A DNA stretch of 61,479 bases, taken from assembly GCA_023259355.1 (NCBI GenBank), contig JAHFQI010000002.1:1-61479 (forward strand). The letters are read 5' to 3'. The notes below the pieces were generated by a model. The model saw only the letters and a list, made by a program, of their open reading frames with translations. It was not told the origin of the DNA and made no database searches. Source of the stretch: Comamonadaceae bacterium. Its GTDB lineage: Bacteria; Pseudomonadota; Gammaproteobacteria; Burkholderiales; Burkholderiaceae_C. The position numbers and the translations under genes were made by a program. Shown here piece by piece: positions 1 through 61,479 of the stretch (position 1 is the first letter of the stretch; the number at the start of each line of letters is the position of its first letter).

Positions 1-120
1 TCCGGAGCCTGCATCGCCATTTGTTCGCCGACTACTTGGGTTGCCGCCAAGTACGCCAGAAACGCCTGATGGTCATACCCGGGTTGCGCCTGGAGCGCCT
101 GAATTACCTGGGTCAGCGCC
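1..120. repeat. Terminal direct repeat copy 1 (identical to 61360..61479)
   Basis: Base-by-base identity read from the sequence. The repeat lies inside a CDS, so it is probably an assembly overlap of a circular molecule. Confidence 0.95.
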
Positions 121-185
121 TGCACCGTCCCGGCCAGGTGCTCTGCCATCGCCTTGAAGCCAGCGTTGATTTCGTCATCGGTCAT
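1..185 (-). CDS. Hypothetical protein, 5-prime part of a 91-aa ORF that crosses the circular junction (continues 61359 down to stop at 61269)
   Basis: ATG at 185-183 (minus) is preceded by AGGAG 6 nt upstream. The frame stays open to position 1 and continues in frame at 61359. GC-rich third positions. It is the last gene of the cI operon. Confidence 0.55.
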   Translation of the reverse strand, partial: MTDDEINAGFKAMAEHLAGTVQALTQVIQALQAQPGYDHQAFLAYLAATQVVGEQMAMQAP

Positions 186-216
186 CGAGTGCTCCTGAGT
201 TGCCGGTAAGCGCTCG

Positions 217-972
217 TCAGCAGTGGAGCTGATCACCGATGCGCCGGCACGCCCCACTGGCGCCGTAGTAGGTGCCGTCGCTGCCCTTCTTCAGGTGCTC
301 CGTGCCCACCCAGCAGCCCGGGCCGTTGCAAGAGGCAATGCGCGGCTGGCTGGCCTGTGCAGCTCTGGCGGCCTGATCGGCTGCTGCCGCGCGCCGTGCC
401 GCCACCCGGGCGTCCTCGGCCTGACGATCTGCCTCGATTTGCTGGCGCACCGACTGCGAGCCCTTGGCCGAATGAACCGCCTCGGCGGCTTCACGCGCGC
501 GCTGACGGTCCTTGGCATCGATGCGGCTTTGGGCGGATTGCGCTTCGTTGATGCGCGTCCAATCCTGCGCGGTGTACTTTTCCCCGTCCGACTGCGCCGC
601 CTTGGCGCGCTCGACCTCGGCCTTCAGGAAGTTCCTCTCCTTCTTGTCTTTCGTGATGCTGCTGGCCGAGGTTTCCAGATTCTTGATCTCCTGGGACGTG
701 GGCGCGTTACCGCCCTGGCCCATGATGAACGCCTGAGGCGCCTGAGGCGCCTGTGGCTGCGGCTCCGGGCGCATCGAGCGCTGGATCTCCCGCTGCGACA
801 TGGCATTGATGCCGCTGGTGGTACCGCCGCTGATCGGCAAGCCTCGCGTTCCACCGGCACAAGCGGACTGCGAATAGGTGATCTTGCCCGCACTGTCGGG
901 GCACTTGTAGACCTGGGCGCCGGCAGCGCAACTGAGCGCCAGCAGTGCGATCGCCGTGATTGCTGTTCTCAT
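217..972 (-). CDS. Secreted DUF4124-like protein (signal peptide, VYKCxDxxGxxxYSxxxC motif, Q/A/R-rich coiled region, Cys-rich C-terminus)
   Basis: Internal ATG at 972 gives MRTAITAIALLALSCAAGAQVYKCPDSAGKITYSQSAC. The start lies 12 nt after the cI stop. The track ORF 217..1314 has a spurious N-terminal extension overlapping cI. Confidence 0.75.
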   Translation of the reverse strand: MRTAITAIALLALSCAAGAQVYKCPDSAGKITYSQSACAGGTRGLPISGGTTSGINAMSQREIQRSMRPEPQPQAPQAPQAFIMGQGGNAPTSQEIKNLETSASSITKDKKERNFLKAEVERAKAAQSDGEKYTAQDWTRINEAQSAQSRIDAKDRQRAREAAEAVHSAKGSQSVRQQIEADRQAEDARVAARRAAAADQAARAAQASQPRIASCNGPGCWVGTEHLKKGSDGTYYGASGACRRIGDQLHC

Positions 973-983
973 GTCCTCTCCCC

Positions 984-1685
984 TCAAACTTGTTCGCTTC
1001 TCCACACGGTCAGGACCTTGCCGAACACCTGAAAATCCATCTTTGAGGTGATGTCGAACGGGTCGTAATTGGGGTTGAGCGACTTGGCCCGCACGATCAG
1101 TCCGTCTTCGGTGGGGATGCGCTGCAGCTGCTTGATGAAGCCGTGCTTGCCGACGCGGAAAAAGTAGATCCCCTCGGTCTCTACGGTGGTGACGCCGCGG
1201 TCCAACAGCAGGGGATCGCCGGGGTTGTATTTCGGCTTCATCGAGGGGCCGAACCCGGTCACGATGCACAGATTGGCGACTCCCGTGTGGTGGCCTACGT
1301 TCAGGCGCAGCCACTCGGGGTCGACCCGCCAGCTCTTGATGATGCCGGGCTGCTTTTCTTCGAGGATCAGGCCGCTTCCCATCGCGCCGGCCGCGTCGTA
1401 TTGGGGGATGGTGAAGTCGTCTTCAGTGACAACCATCGGCGTTCCGAATCGGGTGCTGGGCTCACTCGACGTGTGCTTCCCGACTTGGTGATCGAACCAT
1501 CGCTCGGGCAAAGACAGCTTCGCGGTGAGCGAGCCCGCCGCTCGCTCACCGAAAGGCAGTTCGGGGTCCAGCAACTGACTGACGCGCCCCTTCGTCAGAT
1601 TGACCTCCTTGCCGAACGCGGCTCTGTCTCCGCCGAATCGGCTGTCGATCAGCTGTTGCAAGCGTTGTTTCCTGTGCTCGTCCAT
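984..1685 (-). CDS. cI: CI-like prophage repressor with LexA/S24 autopeptidase C-terminal domain
   Basis: C-terminal GPSM ... GKHGFIKQL (Ser/Lys dyad pattern). Divergent from the cro-like gene across the operator region. ATG 1685 (MDEHRK) chosen rather than the track start at 1772. Confidence 0.85.
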   Translation of the reverse strand: MDEHRKQRLQQLIDSRFGGDRAAFGKEVNLTKGRVSQLLDPELPFGERAAGSLTAKLSLPERWFDHQVGKHTSSEPSTRFGTPMVVTEDDFTIPQYDAAGAMGSGLILEEKQPGIIKSWRVDPEWLRLNVGHHTGVANLCIVTGFGPSMKPKYNPGDPLLLDRGVTTVETEGIYFFRVGKHGFIKQLQRIPTEDGLIVRAKSLNPNYDPFDITSKMDFQVFGKVLTVWRSEQV

Positions 1686-1753
1686 GTTTAGCCGAGCATA
1701 AACATGGACGTTTAGTGATTGCTTGACTTGTGGTTTAGTTGAACCTAAACTGA
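1686..1753. promoter_or_regulatory. OR/PR region with three 18-bp operators (1686..1703 GTTTAGCCGAGCATAAAC; 1710..1727 GTTTAGTGATTGCTTGAC; 1733..1750 GTTTAGTTGAACCTAAAC) and PR (-35 TTGACT 1723..1728, 17-nt spacer, -10 TAAACT 1746..1751)
   Basis: Inverted GTTTAG/CTAAAC half-sites spaced 23-24 bp apart lie between the divergent cI and cro. The same cassette recurs inverted at 61113..61156. Confidence 0.7.
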
Positions 1754-1758
1754 CAAGC

Positions 1759-2100
1759 ATGAAAACACTCAAGGTTTGGCTGGACGAGGAGCGCGGGCGC
1801 TACACGGCGCTCGCCTTGCATCTCGGTGTCAGCACGGGGCGAGTGAGCCAGATGGCCGATCACGGGGTTCCGCCCAAGTTCATGCTGATGGTTCGCGACT
1901 TCACCAAGAACGCTGTCTCACTGGAGGCGCTTGTCTCGGCCCGAACGCCGGGCGCCGACGTCAGCAATCCGAGTCCCGATCTTCCGCACGCGACAGCTGC
2001 AAAGAAGACGCCGCGCGCTCAGCGCGACGACGCTCGCGAAAAGGCCCGCAAGAGTGCGCGCCGCAGTGACGGCAAGCCCTCCAACCGCAACGGGCGCTGA
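1759..2100 (+). CDS. cro: Cro-like / YdaS-family HTH regulator with a basic C-terminal tail
   Basis: MKTLKVWLDEERGRYTALALHLGVSTGRVSQM is an HTH pattern. It is the first gene rightward of PR. ATG 1759 chosen over the track start 1723. Confidence 0.7.
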   Translation: MKTLKVWLDEERGRYTALALHLGVSTGRVSQMADHGVPPKFMLMVRDFTKNAVSLEALVSARTPGADVSNPSPDLPHATAAKKTPRAQRDDAREKARKSARRSDGKPSNRNGR

Positions 2101-2215
2101 GTCAATGGCCGCACCAGCCCTTCGCGCACCGCCTTGACGCCGCTTCGCCCCGGCAAGACCCGGGGTCCATTTGCGCACGACCCAACAACAGCAACACCAG
2201 ATTGAGGGACACCAG

Positions 2216-2548
2216 ATGACTACAGGGAGCGGGGATGGCGAGCGGCCCCAATTCGCACGAACACCCGGGCGGGACATTTTCGGCAACCTGGACGACCACC
2301 TGCCCGAGGTTCGCATCAACAGCGACGTGCGCGCCGATGCCGTGAAGGCCGCAGCCAAGCAGGGCCTGGACCTGTCGGCCTGGCTGCGCGAGCTGGTCTA
2401 CGGGAGCTTGTACGGGCCGGATCATGTCGCCACTTTGCACGCCAATCGGATCCGGCGCGTCCTCGGTAATGCAGGGCATCCGGTGGACGAGTTCATCGAG
2501 CTGCGTGTGGTGGGCGACAAGAAAGGGCAGGGGAGCGGCAGCGCATGA
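2216..2548 (+). CDS. Hypothetical protein, possible ribbon-helix-helix DNA-binding protein
   Basis: GAGGGA lies upstream of ATG 2216. The segment VRINSDVRADAVKAAAKQGLDLSAWLRELV resembles CopG/Arc-type RHH. ATGA overlap with the next gene. Confidence 0.55.
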   Translation: MTTGSGDGERPQFARTPGRDIFGNLDDHLPEVRINSDVRADAVKAAAKQGLDLSAWLRELVYGSLYGPDHVATLHANRIRRVLGNAGHPVDEFIELRVVGDKKGQGSGSA

Positions 2549-3750
2549 GCGTGCGGATCCTGCACGGCGATTCGCGCGAGGTCTTGAAGGGCCTTGCCGA
2601 GGCGTCAGTCGATTCCGTGGTGTGCGACCCGCCCTACCACCTGACGACCGACAAGAAGGGCGGCAGCGGCCCAGCCAGCGTCAACCTCGAGTCACCCTAC
2701 GGGCGCGCTCGCATCGGCACCGGCTTCATGGGCATGACCTGGGACGGCGGCGAAGTGGCGCAAGACCCGGCGATGTGGGCCGAAGTGCTGCGCGTCTTGA
2801 AGCCCGGCGGCTACCTGCTGGCGTTCTCTGGCACGCGCACCTATCACCGCATGGCCTGCGCGATCGAGGACGCTGGCTTTGAAATCCGCGATCAGATCGG
2901 CTGGGTGTATGGCTCGGGGTTCCCGAAATCGCATAACGGGGAGTGGGGCGGCACAGCCCTGAAACCCGCCTGGGAGCCGATCGCCATGGCCCGCAAGCCG
3001 CTGATCGGCACCGTGGAGCAGAACTGGCGCGAGCACGGCACCGGCGCGCTGAACATCGACGGGTGTCGGGTGTGGACGGACGACACGCTGACTGGGAGCG
3101 GCTCCGCACCTCTCAAGCACGGCGGTCAAAATCATCGCCCTTTCCACGATACAGCAGAGCCGCGCGGATGCAACCAGTCGCCCCTTGGCCGCTGGCCGGC
3201 CAACCTGATCCACGACGGCAGCGACGAGGTGGTGGCGCTGTTCCCGCGCGAGGCCGGCGCCAGTGCTCCGGTGCTCGGCAACGAGCCCAGCGATGTGACG
3301 CACGGCATCTATGGCGAGCGGGCGCGGGTGCCGGGCGCCTTCCATGCCGACACCGGCAGCGCCGCGCGCTTTTTTTACTGCGCCAAGGCCAGCCGCGAGG
3401 ACCGCGACGAGGGCTGCGATGCCTTCGCCAAGAAGGCCCTGAACTGGTCCAGCGGCACGCAAAACCCGGGCAGTTTCCAAAGCCCCAACACCGACCGATC
3501 GGCGCGCAACCACCACCCCACGGTCAAGCCCACCGACCTGATGCGCTACCTGTGCCGGCTGGTCACGCCCAAGGGCGGCACCGTGCTGGACCCATTCATG
3601 GGCTCGGGCAGCACCGGCAAGGCCGCGGTGCTGGAGGGCTTCAGGTTCATCGGGATCGACCTTACCGAGGAATACGTGCAGATCGCTCGCGCCCGGATCG
3701 AGTTCGCGCAGCGCCAGGGCTATCAGCCGTCACTCATGGAGGCCGCATGA
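2545..3750 (+). CDS. DNA methyltransferase, beta-class N6-adenine/N4-cytosine type (orphan)
   Basis: N-terminal CDPPYHL (DPPY catalytic motif) and C-terminal HPTVKP ... LDPFMGSGSTG (AdoMet motif). No adjacent endonuclease. Confidence 0.85.
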   Translation: MSVRILHGDSREVLKGLAEASVDSVVCDPPYHLTTDKKGGSGPASVNLESPYGRARIGTGFMGMTWDGGEVAQDPAMWAEVLRVLKPGGYLLAFSGTRTYHRMACAIEDAGFEIRDQIGWVYGSGFPKSHNGEWGGTALKPAWEPIAMARKPLIGTVEQNWREHGTGALNIDGCRVWTDDTLTGSGSAPLKHGGQNHRPFHDTAEPRGCNQSPLGRWPANLIHDGSDEVVALFPREAGASAPVLGNEPSDVTHGIYGERARVPGAFHADTGSAARFFYCAKASREDRDEGCDAFAKKALNWSSGTQNPGSFQSPNTDRSARNHHPTVKPTDLMRYLCRLVTPKGGTVLDPFMGSGSTGKAAVLEGFRFIGIDLTEEYVQIARARIEFAQRQGYQPSLMEAA

Positions 3751-3857
3751 CACCGGACCAACTCGCCCAATGGCTGGCCGACCTGGAGGCGGTGGGCGAG
3801 GACGCCTGCTTCTTCGCCGCGATGGGGCAAATCATGTCCCTAGGGACATTCAAGTGA
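3747..3857 (+). CDS. 36-aa micro-ORF translationally coupled between the methyltransferase and the replication gene
   Basis: ATGA overlap with the methyltransferase stop (3747-3750) and GTGA overlap with the next start (3854-3857). GC-rich third positions. Too short for the ORF track. Confidence 0.4.
   Translation: MTPDQLAQWLADLEAVGEDACFFAAMGQIMSLGTFK
3834..3849. repeat. Perfect 16-bp palindrome ATGTCCCTAGGGACAT, same core as the iteron-like repeats at 4383..4450
   Basis: The sequence is self-complementary as read. It lies 5 nt upstream of the GTG start of the O-like gene. Confidence 0.8.
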
Positions 3858-4882
3858 CAGTCGACCAGATCCCACTGGAGGGCACGGAGACCGTGCCCGA
3901 ACCCCTCACGCCGCACGACTGCGAGCTGCAGGATTTCAAGTTCATGCCGCTGGACGTGGCCCGGCTTCGCTCATCGGAGCAGAACAGCGATGTGACGCCC
4001 GAGGCGAACTGGGCCGCCCTATTGCTGTGGGCCGCGGCCTGGCATGAGGTCCCGGCCGGGTCAATTCCTGACAACGATGGCTGGATTGCGAAGGCATGCG
4101 GTTACGTGTCCCGAGGGACAGTCGACCCGCAATGGGACACCGTTCGCGCCGGTGCGCTGCGCAAGTTCGTGCGCTGCACGGACGGCCGCCTGTACCACCC
4201 GGTCGTGGCCGAAAAGGCGCGCGAGGCGTGGGCCGCGAAGCTCGAACAACGCTGGAGAACCGAGTGCGGCCGCATCAAGAAGCACAACGACCGGCATGAG
4301 CTCAAAGGCGCCGATGCGGTGCCCAAGCCGACGTTTGAGGTATGGATCGAGGCGGGCCGTCCAACGGGACACCCTCTACCCATCCCTGGGGACAAAGCAC
4401 GCCAGACGCCACCCAGTCCCAAGGGACAGGGCCAAACTGTCCCTAGGGAAACACCATCCAAGAGACAGGGAGAGGGACAGGGACAGGGAGATCCTAATAG
4501 GACCCCTCCGGGGTCTGGTGCGGCTGCGCCGCGCGGCACCCGCAAACCACCGCAGAGCTTCGAGGTCACCGCCGCCATGGTGGAGTGGGCGGGCCAGAAC
4601 GCCAGCCTGCTGAGCCCAGCGAGCCTGCGCCGCGAGACCGACAAGTTCCGCGACCACACGTTCAAGTTCGCGATCGTCGATTGGCCGGGCGCATGGCGCA
4701 ACTGGATGCGCCGCGCGCACGACGACCTGGCTCCCAAGGCCTCAGCCGCCACCGAAACCCCCTACCAGCGCTCCAAGCGCGAAGCCGTCGAGGCCGCCAC
4801 CGGCGGGCTCGCATCCCGCAAACCCCCCACCAGCGAGGCACCGCATGGACTCCAAGCAATCGCTACCCCTGCCCTTGGTTGA
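3854..4882 (+). CDS. Replication initiation protein, DUF1376 (YdaU-like) N-terminal domain plus DnaT-like C-terminal domain (lambda O analogue)
   Basis: FKFMPLDVARLRSSE ... LLLWAAAWHEVPAGSIPDND (DUF1376 pattern). The C-terminus FKFAIVDWPGAWRNWMRRA is DnaT_2-like. GTG 3854 is inferred from the GTGA coupling. Confidence 0.7.
   Translation: MTVDQIPLEGTETVPEPLTPHDCELQDFKFMPLDVARLRSSEQNSDVTPEANWAALLLWAAAWHEVPAGSIPDNDGWIAKACGYVSRGTVDPQWDTVRAGALRKFVRCTDGRLYHPVVAEKAREAWAAKLEQRWRTECGRIKKHNDRHELKGADAVPKPTFEVWIEAGRPTGHPLPIPGDKARQTPPSPKGQGQTVPRETPSKRQGEGQGQGDPNRTPPGSGAAAPRGTRKPPQSFEVTAAMVEWAGQNASLLSPASLRRETDKFRDHTFKFAIVDWPGAWRNWMRRAHDDLAPKASAATETPYQRSKREAVEAATGGLASRKPPTSEAPHGLQAIATPALG
4383..4516. repeat. 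Iteron-like repeat cluster, candidate origin of replication inside the O-like gene linker
   Basis: TCCCTGGGGACA 4383..4394, GTCCCAAGGGAC 4416..4427, GTCCCTAGGGAA 4439..4450, tandem GGGACAG units 4463..4495, and palindrome GACCCCTCCGGGGTC 4501..4515. Confidence 0.5.
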
Positions 4883-5408
4883 AACGCTGTTCGCGCGGCT
4901 GGCCGTGAGCTATGGCCATCCGTTCCTGAACCAGTACGAAGGCTTCGACATGGCCGCGGTGCACGCCGACTGGGCGCGCGAGCTGGCCGTCTTCGGGCGA
5001 TGGGATGACGACGGCATGGTGCGCAGCCCGGCGATCGACTGGGCCCTGGAGAACCTGCCGGCCGGCCGTCCGGTGAACGCGCTGGATTTCCGTCAGCTGT
5101 GCCGCGGATACAGGGCGGGCGAGACCAGCCCGCTGGAACTGCCGGGCCCGCCGCGCGAGATCCCGCGACACGTGGCCAGCGCGATCGCCAAGCAGCTGGC
5201 CATGCCGATCGGCGACGAGCGGCCTGAGCGGGTGCGCATTGCGGCTCGCGTGATCAGCAAGTGGGGCTGCCCTGGCGTGCGACTGGCGCCCTACCAGCGC
5301 GATTGGCTCAAGCACGCGCGCGAGACCATGCGGCTGTACGAGGGCGAGCACGCCGGGGGTGTGGACTATTGCGCGACGGAGGCGACGCATGCTGCTGCAT
5401 CCCGTTGA
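4845..5408 (+). CDS. Replication protein P-like (putative helicase loader), tentative
   Basis: Lies directly after the O-like gene. The pattern LFARLAVSYGHPF ... DWARELAVFG ... RPVNALDFRQLCRGY resembles the lambda P N-terminal region, judged from memory. Confidence 0.45.
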   Translation: MDSKQSLPLPLVETLFARLAVSYGHPFLNQYEGFDMAAVHADWARELAVFGRWDDDGMVRSPAIDWALENLPAGRPVNALDFRQLCRGYRAGETSPLELPGPPREIPRHVASAIAKQLAMPIGDERPERVRIAARVISKWGCPGVRLAPYQRDWLKHARETMRLYEGEHAGGVDYCATEATHAAASR

Positions 5409-5589
5409 CCAGCTGCGCGCTCGCGCGTACCGCATCGTCTACGACGGCAAGGACCATTCCGACGGGGCCTGGCGCTGGGCCTTTTCGATGCTGGGCCTGC
5501 CAACACCGGAATTGATCGAGCTCGAGGTCGTGAAGGCTCCCTTCACCCTGCGCGAGCTCAGCCTGGGAGCACAGCAATCATGGTCGTGA
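5389..5589 (+). CDS. Hypothetical protein (66 aa)
   Basis: GGAGG lies upstream of ATG 5389. GC-rich third positions. Short overlaps with both neighbours. Confidence 0.5.
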   Translation: MLLHPVDQLRARAYRIVYDGKDHSDGAWRWAFSMLGLPTPELIELEVVKAPFTLRELSLGAQQSWS

Positions 5590-6089
5590 TCGGCATCGAT
5601 GGAGGCCTGACCGGCGCCATTGCCTTTCTGCATCCAGATCGGGCCATCGTGGTCGACCTGCCCACGGTGCCGCTGGATGTCGGTGGCGTGGTGCAGCGCC
5701 GCGTGCACGGCCCGGCCCTGGCCAGCATCGTGCGGCAGTTCTGCCCGAGGGGCGAGCCGATTCTGGCCGTGGTCGAGGACCTGGCCACCGGCGGGCAGGG
5801 CAGCATGGCCCAGACCAACAACAGCCAGTACCGCACGCGCGGAACGATCGAGTGCGCGCTCGAAATGCTGGGGCTGGAGGTCAAGGCGGTGCCGCCGCAG
5901 CGCTGGAAAAAGATGTACGGGCTGGTGGCCAACCGCAAGTCGCTCAGCAAGCCCGGCAAGAAGGACAGCCTGGCGCTCGCCCGGGAGCTGTATCCGGCCC
6001 TGTCGCAGGGCGAGCTGCGCCTGGCGCTGCACCACAACCGCGCCGAGGCAGCGCTGATCGCCCACTGGGCGCGAAAGGTCCTGGCATGA
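5580..6089 (+). CDS. RuvC-like Holliday junction resolvase
   Basis: N-terminal VIGIDGGLTGAIAF and C-terminal HHNRAEAALIAHWA match the RuvC-fold acidic and His motifs. Confidence 0.7.
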   Translation: MVVIGIDGGLTGAIAFLHPDRAIVVDLPTVPLDVGGVVQRRVHGPALASIVRQFCPRGEPILAVVEDLATGGQGSMAQTNNSQYRTRGTIECALEMLGLEVKAVPPQRWKKMYGLVANRKSLSKPGKKDSLALARELYPALSQGELRLALHHNRAEAALIAHWARKVLA

Positions 6090-6523
6090 GTGCAGCCATC
6101 GCAGCCAGCACTCGCAAATCCAGAGGCCGGTTCGACTCCGTTCGCCTGGTGGCCGAGATCGAAAGGACCCGGATCAACCTGGGCCTGAGCGACGCCGATG
6201 TAGCGCGTGCGACCGGGGTGAGCAAGTGCACCTTGAGCCGCATGAAAAGCAATCCCAACCGCGCGCCGGATGCGGCCAGCGTTGCAGCCTTCTTCGCGTG
6301 GCTTGCAATGTCCCCCGCTCAGTTCATCAGTGACCCGCCGCTCGCGGCGATCGAGGGCAAGGCCAAGCTGCTGAATGTGCCGGTGCTCAAGCCGCTGCAA
6401 GACGCAAGGGAGGCGCAGCGCAACCCGATCGTTGCCGTGTGCGGATTCTGCGGGCGCGAAGTGCGGGCGCGCGACAAGCCGTGTGAAGCGGTAACGGCGT
6501 GCCCGGTGAGGGTTGCCGCATGA
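6086..6523 (+). CDS. XRE-type HTH protein with a C-terminal Cys cluster
   Basis: ATGA overlap start at 6086. LGLSDADVARATGVSKCTLSRMK is an HTH pattern. CGFCGREV ... CEAVTAC at the C-terminus. Confidence 0.6.
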   Translation: MSAAIAASTRKSRGRFDSVRLVAEIERTRINLGLSDADVARATGVSKCTLSRMKSNPNRAPDAASVAAFFAWLAMSPAQFISDPPLAAIEGKAKLLNVPVLKPLQDAREAQRNPIVAVCGFCGREVRARDKPCEAVTACPVRVAA

Positions 6524-6765
6524 CGCTCACGTTCGCCGTTTCTGTTCTGTTGGGTGCATTTGGCGTGGCAACGATGTGGATGGCCACCGGTCACTCCCGA
6601 CTGCAGCGCAAGGTCGCGCCCGTCGTGGGGCTCATCGCGCAATTGGTCTGGGGCTGGTACGCCTGGCTGCTGGGACCCGCCGCCGGCGGGCTGTGGGTGC
6701 TGGTCGCCCTCTACGCGGCCGTGTACGTGCGCGGGATCTGGGTGCAGTGGAGGGCGCCGGCGTGA
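6520..6765 (+). CDS. Small integral membrane protein (about 3 TM)
   Basis: ATGA overlap start. Hydrophobic helices (LTFAVSVLLGAFGVATMWM, VVGLIAQLVWGWYAWLLG, LWVLVALYAAVYV). Confidence 0.6.
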   Translation: MTLTFAVSVLLGAFGVATMWMATGHSRLQRKVAPVVGLIAQLVWGWYAWLLGPAAGGLWVLVALYAAVYVRGIWVQWRAPA

Positions 6766-6965
6766 AGATCACGCTGCGCCCAACCGGCCGCGGTAACTGG
6801 CGTCCGCTGGTGCTGACCGTGCAGGGCTTCCCGCGCGTGCAGGGGTTCCTGTTTCGCGGTCACCCTGGAGCCGAGAGCATCGACGCCGACCGCCAGCTGG
6901 TGCGCGCGGGCGACACCTGGACGATCGACGGGCGCCGCTGGCGCGTGGCGGAGGTCAAGGCGTGA
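6762..6965 (+). CDS. Hypothetical protein (67 aa)
   Basis: GTGA overlaps at both ends. Strong GC3. Confidence 0.5.
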   Translation: MKITLRPTGRGNWRPLVLTVQGFPRVQGFLFRGHPGAESIDADRQLVRAGDTWTIDGRRWRVAEVKA

Positions 6966-7357
6966 TCGAGCAGCGCCAGTTCACCGACCGCGAAGCCGCC
7001 CATCGGGTGTTCAACGAGCTCTACGCGATCGCCAAGGCCCGGCCCGGCCGGCACCTGCTGCGCCTGGTCGATCTGGACCCGCACTGGCGCCGGCAGCTGC
7101 GCGGCGCGTTCCACGGCGATGTGCTGCGCGAGGTCTCGGAGAAGGCCTGGATCGCGATGCCAGGCGGCACCCGCGCCCGCTACACCAAGAAGGCGTGGAA
7201 GGAGCTGTTTCGTGACTGGTTCCTGCCCGAGGGCTTTCAGAGCACGGAGGACCTGGACGACTGCGAGTTTGCCGAGTTCGTGCTGCAGTGCTGCGCCTTC
7301 GCGGCCATCGAGCTGGGCGTGGAGTTTTCAATCAACGACAGGAGGGACCCCCAATGA
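6962..7357 (+). CDS. Hypothetical protein, possibly NinB/Orf-like recombination mediator (tentative)
   Basis: GTG start coupled by a GTGA overlap. Loose resemblance to the NinB layout (STEDLDDCEFAEFVLQCCAFAAIELGVEFS compared with the lambda NinB C-terminal region), judged from memory. Confidence 0.5.
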   Translation: MIEQRQFTDREAAHRVFNELYAIAKARPGRHLLRLVDLDPHWRRQLRGAFHGDVLREVSEKAWIAMPGGTRARYTKKAWKELFRDWFLPEGFQSTEDLDDCEFAEFVLQCCAFAAIELGVEFSINDRRDPQ

Positions 7358-7632
7358 GCTACGAGCCGCCAGCCACCCACCGGCTGTCACACCCGAAGGA
7401 GATCCATTACGGCGCCGCGCGGGTGATGTACGCCGAGCCCTTCGGCCAGCTGGGCCGCTGGGTTTTTCCGGGCGGCGCCTGGAGCATGAACGAGCACGAC
7501 GCCAAGGCTGTCGCCGTCGTGATCGACGGGCTGATCAAGGCGAACACGGTCGAGCCGGCCGTGCGCGCACTGCCGGCGATGGCCGCCCAGGCCCATCTGG
7601 CCGTCCAGGAGGAGCGCCGTTGGCCTTCGTAA
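7354..7632 (+). CDS. Hypothetical protein (92 aa)
   Basis: AGGAGGGA lies upstream of ATG 7354. ATGA overlap with the previous stop. Confidence 0.55.
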   Translation: MSYEPPATHRLSHPKEIHYGAARVMYAEPFGQLGRWVFPGGAWSMNEHDAKAVAVVIDGLIKANTVEPAVRALPAMAAQAHLAVQEERRWPS

Positions 7633-8177
7633 TCGCTCCCTCGCGCAACCCGATCGTGCGCGCCGCGTTCGCCGGGCTGCGGGCGGCCGAGCGCGCCGAG
7701 AAAAAAGCCTCGAAGGCGAAGCCAAAATCGGAAGCTGAGTTGAAATCGCTGGCGCACCGCGCGCTGCACGAAAAGGCCAAAGGCACGCCTGGAGCGGCCA
7801 AAGCCGCGCGAGAACTGATGAAAGCGCTGGCGCGCCCGAAAGAGAACGTGGTGGTCAGCGAGTCGTACCGCCGACTGGTGGCCATGGGCGCGTGCAAGAA
7901 CTGCGGAGTGCAGGGGTTCAGCCAGGCCGCGCACGAACCGCCCGGCGGCAAGGGCATCAAGCGCGACGACCGCGGCTGCTTTCCCTTGTGCACCACCCGG
8001 GCGGGCCCGAAGGGCGCGATCGAGGGCTGCCATCCGCAGTTCGACCGCTACGAGCTTTTCAACCACGCCAAGACCCACCGCATGGCCAAGCAATGGGGCG
8101 CCGAGACCCGCGCGGAGATCCTGGACGCGGGCATCTGGCCGAAGAAGGTGCCCAAGTGGCCGAAAGGAAAGAAGTGA
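7620..8177 (+). CDS. Cys/His-rich putative HNH-like nuclease (Ref/DUF968-like), basic N-terminus
   Basis: TTG 7620 follows AGGAGGAG. Motif CKNCG ... AAHEPPGGKGIKRDDRGCFPLC ... GCHPQFD. Confidence 0.5.
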   Translation: MAFVIAPSRNPIVRAAFAGLRAAERAEKKASKAKPKSEAELKSLAHRALHEKAKGTPGAAKAARELMKALARPKENVVVSESYRRLVAMGACKNCGVQGFSQAAHEPPGGKGIKRDDRGCFPLCTTRAGPKGAIEGCHPQFDRYELFNHAKTHRMAKQWGAETRAEILDAGIWPKKVPKWPKGKK

Positions 8178-8674
8178 CCAAGCGCCGGCACCACGTCATC
8201 CAGCTGGCCCCGGACATTTTCGGGGCCTGGGTGCCGCTGCTGGCGCTCACCGCCAGCAAGACGACGGCCCTGGAGCAGGTCAAGCGCGACGCCATCCTCG
8301 CGCGGCTGGAGCGCGCCTACGGCAATCTGGCCACCGCACCCGAGCCCACCCGCCAGAGCTGGCGCGACCTGGCCGACGCGATGAACTTCCTGCAGACCCT
8401 GATCGAGCTCAAATGGGGCCAGGACCCCGACGGCGCGATCGATGACATCAAGACCGCCCTGCACACCGCCGCCCTGAACCTCGAGCGCACCGGCAGGCTG
8501 CGCCTGGACGGGCCGAACCTCGCGCGGCTGCGCGACTGCATCGACCAGCTGGCCGGCCTGCTGAACCAGCTGAGCGCGCACAGCTACTGGGTAGCGGTCT
8601 CGCACACCAAGAATCGCATCAACAAGATCCTGCGCGGCCAGCGCCGCGCGGGCGATGTCGTGGTCACCGTGTAG
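8174..8674 (+). CDS. Hypothetical protein (166 aa)
   Basis: GTGA-coupled GTG start at 8174. High GC3. Helical composition. Confidence 0.55.
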   Translation: MTKRRHHVIQLAPDIFGAWVPLLALTASKTTALEQVKRDAILARLERAYGNLATAPEPTRQSWRDLADAMNFLQTLIELKWGQDPDGAIDDIKTALHTAALNLERTGRLRLDGPNLARLRDCIDQLAGLLNQLSAHSYWVAVSHTKNRINKILRGQRRAGDVVVTV

Positions 8675-8684
8675 GGAGTCATCC

Positions 8685-9233
8685 ATGCGAACGACCGTCA
8701 AAGACAGGGTGTACCAGGCCATCGTGGACCTGCACAACGCGAACCGCGCGGCGTCGCGGCAGGCGCTTGCCCAGGTGACGGGATTGAAGTTCTCGCAAAT
8801 CGACGATCAGGTGAAGATCCTCAAGGACGACCGCCAGATCAGGCCGGTGGTCAACGGCACCTTCGAGCCGGTGCACCAGTTCCCGCCCAACCGCGCCATG
8901 TCCAAGACCGTGCTGGCCGACGGCAGCGTGAAGATCGAGCTGGGCGAACAATGTCTGGAAATGACGCCCAGCGAGGCGCGCGTGGTCGGCCAGTCGCTGC
9001 AAGGCGAGGCCATGGAGCTCGCGGCCATCCGGGGCGAGCGCCAGGTGTACGACATCGTGGCGGGCCTGCGCGAGGAACTTCGCGTCGCGCACAAGCGCCT
9101 GCACGACCTGGGCCGCACCGTCGGCCGGATCCAGCGCCAGCGCCAGGACGACCTTTTCGAGGGGTCGGCCCTTCTATCCACCGACGAAAGAAGATCACAT
9201 GGGACAAGCCAAAAGCCGCGGCAGTCGGGCTGA
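8685..9233 (+). CDS. Putative winged-helix DNA-binding protein, candidate late-gene regulator by position
   Basis: GGGAG lies upstream of ATG 8685. VYQAIVDLHNANRAASRQALAQVTGLKFSQIDDQVKILKDD is wHTH-like. It is the penultimate ORF of the early-right operon, just before the late genes. Confidence 0.55.
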   Translation: MRTTVKDRVYQAIVDLHNANRAASRQALAQVTGLKFSQIDDQVKILKDDRQIRPVVNGTFEPVHQFPPNRAMSKTVLADGSVKIELGEQCLEMTPSEARVVGQSLQGEAMELAAIRGERQVYDIVAGLREELRVAHKRLHDLGRTVGRIQRQRQDDLFEGSALLSTDERRSHGTSQKPRQSG

Positions 9234-9450
9234 CCGGGTGCAGCAAGCCATCGCGCGCAACAAGGTGCAGGCCGATCGGCGCATCGCCGGGTTCAAGCGG
9301 GTCGAACGCAACCTCAGTGAACTGGCTGCCGCGCTGCGCGCAGCCGACCCGCGCGCCGCGCGCCAGGAGAGCGACGGCATTCAGTTGGTGGTCGAAGCCG
9401 CGTGCCCAAATTCGCGAAGTTCATGGCTTGAGCTTGGAGCCCCCCGGTAG
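9199..9450 (+). CDS. Hypothetical protein (83 aa)
   Basis: GC3 is fairly high. No clear SD. Overlaps the previous gene by 35 nt. Its stop codon lies inside the repeated CCCCGGTAGGGTTTG motif. Confidence 0.4.
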   Translation: MGQAKSRGSRADRVQQAIARNKVQADRRIAGFKRVERNLSELAAALRAADPRAARQESDGIQLVVEAACPNSRSSWLELGAPR

Positions 9451-9456
9451 GGTTTG
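9442..9456 (+). promoter_or_regulatory. Repeated intergenic motif CCCCGGTAGGGTTTG, copy 1 (upstream of the terminase genes)
   Basis: The same 15-mer occurs, with 1 substitution or 1 extra T, at 25889..25903 and 42508..42523. All three copies precede plus-strand late modules. Confidence 0.5.
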
Positions 9457-9490
9457 TCGGGTTAGCGCCGCATGAGCACCATCGGCGGCC

Positions 9491-10054
9491 ATGGGCAATC
9501 CATCAGACAAAAAGCCGATCGACTGGGAGGGCATGAAGCCCCACTACGAGGCCGGCATCGTCCCGCTCAAGACTCTGGGCAAGGAGTTCGGCTGCTCTGA
9601 CGCGGCCATCATCAAGCACGCGCGCAACGCCATCCCACCGTGGGTCCGCAACCTGAAGGGGAGGATTCAAGCGGCGGCCGACGCGAAGGTTAGCGCCAGC
9701 GTGGTTAGTGCCGACGTTCGCGCGACGCGAACCGCGCGCGAGGCCGTGGTTATTGACGTCAACTCCACCTTGCAGGCCGCCATCCGGCTGGCCCACCGCG
9801 CCGATGTGGCCAAGGCCCGCTCGCAGACCATGAGGCTGCTGGACGAGCTGGGCCGCGTGACCACGGCGGGGAAGAGGAAGCTGAGCCTGTCCCAGCGCGC
9901 CGTGGTGGTGAAGAACCTGACCGAGGCCATGCGGGTGCAGTTCGCCCTGCAGCGCCAGGCCTTCGGCATTGGCGACAACGACCCGCCCGATCCCAACGGG
10001 GCCGACTTCATCGAGAGGATGCTCAATGCCCGTGCGCGCGCCGCAAACCGCTAG
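9491..10054 (+). CDS. terS: Terminase small subunit
   Basis: First late gene, immediately upstream of and overlapping the large terminase. N-terminal HTH-like LKTLGKEFGCSDAAIIKHAR. Confidence 0.65.
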   Translation: MGNPSDKKPIDWEGMKPHYEAGIVPLKTLGKEFGCSDAAIIKHARNAIPPWVRNLKGRIQAAADAKVSASVVSADVRATRTAREAVVIDVNSTLQAAIRLAHRADVAKARSQTMRLLDELGRVTTAGKRKLSLSQRAVVVKNLTEAMRVQFALQRQAFGIGDNDPPDPNGADFIERMLNARARAANR

Positions 10055-11531
10055 TGCGCGCCGGCTGCAAAGCCTCACCAAGCTCGATGTGGAGCTGATC
10101 GAGGACATCGCGGGCTTTTTCAACGACCCCGAGGGGTTCATCCGGTACGCCTTCCCGTGGGGCGAGAAGGGCACGCGCCTGGACAGCGAGACCGGGCCCG
10201 ACGTGTGGCAGGTGGAGGTCTGCCAGGCCATCCGCGACGAGCTGCTGAAGGGCGGGGACGTCCTGGAGGCCATCCAGATCGCCATTTCCAGCGGCCACGG
10301 CATCGGCAAGACCGCGCTGCTGGCCATGCTGATCCTCTGGTTCATGTCGACGCGGGACTTTCCGCAGGTGGTGGTGACCGCCAACACCAAGGCGCAGCTG
10401 GACACCAAGACCTGGCGCGAGCTGTCCAAGTGGCACAAGCTGGCCATCAATCGGGACTGGTTTCAGTGGACCGCGACGCGGTTCCAGCACGTGCTCTACC
10501 CGGAAGTGTGGTTCGCCGCCGCGGTGCCGTGGACCAAGGGCAACAGCGAGGCCTTCGCCGGCACGCACGAAAAGCACGTGCTGGTGATCTTCGACGAGGG
10601 GTCGGCCATCGACGACACCATCTGGGATGTGACCGAGGGCGCGATGACCACGCCCGGGGCCATGTGGATCGTCTTTGGCAACCCGACCCAGAACACCGGG
10701 CGCTTCGCGCAGTGCTTTGGCAAGTTCAAACACCGCTGGATCCACCGGCAGATCGACAGCCGCACGGCCAAGATGGCCAACAAGGCGCAGATCCAGAAGT
10801 GGATCGACGACTACGGCGAGGACCACGACTTCGTGCGGGTGCGCGTTCGGGGCGTGTTCCCCCGATCGGGCGACGTCCAGTTCATCGGCCTGGACATCGT
10901 GGCCGGCGCCATGCGCAGGAAGGCCGAGAACTACCAGCAGTTCGCCAAGGTCATGGGCGTGGACGTCGCGCGGCACGGCTCCGACCAGAGCGTGTGCACC
11001 AGGCGGCAGGGCAACCACATTTGGCCTCAGCGGCGCTACCGCATCACCGACCTGATGAAGCTGGCCGACGTAATTGCCGGCGAGATCCATGAGTTCCATC
11101 CCGACGCGGTGTTCATCGACGCCACCGGCATGGGCTGGGGTGTGATCGACCGGCTGCGCCAGCTCAATTTCACCAACATCATTCCGGTGCAGGTGGGCGA
11201 GGCGGCCACCGACGACGCCCGCTATGTCCTCAAGCGCGACGAGCTCTGGGGCCTGGCCAAGGACTGGCTGGCCGGCGGCGGCTGCCTGCCCAACGATCCG
11301 GAGCTCGAGGCCGAATACACCGGCCCGCAGTACGGCTACGACAAGCACATGCGCATCCAGATCGAGAGCAAAAAGGACATGAAGGCGCGCAATCTGCCCA
11401 GCCCGGATGGGGCCGACTCGATCAACCTCACGTTCGCCAGCCCGATCGCGCCCAACACCAAGTTCCCCAAATCGTCCTGGCGCGACCGCCTGGGCATCAA
11501 ACGACGCAAAGGATCGGCGCAAGCCGCTTAA
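10026..11531 (+). CDS. terL: Terminase large subunit
   Basis: Walker A SSGHGIGKT, Walker B VLVIFDEGS, and nuclease-domain VFIDATGMGWGVIDRL. ATG 10026 chosen. Confidence 0.9.
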   Translation: MPVRAPQTASARRLQSLTKLDVELIEDIAGFFNDPEGFIRYAFPWGEKGTRLDSETGPDVWQVEVCQAIRDELLKGGDVLEAIQIAISSGHGIGKTALLAMLILWFMSTRDFPQVVVTANTKAQLDTKTWRELSKWHKLAINRDWFQWTATRFQHVLYPEVWFAAAVPWTKGNSEAFAGTHEKHVLVIFDEGSAIDDTIWDVTEGAMTTPGAMWIVFGNPTQNTGRFAQCFGKFKHRWIHRQIDSRTAKMANKAQIQKWIDDYGEDHDFVRVRVRGVFPRSGDVQFIGLDIVAGAMRRKAENYQQFAKVMGVDVARHGSDQSVCTRRQGNHIWPQRRYRITDLMKLADVIAGEIHEFHPDAVFIDATGMGWGVIDRLRQLNFTNIIPVQVGEAATDDARYVLKRDELWGLAKDWLAGGGCLPNDPELEAEYTGPQYGYDKHMRIQIESKKDMKARNLPSPDGADSINLTFASPIAPNTKFPKSSWRDRLGIKRRKGSAQAA

Positions 11532-11534
11532 CCC

Positions 11535-13616
11535 ATGGCCTACGACGAACAAGCCCGCGAAAACTGGCACCGCTACCTCTACACCAAGGACCGCGGCCAC
11601 ATCGAGTACATGGCCCAGGCCCAGAAGTGCGAGGGCATGTATATGGGCGGGGGGCTGCAGTGGACCCCCGACGCCAAGGCCGTGCTCGACGCGGAAGGGC
11701 GGCCCTGGTACGAGTTCAACGAGATCATGCCCAGCGTCAACTCGGCGCTTGGCCACCAGATCCAGAACCGCATGGACATCGCCTTCAAGCCGCGCGGCGG
11801 TGAGGCCGACCTGTTCAAGGCCACGGCCCTGTCCAAGGTGATCATGCAGATTGCCGACCAGAACAAGCTGCATTGGCTGGAGACCCAGGTCTACGGCGAC
11901 GGGCTGATCGAGCAGCGCGGGTACTACGACCTGCGCATGGACTTCGACAGCAACATCAAGGGCGACATGGTGCTGTGCAACCTGGACCCGCGCGACGTCA
12001 TCCCGGATCCGGACGCCAAGAGCTACGACCCCGACAAGTGGGCCGATGTGCAGGTCACCCGCTGGTACAGCCTGGACGAGATCGAGCAGTATTACGGCAA
12101 GGAAGCCCGCACCAAGGCCGAGGCATCGGGCGACGACGGCCCGGACTGGGGTGTGCAGGAGGCCGAGACCGAGCGCAACAAGTTCGGCGGCACCGGCCTG
12201 CAGGGCATCTTCGACGCCTACACGAACGAGCCGGGCCTGAAGCGCTATCGCCTGATCGACCGGCAGCGCTGGGTCATGCAGCGCACCCAATGCCTGGTGT
12301 TTCCAGAATCTGGCGACGTTCGCATCGCTGAAACGCTCAGCCCCGAGCAGGTCGCGGCGGCCCAGGCTCAGGGCGCGGTGCTGGCCATGCGCATGCAGCG
12401 GCGCATCCGGTGGGTGGTCTCCACCTACTGCGTGACGCTTTTCGACAAGATCAGCCCGTACGAGCACTTCACCGTCATTCCCTACTTCGCCTACTTCCGG
12501 CGCGGCATGACCCGCGGCATGGTGGACAACGGCATCGGCCCGCAGGAAGTGCTGAACAAGGCCGTCAGCCAGTTCCAGCACATCATCAACACGACGGCCA
12601 ATAGCGGGTGGGTGGTCGAGGAAAACAGCCTCACCAACATGGACACCGACGAGCTCGAGGAAGTGGGCGCGACCTCTGGCCTGGTGGTGGAGTTCAGGAA
12701 AGGGACGACCAAGCCCGAGAAGATTCAGGCCAACCAGGTGCCCACCGGCGTCGACCGGCTCATCGACCGGGCCACCCAGGCGCTCAAGGATGTCACGGTG
12801 CCCGACGCCATGCGCGGCCTGCAGGGCAACGCGGTATCCGGCGTCGCCAAGCAAAGCGACCAGTTCGCCAGCCAGCAGCAGCTGGCCGTGCCGCTGGACA
12901 ACCTGGCCTACACCCGCCACATGCTGGCCGGGCGCATGCTCAAGCTCGCGCAGCGGTACTACGACAGCTACCGCATCTTCCGGATCACCGAAATGGATCA
13001 CCAGACCGGCCAGCAGGTCGAGAAGGTGCTGGAGATCAACAAGTTCGACCCGGCCACCGGCACCTACATCAACGACATCACGGTGGGCACCTACGACGCA
13101 GTGATCACCGAGCAGCCGATGGCCATCACGTTCGAGAACAGCCAGTTCTCGCAGGCCCTGGAAATGCGCAAGGAAGGCATCAAGATCCCCGACGCGGTGG
13201 TGGTGCGCTACTCCAGCCTGGCCGACAAGCACGACATCCTGGCCCAGATGGACACCAAGGACCCGGTGGCCGAAGCCCAGGCCGACCTGGTGCGCGCCAA
13301 CGCGGCCAAGACGCGCTCGCAGGCCATGGCCCTGGATGTCGAGTCGATCTACAGCGCGATCCAGACCGCCGGCGCGATCTCGATGAACCCGGCGATCAGC
13401 CCGTTGGCCGATAGCGTGCTGGGCTCCGTCGGGTTCGTCGACAAGAACGCGCCGCCGATCGTGCCGGCCGGGCCCGGCGGTGCCGCCCAGCAGCTGGCGC
13501 TGCCCGCGCCGCAGGCCAACACCAGCCCGCTTTTCCCGGCCAGACCGGCCAGCGCAGCCGACGGCGCCCACGCCGGCATTGAAACCCAGGCCGCCGACGC
13601 GCAGCCGCAACCTTGA
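11535..13616 (+). CDS. Portal protein
   Basis: 693 aa, immediately after terL and before the scaffold and capsid genes. Confidence 0.75.
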   Translation: MAYDEQARENWHRYLYTKDRGHIEYMAQAQKCEGMYMGGGLQWTPDAKAVLDAEGRPWYEFNEIMPSVNSALGHQIQNRMDIAFKPRGGEADLFKATALSKVIMQIADQNKLHWLETQVYGDGLIEQRGYYDLRMDFDSNIKGDMVLCNLDPRDVIPDPDAKSYDPDKWADVQVTRWYSLDEIEQYYGKEARTKAEASGDDGPDWGVQEAETERNKFGGTGLQGIFDAYTNEPGLKRYRLIDRQRWVMQRTQCLVFPESGDVRIAETLSPEQVAAAQAQGAVLAMRMQRRIRWVVSTYCVTLFDKISPYEHFTVIPYFAYFRRGMTRGMVDNGIGPQEVLNKAVSQFQHIINTTANSGWVVEENSLTNMDTDELEEVGATSGLVVEFRKGTTKPEKIQANQVPTGVDRLIDRATQALKDVTVPDAMRGLQGNAVSGVAKQSDQFASQQQLAVPLDNLAYTRHMLAGRMLKLAQRYYDSYRIFRITEMDHQTGQQVEKVLEINKFDPATGTYINDITVGTYDAVITEQPMAITFENSQFSQALEMRKEGIKIPDAVVVRYSSLADKHDILAQMDTKDPVAEAQADLVRANAAKTRSQAMALDVESIYSAIQTAGAISMNPAISPLADSVLGSVGFVDKNAPPIVPAGPGGAAQQLALPAPQANTSPLFPARPASAADGAHAGIETQAADAQPQP

Positions 13617-13627
13617 AGGAGCGAACG

Positions 13628-13843
13628 ATGGCAAAGAACAAGGGCATGTACGCCGCGACGGTGGGCATGGACATGAACTACCAGGCCGAGGACGACCTGC
13701 GCACGCTCTGCCGGGCCCAGGAGATCCAGGACGACCCCAAGCGGCTGAAGGCGGCCCAGAAGCTGGCCAAGACCAAGTGCGAGGACATGCAGGAGGTCGC
13801 CGGCATGAAGCCCGACAGCGAAAAGAACGACAAGAAGAAGTAG
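13628..13843 (+). CDS. Small hypothetical protein (71 aa), charged
   Basis: AAGGAG lies 6 nt upstream of ATG 13628. Confidence 0.55.
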   Translation: MAKNKGMYAATVGMDMNYQAEDDLRTLCRAQEIQDDPKRLKAAQKLAKTKCEDMQEVAGMKPDSEKNDKKK

Positions 13844-13883
13844 TCCCTTTCCCCCAGGCCCCACTGAACCACAAGGCAACACC

Positions 13884-14885
13884 ATGATCGTCATGCGAAT
13901 CAAACACACCCACCAGGCCGCAGCCGGCGAGGCCGATGGCGGCGGCGGGCTGAACCTGCAGCCCGATGCCGATGCAGGCGAGGACGGCGGCGGCGGCACC
14001 GATGACGCGGGCGACGGCGAGGGTCCTGATGATGGCCCCGTCGATCGCGGCGACGAGCTCACGCCGCCATTGAACCCGGACGCCCTGGCCAAGGTGGCCG
14101 AAGGCGCCGGCAACGATGATGCCGACCACGACGACGATGGCACAGCGCCGGCGCCCGATGGGGCAGGCAAGAAGGCCCCGCAGAGCGTGCCTATCGCGCG
14201 CCTGAACGAGGTCATCGAGCAGCGCAACCAGCTCAAGGCCGAGAACGACGCGCTCAAGGCTGGCAAGGAAACGCCCGGCGCAACGCCGCAGCCCACCGCG
14301 GCGCCCGCTCCCGCCTTCGACATCACCAAGGCCGAGCGCGAATATGCGGAGTTCCTGGCCGACGGCGAGTTCGACAAGGCGGTGGAACTGCGCGCCAAGA
14401 TCAACGCGCAGCTCGTCGAGCAGGCCGAGATCAACGTCGAGGCTCGGCAGGCGCAACGCAGCGCGCAAAGCTCGCTGACCGAGGTGGCCAACCAGGCCGT
14501 GGCGGACTGGCCCTATCTGGAGGACGACGCCGAGACCATGGAGCTGATCATCGCCGCGCGCGATGCCGGCGTGCGCAAGGGCGTGTCGCCTGCGCAGGCG
14601 CTCAAGGCCGCGGTCGACCGGATCGCCCCGAAGTTCGCGCCCGAAGGTGGCTCAGCTGACGACGGCACCCCCGGTAAGGAGTTGCCGAGCGGCAAGCCCC
14701 GCGTCGACACTCGGCCCCAAGGAGCCAACGCGCGCGGCGCAGCGGCATCGGCCCAGCAGCCGCCCCTGGCGGCAGGCTCTGGCAACCGACAGGCCGCCGG
14801 CAAGGTCGATGTGGAAAGCATGACCGAAGCCCAGTTCGATGCGTTGACACCGGCCGAGAAGAAACGGCTGCGCGGCGACGCATAG
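13884..14885 (+). CDS. Scaffolding protein
   Basis: Acidic Gly/Asp-rich N-terminus plus a long helical region, located between the portal and major capsid genes. Confidence 0.65.
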   Translation: MIVMRIKHTHQAAAGEADGGGGLNLQPDADAGEDGGGGTDDAGDGEGPDDGPVDRGDELTPPLNPDALAKVAEGAGNDDADHDDDGTAPAPDGAGKKAPQSVPIARLNEVIEQRNQLKAENDALKAGKETPGATPQPTAAPAPAFDITKAEREYAEFLADGEFDKAVELRAKINAQLVEQAEINVEARQAQRSAQSSLTEVANQAVADWPYLEDDAETMELIIAARDAGVRKGVSPAQALKAAVDRIAPKFAPEGGSADDGTPGKELPSGKPRVDTRPQGANARGAAASAQQPPLAAGSGNRQAAGKVDVESMTEAQFDALTPAEKKRLRGDA

Positions 14886-14897
14886 CGCAGGCGGGGT

Positions 14898-14924
14898 CCG
14901 GCCAGCAGTCACCCAGCTGGCCGG
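14898..14924 (+). other. Stable hairpin (CCGGCCAGC-9 nt-GCTGGCCGG) after the scaffold gene, with no T-tract
   Basis: 9-bp perfect stem read from the sequence. Confidence 0.4.
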
Positions 14925-15063
14925 GCCCGGTTCCCCCGGGGTGCATCCGTCCAAGAGGCAGGACGTTAAAGGGCCTCGGCGCTCTTGACCGCCTCACGTC
15001 ATGTTCCCGCACTGGCTGCGTAACGCCGAAAGCCGTTTACCCAACCCTCAAGGAGCATGAATC

Positions 15064-16164
15064 ATGTTGACCAATTTCGCGGCGCTCACGTCGCAGCAGA
15101 AGATCGTTTGGAGCCGGGACGTCTGGAGCGCTGCGCGCGACAAGATGTTCTGCAAGCGCTTCATGGGCACCGGCGAAGCCGCCATGATCCAGCGCATCAC
15201 CGAACTGACCAAGACCGAAAAGGGCGAGCAAGTGCTGATGCACCTGGTCGCGGATCTGGTCGAAGACGGCGTGATCGGAGACAACGAGCGCGAAGGCAAC
15301 GAAGAGGCGATGCAGTCGTACAGCATTGCCCTGAACATCGACCTGATCACCCACTCGGTTCGCAACAAGGGCAAGTTGGCCGACCAGAAGACGGTGATCC
15401 GCTTCCGCGAGACCGGCAAGGATCGACTGTCCTACTGGCTGGCCAACCGCGTCGACCAGCTGGCCTTCCTCACCATGAGCGGCATCAGCTACGCCTTCCA
15501 GAACAACGGCGCGCCGCGGGTCAACAGCCCGTTTCCCAACCTGTCGTTCGCGGCCGACGTGGCGGCGCCCTCGGCCAACCGCTCGCTGATGTGGAACGGC
15601 AGCGCCCTGGTTCCCAGCGTGACCGGCAGCATCGACAACACCTACGTGCCCAAGTACGGGATGATCGTCGACGCCATCGCGTACGCCAAGACGCAGTACA
15701 TCAAGCCGTTGATGGCCGACGGCAAGGAGTACTACGGCCTGCTGGTGCAGCCGGGCACCCTGGCGGCCCTGAAGAAGGACGCCGACTACCAGCGCGCGGT
15801 CGTGGCCGTGGCCACCAAGGCCGGCCTGGACAGCCCGTGGTTCACCGGCGCCACGGTCACGGTGGACGGCGCTGTGATCCACGAGCACCGGCTGGTCTAC
15901 AACACCAAGGGCGCCGCGGCGGGCTCGAAGTGGGGCGCCGCTGGCGCCGTCAATGGCACCCGCACCCTGCTGTGCGGTGCCCAGGCGCTGGGCATGGCCG
16001 ACATCGGCGTGCCGGAATGGGACGAAAAGACTTTCCAGTACGGCAGCCAGCAGGGCATCAACGTCGACAAGATGCTGGGCATGCTCAAGCCCAAGTTCTT
16101 CTCGATCTACAGCGGGACGACCGAGGACTTCGGCATCCTGGCCATCGACCACTACCTGCAGTAA
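15064..16164 (+). CDS. Major capsid protein, N4-gp56-like family (HK97 fold)
   Basis: AGGAG lies 8 nt upstream. 366 aa with a pattern typical of the N4-gp56 capsid family as I recall it. Followed by a decoration gene and a strong terminator. Confidence 0.8.
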   Translation: MLTNFAALTSQQKIVWSRDVWSAARDKMFCKRFMGTGEAAMIQRITELTKTEKGEQVLMHLVADLVEDGVIGDNEREGNEEAMQSYSIALNIDLITHSVRNKGKLADQKTVIRFRETGKDRLSYWLANRVDQLAFLTMSGISYAFQNNGAPRVNSPFPNLSFAADVAAPSANRSLMWNGSALVPSVTGSIDNTYVPKYGMIVDAIAYAKTQYIKPLMADGKEYYGLLVQPGTLAALKKDADYQRAVVAVATKAGLDSPWFTGATVTVDGAVIHEHRLVYNTKGAAAGSKWGAAGAVNGTRTLLCGAQALGMADIGVPEWDEKTFQYGSQQGINVDKMLGMLKPKFFSIYSGTTEDFGILAIDHYLQ

Positions 16165-16257
16165 GCAGGCCCAGGCGGGGCCTTCGGGCCTCGCCGCCCT
16201 TCACCCCTCGCGCAATCCCGCGCACCTTCTCCCACTGATGCTGAAAAGGAGCACACC

Positions 16258-16674
16258 ATGACCCTCGCCAAACAATCCGGTCGCCAAGACCCCATCGTCG
16301 GCCAAGCCCTCGGCGCCTTCGGTGACGTCGTGAGCGGCACCTACCTCGCCTGCGTCGACGTGCCCGCCGGCGCGATCGTCACCGGCGGCGGCCTGGCCGT
16401 CACCACGCTGTTCGACTCGGCCACCACGGACAAATTCTCGATTGGCGACAAGGTAGGGGCGGCGGCTGCCGTGGCCGACACCTATGCGGCTCAGTCGGCG
16501 GATGTCACCGTGGCCGGCACCTGGATCCCGATCGTGCCTACCGGCAAGAAGTACGCCTCGCCCGGTTCCGTGGGCGTCGTGTGGACCGGCGTCGGCGCCG
16601 CCCCGGCAGCCGGCGCGTTCCGCCTGATCGTGCAGTACATCAAGGACGGACGCGCAGCGTTCGCCCAGGGCTGA
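16258..16674 (+). CDS. Putative head decoration protein
   Basis: AAAGGAG lies upstream. 138 aa, Gly/Ala/Val-rich. Immediately after the capsid gene and followed by a terminator. Confidence 0.55.
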   Translation: MTLAKQSGRQDPIVGQALGAFGDVVSGTYLACVDVPAGAIVTGGGLAVTTLFDSATTDKFSIGDKVGAAAAVADTYAAQSADVTVAGTWIPIVPTGKKYASPGSVGVVWTGVGAAPAAGAFRLIVQYIKDGRAAFAQG

Positions 16675-16720
16675 TCCAGCTCCAAAGAGTTCAGTGGCGC
16701 CTGTTCGCAGGCTTTTAACC

Positions 16721-16750
16721 CCCCGCGGCTTGATCCCCGCGGGGTTTTTT
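16721..16750 (+). terminator. Rho-independent terminator (CCCCGCGG-loop-CCGCGGGG-TTTTTT)
   Basis: 8-bp GC stem, 7-8 nt loop, T6 tract. Confidence 0.8.
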
Positions 16751-16764
16751 GAAAGAGGAAAACC

Positions 16765-17133
16765 ATGAAATTCAGATCTCCCACTGGCGAGCCGATGTCC
16801 ATCGGTCTCACTTCCGGTCACACCTGTGTGATCCCGCCTGCCACGGACGAAGCGCCCGAGGGCATCGAGATCGAGCCCAGGTTCCACCGCCTGGCCATTG
16901 CCGAGGGCGCGATCCCCGCCGGCGTGGCCAACCTTCCGGTCGAAACCTCGAGCGCCCCCACCCGATCCGGCGTGATCGACGCGGCCTTGGAAAAGATGGT
17001 CGACGGCAACGAGGCCAGCGACTTCAAGCGTGACGGCACGCCCGACGTGACCGCAGTCACCCGCCGCTGCGGCTTCAAGGTCAGTCGCGAGGAAGTCGAC
17101 GCGGCCTGGGCCAAGATCAAGGCCGGCGCCTGA
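16765..17133 (+). CDS. Hypothetical virion-module protein (122 aa)
   Basis: AGAGGAAAACC lies upstream of the ATG. High GC3. Confidence 0.6.
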   Translation: MKFRSPTGEPMSIGLTSGHTCVIPPATDEAPEGIEIEPRFHRLAIAEGAIPAGVANLPVETSSAPTRSGVIDAALEKMVDGNEASDFKRDGTPDVTAVTRRCGFKVSREEVDAAWAKIKAGA

Positions 17134-17137
17134 TCCC

Positions 17138-17806
17138 ATGGACGTTGCCGCGTTCATTGCCGAATATCGCGGGGTAACGCGGGACAATTCGACGCCGCCC
17201 CTGTGGTCGGACGCCGAGATCCTGGGCTATCTCAATGACGCACTGAACGAGGCATGCGAGCGGGCCCTGCTGCTCGAAGACAGGACCACGCCCGCATGCT
17301 GTGCCATCGCCCTGGTGGCTGGCACCGACACCTACCTGCTGCACGCCAGCGTCATCAAGGTCAAGCGCGTTTCCTTCCGAGGCCGCGCGCTCACCGAATC
17401 GAGCGTCGAGGCCGAGGACCGGCGCGATGCCAACTGGGAGGGCCGCACCGGCGAGCCCCAGCGCTACATCCTCACCGACGGCCAGCTGCGCCTGGTGCCC
17501 ACACCCAACGCCAGCGTCACGGGGCAGAGCCTGGCGCTGACCGTCTACCGCCGCGAGCTGACCGCGCGCAGCCTGGCCGCGCCCAACAACACCGCGCCCG
17601 AGGTCAATGAGCGGTTCCACCTGCGCCTGATGAACTGGCTCTACTGCCGCGGCTACAGCAAGGCCGACGCCGAGACCTTCAGTTCGGTCAAGGCCACCGA
17701 GTTCGAAACACGCTTCACCGCCGACTTCGGCGCGAAGGTCGACGCCAACGTGCAGCGCAAGCGGCGCGATCGGCGCCCGCCCGTGGTGCGCTACGCCCGT
17801 TATTGA
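17138..17806 (+). CDS. Putative head-tail adaptor/connector protein
   Basis: Called by position after the head genes and by size (222 aa). No catalytic motifs seen. Confidence 0.45.
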   Translation: MDVAAFIAEYRGVTRDNSTPPLWSDAEILGYLNDALNEACERALLLEDRTTPACCAIALVAGTDTYLLHASVIKVKRVSFRGRALTESSVEAEDRRDANWEGRTGEPQRYILTDGQLRLVPTPNASVTGQSLALTVYRRELTARSLAAPNNTAPEVNERFHLRLMNWLYCRGYSKADAETFSSVKATEFETRFTADFGAKVDANVQRKRRDRRPPVVRYARY

Positions 17807-17833
17807 TCAACCCCACCCCACCGGAGAATCATC

Positions 17834-18238
17834 ATGGCCAATGCTTGGTACGCAAAAGGTAAAGAGAAGGTCCTGTCGGGCGCCATCAACTTCCCAGCCG
17901 ACACGCTCAAGGCGATCCTGGTCAAGAACACCTACCCGCAGAACCTGGCCGCCGACGAGTTCCTGCCGGACGTTTCGGCCTACCGGCTCAACGCGGACCA
18001 GACCCTGGCCGGCAAGAGCGTGACGGGTGGCGCGTTCGATGCCTCCGACATCACCTATCCCACCGTCACCGCTGGGGACACCAGCGAGGGCGTGGTGATC
18101 TACAAGGACACCGGCGTGGCTGCCACCAGCCCGCTGCTGCTCTACATCGACACGATCACCGGCTTTCCGCTGGGCACCAACGGTGGCGACGTCACGGTGC
18201 AGTGGGACAACGGCACCTACAAGATCGTTTCGCTCTAA
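17834..18238 (+). CDS. Hypothetical structural protein (134 aa)
   Basis: GGAGAATCATC lies upstream of the ATG. High GC3. Confidence 0.6.
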   Translation: MANAWYAKGKEKVLSGAINFPADTLKAILVKNTYPQNLAADEFLPDVSAYRLNADQTLAGKSVTGGAFDASDITYPTVTAGDTSEGVVIYKDTGVAATSPLLLYIDTITGFPLGTNGGDVTVQWDNGTYKIVSL

Positions 18239-18262
18239 GCGCCTGCGGGCGCGGACCCCGCA

Positions 18263-19867
18263 ATGGCCTACGCAACATGGAACCCATCGGACAAGGGCAC
18301 GGGCGTTGTCCTGTCCAATGGAAACCTGACGTTCACGACGCCGGGAAACTTCACCTATCCGTCTGTTCGGGCCACGATCGGCAAGAGCGCAGGCAAGTGG
18401 TATTGGGAGCTGTCCTCCAGCGGTAACACCGGCTCGATGAATGGCGCCGGCAAGTCCACCGCCGCACTTACGAGCTATCCAGGCACGGACGCGAATGGCT
18501 GGGGCCTGTACTGGTCCAACGGCAGCAAATACAACAACGGGGCGGCCACCGCCTACGCCTCTGCAATCGCCAACGGAGTCGTGGTGGGCGTCAAGCTCGA
18601 CATGGACGCGGGCACCATCAGCTTCGTGGTCGGTGGCGTGGACAAGGGGATTGCATTCTCCGGGCTGACCGGGACCGTCTACCCGATGGGTGGCACTGGG
18701 GTGGGCGGCTCGGCCAGCGTGGTCACGGCCAACTTCGGCGCCAGCGCGTTCACCTACACGGTTCCCGCCGGCTACAACGCGGGCGTTTTCGACTCTTTCA
18801 CCGGAACGGCCAGCGGCTTTTCCAGCACGAACTTCGGCACGCCGACCGCCAAGAAGTCGCAGAATGCCGCCGGCTTCTCTTCGACCCAGTTCGGCACGCC
18901 GCTGGCGGTTTACAACCACATCGAGAGCGCCACTGGCTTCAGTAGCACGGCCTTCGGCACGCCGACCCGAGTCACATTCGCGCAGGCCTCCGGCTTCTCA
19001 TCGAGCGCCTTCGGCACGCCGGCCAACGTCCCCAACGCGGTGGGCTTTCGCAGCACGCAGTTCGGCACGCCCCAGCTGTCCTGGCGCATGTATGTCACCG
19101 GGTTCAGCAGCACCCAGTTCGGAACACCCGCCGCCTTCCAGGGGTTCCGAGCCGAGTCGCTGGGAGCGACCAGCCGCTTCGGCACGCCGAGCACCCCGTT
19201 CAACCAGACGCAGACCGCTACCGCGCTGGCCTCGACCCGCTTTGGCACGCCCATCGTCCTGGGCTACACGCCCATCAACCTGGACCGCACCGAGATTGCC
19301 TCGAGCGTGGGCCGGACCTCGCGCTTTGGCACGCCCACCGCCGCGCTGTCCGTGAGCGGGCAGGCCAGCGGATTCAACTCCACCGCCTTCGGCACGCCCG
19401 TGGCCGACGCCACCCAGCGCTACGTGCAGGCGTCCTCTGTCGAACCGGCGGCCGCGTTCGGCACCCCCAAGGCTCTGATCACCGGGCACGCCACCGGCCT
19501 GCGCAGCACCGCGTTCGGAACTCCGACCGTGCGCCTGACCTGCGTTGCGAGCTCGCTGGGGCCAACGAGCCGCTTCGGCACGCCCGCGCAGTGGGGCCCG
19601 CACCGCGCCTACAGCATCAAGCCGCGGGGGGCCTTCGGTCGCCCCACGGCCTTCAACCAGTTCCGCTACCCGGCCGCGGGCTTTTGCAGCAGCCAGTTTG
19701 GCACTCCAGCGAGCGTGCAGACGCACCGCGCCTCGTCCTTGCCGCCGACGTCGCGGTTCGGCACGCCCCTGCTGCGGCGCAATCCGACTTGCCCGTTCCC
19801 CCAGACGCAGCGCGCGACGGGACTATCGACCACCCAGTTCGGCACACCCATTGCATGGAGTCCATGA
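18263..19867 (+). CDS. Tail fibre-like protein: N-terminal SPRY/B30.2 domain plus 17 tandem (S/T)xFGTP repeats
   Basis: WNPSDKG ... LSNGNLT ... GKWYWE ... GVKLDMDAGTISF ... NFGASAFTYTVPAGY (SPRY pattern). 16 FGTP repeats plus 1 FGRP repeat were counted. Confidence 0.75.
   Translation: MAYATWNPSDKGTGVVLSNGNLTFTTPGNFTYPSVRATIGKSAGKWYWELSSSGNTGSMNGAGKSTAALTSYPGTDANGWGLYWSNGSKYNNGAATAYASAIANGVVVGVKLDMDAGTISFVVGGVDKGIAFSGLTGTVYPMGGTGVGGSASVVTANFGASAFTYTVPAGYNAGVFDSFTGTASGFSSTNFGTPTAKKSQNAAGFSSTQFGTPLAVYNHIESATGFSSTAFGTPTRVTFAQASGFSSSAFGTPANVPNAVGFRSTQFGTPQLSWRMYVTGFSSTQFGTPAAFQGFRAESLGATSRFGTPSTPFNQTQTATALASTRFGTPIVLGYTPINLDRTEIASSVGRTSRFGTPTAALSVSGQASGFNSTAFGTPVADATQRYVQASSVEPAAAFGTPKALITGHATGLRSTAFGTPTVRLTCVASSLGPTSRFGTPAQWGPHRAYSIKPRGAFGRPTAFNQFRYPAAGFCSSQFGTPASVQTHRASSLPPTSRFGTPLLRRNPTCPFPQTQRATGLSTTQFGTPIAWSP
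18807..19850 (+). repeat. Coding tandem repeats built around TTCGGCACGCC (FGTP)
   Basis: The motif recurs 17 times at irregular spacing of about 45-80 nt. Confidence 0.8.
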
Positions 19868-21057
19868 TGCTGACCCTCAAGCGCTTCACCGGCATCAACA
19901 ACGTCACCCACCCCGAGCGCCTGGTGCACGACCCCAAGACCGGCACCGCGCCGCTGGTCGAGGCCATGAACGTGGACATCGACAACAGCGGCGAGGTCGA
20001 GCGCCGCGCCGGATTCAGTACCGTGGTGGCCACCTGTCACAAGAACCTGTGGCAGGCCAATGGCTTCCAGCTGGCCACCGTGGACGGCGACCTGAAGGCG
20101 ATCGCGCCCGGCGGCGCCGAGACCATGATCTACCCGGCGCTCGGCGTCGATCGGGTCTGGTACACCAACTGGCCGGACGGGCGCACGACCTTCAGCAACG
20201 GGCTGATCTGCGGGATCACCGATGGCGCCGCCAGGACCAGCTGGGGCGTGCCTATCCCCGCCAGCCTGGGCGCGGCGGCCGAGGTCGCCGGGAGCCTCTT
20301 TGCGGGCAAGTACCGCTATCGCCTGACGCACGTGCGGATCTCCGATGGCCTGGAAGGTGGGCCGATCTACTCCGCGCCCTTCGACATCGCCGCCGGCGGG
20401 CTGGTGCTCACCGGGCTGCCGCTGCTCGATGGGCACACCACCAACGTCTACCTCACCAGCCACAACGACGATACCGCCTACCTGGCCGGCAACACGGCCG
20501 GATCCACGTTCGCCTTCACCGCGGCCAATGACACGCTGGTGCAGCCGTGCAAGACCGACTTCATGGCCCCGGCCCCGGCGGGCATCCTCACCGCGTTCTG
20601 GCGCGGCCGCGCGCTCACCGCCGTGGGCAACGTGCTCTACGCCTCCAAGCCTCACCAGTGGGAGCTGTTCGACCTGGCGCGCGACTTCAAGGCGCTGCCC
20701 GACCCGATCACGCTGATCCAGCCGGTGCAGAACGGCATCTTCGTGGGGACCACCGCCAAGCTGGCCTTCCTGGCCGGCGACAACTTCGATGGCCTGGTCT
20801 ACCACTCGCGCGTGCCGGGCGCCGTGGCGCTGGGCTCGGGCGTCACGGTGCCGGGCAAGCATCTGAAGCGCGGCGACGGCAGCGCAGGCGAGGGCGATTG
20901 CATGGTGTGCATCGCCGGCGGGATCCTCACGGCCGGCTACGGCGACGGCGGCATCGCGGCGCTCAGCGAGGGCGTCTACCAGACCGCCGCCACCGAGGTC
21001 GCGGCCACCTTCCGGATCCAGGGCGGCATTCCCCAGTACCTCGCCATCCCGCAATGA
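19864..21057 (+). CDS. Tail structural protein (397 aa)
   Basis: ATGA overlap with the fibre gene stop. High GC3. Position within the tail module. Confidence 0.6.
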   Translation: MMLTLKRFTGINNVTHPERLVHDPKTGTAPLVEAMNVDIDNSGEVERRAGFSTVVATCHKNLWQANGFQLATVDGDLKAIAPGGAETMIYPALGVDRVWYTNWPDGRTTFSNGLICGITDGAARTSWGVPIPASLGAAAEVAGSLFAGKYRYRLTHVRISDGLEGGPIYSAPFDIAAGGLVLTGLPLLDGHTTNVYLTSHNDDTAYLAGNTAGSTFAFTAANDTLVQPCKTDFMAPAPAGILTAFWRGRALTAVGNVLYASKPHQWELFDLARDFKALPDPITLIQPVQNGIFVGTTAKLAFLAGDNFDGLVYHSRVPGAVALGSGVTVPGKHLKRGDGSAGEGDCMVCIAGGILTAGYGDGGIAALSEGVYQTAATEVAATFRIQGGIPQYLAIPQ

Positions 21058-23513
21058 CCCAGGTGCACGACCCCAGTTTCATCGGCTTCCACGGGGAGCC
21101 GGTGACCGGGCGCGTGCCGCCGATCATGAAGGTCGAGGGTGGAGTGAGCCTCACCCCCCAGCAGCTGGCCGGGGTTTCCCACGCCTACAAGCTATTCCGG
21201 GACGCGCTGCGGGTCTCCGAGGCGGCCTACCTGGTGCAAAACCGGGTGCTCCAGGACGGAACCAAGGTGCGCATGGTCTCCAACAGCGGACTGGATGTCG
21301 TAATGGTGTGGCCGCCCGGCGGCGGCCCCGAAGAAGCGAAAATTCCGCACGGCTTCGCCGTCGTCACCACCTGGGCCAGCCCGCTGATCTACAAATTCAG
21401 GCCCGCATCGAACACGTGGGCCACGGACAAGCGATGGCCTGTCAGCCAGATCCCCAAGACGCCCAAGGAAGTCACCGGGTACAACCAGGACCTGCGGGCG
21501 GCGACCGCCCTGGTGCTGCCGCTGGTCTACGACAAGGACGACCGGCAGCTGTGGGATTACGCGCCGCACAAGGGGCCTGCTGGAACCGCGGACTATCAGG
21601 TTCCGATCTGCATCGAATACCCGGTGAGCGGCACGCCGACGCTCGCCCCCCATCGAGCACACATCGCCAAGAATGCAACGGTCGCCGCGCTGGACGGGAC
21701 CGTTCTCTACACCATGCCGCCGCCCTCGGCGCTGGGGACCGAAGCGGTGCAGAACCTGCCCGGCGCGTCCGATGTGACGGGTACTCGCGCCGTGCTGCAG
21801 GCCTTCCGCAGCAACCCGCTGGCGCCCTCGTCGCCCGTGTCGAGGTACCGATTCAAGCACGAAGTCATCAAGCGTACGGCACAGGACACCTATGCCATGG
21901 ACTCCACCAACACGGTGGACTTCGACGCGCCGATCGGGCCGAACACCGTGGTCTCTTCAAACGTCACCAGCACGGAATTGGGCGAGTCACCCGATGGGAA
22001 GGTCTACCTGAAGGCATACGGAACAACGGCCTCGTCGAAAACGGTCCCCCAGCCGCCATTCACTCCATCGGGAGGATGGGCCGACCCATTCAATTCGGCG
22101 GGCGGCTACTACAACTGCGGCACGACCATCAGCACCAGCAACGCGGTCATCGGCATGGATGCGTACGTCAACACCAAGACGTTGACGGCGGGCACCCCCG
22201 ACAGCATCAACAAGGTGCTGGCCCTGCCCGCCGTCAGCGGCGTGGAGTACCTGCAGCTCTATCGTGACATGGCCTACCCCGGCACCGAATACTGGCGCGG
22301 CGGCAGGAAGCAATGGGCCTACACCGGGACCACTCCCGGCGCCAACAGCAGCTACGTTGCCACCACCAGCCTTACCAAGATCCGGCGCGACGTGGACAAG
22401 AGCCTCAGCGGTCTGCCGGAGTTCACCGCCATGCTCCCATGGGTGGACGTGAAGATTCTGGAGGGCTCCGTCGCCGGGGCCTTGGCCGGATCGCTCTACC
22501 AGGACGTCACGACCGACGCCAAGCAATTTGGGGGTGCCTTCGGGCAGAAATACCTGATCGCCGACCCGACCGCCCCAGGTGGCACGGCCCAGGACCAATA
22601 CAACGCCTGGGAAGCGGCGACCAATCTACTGGGGCCATGGAATGCAGATTTCGCAGCTGTGCCCGACTCGGGAAACCACACGACGACGGTGCGCGACATC
22701 CCGCTGCGCAACACAGGCAGCTACACATTCAAGAGCCGCCACTTCATCGACTACGATCATCGGGGGCGCTTTTATGCGGCCATCCGGGTGGAAGTCGTGT
22801 GCAGCGGGGCACAGTGGGACCAGGCTCCGGCCGGCTATCTCGGGCAGCTGGCCGTCACTTCCAATCCGAGCTACGACGTCAAGATCTACTTCGAGTGCAA
22901 GTGGGCCGACGCCGCGCTCGCCTCGACCCTGCTGGCTTCGGGAACCTGCACCCGGCCGGCCTTCGAGTTCATCCCCCAGGTCGCCGCGATCAACGTGTTC
23001 GTTTACCCCGACAGCGACTCCGAGCGCAAACTCAATTACTGGATTCCGCCACAGCCCTCGATCCCTCTCGATTCGATCGACTGCCTGTCGGCAATCGCCA
23101 AACATCAGGGCGTCAACCCGAACCTGGCGCTGCAAGACAAGCTGACCGCCGACTTCGATCCGCTCAAGAGCACCGAGGGCATCGAGTTCTCCTACATCAA
23201 GCACGGCCGCGAGATCCCCCACAAGCGGTTCGTTCAGGGCCAGCTGTACGCGCGCAGCTTCAAGCTGGCTGACCTTTCCAAGGCGCTGTGGTTGCTGAGC
23301 ACCCTCAAGTGTGACGCGCACCAGTACGACAACCCCGCGATCGGGGCCTCCTGGTTCTACATGCCGGCGCTGGGCTCGACCATCGCCAACGACAAGATGC
23401 ACGTGGAAGTGCGCAACGGCGTGATCGGCACCTGGTCGGACAACATCCCCGCCAGCTCGGGCGCCCCGCTGCCGGCGCTGGGAGACCGGAACATCAAGCT
23501 CTACAGCGTATAG
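21054..23513 (+). CDS. Large tail structural protein (819 aa)
   Basis: ATGA-coupled start at 21054. The track ORF 20547.. has a spurious extension. The size fits a tail tube or nozzle component. Confidence 0.6.
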   Translation: MTQVHDPSFIGFHGEPVTGRVPPIMKVEGGVSLTPQQLAGVSHAYKLFRDALRVSEAAYLVQNRVLQDGTKVRMVSNSGLDVVMVWPPGGGPEEAKIPHGFAVVTTWASPLIYKFRPASNTWATDKRWPVSQIPKTPKEVTGYNQDLRAATALVLPLVYDKDDRQLWDYAPHKGPAGTADYQVPICIEYPVSGTPTLAPHRAHIAKNATVAALDGTVLYTMPPPSALGTEAVQNLPGASDVTGTRAVLQAFRSNPLAPSSPVSRYRFKHEVIKRTAQDTYAMDSTNTVDFDAPIGPNTVVSSNVTSTELGESPDGKVYLKAYGTTASSKTVPQPPFTPSGGWADPFNSAGGYYNCGTTISTSNAVIGMDAYVNTKTLTAGTPDSINKVLALPAVSGVEYLQLYRDMAYPGTEYWRGGRKQWAYTGTTPGANSSYVATTSLTKIRRDVDKSLSGLPEFTAMLPWVDVKILEGSVAGALAGSLYQDVTTDAKQFGGAFGQKYLIADPTAPGGTAQDQYNAWEAATNLLGPWNADFAAVPDSGNHTTTVRDIPLRNTGSYTFKSRHFIDYDHRGRFYAAIRVEVVCSGAQWDQAPAGYLGQLAVTSNPSYDVKIYFECKWADAALASTLLASGTCTRPAFEFIPQVAAINVFVYPDSDSERKLNYWIPPQPSIPLDSIDCLSAIAKHQGVNPNLALQDKLTADFDPLKSTEGIEFSYIKHGREIPHKRFVQGQLYARSFKLADLSKALWLLSTLKCDAHQYDNPAIGASWFYMPALGSTIANDKMHVEVRNGVIGTWSDNIPASSGAPLPALGDRNIKLYSV

Positions 23514-23522
23514 GAGAAGCCC

Positions 23523-23978
23523 ATGACCACCATCGTGATGAACACCGCCACCGGCGCCGTCAGCGAATACGACTGGGCTTTCCAGTCGATCACGCCCACG
23601 CACGCGGGGGACGCCACCGGCCTGTACCTGCTGGGAGGCGACTCGGACGGCACCGCCGGAGATCCGGTCGCACCGGTGCCCATCGACGGCACCTTCATGT
23701 GCGCCAAGACCCTGCTGGGCTCGTCCAAGAAGAAGGGCGTGGACATGGTGTACCTGGGCATCCAGGGCGCAGGGGCCGGCCTGCTGCGCGTGGCGGGCGC
23801 TGGTGGGGCCTGGGAGTACCCCGTCCAGGTGTTGGACGCCGGGATGTCACGCGCTAAACCCGGCATGGGCATCCGCGAGAACTACCTCGGCCTGGGCTAC
23901 CGCAACGTGGCCGGGGCTGCCTTCCGAATCGACCGCCTCGAGGCGATCGTTCCCGAATCCAAGACCAGGAGGGTTTGA
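23523..23978 (+). CDS. Hypothetical structural protein (151 aa)
   Basis: AGGAGAAGCCC lies upstream of the ATG. Confidence 0.6.
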   Translation: MTTIVMNTATGAVSEYDWAFQSITPTHAGDATGLYLLGGDSDGTAGDPVAPVPIDGTFMCAKTLLGSSKKKGVDMVYLGIQGAGAGLLRVAGAGGAWEYPVQVLDAGMSRAKPGMGIRENYLGLGYRNVAGAAFRIDRLEAIVPESKTRRV

Positions 23979-23980
23979 CC

Positions 23981-25885
23981 ATGGCCACCCCAGCAGAAAC
24001 CGTAGGCGAAGTTTTCAGCAACGCCACCAGCTACGCCACCGCGGCGAAGTCGCAGACCGAGAGTTACGTCGCCGCGCTGCAGGCGGCCGTGTACGCGGCG
24101 CCCACGTTCGACCTGACCTGGACGCCGATCGACGCGCCCACGGCCACCACCATGCCGGACCTGCCGGTGCTCACCGACAGCCTGGACTGGAACGAAGCGG
24201 CTACGCCCGCCGACTTCGCGGATGCCGCCCCGAGCATCGTCATTGACGACTTCGCCGAGGCGGCGCCGACCCTGGATTTCGGCCTGAAGCCGACGCTGGA
24301 CTTCGGCGTGGCGCCAACGCTCAGTTTCGGCGTGGCCCCCACCGTGTCCGATCCGGCCGCGATCGCGCTGCCCGATGCGCCGACGATCACGCTGCCGGCG
24401 GCGCCGACCTACCTCACGCTGTCGACGCCCACCTTCGCCGGAGTCGACCTGCACGCGGCGTTCCTGACCAACCTGGAGAACATTCCGACGCTCGATCTGG
24501 TCGCGCCGACCCCCTACAGCTACACCCCGGGCCCGGAATACGCCTCCACGCTGCTGACGACCCTGAAGGCCAAGTTGCTGGAGCGAATGGCCGGCGGCAC
24601 CGGCCTGGCTCCGGCGGTGGAACAGGCGCTGTGGGACCGCGGCCGCAGCCGCGAGGCGAAGCTCGGGCAGGCCAACGAGGACACGGTGGGGCGCACCAGC
24701 GAAGCGCTCGGGTGGCACCTGCCCGCGGGCGTCACCGCGGCGCAGCTGCGCGAGGCGCAACAGGACACCTTCGACAAGGCTTCCTCGCTCTCGCGCGAAA
24801 TCACCATCAAGCAGGCCGAGCTGGAGCAGGCCAACCTGAAGGACACCATCGCCGCCGGCATGGACCTGGAGGGCAAGCTGATCGAGTACAGCTTCCGGCT
24901 CGAGCAGCTGGCCTTCGAGAATGCCAAGGCGGTGGCCGACAACGCCATCCAGCTTTACAACGCGGAGCTGGCGAAGTTCAAGGAGCTGCTGGACTCGTAT
25001 CGCACCTATGCGGCGGTCTACGACACGCTGATCAAGGGCGAGCAGCTCAAGGTCGAAGTGCTGCGCGCCGAACTCGCCGCCGAGCAGACCAAGGCCGACA
25101 TCAACAAGACCCTGGTCGAAGAGTACAAGGCGGGCATCGAGGCGAGCATGTCCCTGGTGCGCATCTACGAGGCGCAGATCGGCGCGGCCAAGACTCTGGT
25201 GGAGCTCGAAGGCGCCAAGCTGGCGGCCAAGGGCGAGCAGATCAAGGCGTACATCGCGGGCATCAATGGCGAGACCGCCAAGGTCGAAGCCTTCAAGGCC
25301 AACGCGCAGGCCCAGGGCATCGTCATGGATGCCTGGGGCAAGGGCGTGCAGGCCGAGCTGGGCAAGGTGGAGCTCTATAAGGCCAAGGCCCAGGCGTTCA
25401 GCGCCAAGGCCAGCGCCCAGGGCGAGAAGGCCCGCGCCAACGTCGCCTACTACGACGGCCGTGCGCGCGCATTCAGCGCGAAGTGGAGCGCCTGGGAGGC
25501 GCGCGTGAAGGGCGAGACCTCGCGCTTCCAGGCGCTGGCGGCCAAGTCGGGGATGCTGCTGGACGGCTTCAAGGCCGGGCTGGCCAAGGCCCAGGCGATG
25601 GTGGAGCAGGACGTCAAGCGCTGGCAGATCGGCATTTCCCAGTACGAGGCGCAGAAGAACTATTCGCTGGCGGTGGAGAAGATCAACACCGAAGTGATTC
25701 AGGGCAACCGCCAGGCGATGCTGGATGCGGCCAAGACCGGCGCGCAGATCTTCGCGCAGCTGACGTCCTCGGCCTATTCGATGATCCACGCCAGCGCGGG
25801 TGTCTCGGCCAGCGCCAGCAACTCGGTGGGCTACTCCTACAGCAACGACACCAGCAGTACGGTCGCGCCGATCACCTCGATCTGA
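23981..25885 (+). CDS. Putative internal virion/ejection protein, long coiled-coil (634 aa)
   Basis: AGGAGGG lies 7 nt upstream of ATG 23981. PTLDFG mini-repeats followed by about 400 aa of A/K/E/Q-rich helix. Confidence 0.55.
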   Translation: MATPAETVGEVFSNATSYATAAKSQTESYVAALQAAVYAAPTFDLTWTPIDAPTATTMPDLPVLTDSLDWNEAATPADFADAAPSIVIDDFAEAAPTLDFGLKPTLDFGVAPTLSFGVAPTVSDPAAIALPDAPTITLPAAPTYLTLSTPTFAGVDLHAAFLTNLENIPTLDLVAPTPYSYTPGPEYASTLLTTLKAKLLERMAGGTGLAPAVEQALWDRGRSREAKLGQANEDTVGRTSEALGWHLPAGVTAAQLREAQQDTFDKASSLSREITIKQAELEQANLKDTIAAGMDLEGKLIEYSFRLEQLAFENAKAVADNAIQLYNAELAKFKELLDSYRTYAAVYDTLIKGEQLKVEVLRAELAAEQTKADINKTLVEEYKAGIEASMSLVRIYEAQIGAAKTLVELEGAKLAAKGEQIKAYIAGINGETAKVEAFKANAQAQGIVMDAWGKGVQAELGKVELYKAKAQAFSAKASAQGEKARANVAYYDGRARAFSAKWSAWEARVKGETSRFQALAAKSGMLLDGFKAGLAKAQAMVEQDVKRWQIGISQYEAQKNYSLAVEKINTEVIQGNRQAMLDAAKTGAQIFAQLTSSAYSMIHASAGVSASASNSVGYSYSNDTSSTVAPITSI

Positions 25886-25888
25886 CCA

Positions 25889-25903
25889 CCCCGGTAAGGT
25901 TTG
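25889..25903 (+). promoter_or_regulatory. Repeated motif copy 2 (CCCCGGTAAGGTTTG)
   Basis: Lies in the intergenic 25886..25953, 51 nt upstream of the next ATG. Confidence 0.5.
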
Positions 25904-25953
25904 CCCGGGTGCGCAGGCGCTCCCAGAATCCGGCGCAACCCGGAGGACCCGCC

Positions 25954-27930
25954 ATGCAAGTCACGCGCACCCGTGAAACCAAGAACTACGCCGACGGTGG
26001 GCTGATCCAGACGGTCAAGGAAAAGCTCTTTGGCCCGTCCGGACCGCCCGAGACGATCACCCAGAAGTACGCGCGGCAGGACGCCGAGCGCGCAGCCAAG
26101 ACCCCGGCCGCCGCTGCAATGGCTGCACCGGCACCCGCGCCACAACGCAATGCGATTAGCGACTACGCAAGCGGCATGCAGTCGACGATGCAGCGGCGCG
26201 AGGCGGCGGCGGGCCTGAAGGACGGTGGCACGGTGAAGGCCAAGCCGATCAAGGGCGCGGGCACGGGCACCAGCGACTCGATTGCGCGCAACATGCGCCC
26301 GGGCTCCTTTGTCATGCCGGCCGACTCCACCAAGAAGATGGCGGTCCCGGTCAAGGTGAGCAACGGAGAAAGCGAGTTCACGCCCGAGCAGGTGCATGCC
26401 ATCGGCGCGAAGGTGCTCGATATGGTCAAGGGCAGCACGCACAAGCCGGCGGCCAAGAAGTCCAACAGCCGCGCGGCGCGCCAGTTGGCCGATGGCGGCG
26501 AGGTTCCGCTGGACTCCCAGGCGGCCAGCGATCGCAAGAGGGTAGGCAGCGCGGTTGCCACCTTGTCGGACATGAACACCCGAGCCGGCGCTGCAATTGC
26601 CGATGTGGGCACGATGCCGCTGCGCGGTCTGGCAGGAGCCTACGACACCGCCGTGGTGCGCCCGATGCGCGCGGCCGGCATCAACGCTGCGTACACCAGC
26701 CCGATGGTCAGCCCCGCCGGCGCCGATCCGGCATCGCAGACCCCGTTCTACGACCAGATCAGGGCCCGCGACGCCGTGGGCGCCGGACGCGGCACGGTCA
26801 ATCCCCCTGTGGTGAACCCGATGGCCGCCATGCCCAGCGTGCAGCCGACCACTTCAGCGGCTGGCGCAGGACGCGGATCGGTCAACCCGGCCCCCGCCGC
26901 GATCAACCAGCCTGCCGGTGCAGGCCGCGGCTTCGTCAACCCAACCCCCGTCGACCCGAACGGCCCAGCCCCGAGTTGGAACCCCAACACCACAGTCACC
27001 CTGGGCGGGCAGGCCGGTGCCGCAGTGCAGGGTGCGCCCGGTGTTTCCAAGTTCACGACCGCTGACGGCCGCACGTTGTACTCCAACGTCACCGGCAATG
27101 ACAACAACGTGCTGATGTCCAGCAGGCCCGGCGTGCAGACCATTCCGGCGGCAGCCCCCACGGGTGGCGCATCGCCCGCCGCGGCCGCGATGAGCGCGGG
27201 CTATGACCAGCCCGGGGTGATGAGCAACGGCGGCGGCATGCGGGTGATCGGCGGGCCCAGCGCGGGCTTTTTCCGCACCGCCAATGGCGGCGGCATTGCC
27301 GAGACCCCCAGCCTGAGTACGCTGGGCAACAAGGACATCAGCGCGCGCGAATTGGCACGGCTGAACAACGCCAGCGGCATCGCCGCTGGCCACGACGCGA
27401 CCCTGATGGCCGATGCCCAGGGCCGCGCCGCGGCCCAGCTGGCGGGCCAGCAGATTTCAGCGGATGCGCAGCGCTACGGCACGGACAGCAACGCCAAGAC
27501 CGCGGCGCAGCGCCTGGCCATGGATGCCGGCGTGCACTCGCAAGATGCCCCGTTGAAGGCCAGCCAGGTGAAGCTGGCCCAGCAGACCGACACGGCGCGC
27601 GCCGCCGTTCTTGCGGCCAAGACGCCCGAGGCCAAGGCCGCAGCCGAGGAAACCCTGCGCACCCTGCAGGGCAAGAGCGAGGTCGCGGAGCTGTATTCGA
27701 CCACCGTGGTTCCCGGCGTCGTGGACGCGCTGGGCAACAAATCTCCGAGCACCATCGTTGTCACCGACAGGCGCACCGGCAAACCAGTTTCCTACAGCGC
27801 CGAAGGCCGGCCATTGGCAGACCAACCTGCAGCTGGCGCGCCCAAGGTCTCCACCAAGGCCGACTTCGACAAGCTCGCGCCCGGCACCACGTACACCGGC
27901 GCCGACGGCAAAACCTACCGGAAGCCGTGA
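25954..27930 (+). CDS. Putative internal virion/ejection protein (658 aa) with three AGAGRGxVNP repeats
   Basis: GGAGGACCCGCC lies upstream of ATG 25954. Low-complexity Ala/Gly/Pro regions. Directly precedes the giant gene. Confidence 0.55.
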   Translation: MQVTRTRETKNYADGGLIQTVKEKLFGPSGPPETITQKYARQDAERAAKTPAAAAMAAPAPAPQRNAISDYASGMQSTMQRREAAAGLKDGGTVKAKPIKGAGTGTSDSIARNMRPGSFVMPADSTKKMAVPVKVSNGESEFTPEQVHAIGAKVLDMVKGSTHKPAAKKSNSRAARQLADGGEVPLDSQAASDRKRVGSAVATLSDMNTRAGAAIADVGTMPLRGLAGAYDTAVVRPMRAAGINAAYTSPMVSPAGADPASQTPFYDQIRARDAVGAGRGTVNPPVVNPMAAMPSVQPTTSAAGAGRGSVNPAPAAINQPAGAGRGFVNPTPVDPNGPAPSWNPNTTVTLGGQAGAAVQGAPGVSKFTTADGRTLYSNVTGNDNNVLMSSRPGVQTIPAAAPTGGASPAAAAMSAGYDQPGVMSNGGGMRVIGGPSAGFFRTANGGGIAETPSLSTLGNKDISARELARLNNASGIAAGHDATLMADAQGRAAAQLAGQQISADAQRYGTDSNAKTAAQRLAMDAGVHSQDAPLKASQVKLAQQTDTARAAVLAAKTPEAKAAAEETLRTLQGKSEVAELYSTTVVPGVVDALGNKSPSTIVVTDRRTGKPVSYSAEGRPLADQPAAGAPKVSTKADFDKLAPGTTYTGADGKTYRKP

Positions 27931-30900
27931 TGGCAAAAGACCAATTCGGCGGCATCGAGGTTTCCGGCAACACCGACCAGTTCGGTGGCACCTTGGTAGA
28001 GGACGCGCCCAGGCCCGAGACCAGCACCGCGGCGCGCGTGATGAGCGACCTGGGCAAGTCGCTCAAGAGCGGTGTGCTGCAGCTGCCCGGGCAGATCGCC
28101 GGGCTGGCCGATGTGGCCCCCGCGCTTGCGGTGGGCGCGCGGCCCTTTACTCGCGCAGCCGACGCGCTGGGCGACATGACCGGGTTCCAGCCGGGCAAGT
28201 GGGCCAAGGAGATCCAGTATTCGCCCGAGGCGCAGGCCTCGCAGGCCGAGATCGATAAGACCTGGGACGACCCGAGCGCCGGCGCGGCCGATGTCGCGGG
28301 CGCGTACCTGCGCAACCCGGCCTACACCGCCAACCAGGTGGCGCAGTCGGTTCCCGGCATGGTGGCCGGCGGCGTCGCATCGCGCTTGATCATGGGCGCG
28401 GGCGCTGTCGCCCCGGTGGTGGAAAAGGGCATCGCAGCCGTTCCCGGCTACCTCGAGCGCGTGGTGGGCTCCAAGATGGCCGCGCCGATCGCCGGCGGCA
28501 TCGGCGAGGGAGCCCAACAGACCGGCCAGCAGATGGATCAGGGCTCCGAGCTGCCCGACCAGCAAAAGAACGCGGCGGCCGCGCTGGCCTCTGGCGTCAT
28601 CGACGCTGGCATCGGTGCAGGGCTGGGCCGTGCGGCGAACGCGCTGGGCCTGGAGACCGTCGAGACCATCATGGCCAAGGGCCTGAAGTACGACCAGGCC
28701 GCCAAGCCCCTGAAGCTGGGCGCGCGCACGGCCGGCGGCGCCACCGGCGAGGCTGCGCAGGAAGTGCTGCAAAGCGGGCAGGAACAGGCGTGGCAGAACT
28801 TTGCCGAGGACAAACCGCTGGGCGAGGGCGTCGCGCGCCAAGCCGTCGAGGGCGGCTTGACCGGTGGCGTCATGGGCGGCGCTGCCAACGTCATGGGCGC
28901 GCACCAAGCGCCTGCGCCCGCGCCTGCACCGGCGCCCGCGGTTGCGATCGACCCCAACGCGGGCCCGATCTCGCGCGCGGCCTCGATGCTGGCGCTGCCC
29001 GCTCCGGTGACCCCCGCGAATTGGGAGCTGGTCGACGATCGGGTCCTGCCTGCGCCGCCGACTCTGCCGGCTGGCGCAGCACCGGAACCGGCGCCAGTCG
29101 CGCTACTGCCGGCCCCTGATCCGGACGAGCAGACCATCATGGTGGGCAGTCGCGGCGACGCCGCACCCATGCCCAGCGCCGTGCGCACCGAGGCCCAGAA
29201 CCGGGCGGTCGAGGCCCAGATCGCTGACGAACGGGCCGCGAGCGTGCAGGCCGACGACATCGTGGGTGAGCAGGGCAGGCCCTTCAAGACCCGCATCGCC
29301 GCGCAAGCCGCAGCCAAGCGCGCCGGCGCAGGTTACGCGCCCACCCAGATCAACGGCGGCTTCGTGGCGCGGCCGACCAGCGATGTCACGGATGTCGCAG
29401 CCAAGACCGAGATCGACACGGCCGCGCACGCGGCGGCGACCAGCCCGCACAACGATCTGCCTGAGCCCACCGACGGGCAGAAGGAGGCCGGCAACTACCA
29501 GAAGGGCCACGTGCAGCTGCACGGCCTGAACATCACGGTGGAGAACCCGCGCGGATCCGAGCGCACCGGCAAGCGCCCCGATGGCTCGCAGTGGTCCCAC
29601 ACCATGAGCGACCACTACGGCTACATCAAGCGCACGGTGGGCGCCGACGACGAGCAGGTCGACGTTTACCTGGGTCCGGACTCGCACAACGCCGAGCGCC
29701 AGGTCTACGTGATCGACCAGCTGCACCAGGACACGGGCAAGTTCGACGAGCACAAGGCCATGCTGGGCTACCGGGACGAGGCCAGCGCCATCGAGGCCTA
29801 CAAATCCAACTTCGATGCGGGCTGGAAGGTCGGCCCGGTCACGCCGATGCCGATCGGCGCCTTCAAGGAGTGGCTGAAAGATGGCAACACCAAGGCCCAA
29901 GCGGCCAAAGCCGCCCCGTCCCCCGCGATTGACCAGGGCGCAGCTGCTGGAGGCCAAGCGGCGGGGAGTGACGCCGCAGGGAATGGCGTACCTGTCGATC
30001 ATGTCGCGCCCGTTCAACTCGCACCGGAACTGAGCAATGGCCAAGACGCATCACCAGCAGCCCCGGTCCAAGAGGTCAAAGCCCCGGGAACTGAAACGCC
30101 AACGGCAACGCGAGGCGATGCGGCCGGAACCGCCGCAGCCGCAACCGGAGGCGGAACCGGGGACTTGGAAGCGGCTGGGGTAAGGCCCCTGACGCTGGGC
30201 ATCACGCCTAACGCGGCCGATCCGGTGACCGTGAAGGACGGCATTGTGCACATCGGCAAGGACGCGGCGCAGAACTTCGACAGCGGCGAGCTGATCCGCG
30301 TGCCCGAGGGTGCTACCGACGCGCAGATCAAGAAGGCGCTGACCGATGGCGGGGCAGTCTCGCGCCGGCAGAAGTTCTACGGCGGGGCGAAGGAAGAAGC
30401 GTCCACGCCGGCCGAGCAAGCCAACACCACTGCCGCCGCCGGGCCCGAAACGGCCGAAGCGGGAACCGGGGAAACTCCAGCTCCTGGCAAGAGTGAAGCC
30501 CCGCCGGAAGCGCCGGAGAACAAGCCGCGCGGGCAGGATTCGCTGCTGCAGTTCCCGGTGGGCACGCATGTTCGTATCGTGAGTTGGAACAAGGTAGGCA
30601 GCGAGAATGGTCTGTACGCGGGCCGCATTGGCACCGTCACGAAGGGCCACTTCGACGGTTGGTACATCAAGCTGGACCCGAAGCCGCGCGAGCGCACGAA
30701 AAAAGAGATCCTGGTGCTGCAGTCAAACGGGCTGGAGCGCATCGAGACTGAAACCGCCTCCACCGATCCTGCAACGGCTGTACCAACGCCGACGACGCCA
30801 GCGCGCCCGGCCACTTGGCGCACCAACTTCATCGCTGCGGCCAAGGTAGCGCGTGAGCTGGGCATTGACCCCAAGGGCAAGAAGCTGGCGGCCCTGGTGG

Positions 30901-33900
30901 CCGCCATCGACGCGAAGGACGCCGAAGTCGGAACGAAACAGCCCGAAAGCGGAGCAGCACCGGCCAAAGTTGAAACGCCGGCCGCGCAGCAGGAGCAGCC
31001 GACCAAGAACGTGCTTCAACAGGCCCGCGAAAAAGCCAAGGTCAAGGCTGAGGCAGAAAAGAAGGCGGCCGCGCAGGCCAAGGCCGATGCGCGCGAGGCC
31101 GAGCGCACCCTGTTCAATTCGCTGGCCGCGCGCACCGACCTGGATGGAAAGCCGGTCGAGGACGTACTGGCAGCGGTACAGGCCGGCATCCAGGCCGCCG
31201 GTGTGACCGTCGACGGGTTGAAAGTGCAGCGCCTGGCCCGCGCCATCCACAAGCAGCTGGCCAAGACGTCCGCAGCGCGCGCCAAGGAGCAGCACCGTAT
31301 TCCGGCCGTGCGCGCGGCCGCACTCGGCGCCGCCGTGACCGAGGCATACCCGGACGCGGAGATACCGCCGGAGCAGCACGGCGCGTTCATCAGCGGGTTC
31401 GATCACGCGATGGCCGGCCGCACCAAGAGCACGCTCTCGGGCGATCACCTGGCCGACATGCAGCGCGGCTACGAGGCCGCCATGAAGTGGCGCAAGACCG
31501 AAGAGGGCGCCGCATGGTACGAAGGCCGCCCGGTCAACAAGTTGCAGAACACCGGCATTGATCTGCGCCGCCACTGGGAGTTGATGCGCGAGCAGATGAA
31601 GGCCGGCGAGTCCGACATCAAGCGCGCCTGGGCGCAGATCGAGCGGGCCACCACGCGCGCCGACCTGTTCGCGCCACTGCTGCCCGAAGGGGTGAGCCCC
31701 GGGTTCCGGCTCTACGTCGAGGCCGTGCGCAAGGATCTGCGCACCTTCAAGGACTGGCTGGTGACGAAGCACGTTGCCTCCAGGAACTGGAGCGGCGAAT
31801 ACTTCCGCGGCATGGTGGCGCCGATCGACAAGGTTGTTGAGGGCAGCATTTGGCCCGACGTCGAAGGTGTGGACTCCAGCCAGTTCATCGACGATGAGGC
31901 ATACCGCGCCGAATGGCTGCGCAAGGCGGCCGACCAGTACCTGAACAAGGTGCGCGAGTTCCTGTCGTTCTTGGCCGGCAAGTCGTCCGTGCTGGAAGCC
32001 GCGCAGGCCTTCGATGAGAAGTTCGTCGACAAGGAATTTGTCGCCCGTCATCCCAATGGTGTCGGCTACAAGATGGCGCCGGAGGCGCTGAACGAGTACG
32101 GCAAGAAGCACGCGGGCGAGTCCTACTACTCCAAGGGCGGCGAGCTGTGGGACAGCAGGCCCGGCGATCTGGTGCAGCTGCGCAGCACGTCCGAATGGAC
32201 CAAGGAACTGGTGGACAAGGAAGCCACGATCGCGCTCCCCACCAAGGCCACGCCGCTGACGCCGCCGCGGCTCGATCGCGTCACGCGCGAGGGCATGACC
32301 GACCAGCGCAAGGGCGAAAACGTCACGCCCCAGCAGTTCAAGGAAACCTTCGGGCTGGCCGACGTCGGGTTCGGCAAGTGGGTTGGCTCCAAGCAGGACC
32401 AGGACCACCTGAATTACGCCTTCGACGCGCTGATGGATCTGGCCAACCACTTCGGCACCGCGCCGAAGAACCTGGGATTCGGCGGCCAGCTGCACCTGAC
32501 GATCGGCGCGCTGGGCCACGGCAAGTTCGCCGCGCACTTCCAGGCGGCCCACCCCAGCCCGGAAGGCACGGTCCAGGTCATCAACCTGACCAACACCCGG
32601 GGCGACGGCACCGTGTATCACGAATGGACCCACGGGCTGGACCACAACCTGGGCGGTCAGTGGAAAGAGGTTCGCCGCCGGGTGCTGCGCTACCTTACCC
32701 GATCGCTCGATGGCCAGGAGCAGATTGACGCCAATGCGGCCCGGTTTCTCACCGGCGGCTGGTACTGGAAGGGTGACAAGCGCGCCTCCAAGGCCGACGC
32801 CGCGCGGCGCACGCTTCAGCGCGACGGCGACGGCAAGAACACCACCGCCTACAAGCAGAACGCCGACAAGCTGGGCGAGGATTACTGGGGCAACGAGGCC
32901 GAGCTGATCGCTCGCGCGGCCGAGGCCTGGGCTGCCGACACTCTGGGCGGCACCGACACCTATCTGGTCAATCCGGCCTGGGTCGGGGACGGCGCGGTGA
33001 CGAAAGAAAAGGGCTACCGCGGCACCCCGTACCCCAGCGGCACCGAGCGCAAGAACATGGGCGAGGTATTCACCGCCCTGGCCAAGGCGATCAAGTGGAA
33101 AGATGGGCGGCCGACGGTCGCCCTGGCCGACTTCGAAGCGGCGCTGCCGGAGCACTTCAGCGCGGGCAAGAACCGGGTCAAGGAACTGCTGCAGCCCGGA
33201 GCCATGGAAGCCTTGGAGCAAGAGCTCCTGGCCAAGGAAGCCGCCGACAAGGCTGCTTTTGAGCAGGCGAACGCCGACAAGGCGCGGCGCGAGCAGGAGG
33301 AAATCGACAAGCTGGCCGAGCAGCAGATCAACGACCTGCAGCCGATCGTGGATCCGGCCACGCCGGCCGAGACCATGGGGCCGCTCAGCGATGGCGACCT
33401 GAGCGACATTTTCGACCAGGCGGCCGCCGAGTTGCGCGAAGAGGGCGCCGAGAAGCCCGACCAGCCGGCGCCGGGCGTGCACGCCGAGGAACTTCCGGCC
33501 GAGCAGGACTATGCGGCCGAGCGAGCCGACAAGGACAAGCCATCGGCGCGCGACCTCGCCTTCATCCGGGATCGAGTAGCCAACGGCTCGCCGGTGCTGC
33601 TGCCTGGAACCGCATGGGCTCATCACAACGGATTCCCGACCATCCAAAGCATGCAGTCGATCGAGGGCGCCAGCGTGCGCCACGTCGGCTATGGCATGTT
33701 CGAAGTCACCGGGCGGGACCTCCAGGGCACCTTCGACGCGGGCGGCGCGATGCAGCAAGCCCCGGACGGCACCCCTTACACGATCTTCAGCAAGCGCGGC
33801 GGCACCTGGGAGTATCCGAAGGCGCGGCTGCTGGAAGTGCTGGACAAGGCGATCGGAAAAGCCGAACCAACCACTCCCAATCGCGCCGCATCGCCGACCA

Positions 33901-36900
33901 AGGAACAGTCCGAGCAGTACGCCAAGGAAGACGCCCAGCAAAAGACCGCCGCGCAGCTCATTGCCGACGCCGCGAAGCTGGGCGTCAACGGAGCCGACGA
34001 AGCCCTCAAGGGCCTGTCGGCCCTGTTCGGCGGCAAGCCCGGCCGGCTCAATTCCTTCGGCGCTGGGTTCGATGAAGAGACCTACCAGGCTGCCAAACCG
34101 CACTTCGAGGCCGCGCTCAAGGCCTTCCAGGCATCAGGCAAGTCGCTCAAGGATCTGTTCAAGATGCTGATCCAGCGGTTCGGCGACGGCATCAAGGAAT
34201 ACGCGATCCGCTTCGCCAAGGACCAGAACCTCACGACCCACCTGGGTGCGCAGGCGCAGGACGCGCCGCTGTCGCCGGCCGCCACGATCGCGCGCACGGT
34301 GGCCAAGCGCCTGGAGACCGGCGCCGGATTCGACTGGAAGATGCTCTTCGCCCTTGCCGATTCGGCCTTTGGCGGCACCCAGGCCGAGGGCAAGTACAGC
34401 GTGCAGGACGCCTACGACGCGCTGGAGCTGGGCATGAACCAGTATCTGCGCACGATGCAGGGCCGCGCCTACAACCCGGCCGTGGACGCCGATGCAGCTG
34501 GACAAACCGTGGCGGCGCTGGAGCGCGTGACGCAGCTGCTGCCCACGCAGACCAAGCGCACCAAGGAAAAGGACCAGTACCAGCAGTTCTCCACGGTGCC
34601 GGCCTTCGCCTTCGTGGCCAACTGGGCGGCCAACATCCAGCCGGGCGACGTGATGATGGAGCCGTCTGCTGGCATCGGTGGCCTGGCGGTGTTCGCCAAG
34701 AACGCCGGGGCCCGTCTGATCCTCAATGAGCTGTCCAGCAGCCGCGCCGCGGTGCTGCAAGAGATCTTCCCTGGCGAGAAAATCTACACCGAGAACGCCG
34801 AGCAGATCGACAACATCCTGCCTGAGAGCGAAGTGCCGACCGTGGTGGTGATGAACCCGCCGTTCTCCAACAGCGCCGCGACCGGGGTGAACAAGAAAAC
34901 CGCGATCGGCGCGCAGCACGTCGAGCAGGCCCTGGCCCGGCTCGCCCCTGGCGGGCGACTGGTGGCGATCGTCGGTGAGGGAATGGAGCGCGGCAAGCCG
35001 ACCTTCGCGGCCTGGTGGAAGAAGATCGACGCGGCCTACGACGTGCGCGCCGTGATCCCGGTGGACGGCGCCGGCTATGCCAAGTACGGAACCACCTTCA
35101 ACAATGCCCTGCTGGTGATCGACAAGGTAGCCCCTTCGGGCCGCAATGTTGTAACCGGGAAGGCTTCGAACTACACTGAGCTCATCCCGCTCCTGGGAGC
35201 CATTCGCAATGAACGCCCCGCATCAACCATCGCAGCAGACGGTCGTGGAGAACTTGAACAGCACTTCGCTGAGCAGGAACATTCTGGCCCTGTTCGCCAA
35301 GGCGAAGCAGAGACCGGAGCCGGGACTGGCCCTGGTGGCGCTGATCTTGTGGGTGAAGGACAACCCGCAGGGAAGAGACCCGGCGTGGGTGGAGGCGGTG
35401 GCCGACGCGGCGATTCAGGCCGAAGCGGACGACCCGGAAGCAACGTACCAGAATCTGGCCCACCCGGATCTGGAGAGCGCGCAGAGCCTGGAGGAAGCGG
35501 TCCCGCTGGTAATGAGCCTGGCGCGGGAGTTCGTGACACCGCCAGCGGAGTAACGCTCGGCACCGAAACGGTCGGCCCGCAGGCGCTGACCGAATCCATC
35601 TTCGAAAACTACCAGCCGCAGCGGCTGCAGGTGCCCGGCGCCAAGGCGCACCCGGGCGCCCTGGTGCAGTCCGCGGCGATGGCCTCGGTGCTGCCACCCA
35701 AGCCGGTGTACGTGCCCAACCTGCCGGCCAAGACGATCACCGAGGGCGCGCTGTCGATCGCGCAGATCGAGGCGGTGGTCTACGCCGGCCAAGCGCACGC
35801 CGAACTGCTGGAACGCACCCCCGAAGGCGTGCAACCGCGCCGCGGCTTCTTCATCGGGGATGGCACCGGAGTGGGCAAGGGCCGCGAGATCGGCGGCATC
35901 ATCCTGGACAACATCCGTCAGGGCCGCAAGAAGCACGTGTGGATCTCCGAGAAGCAGGGACTGCTCAATGACGCGGCCCGCGATTTCGCTGGCGTGCTGG
36001 GAACCACGGCAGATTCGGTCCTCAAGAGCGGGCAACTGTTCAACCTGAGCAAGCGCACGCAGCCCGGGACGTGGAAGGTAACGGCCGAGGACGGCATCCT
36101 CTTTACTACCTACTCGACCCTGCGCTCGGCGCAGAAGTTCGGCCAGTTCGACGCTGGGGATCCGGTCGACCTGAAAGACGGAAGTAGCGGCACGCTGAAA
36201 TCCATCGCCAAGAGCAAACGCACCATCAGCGTGATTCTTGAGGGACAGAGCAAGGCCGTGACCATCCAGTTCGCCGCGGTGGACTCGATCGGCGGCGATG
36301 CGGCGTGGGAGCGCAACCTTGGCAATAAGCCGCCCGCCGGTTGGAAGCCGCGCACGCGCATGGAGCAGATCAAGGAATGGCTGGGCCCGGATTTCGACGG
36401 CGTAATCGCCTTCGATGAGGCGCACAACGCCGGCAACGCGGTGGCGATCAAGGGCGAGCGCGGCTTTACCGACCCGTCCGCGCAGGCGCTGGCGGTGGTG
36501 GAGCTGCAAAAGCAGTTGCCCAATGCCCGGGTGGTGTACGTGTCGGCCACCGGTGCAACCCAGGTGTCCAACCTGTCCTTTGCGACCCGCTTGGGGCTGT
36601 GGGGACCTGGCACTCCGTTCGCGGCGGTGCACCACTTCATCGCGCAGATGACCGCGGGCGGCCTGGCCACCATGGAATTGGTGGCGCGCGACATGAAGCA
36701 GATGGGCGCCTACCTCGCGCGCTCGCTGTCCTACGACGGAGTGACCTACTCGCGCGTGGAGCACGAACTGACCGAGGTGCAGCGCGAGATCTACGATCGG
36801 CTGGCGCAAGCGTGGCAGGTGGTCCTCAAGAACATGAACGTGGCCCTGGAGATCACCAAGGGCGGCAAGGACGGCAAGGCCAAGGGCGCGGCCCGATCGG

Positions 36901-39900
36901 CCTTCTGGGGCGCGCAACAGCGCTTTTTCAACCAGATCATCACGTCGATGCAGATGCCCGCCGTGCTGGCGCAGATGGAAGCGGACATTGCCGCCGGCCA
37001 TGCGGTGGTGGCGCAGCTGGTCAACACCAACGAGGCGCAGGCCAACCGCGCCATGGGCAAGCTCAAGGAAGAGGACGCCGACCTGGAGGAGTTGGACCTG
37101 ACCCCGCGCGACCAGCTGATTGGCATGGTCGAGAAGGCATTCCCGGTCCAGCAGTACGAAGAGTACGTTGACGATGAGGGCAAGAAGCGGGTCCGCCCGG
37201 TGGTCGACTCCAAGGGCAATCCGGTGCTGAACAAGCAGGCCGTGAAGATGCGCGACAAGCTGGTCGACGATTTGCGCAACATCCGGGTGCCCGAAGGCCC
37301 CCTGGAGCTGCTGGTCAACCACTTTGGCCCCGATGTGGTGGCCGAAGTCACCGGACGCGGCCAGCGCGTGGTCGCCGGCCAGTGGAGCCGCGAGCGCGGT
37401 GAAAAGGCCGGCAAGGCGTTCATCCAGAAGCGCGGATCCAGCGCCAACCGGGCCGACTCCGAGGCCTTCCAGGCCGACAAGAAGCGCCTGCTGGTGTTCT
37501 CCGACGCGGGCGGTACCGGCTTTTCGTTCCATTCGGACCTGGGCGCCAAGAACCAGCGCAAGCGCATGCACTACCTGCTGCAGCCTGGCTGGCGTGCTGA
37601 CAAGGCCGTGCAGGGGTTCGGTCGCACGCACCGCACCAACGAGGTCAACCAGCCGCATTACTACCTTGCCTCGACCGACATTCCGGCGCAAAAGCGGTTC
37701 CTGTCCGCGATCGCGCGGCGCCTGGACCAGCTGGGCGCCTTGACCAAGGGCCAGCGCGACACCGCCAACCAGGGCCTGTTCAGCGAAAAGGACAACCTGG
37801 AATCCAAGTACGCGACCCAGGCCGTGCGCTCGCTGCTCGATGGCGCGAACGCGGGCCAGATCGCGGACCTGGACTTCAACGAGCTGCTCCGGCAGATGGG
37901 TCTGGAGGACATCGTTGATCCGACGACCCACCAGATCGCGGAATCGAAGTACCCGCCCACGCAGCAGTTCCTGAATCGCATGCTGTCGCTGACCCTGGAC
38001 ATGCAGGGCAAGGTGTTCGATGCCTTCGCCACGCTGATGGACGAAAAGGTCCAGGTGGCGATCAAGACCGGCGAGATTGATGCCGGGGTGGAGACCATCC
38101 GGGCGCTGGAGACCAAGATCCAACGCGAGGAACTGGCCTACACCGATCCCAAGAGCGGCGCCGAGACCAAATACGTCGAGCTCGAGCTCACCCACGCCAC
38201 GAAGATTTACCCGTTCCAGTCGCTGGCCGAGCGCAGCAAGAGCTACTTCGCCAGCAAACGCAAGAGCGATTACGTGGTCAACGTCAAGAGCGGCCGGGTC
38301 TACTTGCGCACCGCCACGGGCATGCAGACCCAGCACAAGGACGGCCGCCTGCTCGATCGCTTCTCGATGGAGGGCACCGGCGGGCACGCCACGCGCACCA
38401 GCGACGACTTCGCCAAGAAGGAAAACTGGAAAGAGGTCAAGGAGGCTGAAGCCCGGGCCCTGTGGGAAGCGGAGAACGCCAAGAAGGAGCCGACCTGGAC
38501 CGAGCGCGCTCACATGCTTGTGGGCGCCATCCTGCCGATTTGGGACCGCATCAATGCCGACCGCACCCTCAAGGTGGTGCGCACGCAGACGACGGACGGC
38601 CGGCGGCTGCTGGGCATGCGCATCTACGAGGACCAGCTGGGCGACATTCTCAAGCGCCTGAACGTCGAAAGCGCCGTGGCCAAGATGAAGCCGGCGCAGA
38701 TCATGGCCGAGGTCCTCAAGGGCAAGGTCGCGGAGCTGGCCAACGGCTGGAAGATTGAGCGCGCCCGCGTGTCCAACGACGTGCGGGTGGAAATCATCGC
38801 TCGTTCCCTGTACGGGGCGGCCGAGCGCGAGCTCCTGGGCTACGGGGTGATCGGCGAGCGCATTTCATTCCAGCAGCGCTTTTTCATCCCCACCGGCGCC
38901 GATGGCGTCCAGGTGCTCGAAAAGATCCTCAAGAGCAAGCCCGCGGTGGACCTGACGGACCCGCGCCAGCAGACCGCCGCCAAGGCGGCTGACGACGAGG
39001 ACGCCGGGCAATTCAGGCGCGGCGACGCCACGCAGAGCCGCGGCCTGTCCTCGGCCGAGATCCGTACGGTCCTGGCCCAGGCCTTGGCCGCCCTGAAGGT
39101 GCCCTACGCGCTGCATGCCACGCTGGAAGCGGCGCGAGCGGCCACCGGTTTCAGCGACATCCCGAACGGCGTGAAAGGGGCCTACTTCAAGGGCAAGTTG
39201 CACCTGATCGCGGAGAACATCGCCGGGCCGCTGATGGCTGAGGAAGTTTTCTGGCATGAGGTCAATCACGCCGGGCTCGATGCGATGTACGGCAGCGGCT
39301 CCAAGGCTTACGAGAACGCGCTGCGCGGGCTGGCCCTGCAAAACGCCAACATTCGCGCGGCCGCCAAGGTCTGGATGGAGCGCTACGGCAAAGAGGATTA
39401 CGAGGGCCGTGTCGCTGCGGGCGTGAACCCAGAGCGGGCGATGCTGCGCACCAAGCTGCAGGCCGTCGACGAGGCGCTGGCCGAACTGGCCGGGCGCAAC
39501 GCGACGATCAAGGGGCTGCCCCGGTTCATCGCCCAGGTGCAGAAGTTCATGCGCGCGATCGGGCTGACGCGCCTGGCCAACGCGCTGGAGGGCATGACGG
39601 ACGCCCAGGCGCTTTCGATGATCCTGGGCGCGCGTGACGCAGTGACGCACCGCCGACAGGCTCAAGGCGCTGGCGCGCTGCAACCGGCCTTCAGCGCTGC
39701 GGTGGAAGGGCCTTCCGCATCCGATGGCGTCGCGCAGTTCTCGCGCGGCGGGCACCTGGGCGCGCTCGACGCGCGTCAGGAGCGGGCGCTGAAGGCCGTT
39801 GGGGCCCTCAAGCAGCCGCTGACCGCCAAGGAGCGCTTCACCCAGCTGCGCTCCAACCTGGGCACGCGCCTGGCGCAGGGGCTGTTCGACCAGTTCGCGC

Positions 39901-42218
39901 CGATCAAGGACCTGGACCCCAAGGCCTACATGATGGCGCGCCTGTCCAAGGGCAGCGAGGGCACCATGGAGGCGGCGCTGCTGTACGGGAAGCCCTTCCT
40001 GCGCGACGGGGTGCCTGACGTGGACATGGCCGAGGGTGGGTTCGCCAAGGTTCTGGCCGCGCTAAAGGGCGAGCATGACCGGTTCCTGTGGTGGGTGGCA
40101 GCCAACCGCGCCGAGCGGCTAAAGGCCGAGGGCCGCGAGAACCTGTTTACCGACCAGGACATCAGCGACTTGAAGACGCTGGCCGACGGCGACATGGCCG
40201 ACGGCACCAGCCGGGCCCAGGCGTTCGCCACGGCCTTGCGCGGTCTGAACGAGTACAACGACGCGGTGCTGAAAATGGCCGAGGAATCCGGCCTGATCGA
40301 CGCCGAGGCGCGCGAGCTGTTCAAGGGCCAGCCCTACGTGCCGTTCTACCGCGTCATGGAAGACGAGATGACCGGCCCGCGCTTTTCGTCGGGACTGGTG
40401 AACCAGAGCGCCTACAAAAAGCTCAAGGGCGGCACCAACCAGCTGAACGACGACCTGCTGGAGAACATGCTGCTGAACTGGGCGCACCTATACACCGCGG
40501 CGGCGCGCAACCGGGCGGCCCTGGCCACCATGGAAGCGGCCGACCGCCTGGCCATCGCCTACAAGATCAACCCGCACGCCGGCAGCACGAAAAAGGCCGT
40601 CAAGGTGATGCGGGATGGCGTGGCCGAGCACTGGCAGATCGAGGACCCATACCTGCTCGAGGCGGTGACGGCGCTGCACTACACGCCCAGCCCGCTGATG
40701 AAGCCGCTGGCCAAGATGAAGCAGCTGATGACCTTCGGCGTGACGGTCAATCCGGCCTTCAAGGTGCGCAACCTGCTGCGCGACTCGATCGCCTCGCTGG
40801 CCCTGGCCGACATGAACTACAACCCGCTCAAGAACGTCGTGCAGGGCTGGAAGACCAGCGGCCAGAACGCGCAGACCTATGCCAGCATGCTCGCGTCGGG
40901 CGGGGTGATGAAGTTCGGCACCCAGGAGAACGCTGAGCGCATGCGCCACAAGATCGCCAGGCTGGGCGGAACGCTGGTGAGCCAGGGCAACTGGTCGCAG
41001 CTGTCGCAATCCATGATCCAACTGTGGGAGGCCTACGAGGAACTGGGCGACCGCAGCGAGAACGTGAACCGCACGGCGCTGTACGAGCAGCTGATCGCCA
41101 AGGGCAAGACCCATGCGGAGGCCAGCTTCATGGCGCGCGACCTGATGGACTTTTCCATGAGCGGGCGCTACGCGGTGGTGCGGTTCCTGATTCAGACGGT
41201 GCCGTTCCTGAATGCCCGGCTGCAGGGCATGTACAAGCTGGGGCGCGCCGCGAAGGAAGACCCCAAGCGCTTTGCCACGATCGCCGCGGCCGTGTCGATG
41301 GCCAGCCTGGCACTGCTGGCCGCGTACAGCGATGACGACGACTGGAAAAAGCGTGAGGACTGGGACCGGGACAACTACTGGTGGTTCAAGGTTGGAGACA
41401 CCGCCTACCGGATCCCGCGGCCGTTCGAGATCGGCGCCATCGGCACGCTGGCCGAGCGCACCGCGGAACTGATGTTCTCCAAGGAAATGACGGCGCAGCG
41501 CTTCGGCGATCGCCTGTCGTTCATGATCGGCCAGACCTTCGCGTTGAACCCGGTGCCCCAGGCAGTCTCGCCGCTGTTCGACGTCTATGCCAATCGGGAC
41601 GCCTTCAGGCGCCAGCCGATCGAGTCGATGCACGACAAGAGCCTGCAGCCGCAGGACCGCCATGACGAGCGCACCAGCGAAGCCGCTCGCTTCCTGGGCC
41701 AGCTGGGCCTACCCGAGCCGCTGGCCCTGGCCAAGGGCGAGTACAACGAGCTCAGCCCGAAGCAATGGGACTTCCTGCTGCGCGGGTACTTCAGCTGGAT
41801 CGGCGCGTCGGTGGCTTCGCTGACCGACTACGCCATCCGGCCCATGATGGACCGCGGCGCGCGCCCGGACATGAAGATCCGGGGCGGGTTCGTGGAGCCG
41901 CTACCCAGCGGCGGCAGCCGCTATGTGAGCGTCTTCTACGAGCAGGCGCGCGACATCCAGGAGGCCTTTGCGAGCTACCGCGCGGCGCTGAAGGACGGCG
42001 ACACCGAACGCGCGCAGCAGCTACTGGGCCAGGGCAAGGTGCAAAACCACATCCAGGTGGGCCGCATCCGTCAGCGACTGGACGAGCTGAACGCGCTGGC
42101 CAAGCGCATCGAGGGCAACCGGATGATGAGCGGGGAGGTCAAGCGCACCAGGCTCGACGCGATCGATGCCAAGCGCAACGAGATCGCCAGCAGCTACGTT
42201 CTGAGGAAGACTCCGTAG
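27930..42218 (+). CDS. Giant polyvalent protein (4,762 codons from ATG 27930). Modules: Gly-zipper hydrophobic N-region, InPase-like domain, HExxH module 1, N6-adenine methyltransferase, strawberry-notch/SNF2-like helicase, HExxH module 2, and a large C-terminal domain
   Basis: GNYQKGH ... ENPRG ... YGYI ... DEHK at about 29440..29890. HEWTH at 32629..32643. EPSAGIGG at about 34659 and NPPF at 34854..34865. GDGTGVGKGRE at about 35866. FDEAHNAGN at about 36411. DAGGTGFSFH and GRTHRTNE at about 37500..37640. HEVNH at 39255..39269. DDDDWKKREDWDRDNYWWF at about 41330. Confidence 0.85.
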   Translation: MAKDQFGGIEVSGNTDQFGGTLVEDAPRPETSTAARVMSDLGKSLKSGVLQLPGQIAGLADVAPALAVGARPFTRAADALGDMTGFQPGKWAKEIQYSPEAQASQAEIDKTWDDPSAGAADVAGAYLRNPAYTANQVAQSVPGMVAGGVASRLIMGAGAVAPVVEKGIAAVPGYLERVVGSKMAAPIAGGIGEGAQQTGQQMDQGSELPDQQKNAAAALASGVIDAGIGAGLGRAANALGLETVETIMAKGLKYDQAAKPLKLGARTAGGATGEAAQEVLQSGQEQAWQNFAEDKPLGEGVARQAVEGGLTGGVMGGAANVMGAHQAPAPAPAPAPAVAIDPNAGPISRAASMLALPAPVTPANWELVDDRVLPAPPTLPAGAAPEPAPVALLPAPDPDEQTIMVGSRGDAAPMPSAVRTEAQNRAVEAQIADERAASVQADDIVGEQGRPFKTRIAAQAAAKRAGAGYAPTQINGGFVARPTSDVTDVAAKTEIDTAAHAAATSPHNDLPEPTDGQKEAGNYQKGHVQLHGLNITVENPRGSERTGKRPDGSQWSHTMSDHYGYIKRTVGADDEQVDVYLGPDSHNAERQVYVIDQLHQDTGKFDEHKAMLGYRDEASAIEAYKSNFDAGWKVGPVTPMPIGAFKEWLKDGNTKAQAAKAAPSPAIDQGAAAGGQAAGSDAAGNGVPVDHVAPVQLAPELSNGQDASPAAPVQEVKAPGTETPTATRGDAAGTAAAATGGGTGDLEAAGVRPLTLGITPNAADPVTVKDGIVHIGKDAAQNFDSGELIRVPEGATDAQIKKALTDGGAVSRRQKFYGGAKEEASTPAEQANTTAAAGPETAEAGTGETPAPGKSEAPPEAPENKPRGQDSLLQFPVGTHVRIVSWNKVGSENGLYAGRIGTVTKGHFDGWYIKLDPKPRERTKKEILVLQSNGLERIETETASTDPATAVPTPTTPARPATWRTNFIAAAKVARELGIDPKGKKLAALVAAIDAKDAEVGTKQPESGAAPAKVETPAAQQEQPTKNVLQQAREKAKVKAEAEKKAAAQAKADAREAERTLFNSLAARTDLDGKPVEDVLAAVQAGIQAAGVTVDGLKVQRLARAIHKQLAKTSAARAKEQHRIPAVRAAALGAAVTEAYPDAEIPPEQHGAFISGFDHAMAGRTKSTLSGDHLADMQRGYEAAMKWRKTEEGAAWYEGRPVNKLQNTGIDLRRHWELMREQMKAGESDIKRAWAQIERATTRADLFAPLLPEGVSPGFRLYVEAVRKDLRTFKDWLVTKHVASRNWSGEYFRGMVAPIDKVVEGSIWPDVEGVDSSQFIDDEAYRAEWLRKAADQYLNKVREFLSFLAGKSSVLEAAQAFDEKFVDKEFVARHPNGVGYKMAPEALNEYGKKHAGESYYSKGGELWDSRPGDLVQLRSTSEWTKELVDKEATIALPTKATPLTPPRLDRVTREGMTDQRKGENVTPQQFKETFGLADVGFGKWVGSKQDQDHLNYAFDALMDLANHFGTAPKNLGFGGQLHLTIGALGHGKFAAHFQAAHPSPEGTVQVINLTNTRGDGTVYHEWTHGLDHNLGGQWKEVRRRVLRYLTRSLDGQEQIDANAARFLTGGWYWKGDKRASKADAARRTLQRDGDGKNTTAYKQNADKLGEDYWGNEAELIARAAEAWAADTLGGTDTYLVNPAWVGDGAVTKEKGYRGTPYPSGTERKNMGEVFTALAKAIKWKDGRPTVALADFEAALPEHFSAGKNRVKELLQPGAMEALEQELLAKEAADKAAFEQANADKARREQEEIDKLAEQQINDLQPIVDPATPAETMGPLSDGDLSDIFDQAAAELREEGAEKPDQPAPGVHAEELPAEQDYAAERADKDKPSARDLAFIRDRVANGSPVLLPGTAWAHHNGFPTIQSMQSIEGASVRHVGYGMFEVTGRDLQGTFDAGGAMQQAPDGTPYTIFSKRGGTWEYPKARLLEVLDKAIGKAEPTTPNRAASPTKEQSEQYAKEDAQQKTAAQLIADAAKLGVNGADEALKGLSALFGGKPGRLNSFGAGFDEETYQAAKPHFEAALKAFQASGKSLKDLFKMLIQRFGDGIKEYAIRFAKDQNLTTHLGAQAQDAPLSPAATIARTVAKRLETGAGFDWKMLFALADSAFGGTQAEGKYSVQDAYDALELGMNQYLRTMQGRAYNPAVDADAAGQTVAALERVTQLLPTQTKRTKEKDQYQQFSTVPAFAFVANWAANIQPGDVMMEPSAGIGGLAVFAKNAGARLILNELSSSRAAVLQEIFPGEKIYTENAEQIDNILPESEVPTVVVMNPPFSNSAATGVNKKTAIGAQHVEQALARLAPGGRLVAIVGEGMERGKPTFAAWWKKIDAAYDVRAVIPVDGAGYAKYGTTFNNALLVIDKVAPSGRNVVTGKASNYTELIPLLGAIRNERPASTIAADGRGELEQHFAEQEHSGPVRQGEAETGAGTGPGGADLVGEGQPAGKRPGVGGGGGRRGDSGRSGRPGSNVPESGPPGSGERAEPGGSGPAGNEPGAGVRDTASGVTLGTETVGPQALTESIFENYQPQRLQVPGAKAHPGALVQSAAMASVLPPKPVYVPNLPAKTITEGALSIAQIEAVVYAGQAHAELLERTPEGVQPRRGFFIGDGTGVGKGREIGGIILDNIRQGRKKHVWISEKQGLLNDAARDFAGVLGTTADSVLKSGQLFNLSKRTQPGTWKVTAEDGILFTTYSTLRSAQKFGQFDAGDPVDLKDGSSGTLKSIAKSKRTISVILEGQSKAVTIQFAAVDSIGGDAAWERNLGNKPPAGWKPRTRMEQIKEWLGPDFDGVIAFDEAHNAGNAVAIKGERGFTDPSAQALAVVELQKQLPNARVVYVSATGATQVSNLSFATRLGLWGPGTPFAAVHHFIAQMTAGGLATMELVARDMKQMGAYLARSLSYDGVTYSRVEHELTEVQREIYDRLAQAWQVVLKNMNVALEITKGGKDGKAKGAARSAFWGAQQRFFNQIITSMQMPAVLAQMEADIAAGHAVVAQLVNTNEAQANRAMGKLKEEDADLEELDLTPRDQLIGMVEKAFPVQQYEEYVDDEGKKRVRPVVDSKGNPVLNKQAVKMRDKLVDDLRNIRVPEGPLELLVNHFGPDVVAEVTGRGQRVVAGQWSRERGEKAGKAFIQKRGSSANRADSEAFQADKKRLLVFSDAGGTGFSFHSDLGAKNQRKRMHYLLQPGWRADKAVQGFGRTHRTNEVNQPHYYLASTDIPAQKRFLSAIARRLDQLGALTKGQRDTANQGLFSEKDNLESKYATQAVRSLLDGANAGQIADLDFNELLRQMGLEDIVDPTTHQIAESKYPPTQQFLNRMLSLTLDMQGKVFDAFATLMDEKVQVAIKTGEIDAGVETIRALETKIQREELAYTDPKSGAETKYVELELTHATKIYPFQSLAERSKSYFASKRKSDYVVNVKSGRVYLRTATGMQTQHKDGRLLDRFSMEGTGGHATRTSDDFAKKENWKEVKEAEARALWEAENAKKEPTWTERAHMLVGAILPIWDRINADRTLKVVRTQTTDGRRLLGMRIYEDQLGDILKRLNVESAVAKMKPAQIMAEVLKGKVAELANGWKIERARVSNDVRVEIIARSLYGAAERELLGYGVIGERISFQQRFFIPTGADGVQVLEKILKSKPAVDLTDPRQQTAAKAADDEDAGQFRRGDATQSRGLSSAEIRTVLAQALAALKVPYALHATLEAARAATGFSDIPNGVKGAYFKGKLHLIAENIAGPLMAEEVFWHEVNHAGLDAMYGSGSKAYENALRGLALQNANIRAAAKVWMERYGKEDYEGRVAAGVNPERAMLRTKLQAVDEALAELAGRNATIKGLPRFIAQVQKFMRAIGLTRLANALEGMTDAQALSMILGARDAVTHRRQAQGAGALQPAFSAAVEGPSASDGVAQFSRGGHLGALDARQERALKAVGALKQPLTAKERFTQLRSNLGTRLAQGLFDQFAPIKDLDPKAYMMARLSKGSEGTMEAALLYGKPFLRDGVPDVDMAEGGFAKVLAALKGEHDRFLWWVAANRAERLKAEGRENLFTDQDISDLKTLADGDMADGTSRAQAFATALRGLNEYNDAVLKMAEESGLIDAEARELFKGQPYVPFYRVMEDEMTGPRFSSGLVNQSAYKKLKGGTNQLNDDLLENMLLNWAHLYTAAARNRAALATMEAADRLAIAYKINPHAGSTKKAVKVMRDGVAEHWQIEDPYLLEAVTALHYTPSPLMKPLAKMKQLMTFGVTVNPAFKVRNLLRDSIASLALADMNYNPLKNVVQGWKTSGQNAQTYASMLASGGVMKFGTQENAERMRHKIARLGGTLVSQGNWSQLSQSMIQLWEAYEELGDRSENVNRTALYEQLIAKGKTHAEASFMARDLMDFSMSGRYAVVRFLIQTVPFLNARLQGMYKLGRAAKEDPKRFATIAAAVSMASLALLAAYSDDDDWKKREDWDRDNYWWFKVGDTAYRIPRPFEIGAIGTLAERTAELMFSKEMTAQRFGDRLSFMIGQTFALNPVPQAVSPLFDVYANRDAFRRQPIESMHDKSLQPQDRHDERTSEAARFLGQLGLPEPLALAKGEYNELSPKQWDFLLRGYFSWIGASVASLTDYAIRPMMDRGARPDMKIRGGFVEPLPSGGSRYVSVFYEQARDIQEAFASYRAALKDGDTERAQQLLGQGKVQNHIQVGRIRQRLDELNALAKRIEGNRMMSGEVKRTRLDAIDAKRNEIASSYVLRKTP
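35209..35553 (+). CDS. Candidate nested (+1 frame) gene inside the giant ORF linker, 114 aa
   Basis: ATG follows GGGAG 9 nt upstream, and the stop is TAA. Hand count of GC at third positions: 95/114 in this frame against 49/115 in the giant frame over the same bases. The product is not low-complexity (4 Arg). Confidence 0.4.
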   Translation: MNAPHQPSQQTVVENLNSTSLSRNILALFAKAKQRPEPGLALVALILWVKDNPQGRDPAWVEAVADAAIQAEADDPEATYQNLAHPDLESAQSLEEAVPLVMSLAREFVTPPAE

Positions 42219-42490
42219 ACCAGGAAACCGGCAGCCAGCAGGGCCAGCGCGGCCCGCGCTGCCGGGAATACGGCCACCGCGATCGCCAGCCCAGCGCACA
42301 CCGCCAGCGCGACATGGCCGCTGCGGCTGCTGCGCCGGTAGGCCGCGCGCACGTAGAAGAACACCAGGCCGGCGCCGATCGCCACCATCAGCACCATCGC
42401 GTCCTGGCCGAACCCGTCGGCATCGGCACGCCAGCTTTGCGCCCGCGCCGCAAGGGGGATGAGCAGCGGCGCGAGGGCGATGAATTTCAT
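42194..42490 (-). CDS. Small membrane protein (signal peptide plus 2-3 TM), antisense moron within the late region
   Basis: MKFIALAPLLIPLAARAQS followed by hydrophobic helices. Very high GC3. Its 3-prime end overlaps the giant gene end by 25 nt, convergently. No clear SD. Confidence 0.65.
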   Translation of the reverse strand: MKFIALAPLLIPLAARAQSWRADADGFGQDAMVLMVAIGAGLVFFYVRAAYRRSSRSGHVALAVCAGLAIAVAVFPAARAALALLAAGFLVYGVFLRT

Positions 42491-42507
42491 GGCCCTGGAG
42501 GATAGAC

Positions 42508-42523
42508 CCCCGGTAGGGTTTTG
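42508..42523 (+). promoter_or_regulatory. Repeated motif copy 3 (CCCCGGTAGGGTTTTG)
   Basis: Lies in the 65-bp divergent intergenic region between 42490 (minus start) and 42556 (plus start). Confidence 0.5.
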
Positions 42524-42555
42524 TCATCACGGATGAGCCTCGGACACTGCGGGCC

Positions 42556-43245
42556 ATGCGCCGAATCCTTGTGTTGCTGATCCCCATCATGCTGACCGCG
42601 TGCGGCGGCGGAAATGCCGGTTACGGCCCGGTCAGTTGGTACTGCAACAGCGCCGAGAGCAGCGACTGGATCGACAACGGCGTCGTGGTGCACTCCAGCC
42701 CGACCTTCATCGAGCAGCTGAACGCCCTGGGCTCAACCCGCAACATCGACCACTGCCGCAACGGGCTGCAGCTGGGCGAGCTGCTGGCTGGCAGCCCGGT
42801 TGCGATGGACGTGCCGCCGGGCCCGCCGGTCCCATCGCTGGCCGAGCAACTGAAACACGACCCGGCGCCCGTCATCGTGATCGCCATGGGCGAGGTCGAG
42901 GCCATATTCACCGACCAGAAGCCGCCGGAGCACCTGGACCTGCTCGAACAGGCCGTGCGGATCGTGCGCGCCGCCGGCAAGACACCACAAATCGCCGGGC
43001 TGGTCCAGTTCGCGCCCACCGAGATCGTGACGACCGAGCGCCTGGAGCGCGTCAAGCAGTTCGACGACGTGCGCAGGTCCTTCGCGACGCTGAACCACCT
43101 GACCTTTTACGACCACCGCGCCGTGCCGTTCTATGGTGCCGACGATCAGCGCCCCGACCACCTGCACCCGGGGCCCGAATACCGCCAGCGGTTGGCCGGG
43201 GCCGACGCTGCCATGCAGCGGGCTGCGCGCGTTCCAGCTTACTGA
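42556..43245 (+). CDS. Lipoprotein with possible SGNH/GDSL-like hydrolase fold
   Basis: Lipobox IMLTAC. VIVIAMGEVEA and DHLHP resemble SGNH blocks III and V. Block I is not evident. Confidence 0.6.
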   Translation: MRRILVLLIPIMLTACGGGNAGYGPVSWYCNSAESSDWIDNGVVVHSSPTFIEQLNALGSTRNIDHCRNGLQLGELLAGSPVAMDVPPGPPVPSLAEQLKHDPAPVIVIAMGEVEAIFTDQKPPEHLDLLEQAVRIVRAAGKTPQIAGLVQFAPTEIVTTERLERVKQFDDVRRSFATLNHLTFYDHRAVPFYGADDQRPDHLHPGPEYRQRLAGADAAMQRAARVPAY

Positions 43246-43257
43246 AGGACACTTCCG

Positions 43258-43524
43258 ATGGCCGACACATCTTCCACCCTCGCAGAGGCGGCGACTGCCA
43301 CCTTCGTCACCAAAGCCGGCTACACGGTCGGAACCGCCGGCGCTGCGTCAACGCTGGTGCTGGGGCGCACCAGTGACGAATGGACCTCGATCGCGGCCCT
43401 CGTCAGCATGGCATTCGCGGTGATGGGGTTCCTGGTCGGGGCGCTCACCAACTTCTATTTCAAGAACAAGCACTACCGGCTGGCCGAGCTGCACGCCACA
43501 GCGATCGGGGACAGCGGTGACTGA
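43258..43524 (+). CDS. Holin (putative)
   Basis: 88 aa with a TM segment WTSIAALVSMAFAVMGFLVGALTNFYF and a charged C-terminus. Lies upstream of the endolysin. Confidence 0.6.
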   Translation: MADTSSTLAEAATATFVTKAGYTVGTAGAASTLVLGRTSDEWTSIAALVSMAFAVMGFLVGALTNFYFKNKHYRLAELHATAIGDSGD

Positions 43525-43717
43525 AAAGCTCTGGTACGAAAGGGCGGGTGGCCGCAAGTTCCTGCTGTGCAGCTTCTTCGGCGTGGTGTTCTGCCTGATG
43601 TTCGTCGCGGGGGCCCTTTCCGAGCCCGCGTTCGAGCGGCTGATCGCGGGAACCGTCGTCGCCTTCATCGTCGGTAACGTGGGCCAGAAGGCCCTGACCA
43701 AGCCGGCTGCGCCATGA
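43517..43717 (+). CDS. Second holin/antiholin-like membrane protein
   Basis: 66 aa with two hydrophobic helices. GTG start overlaps the holin end, and an ATGA overlap links it to the endolysin. Confidence 0.55.
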   Translation: MTEKLWYERAGGRKFLLCSFFGVVFCLMFVAGALSEPAFERLIAGTVVAFIVGNVGQKALTKPAAP

Positions 43718-44241
43718 GCAACGCGCGCATCATGGTCGCCGCCTTGAGCCTGTCGGCCACCGGCTTGGTGGCGATGGCCGTGCACGAGAGCTACACCGAC
43801 CAGGCGGTGATCCCGGTCAAAGGCGACGTGCCAACCTATGGCTTTGGTATGACCACGCGCCCGGACGGCTCACCCGTCCAGCTGGGCGACCGCACCACGC
43901 CAGTCGAGGCCCTGCAGCGCACGCTGGCCTACACCCAGAAGGCCGACGCCCAGATCAAGCGCTGCGTCAGCGCGCCGCTGCATCAGGCCGAGTACGACCT
44001 GATGGCCGACTTTGGCTACCAGTACGGCACCGGCGCCCTGTGCGCCTCGAGCATGGTCAGCCGCGCCAACGCTGGAGATTACGTCGGATCGTGCGAGGCC
44101 TACACCGAATACCGGTTCGTGGGCAAGAAGCCGAACCGCTACGACTGCTCCACCCTGATTGACGGCAAGCCGAACCGGCGCTGCTGGGGCGTCTGGACCC
44201 GCTCGCAAGGACGGCGCGCGAAGTGCCTGGAGGCCCAATGA
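43714..44241 (+). CDS. SAR endolysin, GH24 lysozyme family
   Basis: N-terminal weakly hydrophobic IMVAALSLSATGLVAMAV, then the E-x8-D-x5-T type catalytic pattern HESYTDQAVIPVKGDVPTYGFGMT. Confidence 0.8.
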   Translation: MSNARIMVAALSLSATGLVAMAVHESYTDQAVIPVKGDVPTYGFGMTTRPDGSPVQLGDRTTPVEALQRTLAYTQKADAQIKRCVSAPLHQAEYDLMADFGYQYGTGALCASSMVSRANAGDYVGSCEAYTEYRFVGKKPNRYDCSTLIDGKPNRRCWGVWTRSQGRRAKCLEAQ

Positions 44242-44522
44242 ACGTGATGCCCGATCACCGGCTGCGCATCGTCAAACCCGGGGTCCTGTCGATGTGGTGC
44301 CCAGGCTGCATGAAGGCACACCATTTCGATGTGCACGCCCTGAACCACGACGGCAAGGCCATCGGCTGGGATGGCGACCATGCAAGGCCGACCGTGGAGC
44401 CGACGCTCAGTTTCGACGGCTGCGAGTTCCTGCTGCGCGCCGGAACGCTCTATTTCTTGTCCAACTGCACTCACAGCCTTGTGGGCCAAACCGTGCCGCT
44501 GCCGCACTTCCCGCTGCCATGA
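44238..44522 (+). CDS. DUF6527-like Cys/His protein
   Basis: GGAGG lies upstream of ATG 44238. WCPGC..H ... WDGD..RPTVEPT ... SNCTHSL.GQTV pattern. Confidence 0.6.
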   Translation: MNVMPDHRLRIVKPGVLSMWCPGCMKAHHFDVHALNHDGKAIGWDGDHARPTVEPTLSFDGCEFLLRAGTLYFLSNCTHSLVGQTVPLPHFPLP

Positions 44523-44752
44523 TCCGCGCGATGACTCCCGACGAGACCCGCAAGGCGCTGAAACACGCCGCGGATGTCTGCGTCGAGGACGGTCGCATCT
44601 GCTGGGACGCGATCGATGTGTGCCGCGCCGACGCCACGCTGGACGCCGCGCAGCTCCTGCTGACCCCAGGCGATGAGCACTGCTACGCCGACACCCCGCT
44701 GCACGCGGCGATCTTCCTCGACCTCGCGGCCGAGGCACTGGGAAACCTATGA
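44519..44752 (+). CDS. Hypothetical protein (77 aa)
   Basis: ATGA overlaps at both ends. High GC3. Confidence 0.5.
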   Translation: MIRAMTPDETRKALKHAADVCVEDGRICWDAIDVCRADATLDAAQLLLTPGDEHCYADTPLHAAIFLDLAAEALGNL

Positions 44753-44892
44753 CCACCATCCTGCTGATCTTGCTTGGCGTCTACGTTCTCGGCGTCATTG
44801 CCCTGGTATGGAGAAGGTTGGCCGACTGGCGCGCGGCGCTGCTCTGGCCGCTGCTGCTGATCGCCTTCGCCCTGTTGTGGAGGCACGATTGA
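44749..44892 (+). CDS. 47-aa two-helix membrane peptide
   Basis: MTTILLILLGVYVLGVIALVWRRLADWRAALLWPLLLIAFALLWRHD. ATGA and TTGA overlaps. Below the ORF-track length cutoff. Confidence 0.45.
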   Translation: MTTILLILLGVYVLGVIALVWRRLADWRAALLWPLLLIAFALLWRHD

Positions 44893-45233
44893 ACTTGCTC
44901 CTGCTCGCCCTGGCCATCAGCGTGCTGGTCAACGTGTTTCTGGGCAATGCCTACCTGCACCAGCGCGACGCGAAGGTGAAGGTGGAGACCGAAACCGTGT
45001 TCGTGAAGGCCGCGGCAACCGAGTGCAGCGCCGGAACTGCGGCCCTGGCCACCAAAGCGGCGGCCAACGCCAGCGCCGCAGCACCCGCGCGCCGCGCCGC
45101 GGCCAGCGAGGCCGCCCAGCGCAACGCCAAGGCCGACGCCATCCTGGCCGCGCCGCCGGCCGCGCCGGGCGACGCTTGCAAGAGCGCCCAGGCGGCCGTT
45201 GATGCCTGGTGGGCAGATCGGAGCAAGCCATGA
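44889..45233 (+). CDS. i-spanin (Rz-like), putative
   Basis: TTG start coupled by a TTGA overlap. N-terminal TM LLLLALAISVLVNVFLG followed by an Ala-rich periplasmic helix. ATGA overlap into the lipoprotein gene. Confidence 0.5.
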   Translation: MNLLLLALAISVLVNVFLGNAYLHQRDAKVKVETETVFVKAAATECSAGTAALATKAAANASAAAPARRAAASEAAQRNAKADAILAAPPAAPGDACKSAQAAVDAWWADRSKP

Positions 45234-45505
45234 GGCGCAACGCCATCGCCCTGGCCGTCGCCGCTCTGCTGGCGCTGTTGGCCGGCTGCACCACGGCCCC
45301 GACCACCACCGTGAGGGTCCCGATCGCGGTGCAGTGCCAAGAGACCATTCCGGAGCGCCCGCCCATGCCGACCGAATCGTTCAAGGTGCGGCCGCTGATC
45401 GACGAGTACGTCAAGGCCGCCCAGGCCGAGATCCACCGGCGCGAGGGCTACGAGGCCAAGCTGCGCGCCGCGCTGCAGGCCTGTACCGCACCGACCACCC
45501 CTTAA
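45230..45505 (+). CDS. o-spanin (Rz1-like outer-membrane lipoprotein), putative
   Basis: Lipobox LLAGC followed by a Pro/Thr-rich segment. Adjacent, non-embedded arrangement with the i-spanin. Confidence 0.5.
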   Translation: MRRNAIALAVAALLALLAGCTTAPTTTVRVPIAVQCQETIPERPPMPTESFKVRPLIDEYVKAAQAEIHRREGYEAKLRAALQACTAPTTP

Positions 45506-45528
45506 CTCCACCACCGAAAGGCTTTCCC

Positions 45529-45777
45529 ATGAAACTCGCTCTTGGCGACTCCATCGTTGTGCAATGTGCCAGCTCCTTCAACGGCAACTTCGAGCAGCCC
45601 GCGATCGTCAATCGCGTCTGGGGCACGGACGACACCCGCAACGGCCCGCAAATGGCCAACTGCATGGTGTTGCCCGACTGCGGCTCGCCCTTCCCCCTGG
45701 GGTCGGTGCTGGTGCACGACCTCAGGCCGTTGACACCCCAGCTCGGCCAGGCCTGGCTGCCGCGCGCCAGCGACTGA
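45529..45777 (+). CDS. Hypothetical protein (82 aa)
   Basis: GAAAGG lies upstream of ATG 45529. High GC3. Confidence 0.5.
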   Translation: MKLALGDSIVVQCASSFNGNFEQPAIVNRVWGTDDTRNGPQMANCMVLPDCGSPFPLGSVLVHDLRPLTPQLGQAWLPRASD

Positions 45778-45848
45778 ACACACTCCGGAATCCCGCTATG
45801 GCGAGGGTCTTGCCGTCAGCCGCGGCGCCACTTGAAGGAGTCTTTTCC

Positions 45849-46154
45849 ATGAAAGGTCTTTACCGTTCCCGCGGCATCCTTGCCGCCCTGGCCATCGCAG
45901 CCTGCGCCGTAGTGAGCGTTTCGGTTTCGGCGGTCGATCGAATGTGCAGCTTCGTCGACCGGGCTGCGGTGCGCGCCTGGCGCTGGGCCGTCGACCTGGT
46001 GTTGGCCCCGCTGGCCACCATGGCGAAGTCCGCGCTGCGCAAGCTGCCGGGCCCGGCCGTGGCCCTGATCGCGGCGGTGCAGTACCTGCGGCGACAGATC
46101 AAGCGCGACCGGCCGGTGTGCACGCCCGGCTGGCGCATGTGCCCGTCAAGTTGA
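45849..46154 (+). CDS. Membrane protein (101 aa)
   Basis: GAAGGAG lies upstream of ATG 45849. TM segments ILAALAIAACAVVSVSVSAV and AVDLVLAPLATMA. Confidence 0.55.
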   Translation: MKGLYRSRGILAALAIAACAVVSVSVSAVDRMCSFVDRAAVRAWRWAVDLVLAPLATMAKSALRKLPGPAVALIAAVQYLRRQIKRDRPVCTPGWRMCPSS

Positions 46155-46195
46155 GCAGTTGTCTCCCTGCCGGGGTTCTCCAGCCCGGCCCTCCA

Positions 46196-46232
46196 ATCCC
46201 TCTGCAGCAGGCAAGCGGCAGGGGGATTTTTT
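46196..46232 (+). terminator. Rho-independent terminator ending the late operon
   Basis: 10-bp stem ATCCCTCTGC/GCAGGGGGAT (one G-T pair), 12-nt loop, T6 tract. Confidence 0.7.
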
Positions 46233-46516
46233 CATATGTGCTTCGAATGCCTCATGATCGCGTGCGCAAATTGCGCCTCGTCAAGCCACTCGATAAAGTC
46301 CGCCAGCTCGGTGGCGATCTGCGTCAGCTCCTTCTGGCCGGCGCCGTCCGCGCTGCAAAGGCTCAGCAGGTCCAACCAGCCGGCCAGCGTGCCGCGGACG
46401 TTCGCCAGCACTTGCGCGCGCGCGGTCGCGCCGCGTACGCGGTCGCCAAGCGAAAGCTCCTGCCGCCACAGATCCATGCAGCTGCGCATTTGCTGGAGGT
46501 TGAGGTCGACGTGCAT
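46232..46516 (-). CDS. Hypothetical helical protein (94 aa), accessory island
   Basis: High GC3. ATG 46516 preferred over the TTG at 46537. Convergent with the late operon. Confidence 0.55.
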   Translation of the reverse strand: MHVDLNLQQMRSCMDLWRQELSLGDRVRGATARAQVLANVRGTLAGWLDLLSLCSADGAGQKELTQIATELADFIEWLDEAQFAHAIMRHSKHI

Positions 46517-46750
46517 CGCCCCGGGATGGTAGCTCAACGGCTAGCGCCAGCTGTCGGCGCCGCCCGCGCGGCCGCGTTGCCGCATCCTCGGTTTTTTCTT
46601 CAGGGCCCCCGGATTCCGGAGATTCGGCACTACCAACCTTGATAGTGGCGCCCAGGCATGTTGCAGTTGTCAAATAGCCGTGGCGCAATAATGGCAGGTA
46701 CCCCCTCGCTCGCGCGGCGGGTTCTTCTGCCTCTAAACAAGGAGAACAAC

Positions 46751-47305
46751 ATGCTGCCGGATCCGGATTTTGTTGACACCGTTCCTTCGCACTATGCGAA
46801 AGGCGAGGAGTCGCCAACTCAGAAGCGTCCTTATTCGACGCCCAAGCTCACCGTCTTTGGTTCAGCGGCTGAATATCTGGAGAGGCGCAGCTTGGGCGTT
46901 CAACCTGGCCACGAGGTTCTACCGCATCCCCAGGAGTTCGTCGCCTCCTGGTACAGCCTGGACGTTACCGAGACGGCCGTGGAGCTGATCGAGGACACGT
47001 GGAAACTGGCCTGGGCGGTGTCGCAATCGGGAGCCGAACCTGACCACAGCAACGCCATATTTCAGAAAGTCTTGCCCAGCAAGGGGTCGACGCTTTACTT
47101 CAGTCCAACGGCACGACCGCTGGCAAAAGCCTTCGGTGCGAAACCATGCGACAGACCCTCGCCGGTGGATATGCGCTTGATTGCAGGCGACGATCGAGCT
47201 TGGCAAATTCACTTTGGCCGCGTTTTCGTGAGACCGAAGAAGCCCTTTGCGGAAACCCGCCCGGCCGGTCTCTCAGAGCCAACCCTGCCATCGCCACTTC
47301 ACTGA
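46751..47305 (+). CDS. Hypothetical protein (184 aa), accessory island, lower GC3 than core genes
   Basis: AAGGAG lies 6 nt upstream of ATG 46751. Many A/T-ending codons suggest foreign origin. Confidence 0.65.
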   Translation: MLPDPDFVDTVPSHYAKGEESPTQKRPYSTPKLTVFGSAAEYLERRSLGVQPGHEVLPHPQEFVASWYSLDVTETAVELIEDTWKLAWAVSQSGAEPDHSNAIFQKVLPSKGSTLYFSPTARPLAKAFGAKPCDRPSPVDMRLIAGDDRAWQIHFGRVFVRPKKPFAETRPAGLSEPTLPSPLH

Positions 47306-47506
47306 TGCCGCTGGCGCCTGGCAGGCTGTTGGCTGGCCGGGATCTCGGCCTCGGTGTCGGGTAGGTCGACCAGCACGCGCGAGCCGTCGATGGGCGTGGC
47401 CTCAGGGTGCTCGCGCCGGATCTCGGCCTCGGTCATGGCAATGCGGGTGGTGGTCCAGCGCCCCCGCCCAGCGGATCCGCCAGCGCCATTTTTCGACCTG
47501 CTTCAT
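47299..47506 (-). pseudogene. Small gene interrupted by a +1 frameshift at a C5/G5 run (47461..47465)
   Basis: ATG 47506 gives MKQVEKWRWRIRWAG and then stops early. Removing one G restores a 68-aa ORF ending at 47299 (... RWTTTRIAMTEAEIRREHPEATPIDGSRVLVDLPDTEAEI ...). Confidence 0.5.
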
Positions 47507-47536
47507 GGGTCGTACAGACTACTGTATTTTGGGCAA

Positions 47537-47547
47537 CTGCCTAATAA
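47537..47547 (+). repeat. Candidate integrase arm-type site (CTGCCTAATAA)
   Basis: 9 of 11 match to TTGCCTAATAT, located on the other side of the attP core. Confidence 0.35.
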
Positions 47548-47563
47548 AAGCCTAACAGCGGCG

Positions 47564-47597
47564 AAGAAAAAGGGGCTACGATCGCTCGTAACCCCTT
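47564..47597 (-). terminator. Rho-independent terminator downstream of the tRNA-Asn 3-prime fragment
   Basis: On the minus strand: AAGGGGTTACGA-GCGA-TCGTAGCCCCTT followed by TTTTTCTT. Confidence 0.7.
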
Positions 47598-47605
47598 GAT
47601 TTTAT

Positions 47606-47653
47606 TGGCTCCTCGACCTGGGCTCGAACCAGGGACCTACGGATTAACAGTCC
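47606..47653 (-). other. attP core: 3-prime 48 nt of tRNA-Asn(GUU), from the anticodon arm through CCA
   Basis: The reverse complement reads GGACTGTTAATCCGTAGGTCCCTGGTTCGAGCCCAGGTCGAGGAGCCA. This gives a CTGTTAA anticodon loop, a T-arm CCTGG-TTCGAGC-CCAGG, and an acceptor 3-prime strand plus CCA. There is no D-arm and no 5-prime acceptor strand upstream. Confidence 0.8.
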
Positions 47654-47705
47654 CGGCTCCTAATCGCCCAGCAGGCCGCGCCAATGCTCGTTTCACGTGG
47701 AGCGA

Positions 47706-47716
47706 TTGCCTAATAT
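47706..47716 (+). repeat. Candidate integrase arm-type site TTGCCTAATAT
   Basis: Exact inverted partner at 47770..47780. Confidence 0.4.
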
Positions 47717-47769
47717 TTCTGGACAAATGTGGCACCGTGGCTGCTGACTTTGCGGCCGATCAGCACTGG

Positions 47770-47780
47770 ATATTAGGCAA
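47770..47780 (-). repeat. Candidate integrase arm-type site TTGCCTAATAT (inverted copy)
   Basis: The plus strand reads ATATTAGGCAA. It overlaps the stop of the HEPN-like gene. Confidence 0.4.
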
Positions 47781-48342
47781 GGAAAAGTAAGGTCTCCGGT
47801 AGTGGCCCATGGTGATGCTGGGCTCGTCGCAGCGCGGGCTTCGCCTTCACATCGACATTCATAGCTATAAGCTGGGACACCACGACATTGTTGGCGAAGG
47901 TGAACAGTTGGAATAATTTCCAGGGTTCAAGCCCGTCGCGGTAGTCGGGCCGCCACGCCTGACGCTCCACCGGGCCAGCCGCAAATTCAGGCAGGTGGAC
48001 GCCGTGGTATCGCCAGTCGGTATGCGCGATTGCTTGCTGGCGCATGTCCATCACCTGCTTGTGCAGTGTTTTAAGATCCGGCTCGCCTTTGAAAATCGAT
48101 GGTCCGATCTTCGGCAGGGCCATTCCTCTAGCCTCGCTGTCCACAAATGACCTGGCATAGATGATGATCGTGGCGACGAACACTGCCTCGGTTGCGAATG
48201 GATGGGATGCACTACGTTTTTCCGCTGGCAGGTCGTCCAACTCGCTCAGCGCCCGCAGATAGTTAAGGGCTTCCTCGATGTCAAGGTGGGCTAGATAGAG
48301 CCGGTTGGCTTTCTGTTCCTTGTGCGCCAAGCCGCCGTTCAC
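47773..48342 (-). CDS. Hypothetical cargo protein, possible HEPN-like (AbiU2/AbiV-like) domain
   Basis: GTG 48342 in a GTGA overlap with the integrase stop. Lower GC3 than the phage core. All-helical composition with DMRQQAIAHTD (R-x5-H). Confidence 0.65.
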   Translation of the reverse strand: MNGGLAHKEQKANRLYLAHLDIEEALNYLRALSELDDLPAEKRSASHPFATEAVFVATIIIYARSFVDSEARGMALPKIGPSIFKGEPDLKTLHKQVMDMRQQAIAHTDWRYHGVHLPEFAAGPVERQAWRPDYRDGLEPWKLFQLFTFANNVVVSQLIAMNVDVKAKPALRRAQHHHGPLPETLLFLA

Positions 48343-49454
48343 GCCATCACCACCATGTTCGGCTGCACCGATTCGGTCCAGCGCTGCTTGATGTAGATCT
48401 CGGTCGTGGTCTTGCTGGCGTGCCCCAGCAGCGCCTGGATCTGCTCGATCGGCTGCTTGGCCAGCCACATATCGGTGGCGCCCTTGCCCTTGAGATCGCG
48501 ATACCCGAAGGAAGGCATGGGGTCGATGCCGCGGACCTTGCGCCTGACGTTGGCCACGGCGATCGAGCGCTTGAGCATCGAGCTCAGGCCGCCGTACGTG
48601 TAGAACCCGCCCTTGAGCGTGCCCACCAGGGGCTCCTGGAGCTTGCGCACCGTTCCGCTCGGCCTGGGGATCAGCGCGTCCAGCGCGGGGCTGAGCGCAA
48701 TCACCATGTTACGGCCCGTCTTGTTCTGTTTGAAGCGCAGGAACCGGCCGGCCAGCTCGTTGCTAACGGCTCGCGAGTCCCACAGGATGATGTCGCTCTC
48801 CGGGCGCTGCAGCGTGCGATAGGTAAGCTCCATCAGCAGCCGCTCGGCCCGCGTGGCCACATCGAAGACTTCTTTGTACTCGGCGTCGGTGACGTAGCGG
48901 GTGCGCTTGGTTTCCGGGTTGCGCTGCACGCCGCTGCCGCGCAGGCAGGGGTTCACCATCAGGCCGGGCACCTTCTTGTTGCGCAGCATCCAGCCGAAGC
49001 AGCTGGACAGCGCAGCCTTGTCGCGGTTGCCACGGGTGGCGCGGCCCGCCTCGGCGTTAGCGAGCAGGAAATCCTGCACCATGTCGGGCGTCAAATCGAG
49101 CGGGGCCAGGGGCGGGGCGAAGAACACGCGCAGCGCGCCGGGCTTGTTGTCAGTTCCGATCGCGTCGCGGTAGTCCTGCAGGGTGCGCGCCGACAACTTG
49201 ATGCCCTTGATCTTGCTGGCCAGCTCGACGCGGCGCTCGCACTCGACCAGGAACATATCGAGCCAGTAGACCAGTGAGCCATAGCGCCCGTTGGGGTCGT
49301 TGTAAAGCTTGGCCTTGGCGTTGGCCTTATCCCGATCCTTGCCCAGGTTCTCCCAGCCGCGATCGCGGTGGGCATAGAAGAACGCGCCATGACTGGCATA
49401 CACCCGCGGCTCCAGCCCCAGGTCGTGTTTCCGCTTCCGGCCCATGGGCGCCAT
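48339..49454 (-). CDS. int: Tyrosine integrase
   Basis: C-terminal catalytic region ... YRDLKGKGATDMW ... LLGHASKTTTEIYIKQ. Adjacent to attP and to a DUF4224 gene. Confidence 0.9.
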   Translation of the reverse strand: MAPMGRKRKHDLGLEPRVYASHGAFFYAHRDRGWENLGKDRDKANAKAKLYNDPNGRYGSLVYWLDMFLVECERRVELASKIKGIKLSARTLQDYRDAIGTDNKPGALRVFFAPPLAPLDLTPDMVQDFLLANAEAGRATRGNRDKAALSSCFGWMLRNKKVPGLMVNPCLRGSGVQRNPETKRTRYVTDAEYKEVFDVATRAERLLMELTYRTLQRPESDIILWDSRAVSNELAGRFLRFKQNKTGRNMVIALSPALDALIPRPSGTVRKLQEPLVGTLKGGFYTYGGLSSMLKRSIAVANVRRKVRGIDPMPSFGYRDLKGKGATDMWLAKQPIEQIQALLGHASKTTTEIYIKQRWTESVQPNMVVMA

Positions 49455-49455
49455 G

Positions 49456-49779
49456 TTACCCCGCCTTCTTTTTGCTCAAGAACGCCTGCAAGGCGGCCCG
49501 ATCGGGCTGCGCAGGCACGCGCGCGGCCGGCTCGTTGGCCGCCGGGCCGTACTGGCCGCGCGTGACGGCCTCGTAGTGGGCCCGCTCCAGCACCACCTTG
49601 CCGGTAACCTTGGCGACGTAGGCGCGCGTGAAGCCACGCGCGTGAAGCTCGCGCAGCTGGTCGGCCGCGCGCTTGTAGCCGCCGCTGGCTTCGCGGATCT
49701 CGTCTGGTGCCAGATTGAGGCCGGTCGGCCTGGGCACAAACTGCGCTGCGCCGGGCAGCTGGTGGACGTTGGCGGTCAT
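49456..49779 (-). CDS. DUF4224-like protein, probable excisionase/directionality factor by position
   Basis: LAPDEIREASGGYKRAADQLRELHARGF matches the DUF4224 pattern. Its stop lies 2 nt before the int start. Confidence 0.6.
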   Translation of the reverse strand: MTANVHQLPGAAQFVPRPTGLNLAPDEIREASGGYKRAADQLRELHARGFTRAYVAKVTGKVVLERAHYEAVTRGQYGPAANEPAARVPAQPDRAALQAFLSKKKAG

Positions 49780-50084
49780 GGTGCAGGGGCAGGCAGCAGC
49801 CGCGATAGCAGGCCGCGCCGTGCGTTATGGGTGGGGCACACATCCAGTTCCGGGCCGAGCGCCAGCCGGTGCTGCTCGCAGATCGGGACATCGCAGCCGG
49901 GCCAGTCGCACAGGTAGGGCGCCATCGCCATGCAGCGGACCTTCACACGACGGGCCACGATGATGCTGTCAGGCTCCTGCTCCCAGGCCCAGCGAAAGAA
50001 CCCGCAGGCCGGCGGCGCCTTCTCGCGCTGGCGCTTGCTCATGTGGATGTGCACCATGCCGGCGCCGAAGCGATAGAAGGGCAT
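49776..50084 (-). CDS. Cys-rich hypothetical protein (102 aa)
   Basis: Internal ATG 50084 is coupled to the upstream stop. LCDWPGCDVPICEQH ... CPTH. Confidence 0.5.
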   Translation of the reverse strand: MPFYRFGAGMVHIHMSKRQREKAPPACGFFRWAWEQEPDSIIVARRVKVRCMAMAPYLCDWPGCDVPICEQHRLALGPELDVCPTHNARRGLLSRLLPAPAP

Positions 50085-50650
50085 CAGGCGATCTCCCCGG
50101 TGCGCGAGTTCAGCACGCCGTTCGCGCAAGCGCGCCACAGCACGGTGTCCACGGTGGCAACGCGCAGTTCCAGCTCGCGGGCCAGCCGCTCGCACATGCT
50201 CTGGACCGTGCAGCCTTCGCGATCGGCCAGGCGCTGCAGGTGGACGTCGGGCTTGGCGACGTCGAGGCCGAAATTCTTGGCCAGGTGGTACTTCGTGATT
50301 CCTCCGATCCACGGCAGAGTTTCCAGCCAGGCAAGGCGATCGGTGGACTGGCAATACGCGAGAAACAGCGCTTCACGGTCGCGCCAGATCGTCTCAATGG
50401 CAGCGGCTTTCCCTGGATGGCGGAACACATCGCATACCGGTCGCCCGTGAGTCAGCGCGATCTCGCAGCGCTGGTAGATGCCGCGCGCCACAGTGTTTTT
50501 CATGCCGGAGTTGCAGATAACGAAGATCGTTTCTAATGCGAAATCAATCCCTCCGACAGGCGGCTGCAGCGACTCGGCCCATTCAATGTCGTCCTCTGCC
50601 TGCGTACCCAGCAGCGCGCGGATTCGGCGGAAGTCGTCGGCGGTGATCAC
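50084..50650 (-). CDS. HhH-GPD superfamily (endonuclease III / DNA glycosylase-like) protein
   Basis: GTG 50650 in a GTGA overlap. LPWIGGITKYHLAKNFGLDVAKPDVHLQRLA is a helix-hairpin-helix pattern. Confidence 0.5.
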   Translation of the reverse strand: MITADDFRRIRALLGTQAEDDIEWAESLQPPVGGIDFALETIFVICNSGMKNTVARGIYQRCEIALTHGRPVCDVFRHPGKAAAIETIWRDREALFLAYCQSTDRLAWLETLPWIGGITKYHLAKNFGLDVAKPDVHLQRLADREGCTVQSMCERLARELELRVATVDTVLWRACANGVLNSRTGEIA

Positions 50651-51288
50651 AGCTTGAGCCTTTGAAACTCGACGACCCACACCCAGGGATTGGCATCCCA
50701 GCTGCCGGGGCCGTTGATGCGCTCCCAAAGCAGGCGGTAGTAGTCGCGCTCGCTGTAGCCGTGCGGAACGGCCTGAGCACCTTCCTCGCGGCGCCATAGC
50801 TCCACGCCCTCGGCCATCGCATCGGCCTCGCTGATCGCCTGCAGCGGCTCGATGCGCAGGCCGGTCACTTCCAGCAGGATGCGGGAGGCCACGCGGGGCA
50901 TGTGGATGGATGGGATCCACCTGTCACCGAACTTCCCCAGCGGCAGGTTCATCGTCGCGCGATAGGCGACGTCAGGGTTGGCGCTGGTCCATGCCCGCTT
51001 ATCCCATGTCTCGCGCACCCACAGCCGGTCGCCGGGCTGTCCGTAGGGGCACAGCGACAGGTAGGTGTGCGGCTCGGGCGAGTTCACGGCTTCATTGAGC
51101 AGGTCGCGGCCTTGCCTGTCCTTGAACATCAACCGCGTGCAGCCGCCCATTCCAATGCTCACATCCGGCTGCGGCTTGATCGCCCTCCGCGTCTGCGTCT
51201 TGGTGCCGGCCAGCAGGGCGCGCACCATCGGCGCGCTGAACAGGATCGGGCGCTCCTTCGGCTTTATCAGCGGGTCAAGCAGGTACAT
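50647..51288 (-). CDS. ASCH domain-like protein
   Basis: ILFSAPMVRALLAGTKTQTRRAIKPQP plus ... GDRLWVRETW is a pattern common in phage ASCH proteins. Confidence 0.6.
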   Translation of the reverse strand: MYLLDPLIKPKERPILFSAPMVRALLAGTKTQTRRAIKPQPDVSIGMGGCTRLMFKDRQGRDLLNEAVNSPEPHTYLSLCPYGQPGDRLWVRETWDKRAWTSANPDVAYRATMNLPLGKFGDRWIPSIHMPRVASRILLEVTGLRIEPLQAISEADAMAEGVELWRREEGAQAVPHGYSERDYYRLLWERINGPGSWDANPWVWVVEFQRLKL

Positions 51289-52435
51289 CGCTCGCCCCCG
51301 GGTAGCCGTCGTGCGTCACGCCATCGAGCAGGCGGCCGGCGGCCTTTTTGCCGACGCGGCCCGTTTCCTCGGTGCCGCCGAAGAAGTCGATGCCATCGCT
51401 CCCGTCCGTGAAGGTGCCGTCACGATTCACATACACCACGCCGCGGTGCGGCATCATGGCCTGTTCGTCGGTGCAGTCCTTGGTGGGCAGCCACTCGCCC
51501 CATTGCTTGAACAGGAACGGCACGCCAGCTGCGGCGCATTGGTCGCGCAGGCTGCGGGCCCAGTCGGGGTGCATCGGCCGCGCCTGGGGGCCGCTCTCGC
51601 CGCCGACGATCACCCAATCCACCTTCGGACCTGTGGTGCCGCTGTAGGGGCTTGTGGCCTTGAACCCGGTAAGCGCGTTCATGTTCAGGGTCCAAGTGTC
51701 GTCCGCGCGTTCCTGCGTGGCGTGGCTGATGTGCCGCAGGTCCACCGGCCCCAGCAGCGGCTCCATCGAAAGGAACCGCACGCGCGCAGGCGTCGCGAGC
51801 AGCTTCGGTATGTCGCGGTCGGCCTCTTGCTGGTTGACGATGGTGGCGCCGAGCCAGACGTTGGGCGGCGCGCTGCCGCAGGTCCAATCGTGCAGCCAGT
51901 CCCAGCCATCCAGGCGGTCCTCGGCGCGCAGCAATTCCCGAGCCTCGGCCAGCAGGCGGGTGACGTTGCCGATTCGCTTGGTCAACAGCAGCCAATCGAG
52001 GTTGGGTGTCGCGCGAATGAGCATCAGGAGATCCGCGCGCCATGCCGCCGGCACCTCGTTGTCGAATACATCGCCCAGCGAGGCGCAGAAGACGCGGCGG
52101 CGCGCCGGCTGCAGGCGCATGTCGTTGCACAGAGGGCACGCCGGAATGCCGGCGGTGAAGCTGCTCGCGCTCTCCGCGTCGCGGTCAAGATCAGCGGCCG
52201 TGCCACGCCAGCCGCAGCCTTCGCATTCGAAGAAGCTTTGCGCGTTCCACTTCACCGGATCGCCCCAGGTCTTGGTGCGCTTGCGCGGCTGGCCTGCGCC
52301 CCACTTCACGGCGTGCAGCCGGGTGTCCTGCCGTGCCTCGGCGTAGCAGTTGTCGCAGCCGGGACTGACCTTCGTGCAACCTTGCCAGGGGTTGAAAGTG
52401 TGGTCGCACCATTCGATCGCGGTGTTTTCAGCCAT
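51275..52435 (-). CDS. Phage Gp37/Gp68 family protein (DUF5131)
   Basis: IEWCDHTFNPWQGCTKVSPGCDNCYAE is the family signature. 386 aa. Confidence 0.8.
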   Translation of the reverse strand: MAENTAIEWCDHTFNPWQGCTKVSPGCDNCYAEARQDTRLHAVKWGAGQPRKRTKTWGDPVKWNAQSFFECEGCGWRGTAADLDRDAESASSFTAGIPACPLCNDMRLQPARRRVFCASLGDVFDNEVPAAWRADLLMLIRATPNLDWLLLTKRIGNVTRLLAEARELLRAEDRLDGWDWLHDWTCGSAPPNVWLGATIVNQQEADRDIPKLLATPARVRFLSMEPLLGPVDLRHISHATQERADDTWTLNMNALTGFKATSPYSGTTGPKVDWVIVGGESGPQARPMHPDWARSLRDQCAAAGVPFLFKQWGEWLPTKDCTDEQAMMPHRGVVYVNRDGTFTDGSDGIDFFGGTEETGRVGKKAAGRLLDGVTHDGYPGASDVPA

Positions 52436-53009
52436 TGGAAAGCTCCTTGAGCGCTTCGTCGCGCGCCGCGTTCAATTCGGCCATCTTGGCGTCGGTGCCG
52501 CCTTTGTCGGGGTGGTGCGCGGCAGCCAGGTGGCGATGCCGCACCCTGATGATGTCCACGTTGACTATCTCGGCCGGGCCAAATCCAAACACTTCCCGCC
52601 AGCTCTTGCCGGCCGGCGCTGGCAGCGCCTTGAACCCGGTAAAGCTCGCGCGTACCAGGGCCAGGGTGCCGTGGCGCAGCTCGACGCGGCGGGCCTCGAT
52701 GATGTGGTGGATGGCCTGCAGGTTGCCCTCAACGCTGGCGTAGCGATCGACCGGAATGCACACCTGCAGGCCGTCCCAGGCAAACCAGACGGCCACGGCG
52801 GGATCCTCGGGCCGCTGCACACCCAGCGTCACGTTGCTGCTGATCACCAGCCCCTCGACCTTCTTGCGGCTGTCGGCGGCAAAGCGCCGCAGGCTGTCGT
52901 CGACGTTCTTGAGGGCGCCGGCCAGCGTCGTCTTGAACTGGCATTTCTCGCGCGCCTTCGAGCGGGGAAAACCTCTGGGCCAGGACAGGGGGTAGGCGGT
53001 TGCGTTCAT
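52428..53009 (-). CDS. J-domain (DnaJ-like) protein with a phage-specific N-terminal domain
   Basis: C-terminal ... HRHLAAAHHPDKGGTDAKMAELNAARDEALKE (HPD motif). ATGA-coupled start at 53009. Confidence 0.75.
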   Translation of the reverse strand: MNATAYPLSWPRGFPRSKAREKCQFKTTLAGALKNVDDSLRRFAADSRKKVEGLVISSNVTLGVQRPEDPAVAVWFAWDGLQVCIPVDRYASVEGNLQAIHHIIEARRVELRHGTLALVRASFTGFKALPAPAGKSWREVFGFGPAEIVNVDIIRVRHRHLAAAHHPDKGGTDAKMAELNAARDEALKELSNG

Positions 53010-53410
53010 TGTTGTTTCCCTCGTTTGTTGCAGACCTCGATCACGCGCTGGCACTCGTCCAGATCGAACTGGCCAATGTGGGTCTTCTTGTAGGGGATGC
53101 CCAGCTGCTGGGAGAGCCAGCGATACCCGGACTTGCGGGCGTGACTTTTGGAGCAGCCATCCCGGGCCATCTTGGCGCGCCAGAGCGGATCGAAGGCGGC
53201 ATGCGCGGCCATCTTGGCGGCGCGCAGCTCGGCGTTGGCCAGGCCGCCCAGCGCGTTCTCGGTGCCCGGGTGGCAGCCCACCCAGGCCTTGCAGGGGACG
53301 CAGGTCCAGGTCGGGCCGTAATCCTTGTGCGGGTACGGGTAGCCGCTCTCTCCGTGCTTCAGGAGCTGGGCCGGTCGCAGGCAGTAGCGGCAGGTTTTCA
53401 ATTCGACCAC
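53006..53410 (-). CDS. DUF3268-like zinc-finger protein
   Basis: CRYC ... CVPCKAWVGCHPGTENALGGLANAELRAAKMAAHAAFDPLW ... HIGQFDLDEC. The start is uncertain (GTG 53410 or TTG 53401). Confidence 0.6.
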   Translation of the reverse strand: MVELKTCRYCLRPAQLLKHGESGYPYPHKDYGPTWTCVPCKAWVGCHPGTENALGGLANAELRAAKMAAHAAFDPLWRAKMARDGCSKSHARKSGYRWLSQQLGIPYKKTHIGQFDLDECQRVIEVCNKRGKQQ

Positions 53411-53598
53411 CTGATGCAGCCCTTGGCGGCACACTTTCCGCTGGACCTGTGGGGGACGAGTGCCGTGAACTTCACGGCGCTGCCGCACTTCGGGCAGGCA
53501 AAGGTGCCGGACTTGGTGCCGGCCTTGGACAGCTCGTAGGCCTTGTTCATGGCCTGCGCGATCGGGCCGGCCTGGCTGTTGAAGTTCGGGCTCGTCAT
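53398..53598 (-). CDS. Small zinc-ribbon protein (66 aa)
   Basis: CPKCG ... GKCAAKGC. ATGA overlap at the start. Confidence 0.5.
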   Translation of the reverse strand: MTSPNFNSQAGPIAQAMNKAYELSKAGTKSGTFACPKCGSAVKFTALVPHRSSGKCAAKGCIRWSN

Positions 53599-53798
53599 GG
53601 CCGCAACCCCGCGGGGCGATGCGCCCAGCCGATCACGCCCTCGATGGGCATGCCGTCAGCGGTGAACCATTGGTTGGCGCAGTGGTAACCGGGCCAAGTC
53701 GGTTCGCTGTGGGTCTCGTCAAGCGACAGTTCGACGGTGATCTCGTCGTCGGGCAGGCCCTCGCTGACCGGCGTCCATGTGATCGTTTCGGTGGTCAT
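53595..53798 (-). CDS. DUF551-like protein (67 aa)
   Basis: ITWTPVSEGLPDDE ... WF is a DUF551-like pattern. ATGA overlap with the methyltransferase stop. Confidence 0.55.
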   Translation of the reverse strand: MTTETITWTPVSEGLPDDEITVELSLDETHSEPTWPGYHCANQWFTADGMPIEGVIGWAHRPAGLRP

Positions 53799-55282
53799 GC
53801 GGCCCGCCGAAGTGCCGGCGCCTCGCTGTAATTGGCCATGACGTAGGCGCAGGCCTGCATCGGGCTCACGCTGTTGCCCACCATGCGCACCTGGGCGGTC
53901 TTGGTCAGCGGCACGCCGTCGGCGCGGTGGGTGTGCTTGAAGCCGACCGGGAAACCCTGGGCCCGATAGAGCTCCGGGGGCGAGAGCATCCGCATGCCGA
54001 TGTCGACGATCGCGTAGGGCTCGCCGTGCACCATCACCAGGCCGAAGCGGTGCTTGGTGGTGACCGTGTGCAGCGGCTCGCGCAGCTGGGGATCCTGGTC
54101 GGTGCCGTAATACTTGATCAGGAAGGCCCGGACCTCGGCGTGGTGCAGGCCCTGGGCGCTGACGGTGTGCAGGGGTTCCCGCATCGACTGCGCGCCCTTG
54201 CTGGTGCCGCGCAGCTTGATCAGGTTGCTGGTGACGAGCTGCTGCTGCGTGCCCCGGCCCGTGATGGTGCTGAGCGGCACTGTCGCGGCCCGGCCCGGGT
54301 TGTGCCCGTTGCGCTCGGTGTTGTGCTGCGCCAGGAACGCCGTGACCAGGGCGTGTCGGTTCTCCGTGGTGGTGGTGCGTAGCGGCTCGTTCGCGCGCCA
54401 CGTGGCGGTGCGCGCGCCCTTGTTGTCGATGGCCATGAGCGACGGGGCGATGAGGCTCAGCGCGCGCAAGGGAACGATGAACGGATCGGGGGACTCGACG
54501 ACGTAGCGCATAACGCCCTTGGCGATGCGCCGGCAAGTGGCCTCGGCCAGCGGCCGATCGCGCGTGAAGATGCTGGGGCAGGGCGCGTCCCAGTCGATGC
54601 ACTCGGCAGCGGTGCGCCAGGGCTTGAGCTTCTTGGCCCGCACCAGCATGCCGCCCGGCGCGCCATGCGTCGGCGGTGGGAACACGATCGGCTGGCCGTC
54701 GCAGCGGGCCACCAGGAAAAGGCGCTTGCGGATCGTCGGCGCGCCGAAGTCGCAGGCGCGCGATTCTTCGAAGTCGACCGCATAGCCCAGGTTCTCCAGG
54801 GTGGTCCTCCAGCGCTTGAAGGTGCGGCCCTTGCGCTTCGCGCACGGCATATCGTTGGTGTCCAACGGGCCCCAGTGCTGAAATTCCTCGACGTTCTCCA
54901 GCAGGATCACGCGCGGGCGCAGGTTCTCGGGCAGCTTGGCCCACTTGATGACGACCCACGCGAGCCCGCGAATTTTCTTGCTGACTGGCTTGCCACCTTT
55001 GGCCTTGCTGAAGTGCTTGCAGTCCGGGCTGGCCCACAGCAGACCGATCGGACGCCCATCGCACACGGCCGCGGGATCGACCTCGAAGACGTCGCTGACG
55101 TAGTGCTGGGTCTGCGGGTGGTTGGCCTGGTGCAGGGCCACGGCTTCGGGATCGTGATTGATGGCGATGTCGACGTAGCGCCCGATCGCCTGCTCGATGC
55201 CGGTGGACGCGCCGCCGGCGCCCGCGAATAGGTCCACGACCAGCTCGCGATGCAGGGGGATAACCAGTTGGGGGGTCAGCAT
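53795..55282 (-). CDS. dcm: DNA (cytosine-5)-methyltransferase (orphan)
   Basis: Motif I DLFAGAGG, motif IV ASPDCKHFS, motif VI LLENVEEF, RAQGFP, and motif X GNSVSP. Confidence 0.9.
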   Translation of the reverse strand: MLTPQLVIPLHRELVVDLFAGAGGASTGIEQAIGRYVDIAINHDPEAVALHQANHPQTQHYVSDVFEVDPAAVCDGRPIGLLWASPDCKHFSKAKGGKPVSKKIRGLAWVVIKWAKLPENLRPRVILLENVEEFQHWGPLDTNDMPCAKRKGRTFKRWRTTLENLGYAVDFEESRACDFGAPTIRKRLFLVARCDGQPIVFPPPTHGAPGGMLVRAKKLKPWRTAAECIDWDAPCPSIFTRDRPLAEATCRRIAKGVMRYVVESPDPFIVPLRALSLIAPSLMAIDNKGARTATWRANEPLRTTTTENRHALVTAFLAQHNTERNGHNPGRAATVPLSTITGRGTQQQLVTSNLIKLRGTSKGAQSMREPLHTVSAQGLHHAEVRAFLIKYYGTDQDPQLREPLHTVTTKHRFGLVMVHGEPYAIVDIGMRMLSPPELYRAQGFPVGFKHTHRADGVPLTKTAQVRMVGNSVSPMQACAYVMANYSEAPALRRAA

Positions 55283-55330
55283 GTTGTTGTTGTGAGGGGC
55301 CCGCCAGCTCGCGCCGGCGGGCTGGGTTGC

Positions 55331-56014
55331 TTACTTGCGGGCGGCGGCGCCGTTGGCCTTGCCGTCCTTGTTGGCCGCGTTGGGGAACGGCCAGGCGACT
55401 ACGCCTTTGCCGTCCTTGCCCTCGGGGTCCTTCTTCACGCTGTCGGCCAGCGCACCGGCGGGGGTCAGCTGCTCCTGCTCGTCCAGCAGCTGCGGCTGCT
55501 TCTTGCTGATCAAGTCGGGGGCCGTGAGCTCGAGGTCGCGGTCCAGGCTCTTGATCACGCCCAGCGCGCCCATGATGTCCTCGTCAACGTCGGCGGTGTA
55601 GAACTGCCAGGTCCAATCGACGGTGCCGCCCTCGTTCTGAACGGTCTTGATCTTGCGAACCTCGCCGCCCTTCAGCTTGATGTCGGCGTGGCCGCTTGCG
55701 CCCTGGTAGATCACCAGCTTGCAGCCGGTTTGCTCATAGTCCCAATTCAGGGCGCCGAGCATCAGCGCCACGGGCGTGAGGTTGGGCAGATCCGAGACCA
55801 CCTGGATGCCTTCGAGCTGGCCGGTGTTCTTGCCGGTGTTCTCGTACAGGAACGGCAGGACCGCGGGGCCCAGCATGTTCAGCGAGCTGTTGGGCAGTGA
55901 CGTCTTGAGGGTGAGGCACACGGCCGGCTTGACGTCCTTCTGCCCCGATTTCTCGGACAGGGGGAGGATGCCCTCGATCGTGGTCTTGGTCTTTCCAATG
56001 AGTTCGAATCGCAT
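55331..56014 (-). CDS. Hypothetical protein (227 aa) ending in a WPFP-containing tail
   Basis: High GC3. Early-left operon. Confidence 0.6.
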   Translation of the reverse strand: MRFELIGKTKTTIEGILPLSEKSGQKDVKPAVCLTLKTSLPNSSLNMLGPAVLPFLYENTGKNTGQLEGIQVVSDLPNLTPVALMLGALNWDYEQTGCKLVIYQGASGHADIKLKGGEVRKIKTVQNEGGTVDWTWQFYTADVDEDIMGALGVIKSLDRDLELTAPDLISKKQPQLLDEQEQLTPAGALADSVKKDPEGKDGKGVVAWPFPNAANKDGKANGAAARK

Positions 56015-56044
56015 GGTTGCTTTCGTAGTGGCAGGGGAGGGGGA

Positions 56045-56461
56045 TCAGGTGGCGCTGCCGTCGGGAAACGGCCAAGTGGGAATGCGCTTGATCGAGCCGG
56101 GGCCTGCGGCAGCGGGCTGCAGCTTGTCGTCGGCGGGATTGAGGCGGGGCGCTTCCTCGATGCGCGTGTAGCCTTCCTCGAAGGCCGCAGCCGGGCTGTA
56201 GCTCTTGTAGCCGTCCTCGTACATGACGAAATAGCCGCCGACCTGCGGCTTGTGGCGCACCACGTAGTCGTAGTGCGGGACACAGATGGGCGCGAAGCCG
56301 GCTTCTTGCGGGATCAGCATCCAGTCGCCGCCGCTGTGCAGGCGCTCCTGATCGGCCGGCGCTTGCTCGATGGCCTTGATCTTCAATGCGCGCACGATCT
56401 TGTGCGAGCGATAGCGCGGCAGCTCAGCGGCCGGCGCATTGGTGTTCTGGTTGGCGATCAT
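56045..56461 (-). CDS. Hypothetical protein (138 aa) ending in a WPFP-containing tail
   Basis: GGAG lies 6 nt upstream. YRSHKIVRALKI ... GGYFVMYEDGYKSYSPAAAFEEGY is a pattern common in phages. Confidence 0.6.
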   Translation of the reverse strand: MIANQNTNAPAAELPRYRSHKIVRALKIKAIEQAPADQERLHSGGDWMLIPQEAGFAPICVPHYDYVVRHKPQVGGYFVMYEDGYKSYSPAAAFEEGYTRIEEAPRLNPADDKLQPAAAGPGSIKRIPTWPFPDGSAT

Positions 56462-56533
56462 GGGTTCTCCGGGATCTCCGGTGGAGGAAATGCCGGGCCT
56501 TCAAGCAGGCGGCCCGGCTGGGCCTGTGGGGGA

Positions 56534-57220
56534 TCAGGCCGCGGCCAGGGCTCGGGCGATGTGATCGTCATTGGTGGCCGCTGCCGCGCGCAGCGTGCCC
56601 TCGTACTCGTCGACCATGGCCTTGAAGGTGTCCAGGTCTCGGCTCATGGCTTTGATGTAGGCGTCGTCGCGCCACACCAGCCGCAGCGTCAGCGCCGTGC
56701 CGATCGGCGCCAGGGCCGGGCAGTACAGACCGAAGTGCATGAAGTCGCGCTCGGTCACCAGCAGGCCGGTCTGCATCTGGTCGGTGAAGGCGCTCAGGTC
56801 GTCGGTCAGCAAGATTTCGCGCAGGCCGTCGGCCGCGACGAGACACTTGTACTCACTGGCCCCGCGCGGGTCGATCAGGCCATCCACGCTGGCGCCGATG
56901 CGCCCGTTGTCGGTGGTGACGAATCCGGCGCGCCGCACGACCACGCCCAGGGCTTCGTGGGCCTTGCGCGCGTCGGGCTCCAGCTCATGGCCGCGGCGCA
57001 TGGCGAAGGTCTCGAAACGGTCGTCTTGCAGCGGCGCGCCGGCGATGCGCTCCAGGGCGAGCTGAAATGCATAGTTCTGGCACTCGGCGCCCGGCCCGCC
57101 CTTGTTCTTGCCGGTGAGCATCACCAGCCGGCGCGCGTCGACGACCTTGCTGGCCGTGATCACGCCGGCGCGGGCCTGATGCCATTCGGGCGAACCTTGT
57201 GCGACTTCGAAGATCTTCAT
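56534..57220 (-). CDS. YqaJ-type recombination exonuclease
   Basis: QGSPEWHQARAGVITASK, SVDGL, EYKC motifs. AAGGAG upstream. Adjacent to recT. Confidence 0.85.
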   Translation of the reverse strand: MKIFEVAQGSPEWHQARAGVITASKVVDARRLVMLTGKNKGGPGAECQNYAFQLALERIAGAPLQDDRFETFAMRRGHELEPDARKAHEALGVVVRRAGFVTTDNGRIGASVDGLIDPRGASEYKCLVAADGLREILLTDDLSAFTDQMQTGLLVTERDFMHFGLYCPALAPIGTALTLRLVWRDDAYIKAMSRDLDTFKAMVDEYEGTLRAAAATNDDHIARALAAA

Positions 57221-57224
57221 GGCG

Positions 57225-58430
57225 TCACTCCTTGAGTTCGGTCATAAACTGGGCGCCCTTGGCCGTGAGCTCGTCGCGGTGCGCCGGGTCCTTCACGTCC
57301 TGGATCCACTCCATCGCGATTTCCAGGGCAATCTTGTTGGGGGCCTTCACCATCAGGTCCATCACGCTGGCGTAGGTGGCCACGAATGAAGCGGCGTCGC
57401 CTTGGGGCGGCGCAATCTCGCCGGTGTCGGGGTCGGCCCCGGCCGCGGCGGTGGCGGGCGCGGCGGTGGGCAAGGGCGTGGGCGCTGGCGTCGGCCTCGG
57501 CGCGTTGTCGACGGTGCGCTTCTTGTCGGCGTCGACCGAACGCTCTTTCAGCCGTTCGTGCTCGTCGCTCAGCTCGTTCAGCTGGGCGCGTTCCAGGTTC
57601 GTGCAGGCCTTCCAGAACGCCTGATAGGACGCCACACCCTTGTTCGCCGCTTCGGTTGCGCGCTTGAGCAGATCGGGTGGCACCTGGCCCACCACATCGG
57701 CGGGGCCCATGTCCGTGGGCGGCTCAAAGCTTTCGAGCTCGTCGGGGGAGTAGACGCCCATGATGACGTCGGGCGCGTGCAAGCGGCCCCAGCGGCGCCC
57801 GCCAAGGTAGGCCAGCTGCTGGCGCGGGTCCTCGACCCACAAGGGGGAGTTGCGCACCCGGGCCTGCTTCATAAACAGTCGCAGTTCGCGCGGCTCGCGT
57901 TCCCCTACCAGCAGGGCCGACACGACCACGCACAGCCCGTCCTCGTCCTTGTCGCCCCAGGTGGCCGCGAGGTACTTCTTGGGGTTTCCCTCCGCGTCTT
58001 CTTTCTTCTTGGACTCGCGCCACTCGAATTTGCCGATGATCTTTTCCCAGTGCCCTTCCCACCGGAACGCCAGCCGGGTGGCCAGCAGCGGCGAGTTGTT
58101 CAGCGCGGCGATGATGGCCTGACCCTCGTAGGAGATTGGGCCCTGGTCGTCGGTGGTGTAGACCTTCGTGGCCAGCGCGAACGGGTCCATGTTCCAGCGC
58201 ATCGCCTGCATCGCAACGGCCATGCACGCGCCCTTGTTGCCGCGCAGGCACTTGGCCACCGCCTGCCTGGACTCAGCCATCAGCCCGGCGACCGACAGCA
58301 CCGCGGAGAGGTTGCCCGGGTTGAGGATCAGGTCGCGGCCGGTGAGGGCGGGGTGGCCCCCGACGTATTGCGGGGTGTCTTCGCTTCGTGCCAGAGCGTT
58401 GTGCTCCGGGCGTTGGGTGGGTGCGTTCAT
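57225..58430 (-). CDS. recT: RecT-family single-strand annealing protein
   Basis: RecT-like core (... KCLRGNKGACMAVAMQAMRWNMDPFALATKVY ...). Paired with the YqaJ exonuclease. ATG 58430 follows GGAG. Confidence 0.7.
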   Translation of the reverse strand: MNAPTQRPEHNALARSEDTPQYVGGHPALTGRDLILNPGNLSAVLSVAGLMAESRQAVAKCLRGNKGACMAVAMQAMRWNMDPFALATKVYTTDDQGPISYEGQAIIAALNNSPLLATRLAFRWEGHWEKIIGKFEWRESKKKEDAEGNPKKYLAATWGDKDEDGLCVVVSALLVGEREPRELRLFMKQARVRNSPLWVEDPRQQLAYLGGRRWGRLHAPDVIMGVYSPDELESFEPPTDMGPADVVGQVPPDLLKRATEAANKGVASYQAFWKACTNLERAQLNELSDEHERLKERSVDADKKRTVDNAPRPTPAPTPLPTAAPATAAAGADPDTGEIAPPQGDAASFVATYASVMDLMVKAPNKIALEIAMEWIQDVKDPAHRDELTAKGAQFMTELKE

Positions 58431-58452
58431 GTTGTCTCCAGGGGTGAAAGGG

Positions 58453-59763
58453 TTAAGCGGCACGACCGCCGAGAATGCGATCGCGCTGGGCCTGCAAGTC
58501 CATTTCGGTCAGCCACGCGAGCACGTTCATTTCGTGTTGGTCGAAGTGGTCGGCCAGCAGCTGCACGATTTCGGTGTCGCTGGGGCGCTCGGGCATGACG
58601 CCCAGCTCGGTGGTGCGATCGGCAGCGGGCAGGTCGTGGGTGGGCGATGGGCCCTGCGGCGCCTCGTCGATCGCGCCGCCAGCGATCCCGTCGCACAGCC
58701 GCATCACCGGGCCGTCCTTGTCGGCCAAGGCGGCCACATGCGCCGGGATGGCGGCGCGCCCCACAGCCGCAATGGCCACGGGCGCGGTGGTGGGCTCCGG
58801 CGTCGGCGCAGCGGTCGGGGCCGGTGTTGCGGCGGCCTGCAGCGCGGCCAGGGCCACAGCCTCGGCCTGCTTCTTGGTGGTGATCAGCTCGCGCAGTTGC
58901 GTCATCACCGACAGCCGCGCGTCCGTTGCTTCGCCCTGCAGCTCCTGGAAGTCGGGCCCGACCTCGATGGTCGTCACCTGGGCCAGGATGCGCTCCAGCG
59001 TCGCGCTGCTGCGAGCCATGGCGGCAGTGGCCATGAAGCCGCGGATCGCAGCGATGCGCGCGCGAATTGCGTTCACGCGGGTCTGCTCCTTTTCCAGCTC
59101 GGCCAGCTTCGCGGCCGCTTCCACGTTGGCGCGCGTTTGCACCAGCAACACGGTGACCTTGCGGGTGGCTTCCTGCTGCGCAGCGGCGGCCTGCTCGCGG
59201 TATTCCTCGAACGACGGCAGGTCCAGCGTGTTCAGCGCTTCGACGATCTGCTCGAGCTCGGCCACGCCCTTGCCGATGGCGGCGTCGGCGGTCTCGCGGA
59301 TCTCACCCAGGCGAGTCTCGATGGCGGCCTTGCGATCGGCCTCGCGCCGTTCCTGGGCCTTGATCTGCTCGTCGATCGGGTCCTCCAGCGCAACCAGGCG
59401 CGCGGTGATCTCGGCGGCGCGCCCGTCGATCTGCCTGCCCAGCGCGTTGATGGGCGCCTTGGCCGCCTTGCGCGCGTGCTCCACCGCGATACGCGGTGTC
59501 TTGATGGCCAGCCGCGCAGCGATCGCGTCCTTCATGCCCTTGGGATCGGCGCAGGCGTAGGCGACGCCCTTGTACGTCTTTTCCAGCTCGGCCAGGCCGG
59601 TCTCCACCTTGTCAATCTCGGCCAGCTGGGTGTTGATCGTGGCGATACTTTCCAGCGCGGCGTTGTCGGCAGCGGGCGCGACTGCGAGCTGGGCCTGTGC
59701 CGGCGGCGGAGCCAGCGGATCGGGCATCGCCTCGCGAGCGATGGGTTTCTTCTTGGTAGCCAT
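58453..59763 (-). CDS. Long coiled-coil protein (436 aa) upstream of recT, DUF1351-like by position
   Basis: Extended A/E/K/R helical repeats. No catalytic motifs seen. Confidence 0.6.
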   Translation of the reverse strand: MATKKKPIAREAMPDPLAPPPAQAQLAVAPAADNAALESIATINTQLAEIDKVETGLAELEKTYKGVAYACADPKGMKDAIAARLAIKTPRIAVEHARKAAKAPINALGRQIDGRAAEITARLVALEDPIDEQIKAQERREADRKAAIETRLGEIRETADAAIGKGVAELEQIVEALNTLDLPSFEEYREQAAAAQQEATRKVTVLLVQTRANVEAAAKLAELEKEQTRVNAIRARIAAIRGFMATAAMARSSATLERILAQVTTIEVGPDFQELQGEATDARLSVMTQLRELITTKKQAEAVALAALQAAATPAPTAAPTPEPTTAPVAIAAVGRAAIPAHVAALADKDGPVMRLCDGIAGGAIDEAPQGPSPTHDLPAADRTTELGVMPERPSDTEIVQLLADHFDQHEMNVLAWLTEMDLQAQRDRILGGRAA

Positions 59764-59960
59764 CAGAGTCCTTTCGGCCGGCGGGCGGCGCAGGAGTTGG
59801 GATTGGGGGGCTCGTCGTTGTCATGTGGCGCAGTGCGGGTGGAAAGTGCGAGCCAGATCCGGGCGGCCAGCCGGTCGAACCAGTCGGGCGCGTTGCACGT
59901 TTCGGGCGTCGGGCAGGGGAGGTCGCCCTGCTGGCATGCGTCGGTGCGGCAGCAGCTCAT
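59763..59960 (-). CDS. Cys-rich small protein (65 aa)
   Basis: MSCCRTDACQQGDLPCPTPETC. Coupled overlaps at both ends. Confidence 0.45.
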   Translation of the reverse strand: MSCCRTDACQQGDLPCPTPETCNAPDWFDRLAARIWLALSTRTAPHDNDEPPNPNSCAARRPKGL

Positions 59961-60094
59961 CGCGTCGGCCTTTCGATCTCGTTGCGCTCGATGCGCAGCT
60001 GGCCCAGCTGCGGGGCCATCGGGTTGATCGTGGCCAGCTTGAAGTCCAGCCACGCGGCGCGAATCAGGTTCAGGAGGGGGCGAAGGGATTTCAC
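59957..60094 (-). CDS. 45-aa micro-ORF in the coupled chain
   Basis: GTGA overlap with the upstream stop (60091..60094) and ATGA overlap with the downstream start (59957..59960). Confidence 0.35.
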   Translation of the reverse strand: MKSLRPLLNLIRAAWLDFKLATINPMAPQLGQLRIERNEIERPTR

Positions 60095-60327
60095 GACAAC
60101 ACCGCCTTTCCGCAGGCGGCGCATTTGCCGCTGTCCAGCTCGCTGACGGTGAGTTCGAGATCGCAGGAGCATTCTTCGCGCTCGTCCTGGCCGTCGCCGC
60201 CGCACTCCGGGCAGTGGTGCCCGATGCCGTGGCAATAGGTGCAACCGCGCTCGCGGGCCCGCTCGTTCTTCTCTTCGGCGATGGCCTCGGCCATTTCGTC
60301 GGCGATTTCTTCGGTGATGCGGCTCAT
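60091..60327 (-). CDS. Acidic zinc-ribbon protein (78 aa)
   Basis: CTYCHGIGHHCPECGG ... CSC ... CAACG. Confidence 0.55.
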   Translation of the reverse strand: MSRITEEIADEMAEAIAEEKNERARERGCTYCHGIGHHCPECGGDGQDEREECSCDLELTVSELDSGKCAACGKAVLS

Positions 60328-60596
60328 GACGCAGCCCTCGTGGCTTTGGAAATCACCGCCTGGATGTCGGCGCAGTCACGGCAGCCCCTCCCCTGACACT
60401 CGGCGCATTCGCCGGCCAGCTGGCGCAGTTTGGCGAGCATTCCCGGCGCAGCTGCAATCAACGCCTCGGTTGCGTCGGCCGCAGTCAAGCTGTCGCAGCC
60501 GCCCGACCAGACTTCACAGAACGCATTGCCGTTTGCGTCGGCGATCATGCGGTGGCCGATGCGCTTCCAGGGGCCGGGGGCGTGGGCAGCGGTCAT
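60324..60596 (-). CDS. Ead/Ea22-like small protein (90 aa)
   Basis: HAPGPW ... ALIAAAPGMLAKL is a pattern typical of that family, with a C-terminal CAECQGRGCRDC. Confidence 0.5.
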   Translation of the reverse strand: MTAAHAPGPWKRIGHRMIADANGNAFCEVWSGGCDSLTAADATEALIAAAPGMLAKLRQLAGECAECQGRGCRDCADIQAVISKATRAAS

Positions 60597-60844
60597 GACG
60601 CGGATCCCTCCTGCGAACTGCGCTCGCCCAGCGGCGTCACTTCGATGCGCGCGCAGGGGTCGTTCGCTAGGTCGGCCGCGCCGTCTTGCGCGGCGAAGGC
60701 GTCGACAAAGGAATCGGTGAACTCGATCACCGAGCCATCGAGCTTTTCCACCCGGATGTGGAACAGGTTTCCGGGGGCCGCTTGCTCTGACCGGCAGAAC
60801 GAGACCTGCAGGCCACGGCCCATGTGGCGCGGTGCGAGGTTCAC
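60593..60844 (-). CDS. Hypothetical protein (83 aa)
   Basis: GTG 60844 in a GTGA overlap, with AGGAG 6 nt upstream. Confidence 0.5.
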   Translation of the reverse strand: MNLAPRHMGRGLQVSFCRSEQAAPGNLFHIRVEKLDGSVIEFTDSFVDAFAAQDGAADLANDPCARIEVTPLGERSSQEGSAS

Positions 60845-61077
60845 GAGGTTCTCCTGCAGGGCACGAAGCCGGGGTAGACGTCGCCCACCTGCGCGCTGTC
60901 GGCCCAAGCCTGGACGTCCGGGTCATCGGTATTGGCGGCAAGCAATTCGCTGTGCGTGACGGGCCTGCCGTCGACTTCAAAGGTGCGGGGGACGGTGGGT
61001 GCCGGCTCGAAGGGCTCAGCTCCTGCGACGGCCGCCGCGAGGGCGAAGTCCGCTGGTGAAAGTGGCCTGGTGTGCAT
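60841..61077 (-). CDS. Hypothetical protein (78 aa), first gene of the PL operon
   Basis: GAGGA lies 5 nt upstream of ATG 61077. The track start at 61143 would overlap the operator. Confidence 0.55.
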   Translation of the reverse strand: MHTRPLSPADFALAAAVAGAEPFEPAPTVPRTFEVDGRPVTHSELLAANTDDPDVQAWADSAQVGDVYPGFVPCRRTS

Positions 61078-61112
61078 AGGTTTCCTCTGCTGCCCTTTTT
61101 GTGGGCTCGGAG

Positions 61113-61156
61113 GCAGTTTAGTTGCAACTAAACCAATAGTCAAGCAAAGACTAAAC
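61113..61156 (-). promoter_or_regulatory. OL/PL: perfect 18-bp palindromic operator GTTTAGTTGCAACTAAAC (61116..61133), second operator (61139..61156), and PL (-35 TTGACT = plus 61138..61143; -10 TAAACT = plus 61115..61120)
   Basis: The minus-strand sequence GTTTAGTCTTTGCTTGACTATTGGTTTAGTTGCAACTAAACTG is nearly identical to PR 1710..1753. Confidence 0.7.
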
Positions 61157-61196
61157 TATTCCGGCATCATCGGGTTTGTCCCAATTCGGACAGGCA

Positions 61197-61222
61197 ACAA
61201 AAAGCCGCCTCAAGGGCGGCGG
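61197..61222 (-). terminator. Rho-independent terminator of the cI operon
   Basis: On the minus strand: GCCGCC-CTTGA-GGCGGC followed by TTTTTGTTG. Lies 47 nt after the junction-spanning ORF stop. Confidence 0.75.
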
Positions 61223-61268
61223 AAAGGTGGGGCGATTTACGCGATGGACGACGAATTCACAGGCCCGC

Positions 61269-61479
61269 TCAAGGCCGCGTTCGACCGCCTAGAAAAGGTG
61301 CGGCTGGAGTTGGCTTCGTGGCAAATCGCAAAAGCGTGTCTCGCAAGGCATTGTCGAGCTCCGGAGCCTGCATCGCCATTTGTTCGCCGACTACTTGGGT
61401 TGCCGCCAAGTACGCCAGAAACGCCTGATGGTCATACCCGGGTTGCGCCTGGAGCGCCTGAATTACCTGGGTCAGCGCC
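61269..61479 (-). CDS. 3-prime part of the junction-spanning 91-aa ORF (same gene as 1..185; 61360..61479 duplicates 1..120)
   Basis: Stop TGA at 61271-61269 (minus). The frame is continuous with 1..185. Confidence 0.55.
   Translation of the reverse strand, partial: ALTQVIQALQAQPGYDHQAFLAYLAATQVVGEQMAMQAPELDNALRDTLLRFATKPTPAAPFLGGRTRP
61360..61479. repeat. Terminal direct repeat copy 2
   Basis: Identical to 1..120. Confidence 0.95.

Follow-up and report, generated by a model that had tools for sequence, protein, structure and literature searches.

Evidence for a widely conserved small gene overprinted in the methyltransferase-helicase linker of a giant polyvalent-protein gene

Architecture of the locus

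The window, by which we mean the whole 61,479-nucleotide stretch of Comamonadaceae DNA that was analysed, contains a giant gene in a phage context that includes terminase, portal and major head protein. A Pfam scan of the giant gene identifies an InPase domain, LPD1, a weakly matching methyltransferase (MTS), AAA_34 together with Helicase_C_4, which define a Strawberry-notch-like helicase, and LPD38. With this domain content the gene encodes a polyvalent protein with a methyltransferase-SWI2/SNF2 dyad. Methyltransferase-helicase pairs are believed to shield phage or plasmid DNA from restriction as it enters the cell.

The linker that joins the methyltransferase and helicase modules of the giant protein overlaps a second ORF, which lies wholly within the giant gene, on the same strand and at an offset of +1 (Table 1). 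The sequence-only reading had described this ORF as running from ATG to TAA and encoding 114 residues with 4 Arg, with GGGAG 9 nt before its ATG and an in-frame TAA upstream, and each of these features was reproduced. The start codon lies within the giant-frame motif ELIPLLGAIRNERP, where the giant-frame codons AAT-GAA are read as A-ATG-AA; the motif and the placement of the ATG recur in all 23 loci first analysed. The middle of the linker is the nested gene read one base earlier, and the ALTESIFENYQPQRL motif, which we used as the downstream anchor, lies 30 nt past the nested stop. Judged from the sequence, the candidate gene fills exactly the unconserved spacer between the DNA methyltransferase and Strawberry-notch-like helicase modules.

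Table 1. Features of the giant gene and of the candidate nested gene (positions in the window)
Feature	Position	Strand	Remarks
Giant polyvalent-protein gene (host frame)	27927..42218	+	4,763 codons; ORF list, Pfam scan
End of methyltransferase module, giant-frame motif GYAKYGTTFNNALLVIDK	35073..35126	+	Upstream anchor; kept in all relatives
Inter-domain linker of the giant protein	35127..35609	+	161 codons; G/R/P/S/E-rich, unconserved, predicted disordered
TAA closing the +1 frame upstream of the nested start	35152..35154	+	
Giant-frame motif ELIPLLGAIRNERP	35178..35219	+	Its bases hold the nested ribosome-binding site and start codon
Shine-Dalgarno-like GGGAG	35195..35199	+	9-nt spacer to ATG
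Candidate nested +1-frame gene	35209..35553	+	114 aa, 12.3 kDa, pI 4.5, all-alpha (predicted); previously undescribed family
Strawberry-notch-like helicase module	35583..38096	+	Pfam AAA_34, ResIII, Helicase_C_4; opens with conserved ALTESIFENYQPQRL

Composition of the two reading frames

A sliding profile across 27927-42218 places the deepest dip in third-position G/C (GC3) of all 4,763 giant-gene codons at the nested ORF, where giant-frame GC3 is 0.43-0.52, compared with a gene mean of 0.86; for the linker as a whole the value is 0.52. The switch in coding signal that had been claimed from the letters is borne out by the counts, with G or C at position 3 in 95 of 115 codons of the +1 frame (stop codon counted) and in 49 of 114 codons of the giant frame. 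GC at codon positions 1, 2 and 3 is 0.69/0.43/0.83 in the nested frame, as against 0.68/0.46/0.86 as the norm of the giant gene; the composition of the nested frame matches that of normal genes of this phage.

A compositional artefact would produce such a pattern if a Gly/Arg/Pro/Glu-rich low-complexity linker in a high-GC genome mimicked coding sequence and there were no second gene. In the window alone, which is 67% GC DNA, 31% of synonymous shuffles leave the +1 frame open and 49% leave the giant frame open; the openness of neither is significant (P = 0.31 and 0.49, respectively). Another linker of the same gene, at 29919-30158, also has low GC3. In this control linker, however, both alternative frames are closed and GC3 is at most 0.73 in every frame; it was considered as a second nested gene and rejected for lack of an open alternative frame. 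Because it dips without such a frame, a GC3 dip alone is no proof of a nested gene. What makes the nested ORF significant is its phase-exact composition and, chiefly, the comparative data, which are decisive.

Conservation across relatives

Neither megablast of the region against GenBank phages nor tblastn with the nested protein (phages and plasmids) or the giant-gene junction (phages) gave a match, and a metagenome scan with a three-sequence nested alignment returned no relatives. Two metagenome homologues have the same length as the nested product and are 63-65% identical to it, with both frames open. Our genome survey comprised 77 scorable loci with a methyltransferase-helicase junction. 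A +1 ORF ending inside the linker, together with a GC3 dip, is present at 20 of the 20 loci with long linkers (158-259 aa); none of the 57 loci with short linkers (78-105 aa) has such an ORF, and their GC3 is normal. Scanning metagenomes with the junction alignment yielded 80 further loci, every one with a homologous +1 ORF, of which 79 are profile-positive. The nested ORF also occurs in one IMG/VR phage (L004) and in two conjugative plasmids. One of these belongs to Methylotuvimicrobium alcaliphilum 20Z, with the nested ORF at NC_016108.1 complement 105153..105497.

The homologous +1 ORFs span 108-179 aa, and the loci that bear them cover Proteobacteria, Clostridia, Bacteroidota, Verrucomicrobiota and Planctomycetota. 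There are 91 unique nested homologues, with 12-40% identity to the window's protein. Their starts fall at a fixed offset (88 ATG and 3 GTG), and 86 of the 91 have a Shine-Dalgarno 4-mer at -18 to -5, compared with a background of 12%. A profile made from metagenome proteins alone matches the linkers solely in the +1 frame, with E = 1.4e-7 for a Clostridiales locus, and the giant-frame linker sequences cannot be aligned across relatives. Conservation of the +1 ORF with intact start and stop, which the sequence-only reading had named as a check, extends to all long-linker relatives, as does the Shine-Dalgarno sequence. One relative of the long type, L051, has lost the nested ORF by deletion, and the whole short-linker clade is without the nested gene; the gene is therefore dispensable for the giant gene as such.

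It is in these comparisons that the compositional explanation fails. The +1 ORF, its start and its Shine-Dalgarno sequence are kept in about 100 loci, including genomes of 32-47% GC in which long off-frame ORFs are very improbable, the substitutions fall in nested phase and the product is predicted to fold with a pLDDT of 89. At the level of sequence the comparative data already refute an artefact of composition, which we hold to be next to impossible.

The same loci speak to the proposal that the +1 segment joins the giant polypeptide, whether through assembly or sequencing frameshifts, through programmed ribosomal frameshifting or in a truncated methyltransferase-plus-small-domain product. 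Recoding is sometimes used by giant phage proteins, and in the window 18 open +1 codons upstream of the ATG make a shift physically possible. In four relatives (L012, L015, L016 and L019), however, the ATG follows a +1 stop by 1-4 codons, too short a distance for a shift, and independent assemblies of many origins show the same layout. The ATG and Shine-Dalgarno sequence are conserved, low-GC genomes actively maintain an open giant frame through the segment, a return to the helicase frame needs two shifts, and among the database matches no giant protein holds the nested domain in frame. With its near +1 stops and its independent Shine-Dalgarno sequence and ATG the segment is unlike a programmed ribosomal frameshift segment, and joining to the giant polypeptide by any of these routes is very unlikely.

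Selection on the two frames

Counted over 14 independent close pairs, the differences at nested codon positions 1, 2 and 3 number 66/35/115, and those at giant positions 1, 2 and 3 in the flanks 73/39/363; third positions thus account for 53% of the differences in the nested gene versus 76% in the flanks. These pairs differ at 91 amino acids when read in the nested frame and at 155 when read in the giant frame. Of 14 divergent pairs, 13 have a nested dN/dS below 1 (0.46-0.97), and one saturated pair exceeds 1; giant-frame dN/dS is at least 1.0 in 11 and 0.87-0.93 in the other three, and the nested value lies below the giant-frame value in 13 of the 14. Substitutions therefore follow the nested codon phase. 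These patterns show purifying selection acting in the nested frame, and selection bears mainly on that frame. Given that nested dN/dS is high for a structured protein and that only 53% of the differences are at third positions, the nested gene either evolves fast or is constrained by the overlap.

The giant frame is without stops in every locus, and the chance of its staying open in low-GC loci is 0.001-0.003. Summed over 53 non-redundant loci, the log10 P of openness reaches -45.6 in the giant frame and -77 in the +1 frame.

The substitution data also separate the two readings that had been offered for the ORF, an overprinted gene or the relic of a once-independent one. A dead relic would be a small gene swallowed when two others fused, unexpressed and unselected, with a composition that has not yet decayed. 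Free-standing homologues exist (described below), the nested frame has the 'older' composition, and both a rearranged remnant (L085) and the deletion in L051 show that the region can decay. Yet the intact ORF, its ATG and its Shine-Dalgarno sequence are kept in 91 unique, highly diverged sequences from several phyla, and among close pairs there is a third-position excess in nested phase. Because it is under purifying selection, the nested gene is no relic, and we consider a dead one extremely improbable. What survives of that reading is a possible origin, to which the free-standing homologues and the 'older' composition point.

Predicted structure and family of the product

AlphaFold2, run with a 62-sequence alignment, predicts a fold of seven helices for the nested product with a pLDDT of 89.4 and a pTM of 0.77, so that structure prediction of the 114-residue product, another check proposed for it, returned a confident fold (pLDDT 89). 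Read in the giant frame, the same bases give a pLDDT of about 33 (range 31-45), compared with 80-96 in the flanks (segment residues 113-215, approximately nt 35235-35543; alignment from database proteins). The nested product begins MNAPHQPSQQ... and has no cysteine and no hydrophobic signal. Comparison with Pfam, PHROGs, NCBIfam and PADLOC gave only isolated matches with E > 0.003, a sequence-profile search of the PDB a best E of 0.52, and a Foldseek search of PDB and BFVD with the predicted fold a best hit of about E = 0.9 with TM no higher than 0.33. A literature search found no paper describing the family.

All protein-search matches are small proteins of 71-286 aa, and database entries for the nested family come only from loci with a truncated or broken giant gene. 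Free-standing homologues include L089/P0040 and L094/P0072, in which the giant-equivalent frame is closed by stops, and L093/WP_286667060.1 and L088/P0020. No Pfam domain was found in any neighbour of the free-standing homologues, and two adjacent genes of 347 aa are mutually unrelated. Two further loci were set aside. L092, considered as an unfused operon of methyltransferase, small gene and helicase, is laid out like the other nested loci except that its giant gene carries a single in-frame stop; L085, considered as a larger free-standing homologue, is a rearranged remnant, with an unrelated N-terminus ahead of the nested domain and about 25 helicase codons after it.

These homologues bear on a purely regulatory role, in which the ORF is translated for re-initiation, yielding a helicase-only protein, or for control of giant-gene expression, and the peptide itself has no function. 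The nested stop lies mostly 50-65 nt from the YQPQRL anchor at the helicase start, a nearly constant distance that would suit such a device. However, 76 of the 91 loci have no giant-frame ATG, GTG or TTG between the nested stop and the helicase anchor, and termination-reinitiation giving a helicase-only protein was rejected for want of a conserved restart codon. Protein-level conservation, the coevolution-supported predicted fold and the free-standing homologues point instead to a selected protein, and we regard a solely regulatory role as highly improbable.

Discussion

Conservation, substitution phase and the confident predicted fold strongly support the overprinted-gene reading: positions 35209-35553 very probably constitute a real, selected and separately translated gene overprinted in the giant gene. 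The locus has the features of a same-strand embedded gene, namely complete nesting, its own start signals, conservation, purifying selection in the embedded frame and a maintained host frame. In such an arrangement, ribosomes could start at the conserved Shine-Dalgarno sequence and ATG inside the last conserved motif of the methyltransferase module and would stop about 30 nt short of the first conserved helicase motif, releasing a product of about 12 kDa that is predicted to be folded, acidic and all-helical. Ribosomes in the giant frame would read the same bases as a polar tether, predicted to be disordered, whose sequence is unconstrained apart from the need to avoid stop codons. Composition marks the nested frame as the older of the two, and the giant-frame tether is therefore probably the derived reading. 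It would have arisen when a methyltransferase gene and a helicase gene became linked over a small gene that already lay between them.

The arrangement has precedents, from which it also differs. Rz1 is a Pro-rich outer-membrane lipoprotein of the phage lambda lysis cassette that binds Rz, and both products of Rz/Rz1 are made. The sequence-only reading had likened the nested ORF to this pair, and the likeness holds for the gene arrangement: a small gene wholly embedded in the +1 frame of the same strand, with its own start signals. It does not extend to the product, which has no signal peptide, lipobox, cysteine or lysis context; the host is a polyvalent protein and not Rz, and the product does not belong to the Rz1 (o-spanin) family. 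Moreover, the host frame at the overlap is here a predicted disordered tether rather than a functional domain, and conservation of the arrangement extends over several phyla and over phages, plasmids and integrative elements alike.

comS (46 aa) lies in another frame of srfA, the giant non-ribosomal peptide synthetase gene of Bacillus subtilis. It shares its bases with an enzymatic module and is confined to a narrow Bacillus group. Both it and the nested gene are small genes hidden out of frame in a giant multi-domain gene, and comS is co-transcribed with its host; the nested gene, in contrast, overlaps a linker only, encodes a predicted folded domain of 108-179 aa and ranges from Clostridia to Proteobacteria. 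In the classic overprinting of phiX174 A/B and D/E, the short embedded ORF is the young, atypical and often disordered partner. Our locus shares with it two-frame coding, asymmetric selection and one disordered, compositionally atypical partner, but the roles are exchanged: the embedded ORF is genome-typical and has a confident predicted fold, whereas the host-frame segment is atypical and disordered. Genome compaction is no obvious driver in a 60-kb phage. Long overlapping genes in bacteria such as Pseudomonas aeruginosa, likewise unannotated long ORFs within annotated genes and argued to be under purifying selection, are reportedly mostly antisense, lineage-restricted and young, whereas the nested gene is on the same strand and appears ancient.

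The giant gene itself shows a combination that Iyer et al. (2017, PMC5512222) describe for phages, plasmids and conjugative elements: the methyltransferase-helicase dyad of polyvalent proteins, whose archetype is DarB of phage P1. The words 'overlapping', 'frameshift', 'linker' and 'alternative frame' are absent from the text of that paper (PMC5512222), and an embedded gene in the dyad is described neither there nor in any paper we found.

By an argument from position only, there is about an even chance that the small protein, made from the same mRNA, works with the methyltransferase-helicase pair; it might regulate or inhibit, act as a specificity partner, or serve the giant injected protein as a chaperone. 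The co-encoded acidic protein of 12 kDa is a candidate regulator or partner of the pair. More tentatively, and with somewhat less confidence than we place in such a partnership, the embedded gene may be an ancient, obligatory third part of a methyltransferase-helicase anti-restriction module (inhibitor, chaperone or specificity partner), overprinted by the fused polyprotein, with the tether as its read-through.

The protein family has been overlooked in annotation, because gene callers forbid long same-strand overlaps; the gene is left unannotated at about 100 loci, including plasmids of cultured bacteria. The locus is a clean example of dual coding, sampled in depth, whose embedded partner is folded and 'old-looking' and whose host frame yields a predicted disordered tether. 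Such a case suggests that an intervening gene, when read through, can give rise to a disordered linker in a fused multi-domain protein, and that linkers of this kind can harbour genes. Should the nested gene prove to be an obligatory third component, no other same-strand, fully embedded gene known from prokaryotic mobile elements would be as widely conserved.

The nested ORF and its genomic setting

The window is a tailed-phage genome (66.6% GC) with a giant polyvalent-protein gene, in whose product Pfam recognizes InPase, LPD1, methyltransferase, Strawberry-notch-like helicase (AAA_34 + Helicase_C_4) and LPD38 domains. Beyond the giant-protein methyltransferase, the phage carries two more DNA methyltransferases, one N6/N4-type and one C5-type. 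Its other genes include an integrase-like gene, RecT and a DUF5131 protein, and the window yielded no tRNA genes. The phage looks like a temperate one that is heavily invested in DNA modification.

Coordinates of phage features in the window and of a nested ORF on the plasmid of a cultured bacterium
Feature	Position	Remark
Large terminase	9969-11531	
Portal	11535-13616	
Major head protein	15064-16164	
Giant polyvalent-protein ORF	27927-42218 (+)	4,763 codons
Two extra methyltransferases, integrase-like gene, RecT, DUF5131 protein (set)	2545-3750 (+), 53795-55282 (-), 48339-49454 (-), 57225-58463 (-), 51275-52435 (-)	
Unannotated 114-aa nested ORF, Methylotuvimicrobium alcaliphilum 20Z conjugative plasmid	NC_016108.1 complement(105153..105497) = L090:6311-6655	inside single annotated CDS WP_014133156.1

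The sequence-only reading had described a small +1-frame ORF inside the methyltransferase-helicase linker of the giant gene, and its particulars are borne out: an ATG at 35209, a TAA ending at 35553, a 114-aa product, GGGAG and a 9-nt spacer ahead of the ATG, an upstream +1-frame TAA at 35152, and G/C at codon position 3 (GC3) of 95/115 in the +1 frame against 49/114 in the giant frame. In a sliding profile, GC3 falls lower here than anywhere else in the giant gene, and re-phasing to the +1 frame gives position-specific GC of 0.69/0.43/0.83, equal to the gene-wide coding pattern (0.68/0.46/0.86). Taken alone, the window ORF is statistically unremarkable, with the +1 frame open in 31% and the giant frame in 49% of synonymous shuffles; comparison with relatives therefore had to decide. 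A second, weaker dip at 29919-30158 (giant-frame GC3 0.5-0.6), in an Ala/Gly/Pro/Thr/Gln-rich linker, served as a negative control. Stops close both of its alternative frames and GC3 is at most 0.73 in every frame; we rejected it as a second nested gene and regard it as a plain low-complexity linker.

Distribution among giant-gene relatives

The methyltransferase-helicase junction, used to scan 185,579 species genomes, recovered 80 loci, which we anchored on conserved motifs flanking the linker; 77 could be scored. Twenty have long linkers (158-259 aa), and all 20 show a giant-frame GC3 dip together with an open +1 frame of 112-193 codons that ends within the linker. The other 57, mostly alphaproteobacterial integrative elements, have linkers of 78-105 aa and normal GC3. 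Long-linker hosts span Beta-, Alpha- and Deltaproteobacteria, Verrucomicrobiia, Opitutaceae, Clostridia, Bacteroidota and Planctomycetota. The nested layout also occurs on an IMG/VR phage contig, on two MOBP/MPF_T conjugative plasmids (Thioflavicoccus pTHIMO01 and that of M. alcaliphilum 20Z) and in 80/80 additional metagenome loci, 79 of them profile-positive, so that the conservation for which the sequence-only reading had proposed a check is present in every long-linker and metagenome locus.

Neighbour-joining of the flanking domains groups the short-linker loci in a single derived clade and leaves the ORF-bearing loci deep and paraphyletic. Oxalobacteraceae bacterium GrIS 1.11 (L051:2501-3442) has a long-type giant gene that retains the LLPLLNQIRHDR motif including the ATG, with a linker of just 78 aa whose +1 frame has ceased to code for the small protein: an apparent loss of the nested gene by deletion, the giant gene remaining intact. 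The short-linker clade (L023-L084) carries a different linker of ~100 aa, well conserved in the giant frame (…TLMDWIGAHLPPRLPVDPSV…RSVRGYLNRAAR…), which suggests a structured replacement for tether and nested gene together.

Initiation signals

The nested start codon lies 79-118 nt (mostly 82) downstream of the upstream anchor, embedded in the giant-frame motif (R/K)-(N/D/H)-(D/E/A/G)-(R/G), where xAT-GAx is read as ATG. Of the start codons in 91 unique ORFs, 88 are ATG and three GTG; 86 of these ORFs have GGAG, GAGG or AGGA at -18..-5, compared with 12% of random positions in the same loci. Entry by frameshifting is excluded by +1 stops that fall 1-4 codons upstream of the ATG in several loci; a termination-reinitiation role was rejected.

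Selection on the two frames

Comparison of 14 independent close pairs gives 66/35/115 differences at positions 1/2/3 of nested codons, and 73/39/363 at giant positions 1/2/3 in the flanks. Within the overlap, variation is thus lowest at giant-frame third positions, and the substitutions follow the nested phase. The same pairs differ across the overlap by 91 amino acids in the nested and 155 in the giant frame. Identity is higher in the nested than in the giant frame in 13 of 14 divergent pairs; in the nested frame, Nei-Gojobori dN/dS lies at 0.46-0.97 in 13/14, and in the giant frame it is at least 1.0 in 11/14 and 0.87-0.93 in the other three.

When shuffles preserved the nested protein and its codon usage, just 0.1-0.3% of them left the giant frame open at three loci of 32-47% GC (L015, L016 and L019). 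Over 53 non-redundant metagenome loci, which are very divergent and not strictly independent, summed log10 probabilities were -45.6 for the giant and -77 for the +1 frame. These comparisons indicate that both frames are maintained and that the nested frame carries purifying selection; the nested ORF is very probably a real, selected coding gene.

Homologues and predicted structures

A word-indexed search turned up two metagenome proteins (114 and 113 aa; 65% and 63% identical to the nested product) on contigs where both frames are open. Among 1.84 billion representative proteins, 72 clusters matched the nested-protein profile at E <= 1e-3; they measure 71-286 aa, mostly about 105-120 aa, and none places the domain inside a giant protein. 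Nested ORFs were called only where a contig end cuts the giant gene or the giant gene is broken. At locus L092 (position 8355, FWPV01002116.1; contig shared with L174), one in-frame stop, real or a sequencing error, interrupts the giant gene just before the methyltransferase TP motif, and because of it the nested ORF (cluster P0075) and a 2,626-aa helicase protein are called as separate genes.

The 23 first-collected ORFs align with common motifs (N-terminal LN-x-(T/P)-(L/I)-(S/N)-Q, central L-x-W-(A/G)-L-E, N-P-E and C-terminal E-A-A...L). A profile built from metagenome proteins only matches linkers of Clostridiales (E = 1.4e-7), Opitutaceae, Verrucomicrobiia, Planctomycetota and Thermodesulfobacteriota loci, always in the +1 frame and never in the other two. 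Members are acidic (median pI 4.8; window protein pI 4.5, 12.3 kDa).

Profile search and structure prediction, both suggested from the sequence, gave a confident fold and no match to a described family: AlphaFold2 (62-sequence alignment) predicts a compact seven-helix domain (pLDDT 89.4, pTM 0.77), and Pfam, PHROGs, NCBIfam, PADLOC, PDB sequences, PDB folds and BFVD returned no match. We rate the product as a new protein family. In the giant-frame model (31 homologues) the methyltransferase and helicase flanks are confident (pLDDT 80-96), and residues 113-215 of the modelled segment (about nt 35235-35543) are structureless (pLDDT 31-45), coinciding almost exactly with the nested gene. Giant-frame linkers are polar and of low complexity, with no alignable conservation, AT-rich hosts included.

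Proposed origin and possible function of the nested gene

Family members also occur outside giant genes. P0040 (L089) and P0072 (L094), a cluster that takes in Ramlibacter HEX9718520.1, are ordinary non-overlapped genes in which stops close the giant-equivalent frame. P0027 (Variovorax WP_286667060.1, L093), P0020 (L088) and P0056 are stand-alone genes whose surroundings lack both the giant gene and the junction motifs; neighbours of the free-standing homologues gave no functional clue. At L088:7689-8496 and L093:8135-8768 the giant-equivalent frame (-1 to the small gene) is open across the domain with the giant gene absent, which may be chance in 64% GC DNA or the trace of a nested past. At L085:4084-5090 (also L086 and L087), adjoining a type III-like Mod/Res pair, the domain continues in frame from an unrelated N-terminal region of ~180 aa with an acidic tail, and is followed by just ~25 helicase codons and a break common to several samples; we rejected this locus as an informative case, taking it for a rearranged giant-gene remnant.

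The nested gene, with its own ribosome-binding site and start, fills exactly the unconstrained spacer between two polyvalent-protein modules. The giant-frame reading of its bases is a tether predicted to be disordered, stop avoidance its only constraint. We infer that methyltransferase and helicase genes were joined by read-through of a small gene that existed already, in the frame -1 to it, the most economical history because the nested frame has genome-typical composition, a fold and purifying selection, and because independent family genes exist. Birth de novo in the linker, with later escape to free-standing genes, is a less economical history that stays in contention.

In arrangement the nested gene is like lambda Rz/Rz1, as had been proposed, like comS in Bacillus subtilis srfA, and like the overprinted genes of small viruses (PMC8227390); membership of the Rz1 family did not stand, there being no lipobox, cysteine or lysis context. 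Three features set the gene here apart from all of these: it lies only within a disordered inter-domain linker; of the two partners, the embedded one is folded and 'old-looking'; and conservation extends across phyla, phages, plasmids and integrative elements. According to a preprint abstract (10.1101/724807), prokaryotes have essentially no long co-directional overlaps. The nested gene goes unmentioned in the reference paper on polyvalent proteins (PMC5512222), and full-text literature searches found no published report of it.

The methyltransferase-helicase dyad has been proposed to methylate and protect incoming DNA (Iyer et al., PMC5512222). Because the position of the nested gene is invariant, we give an even chance to its product being a partner of this dyad, acting as regulator or inhibitor, as specificity factor, or as chaperone for the giant injected protein. 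The plasmid of M. alcaliphilum 20Z, a model methanotroph, offers a convenient cultured system for experiments.
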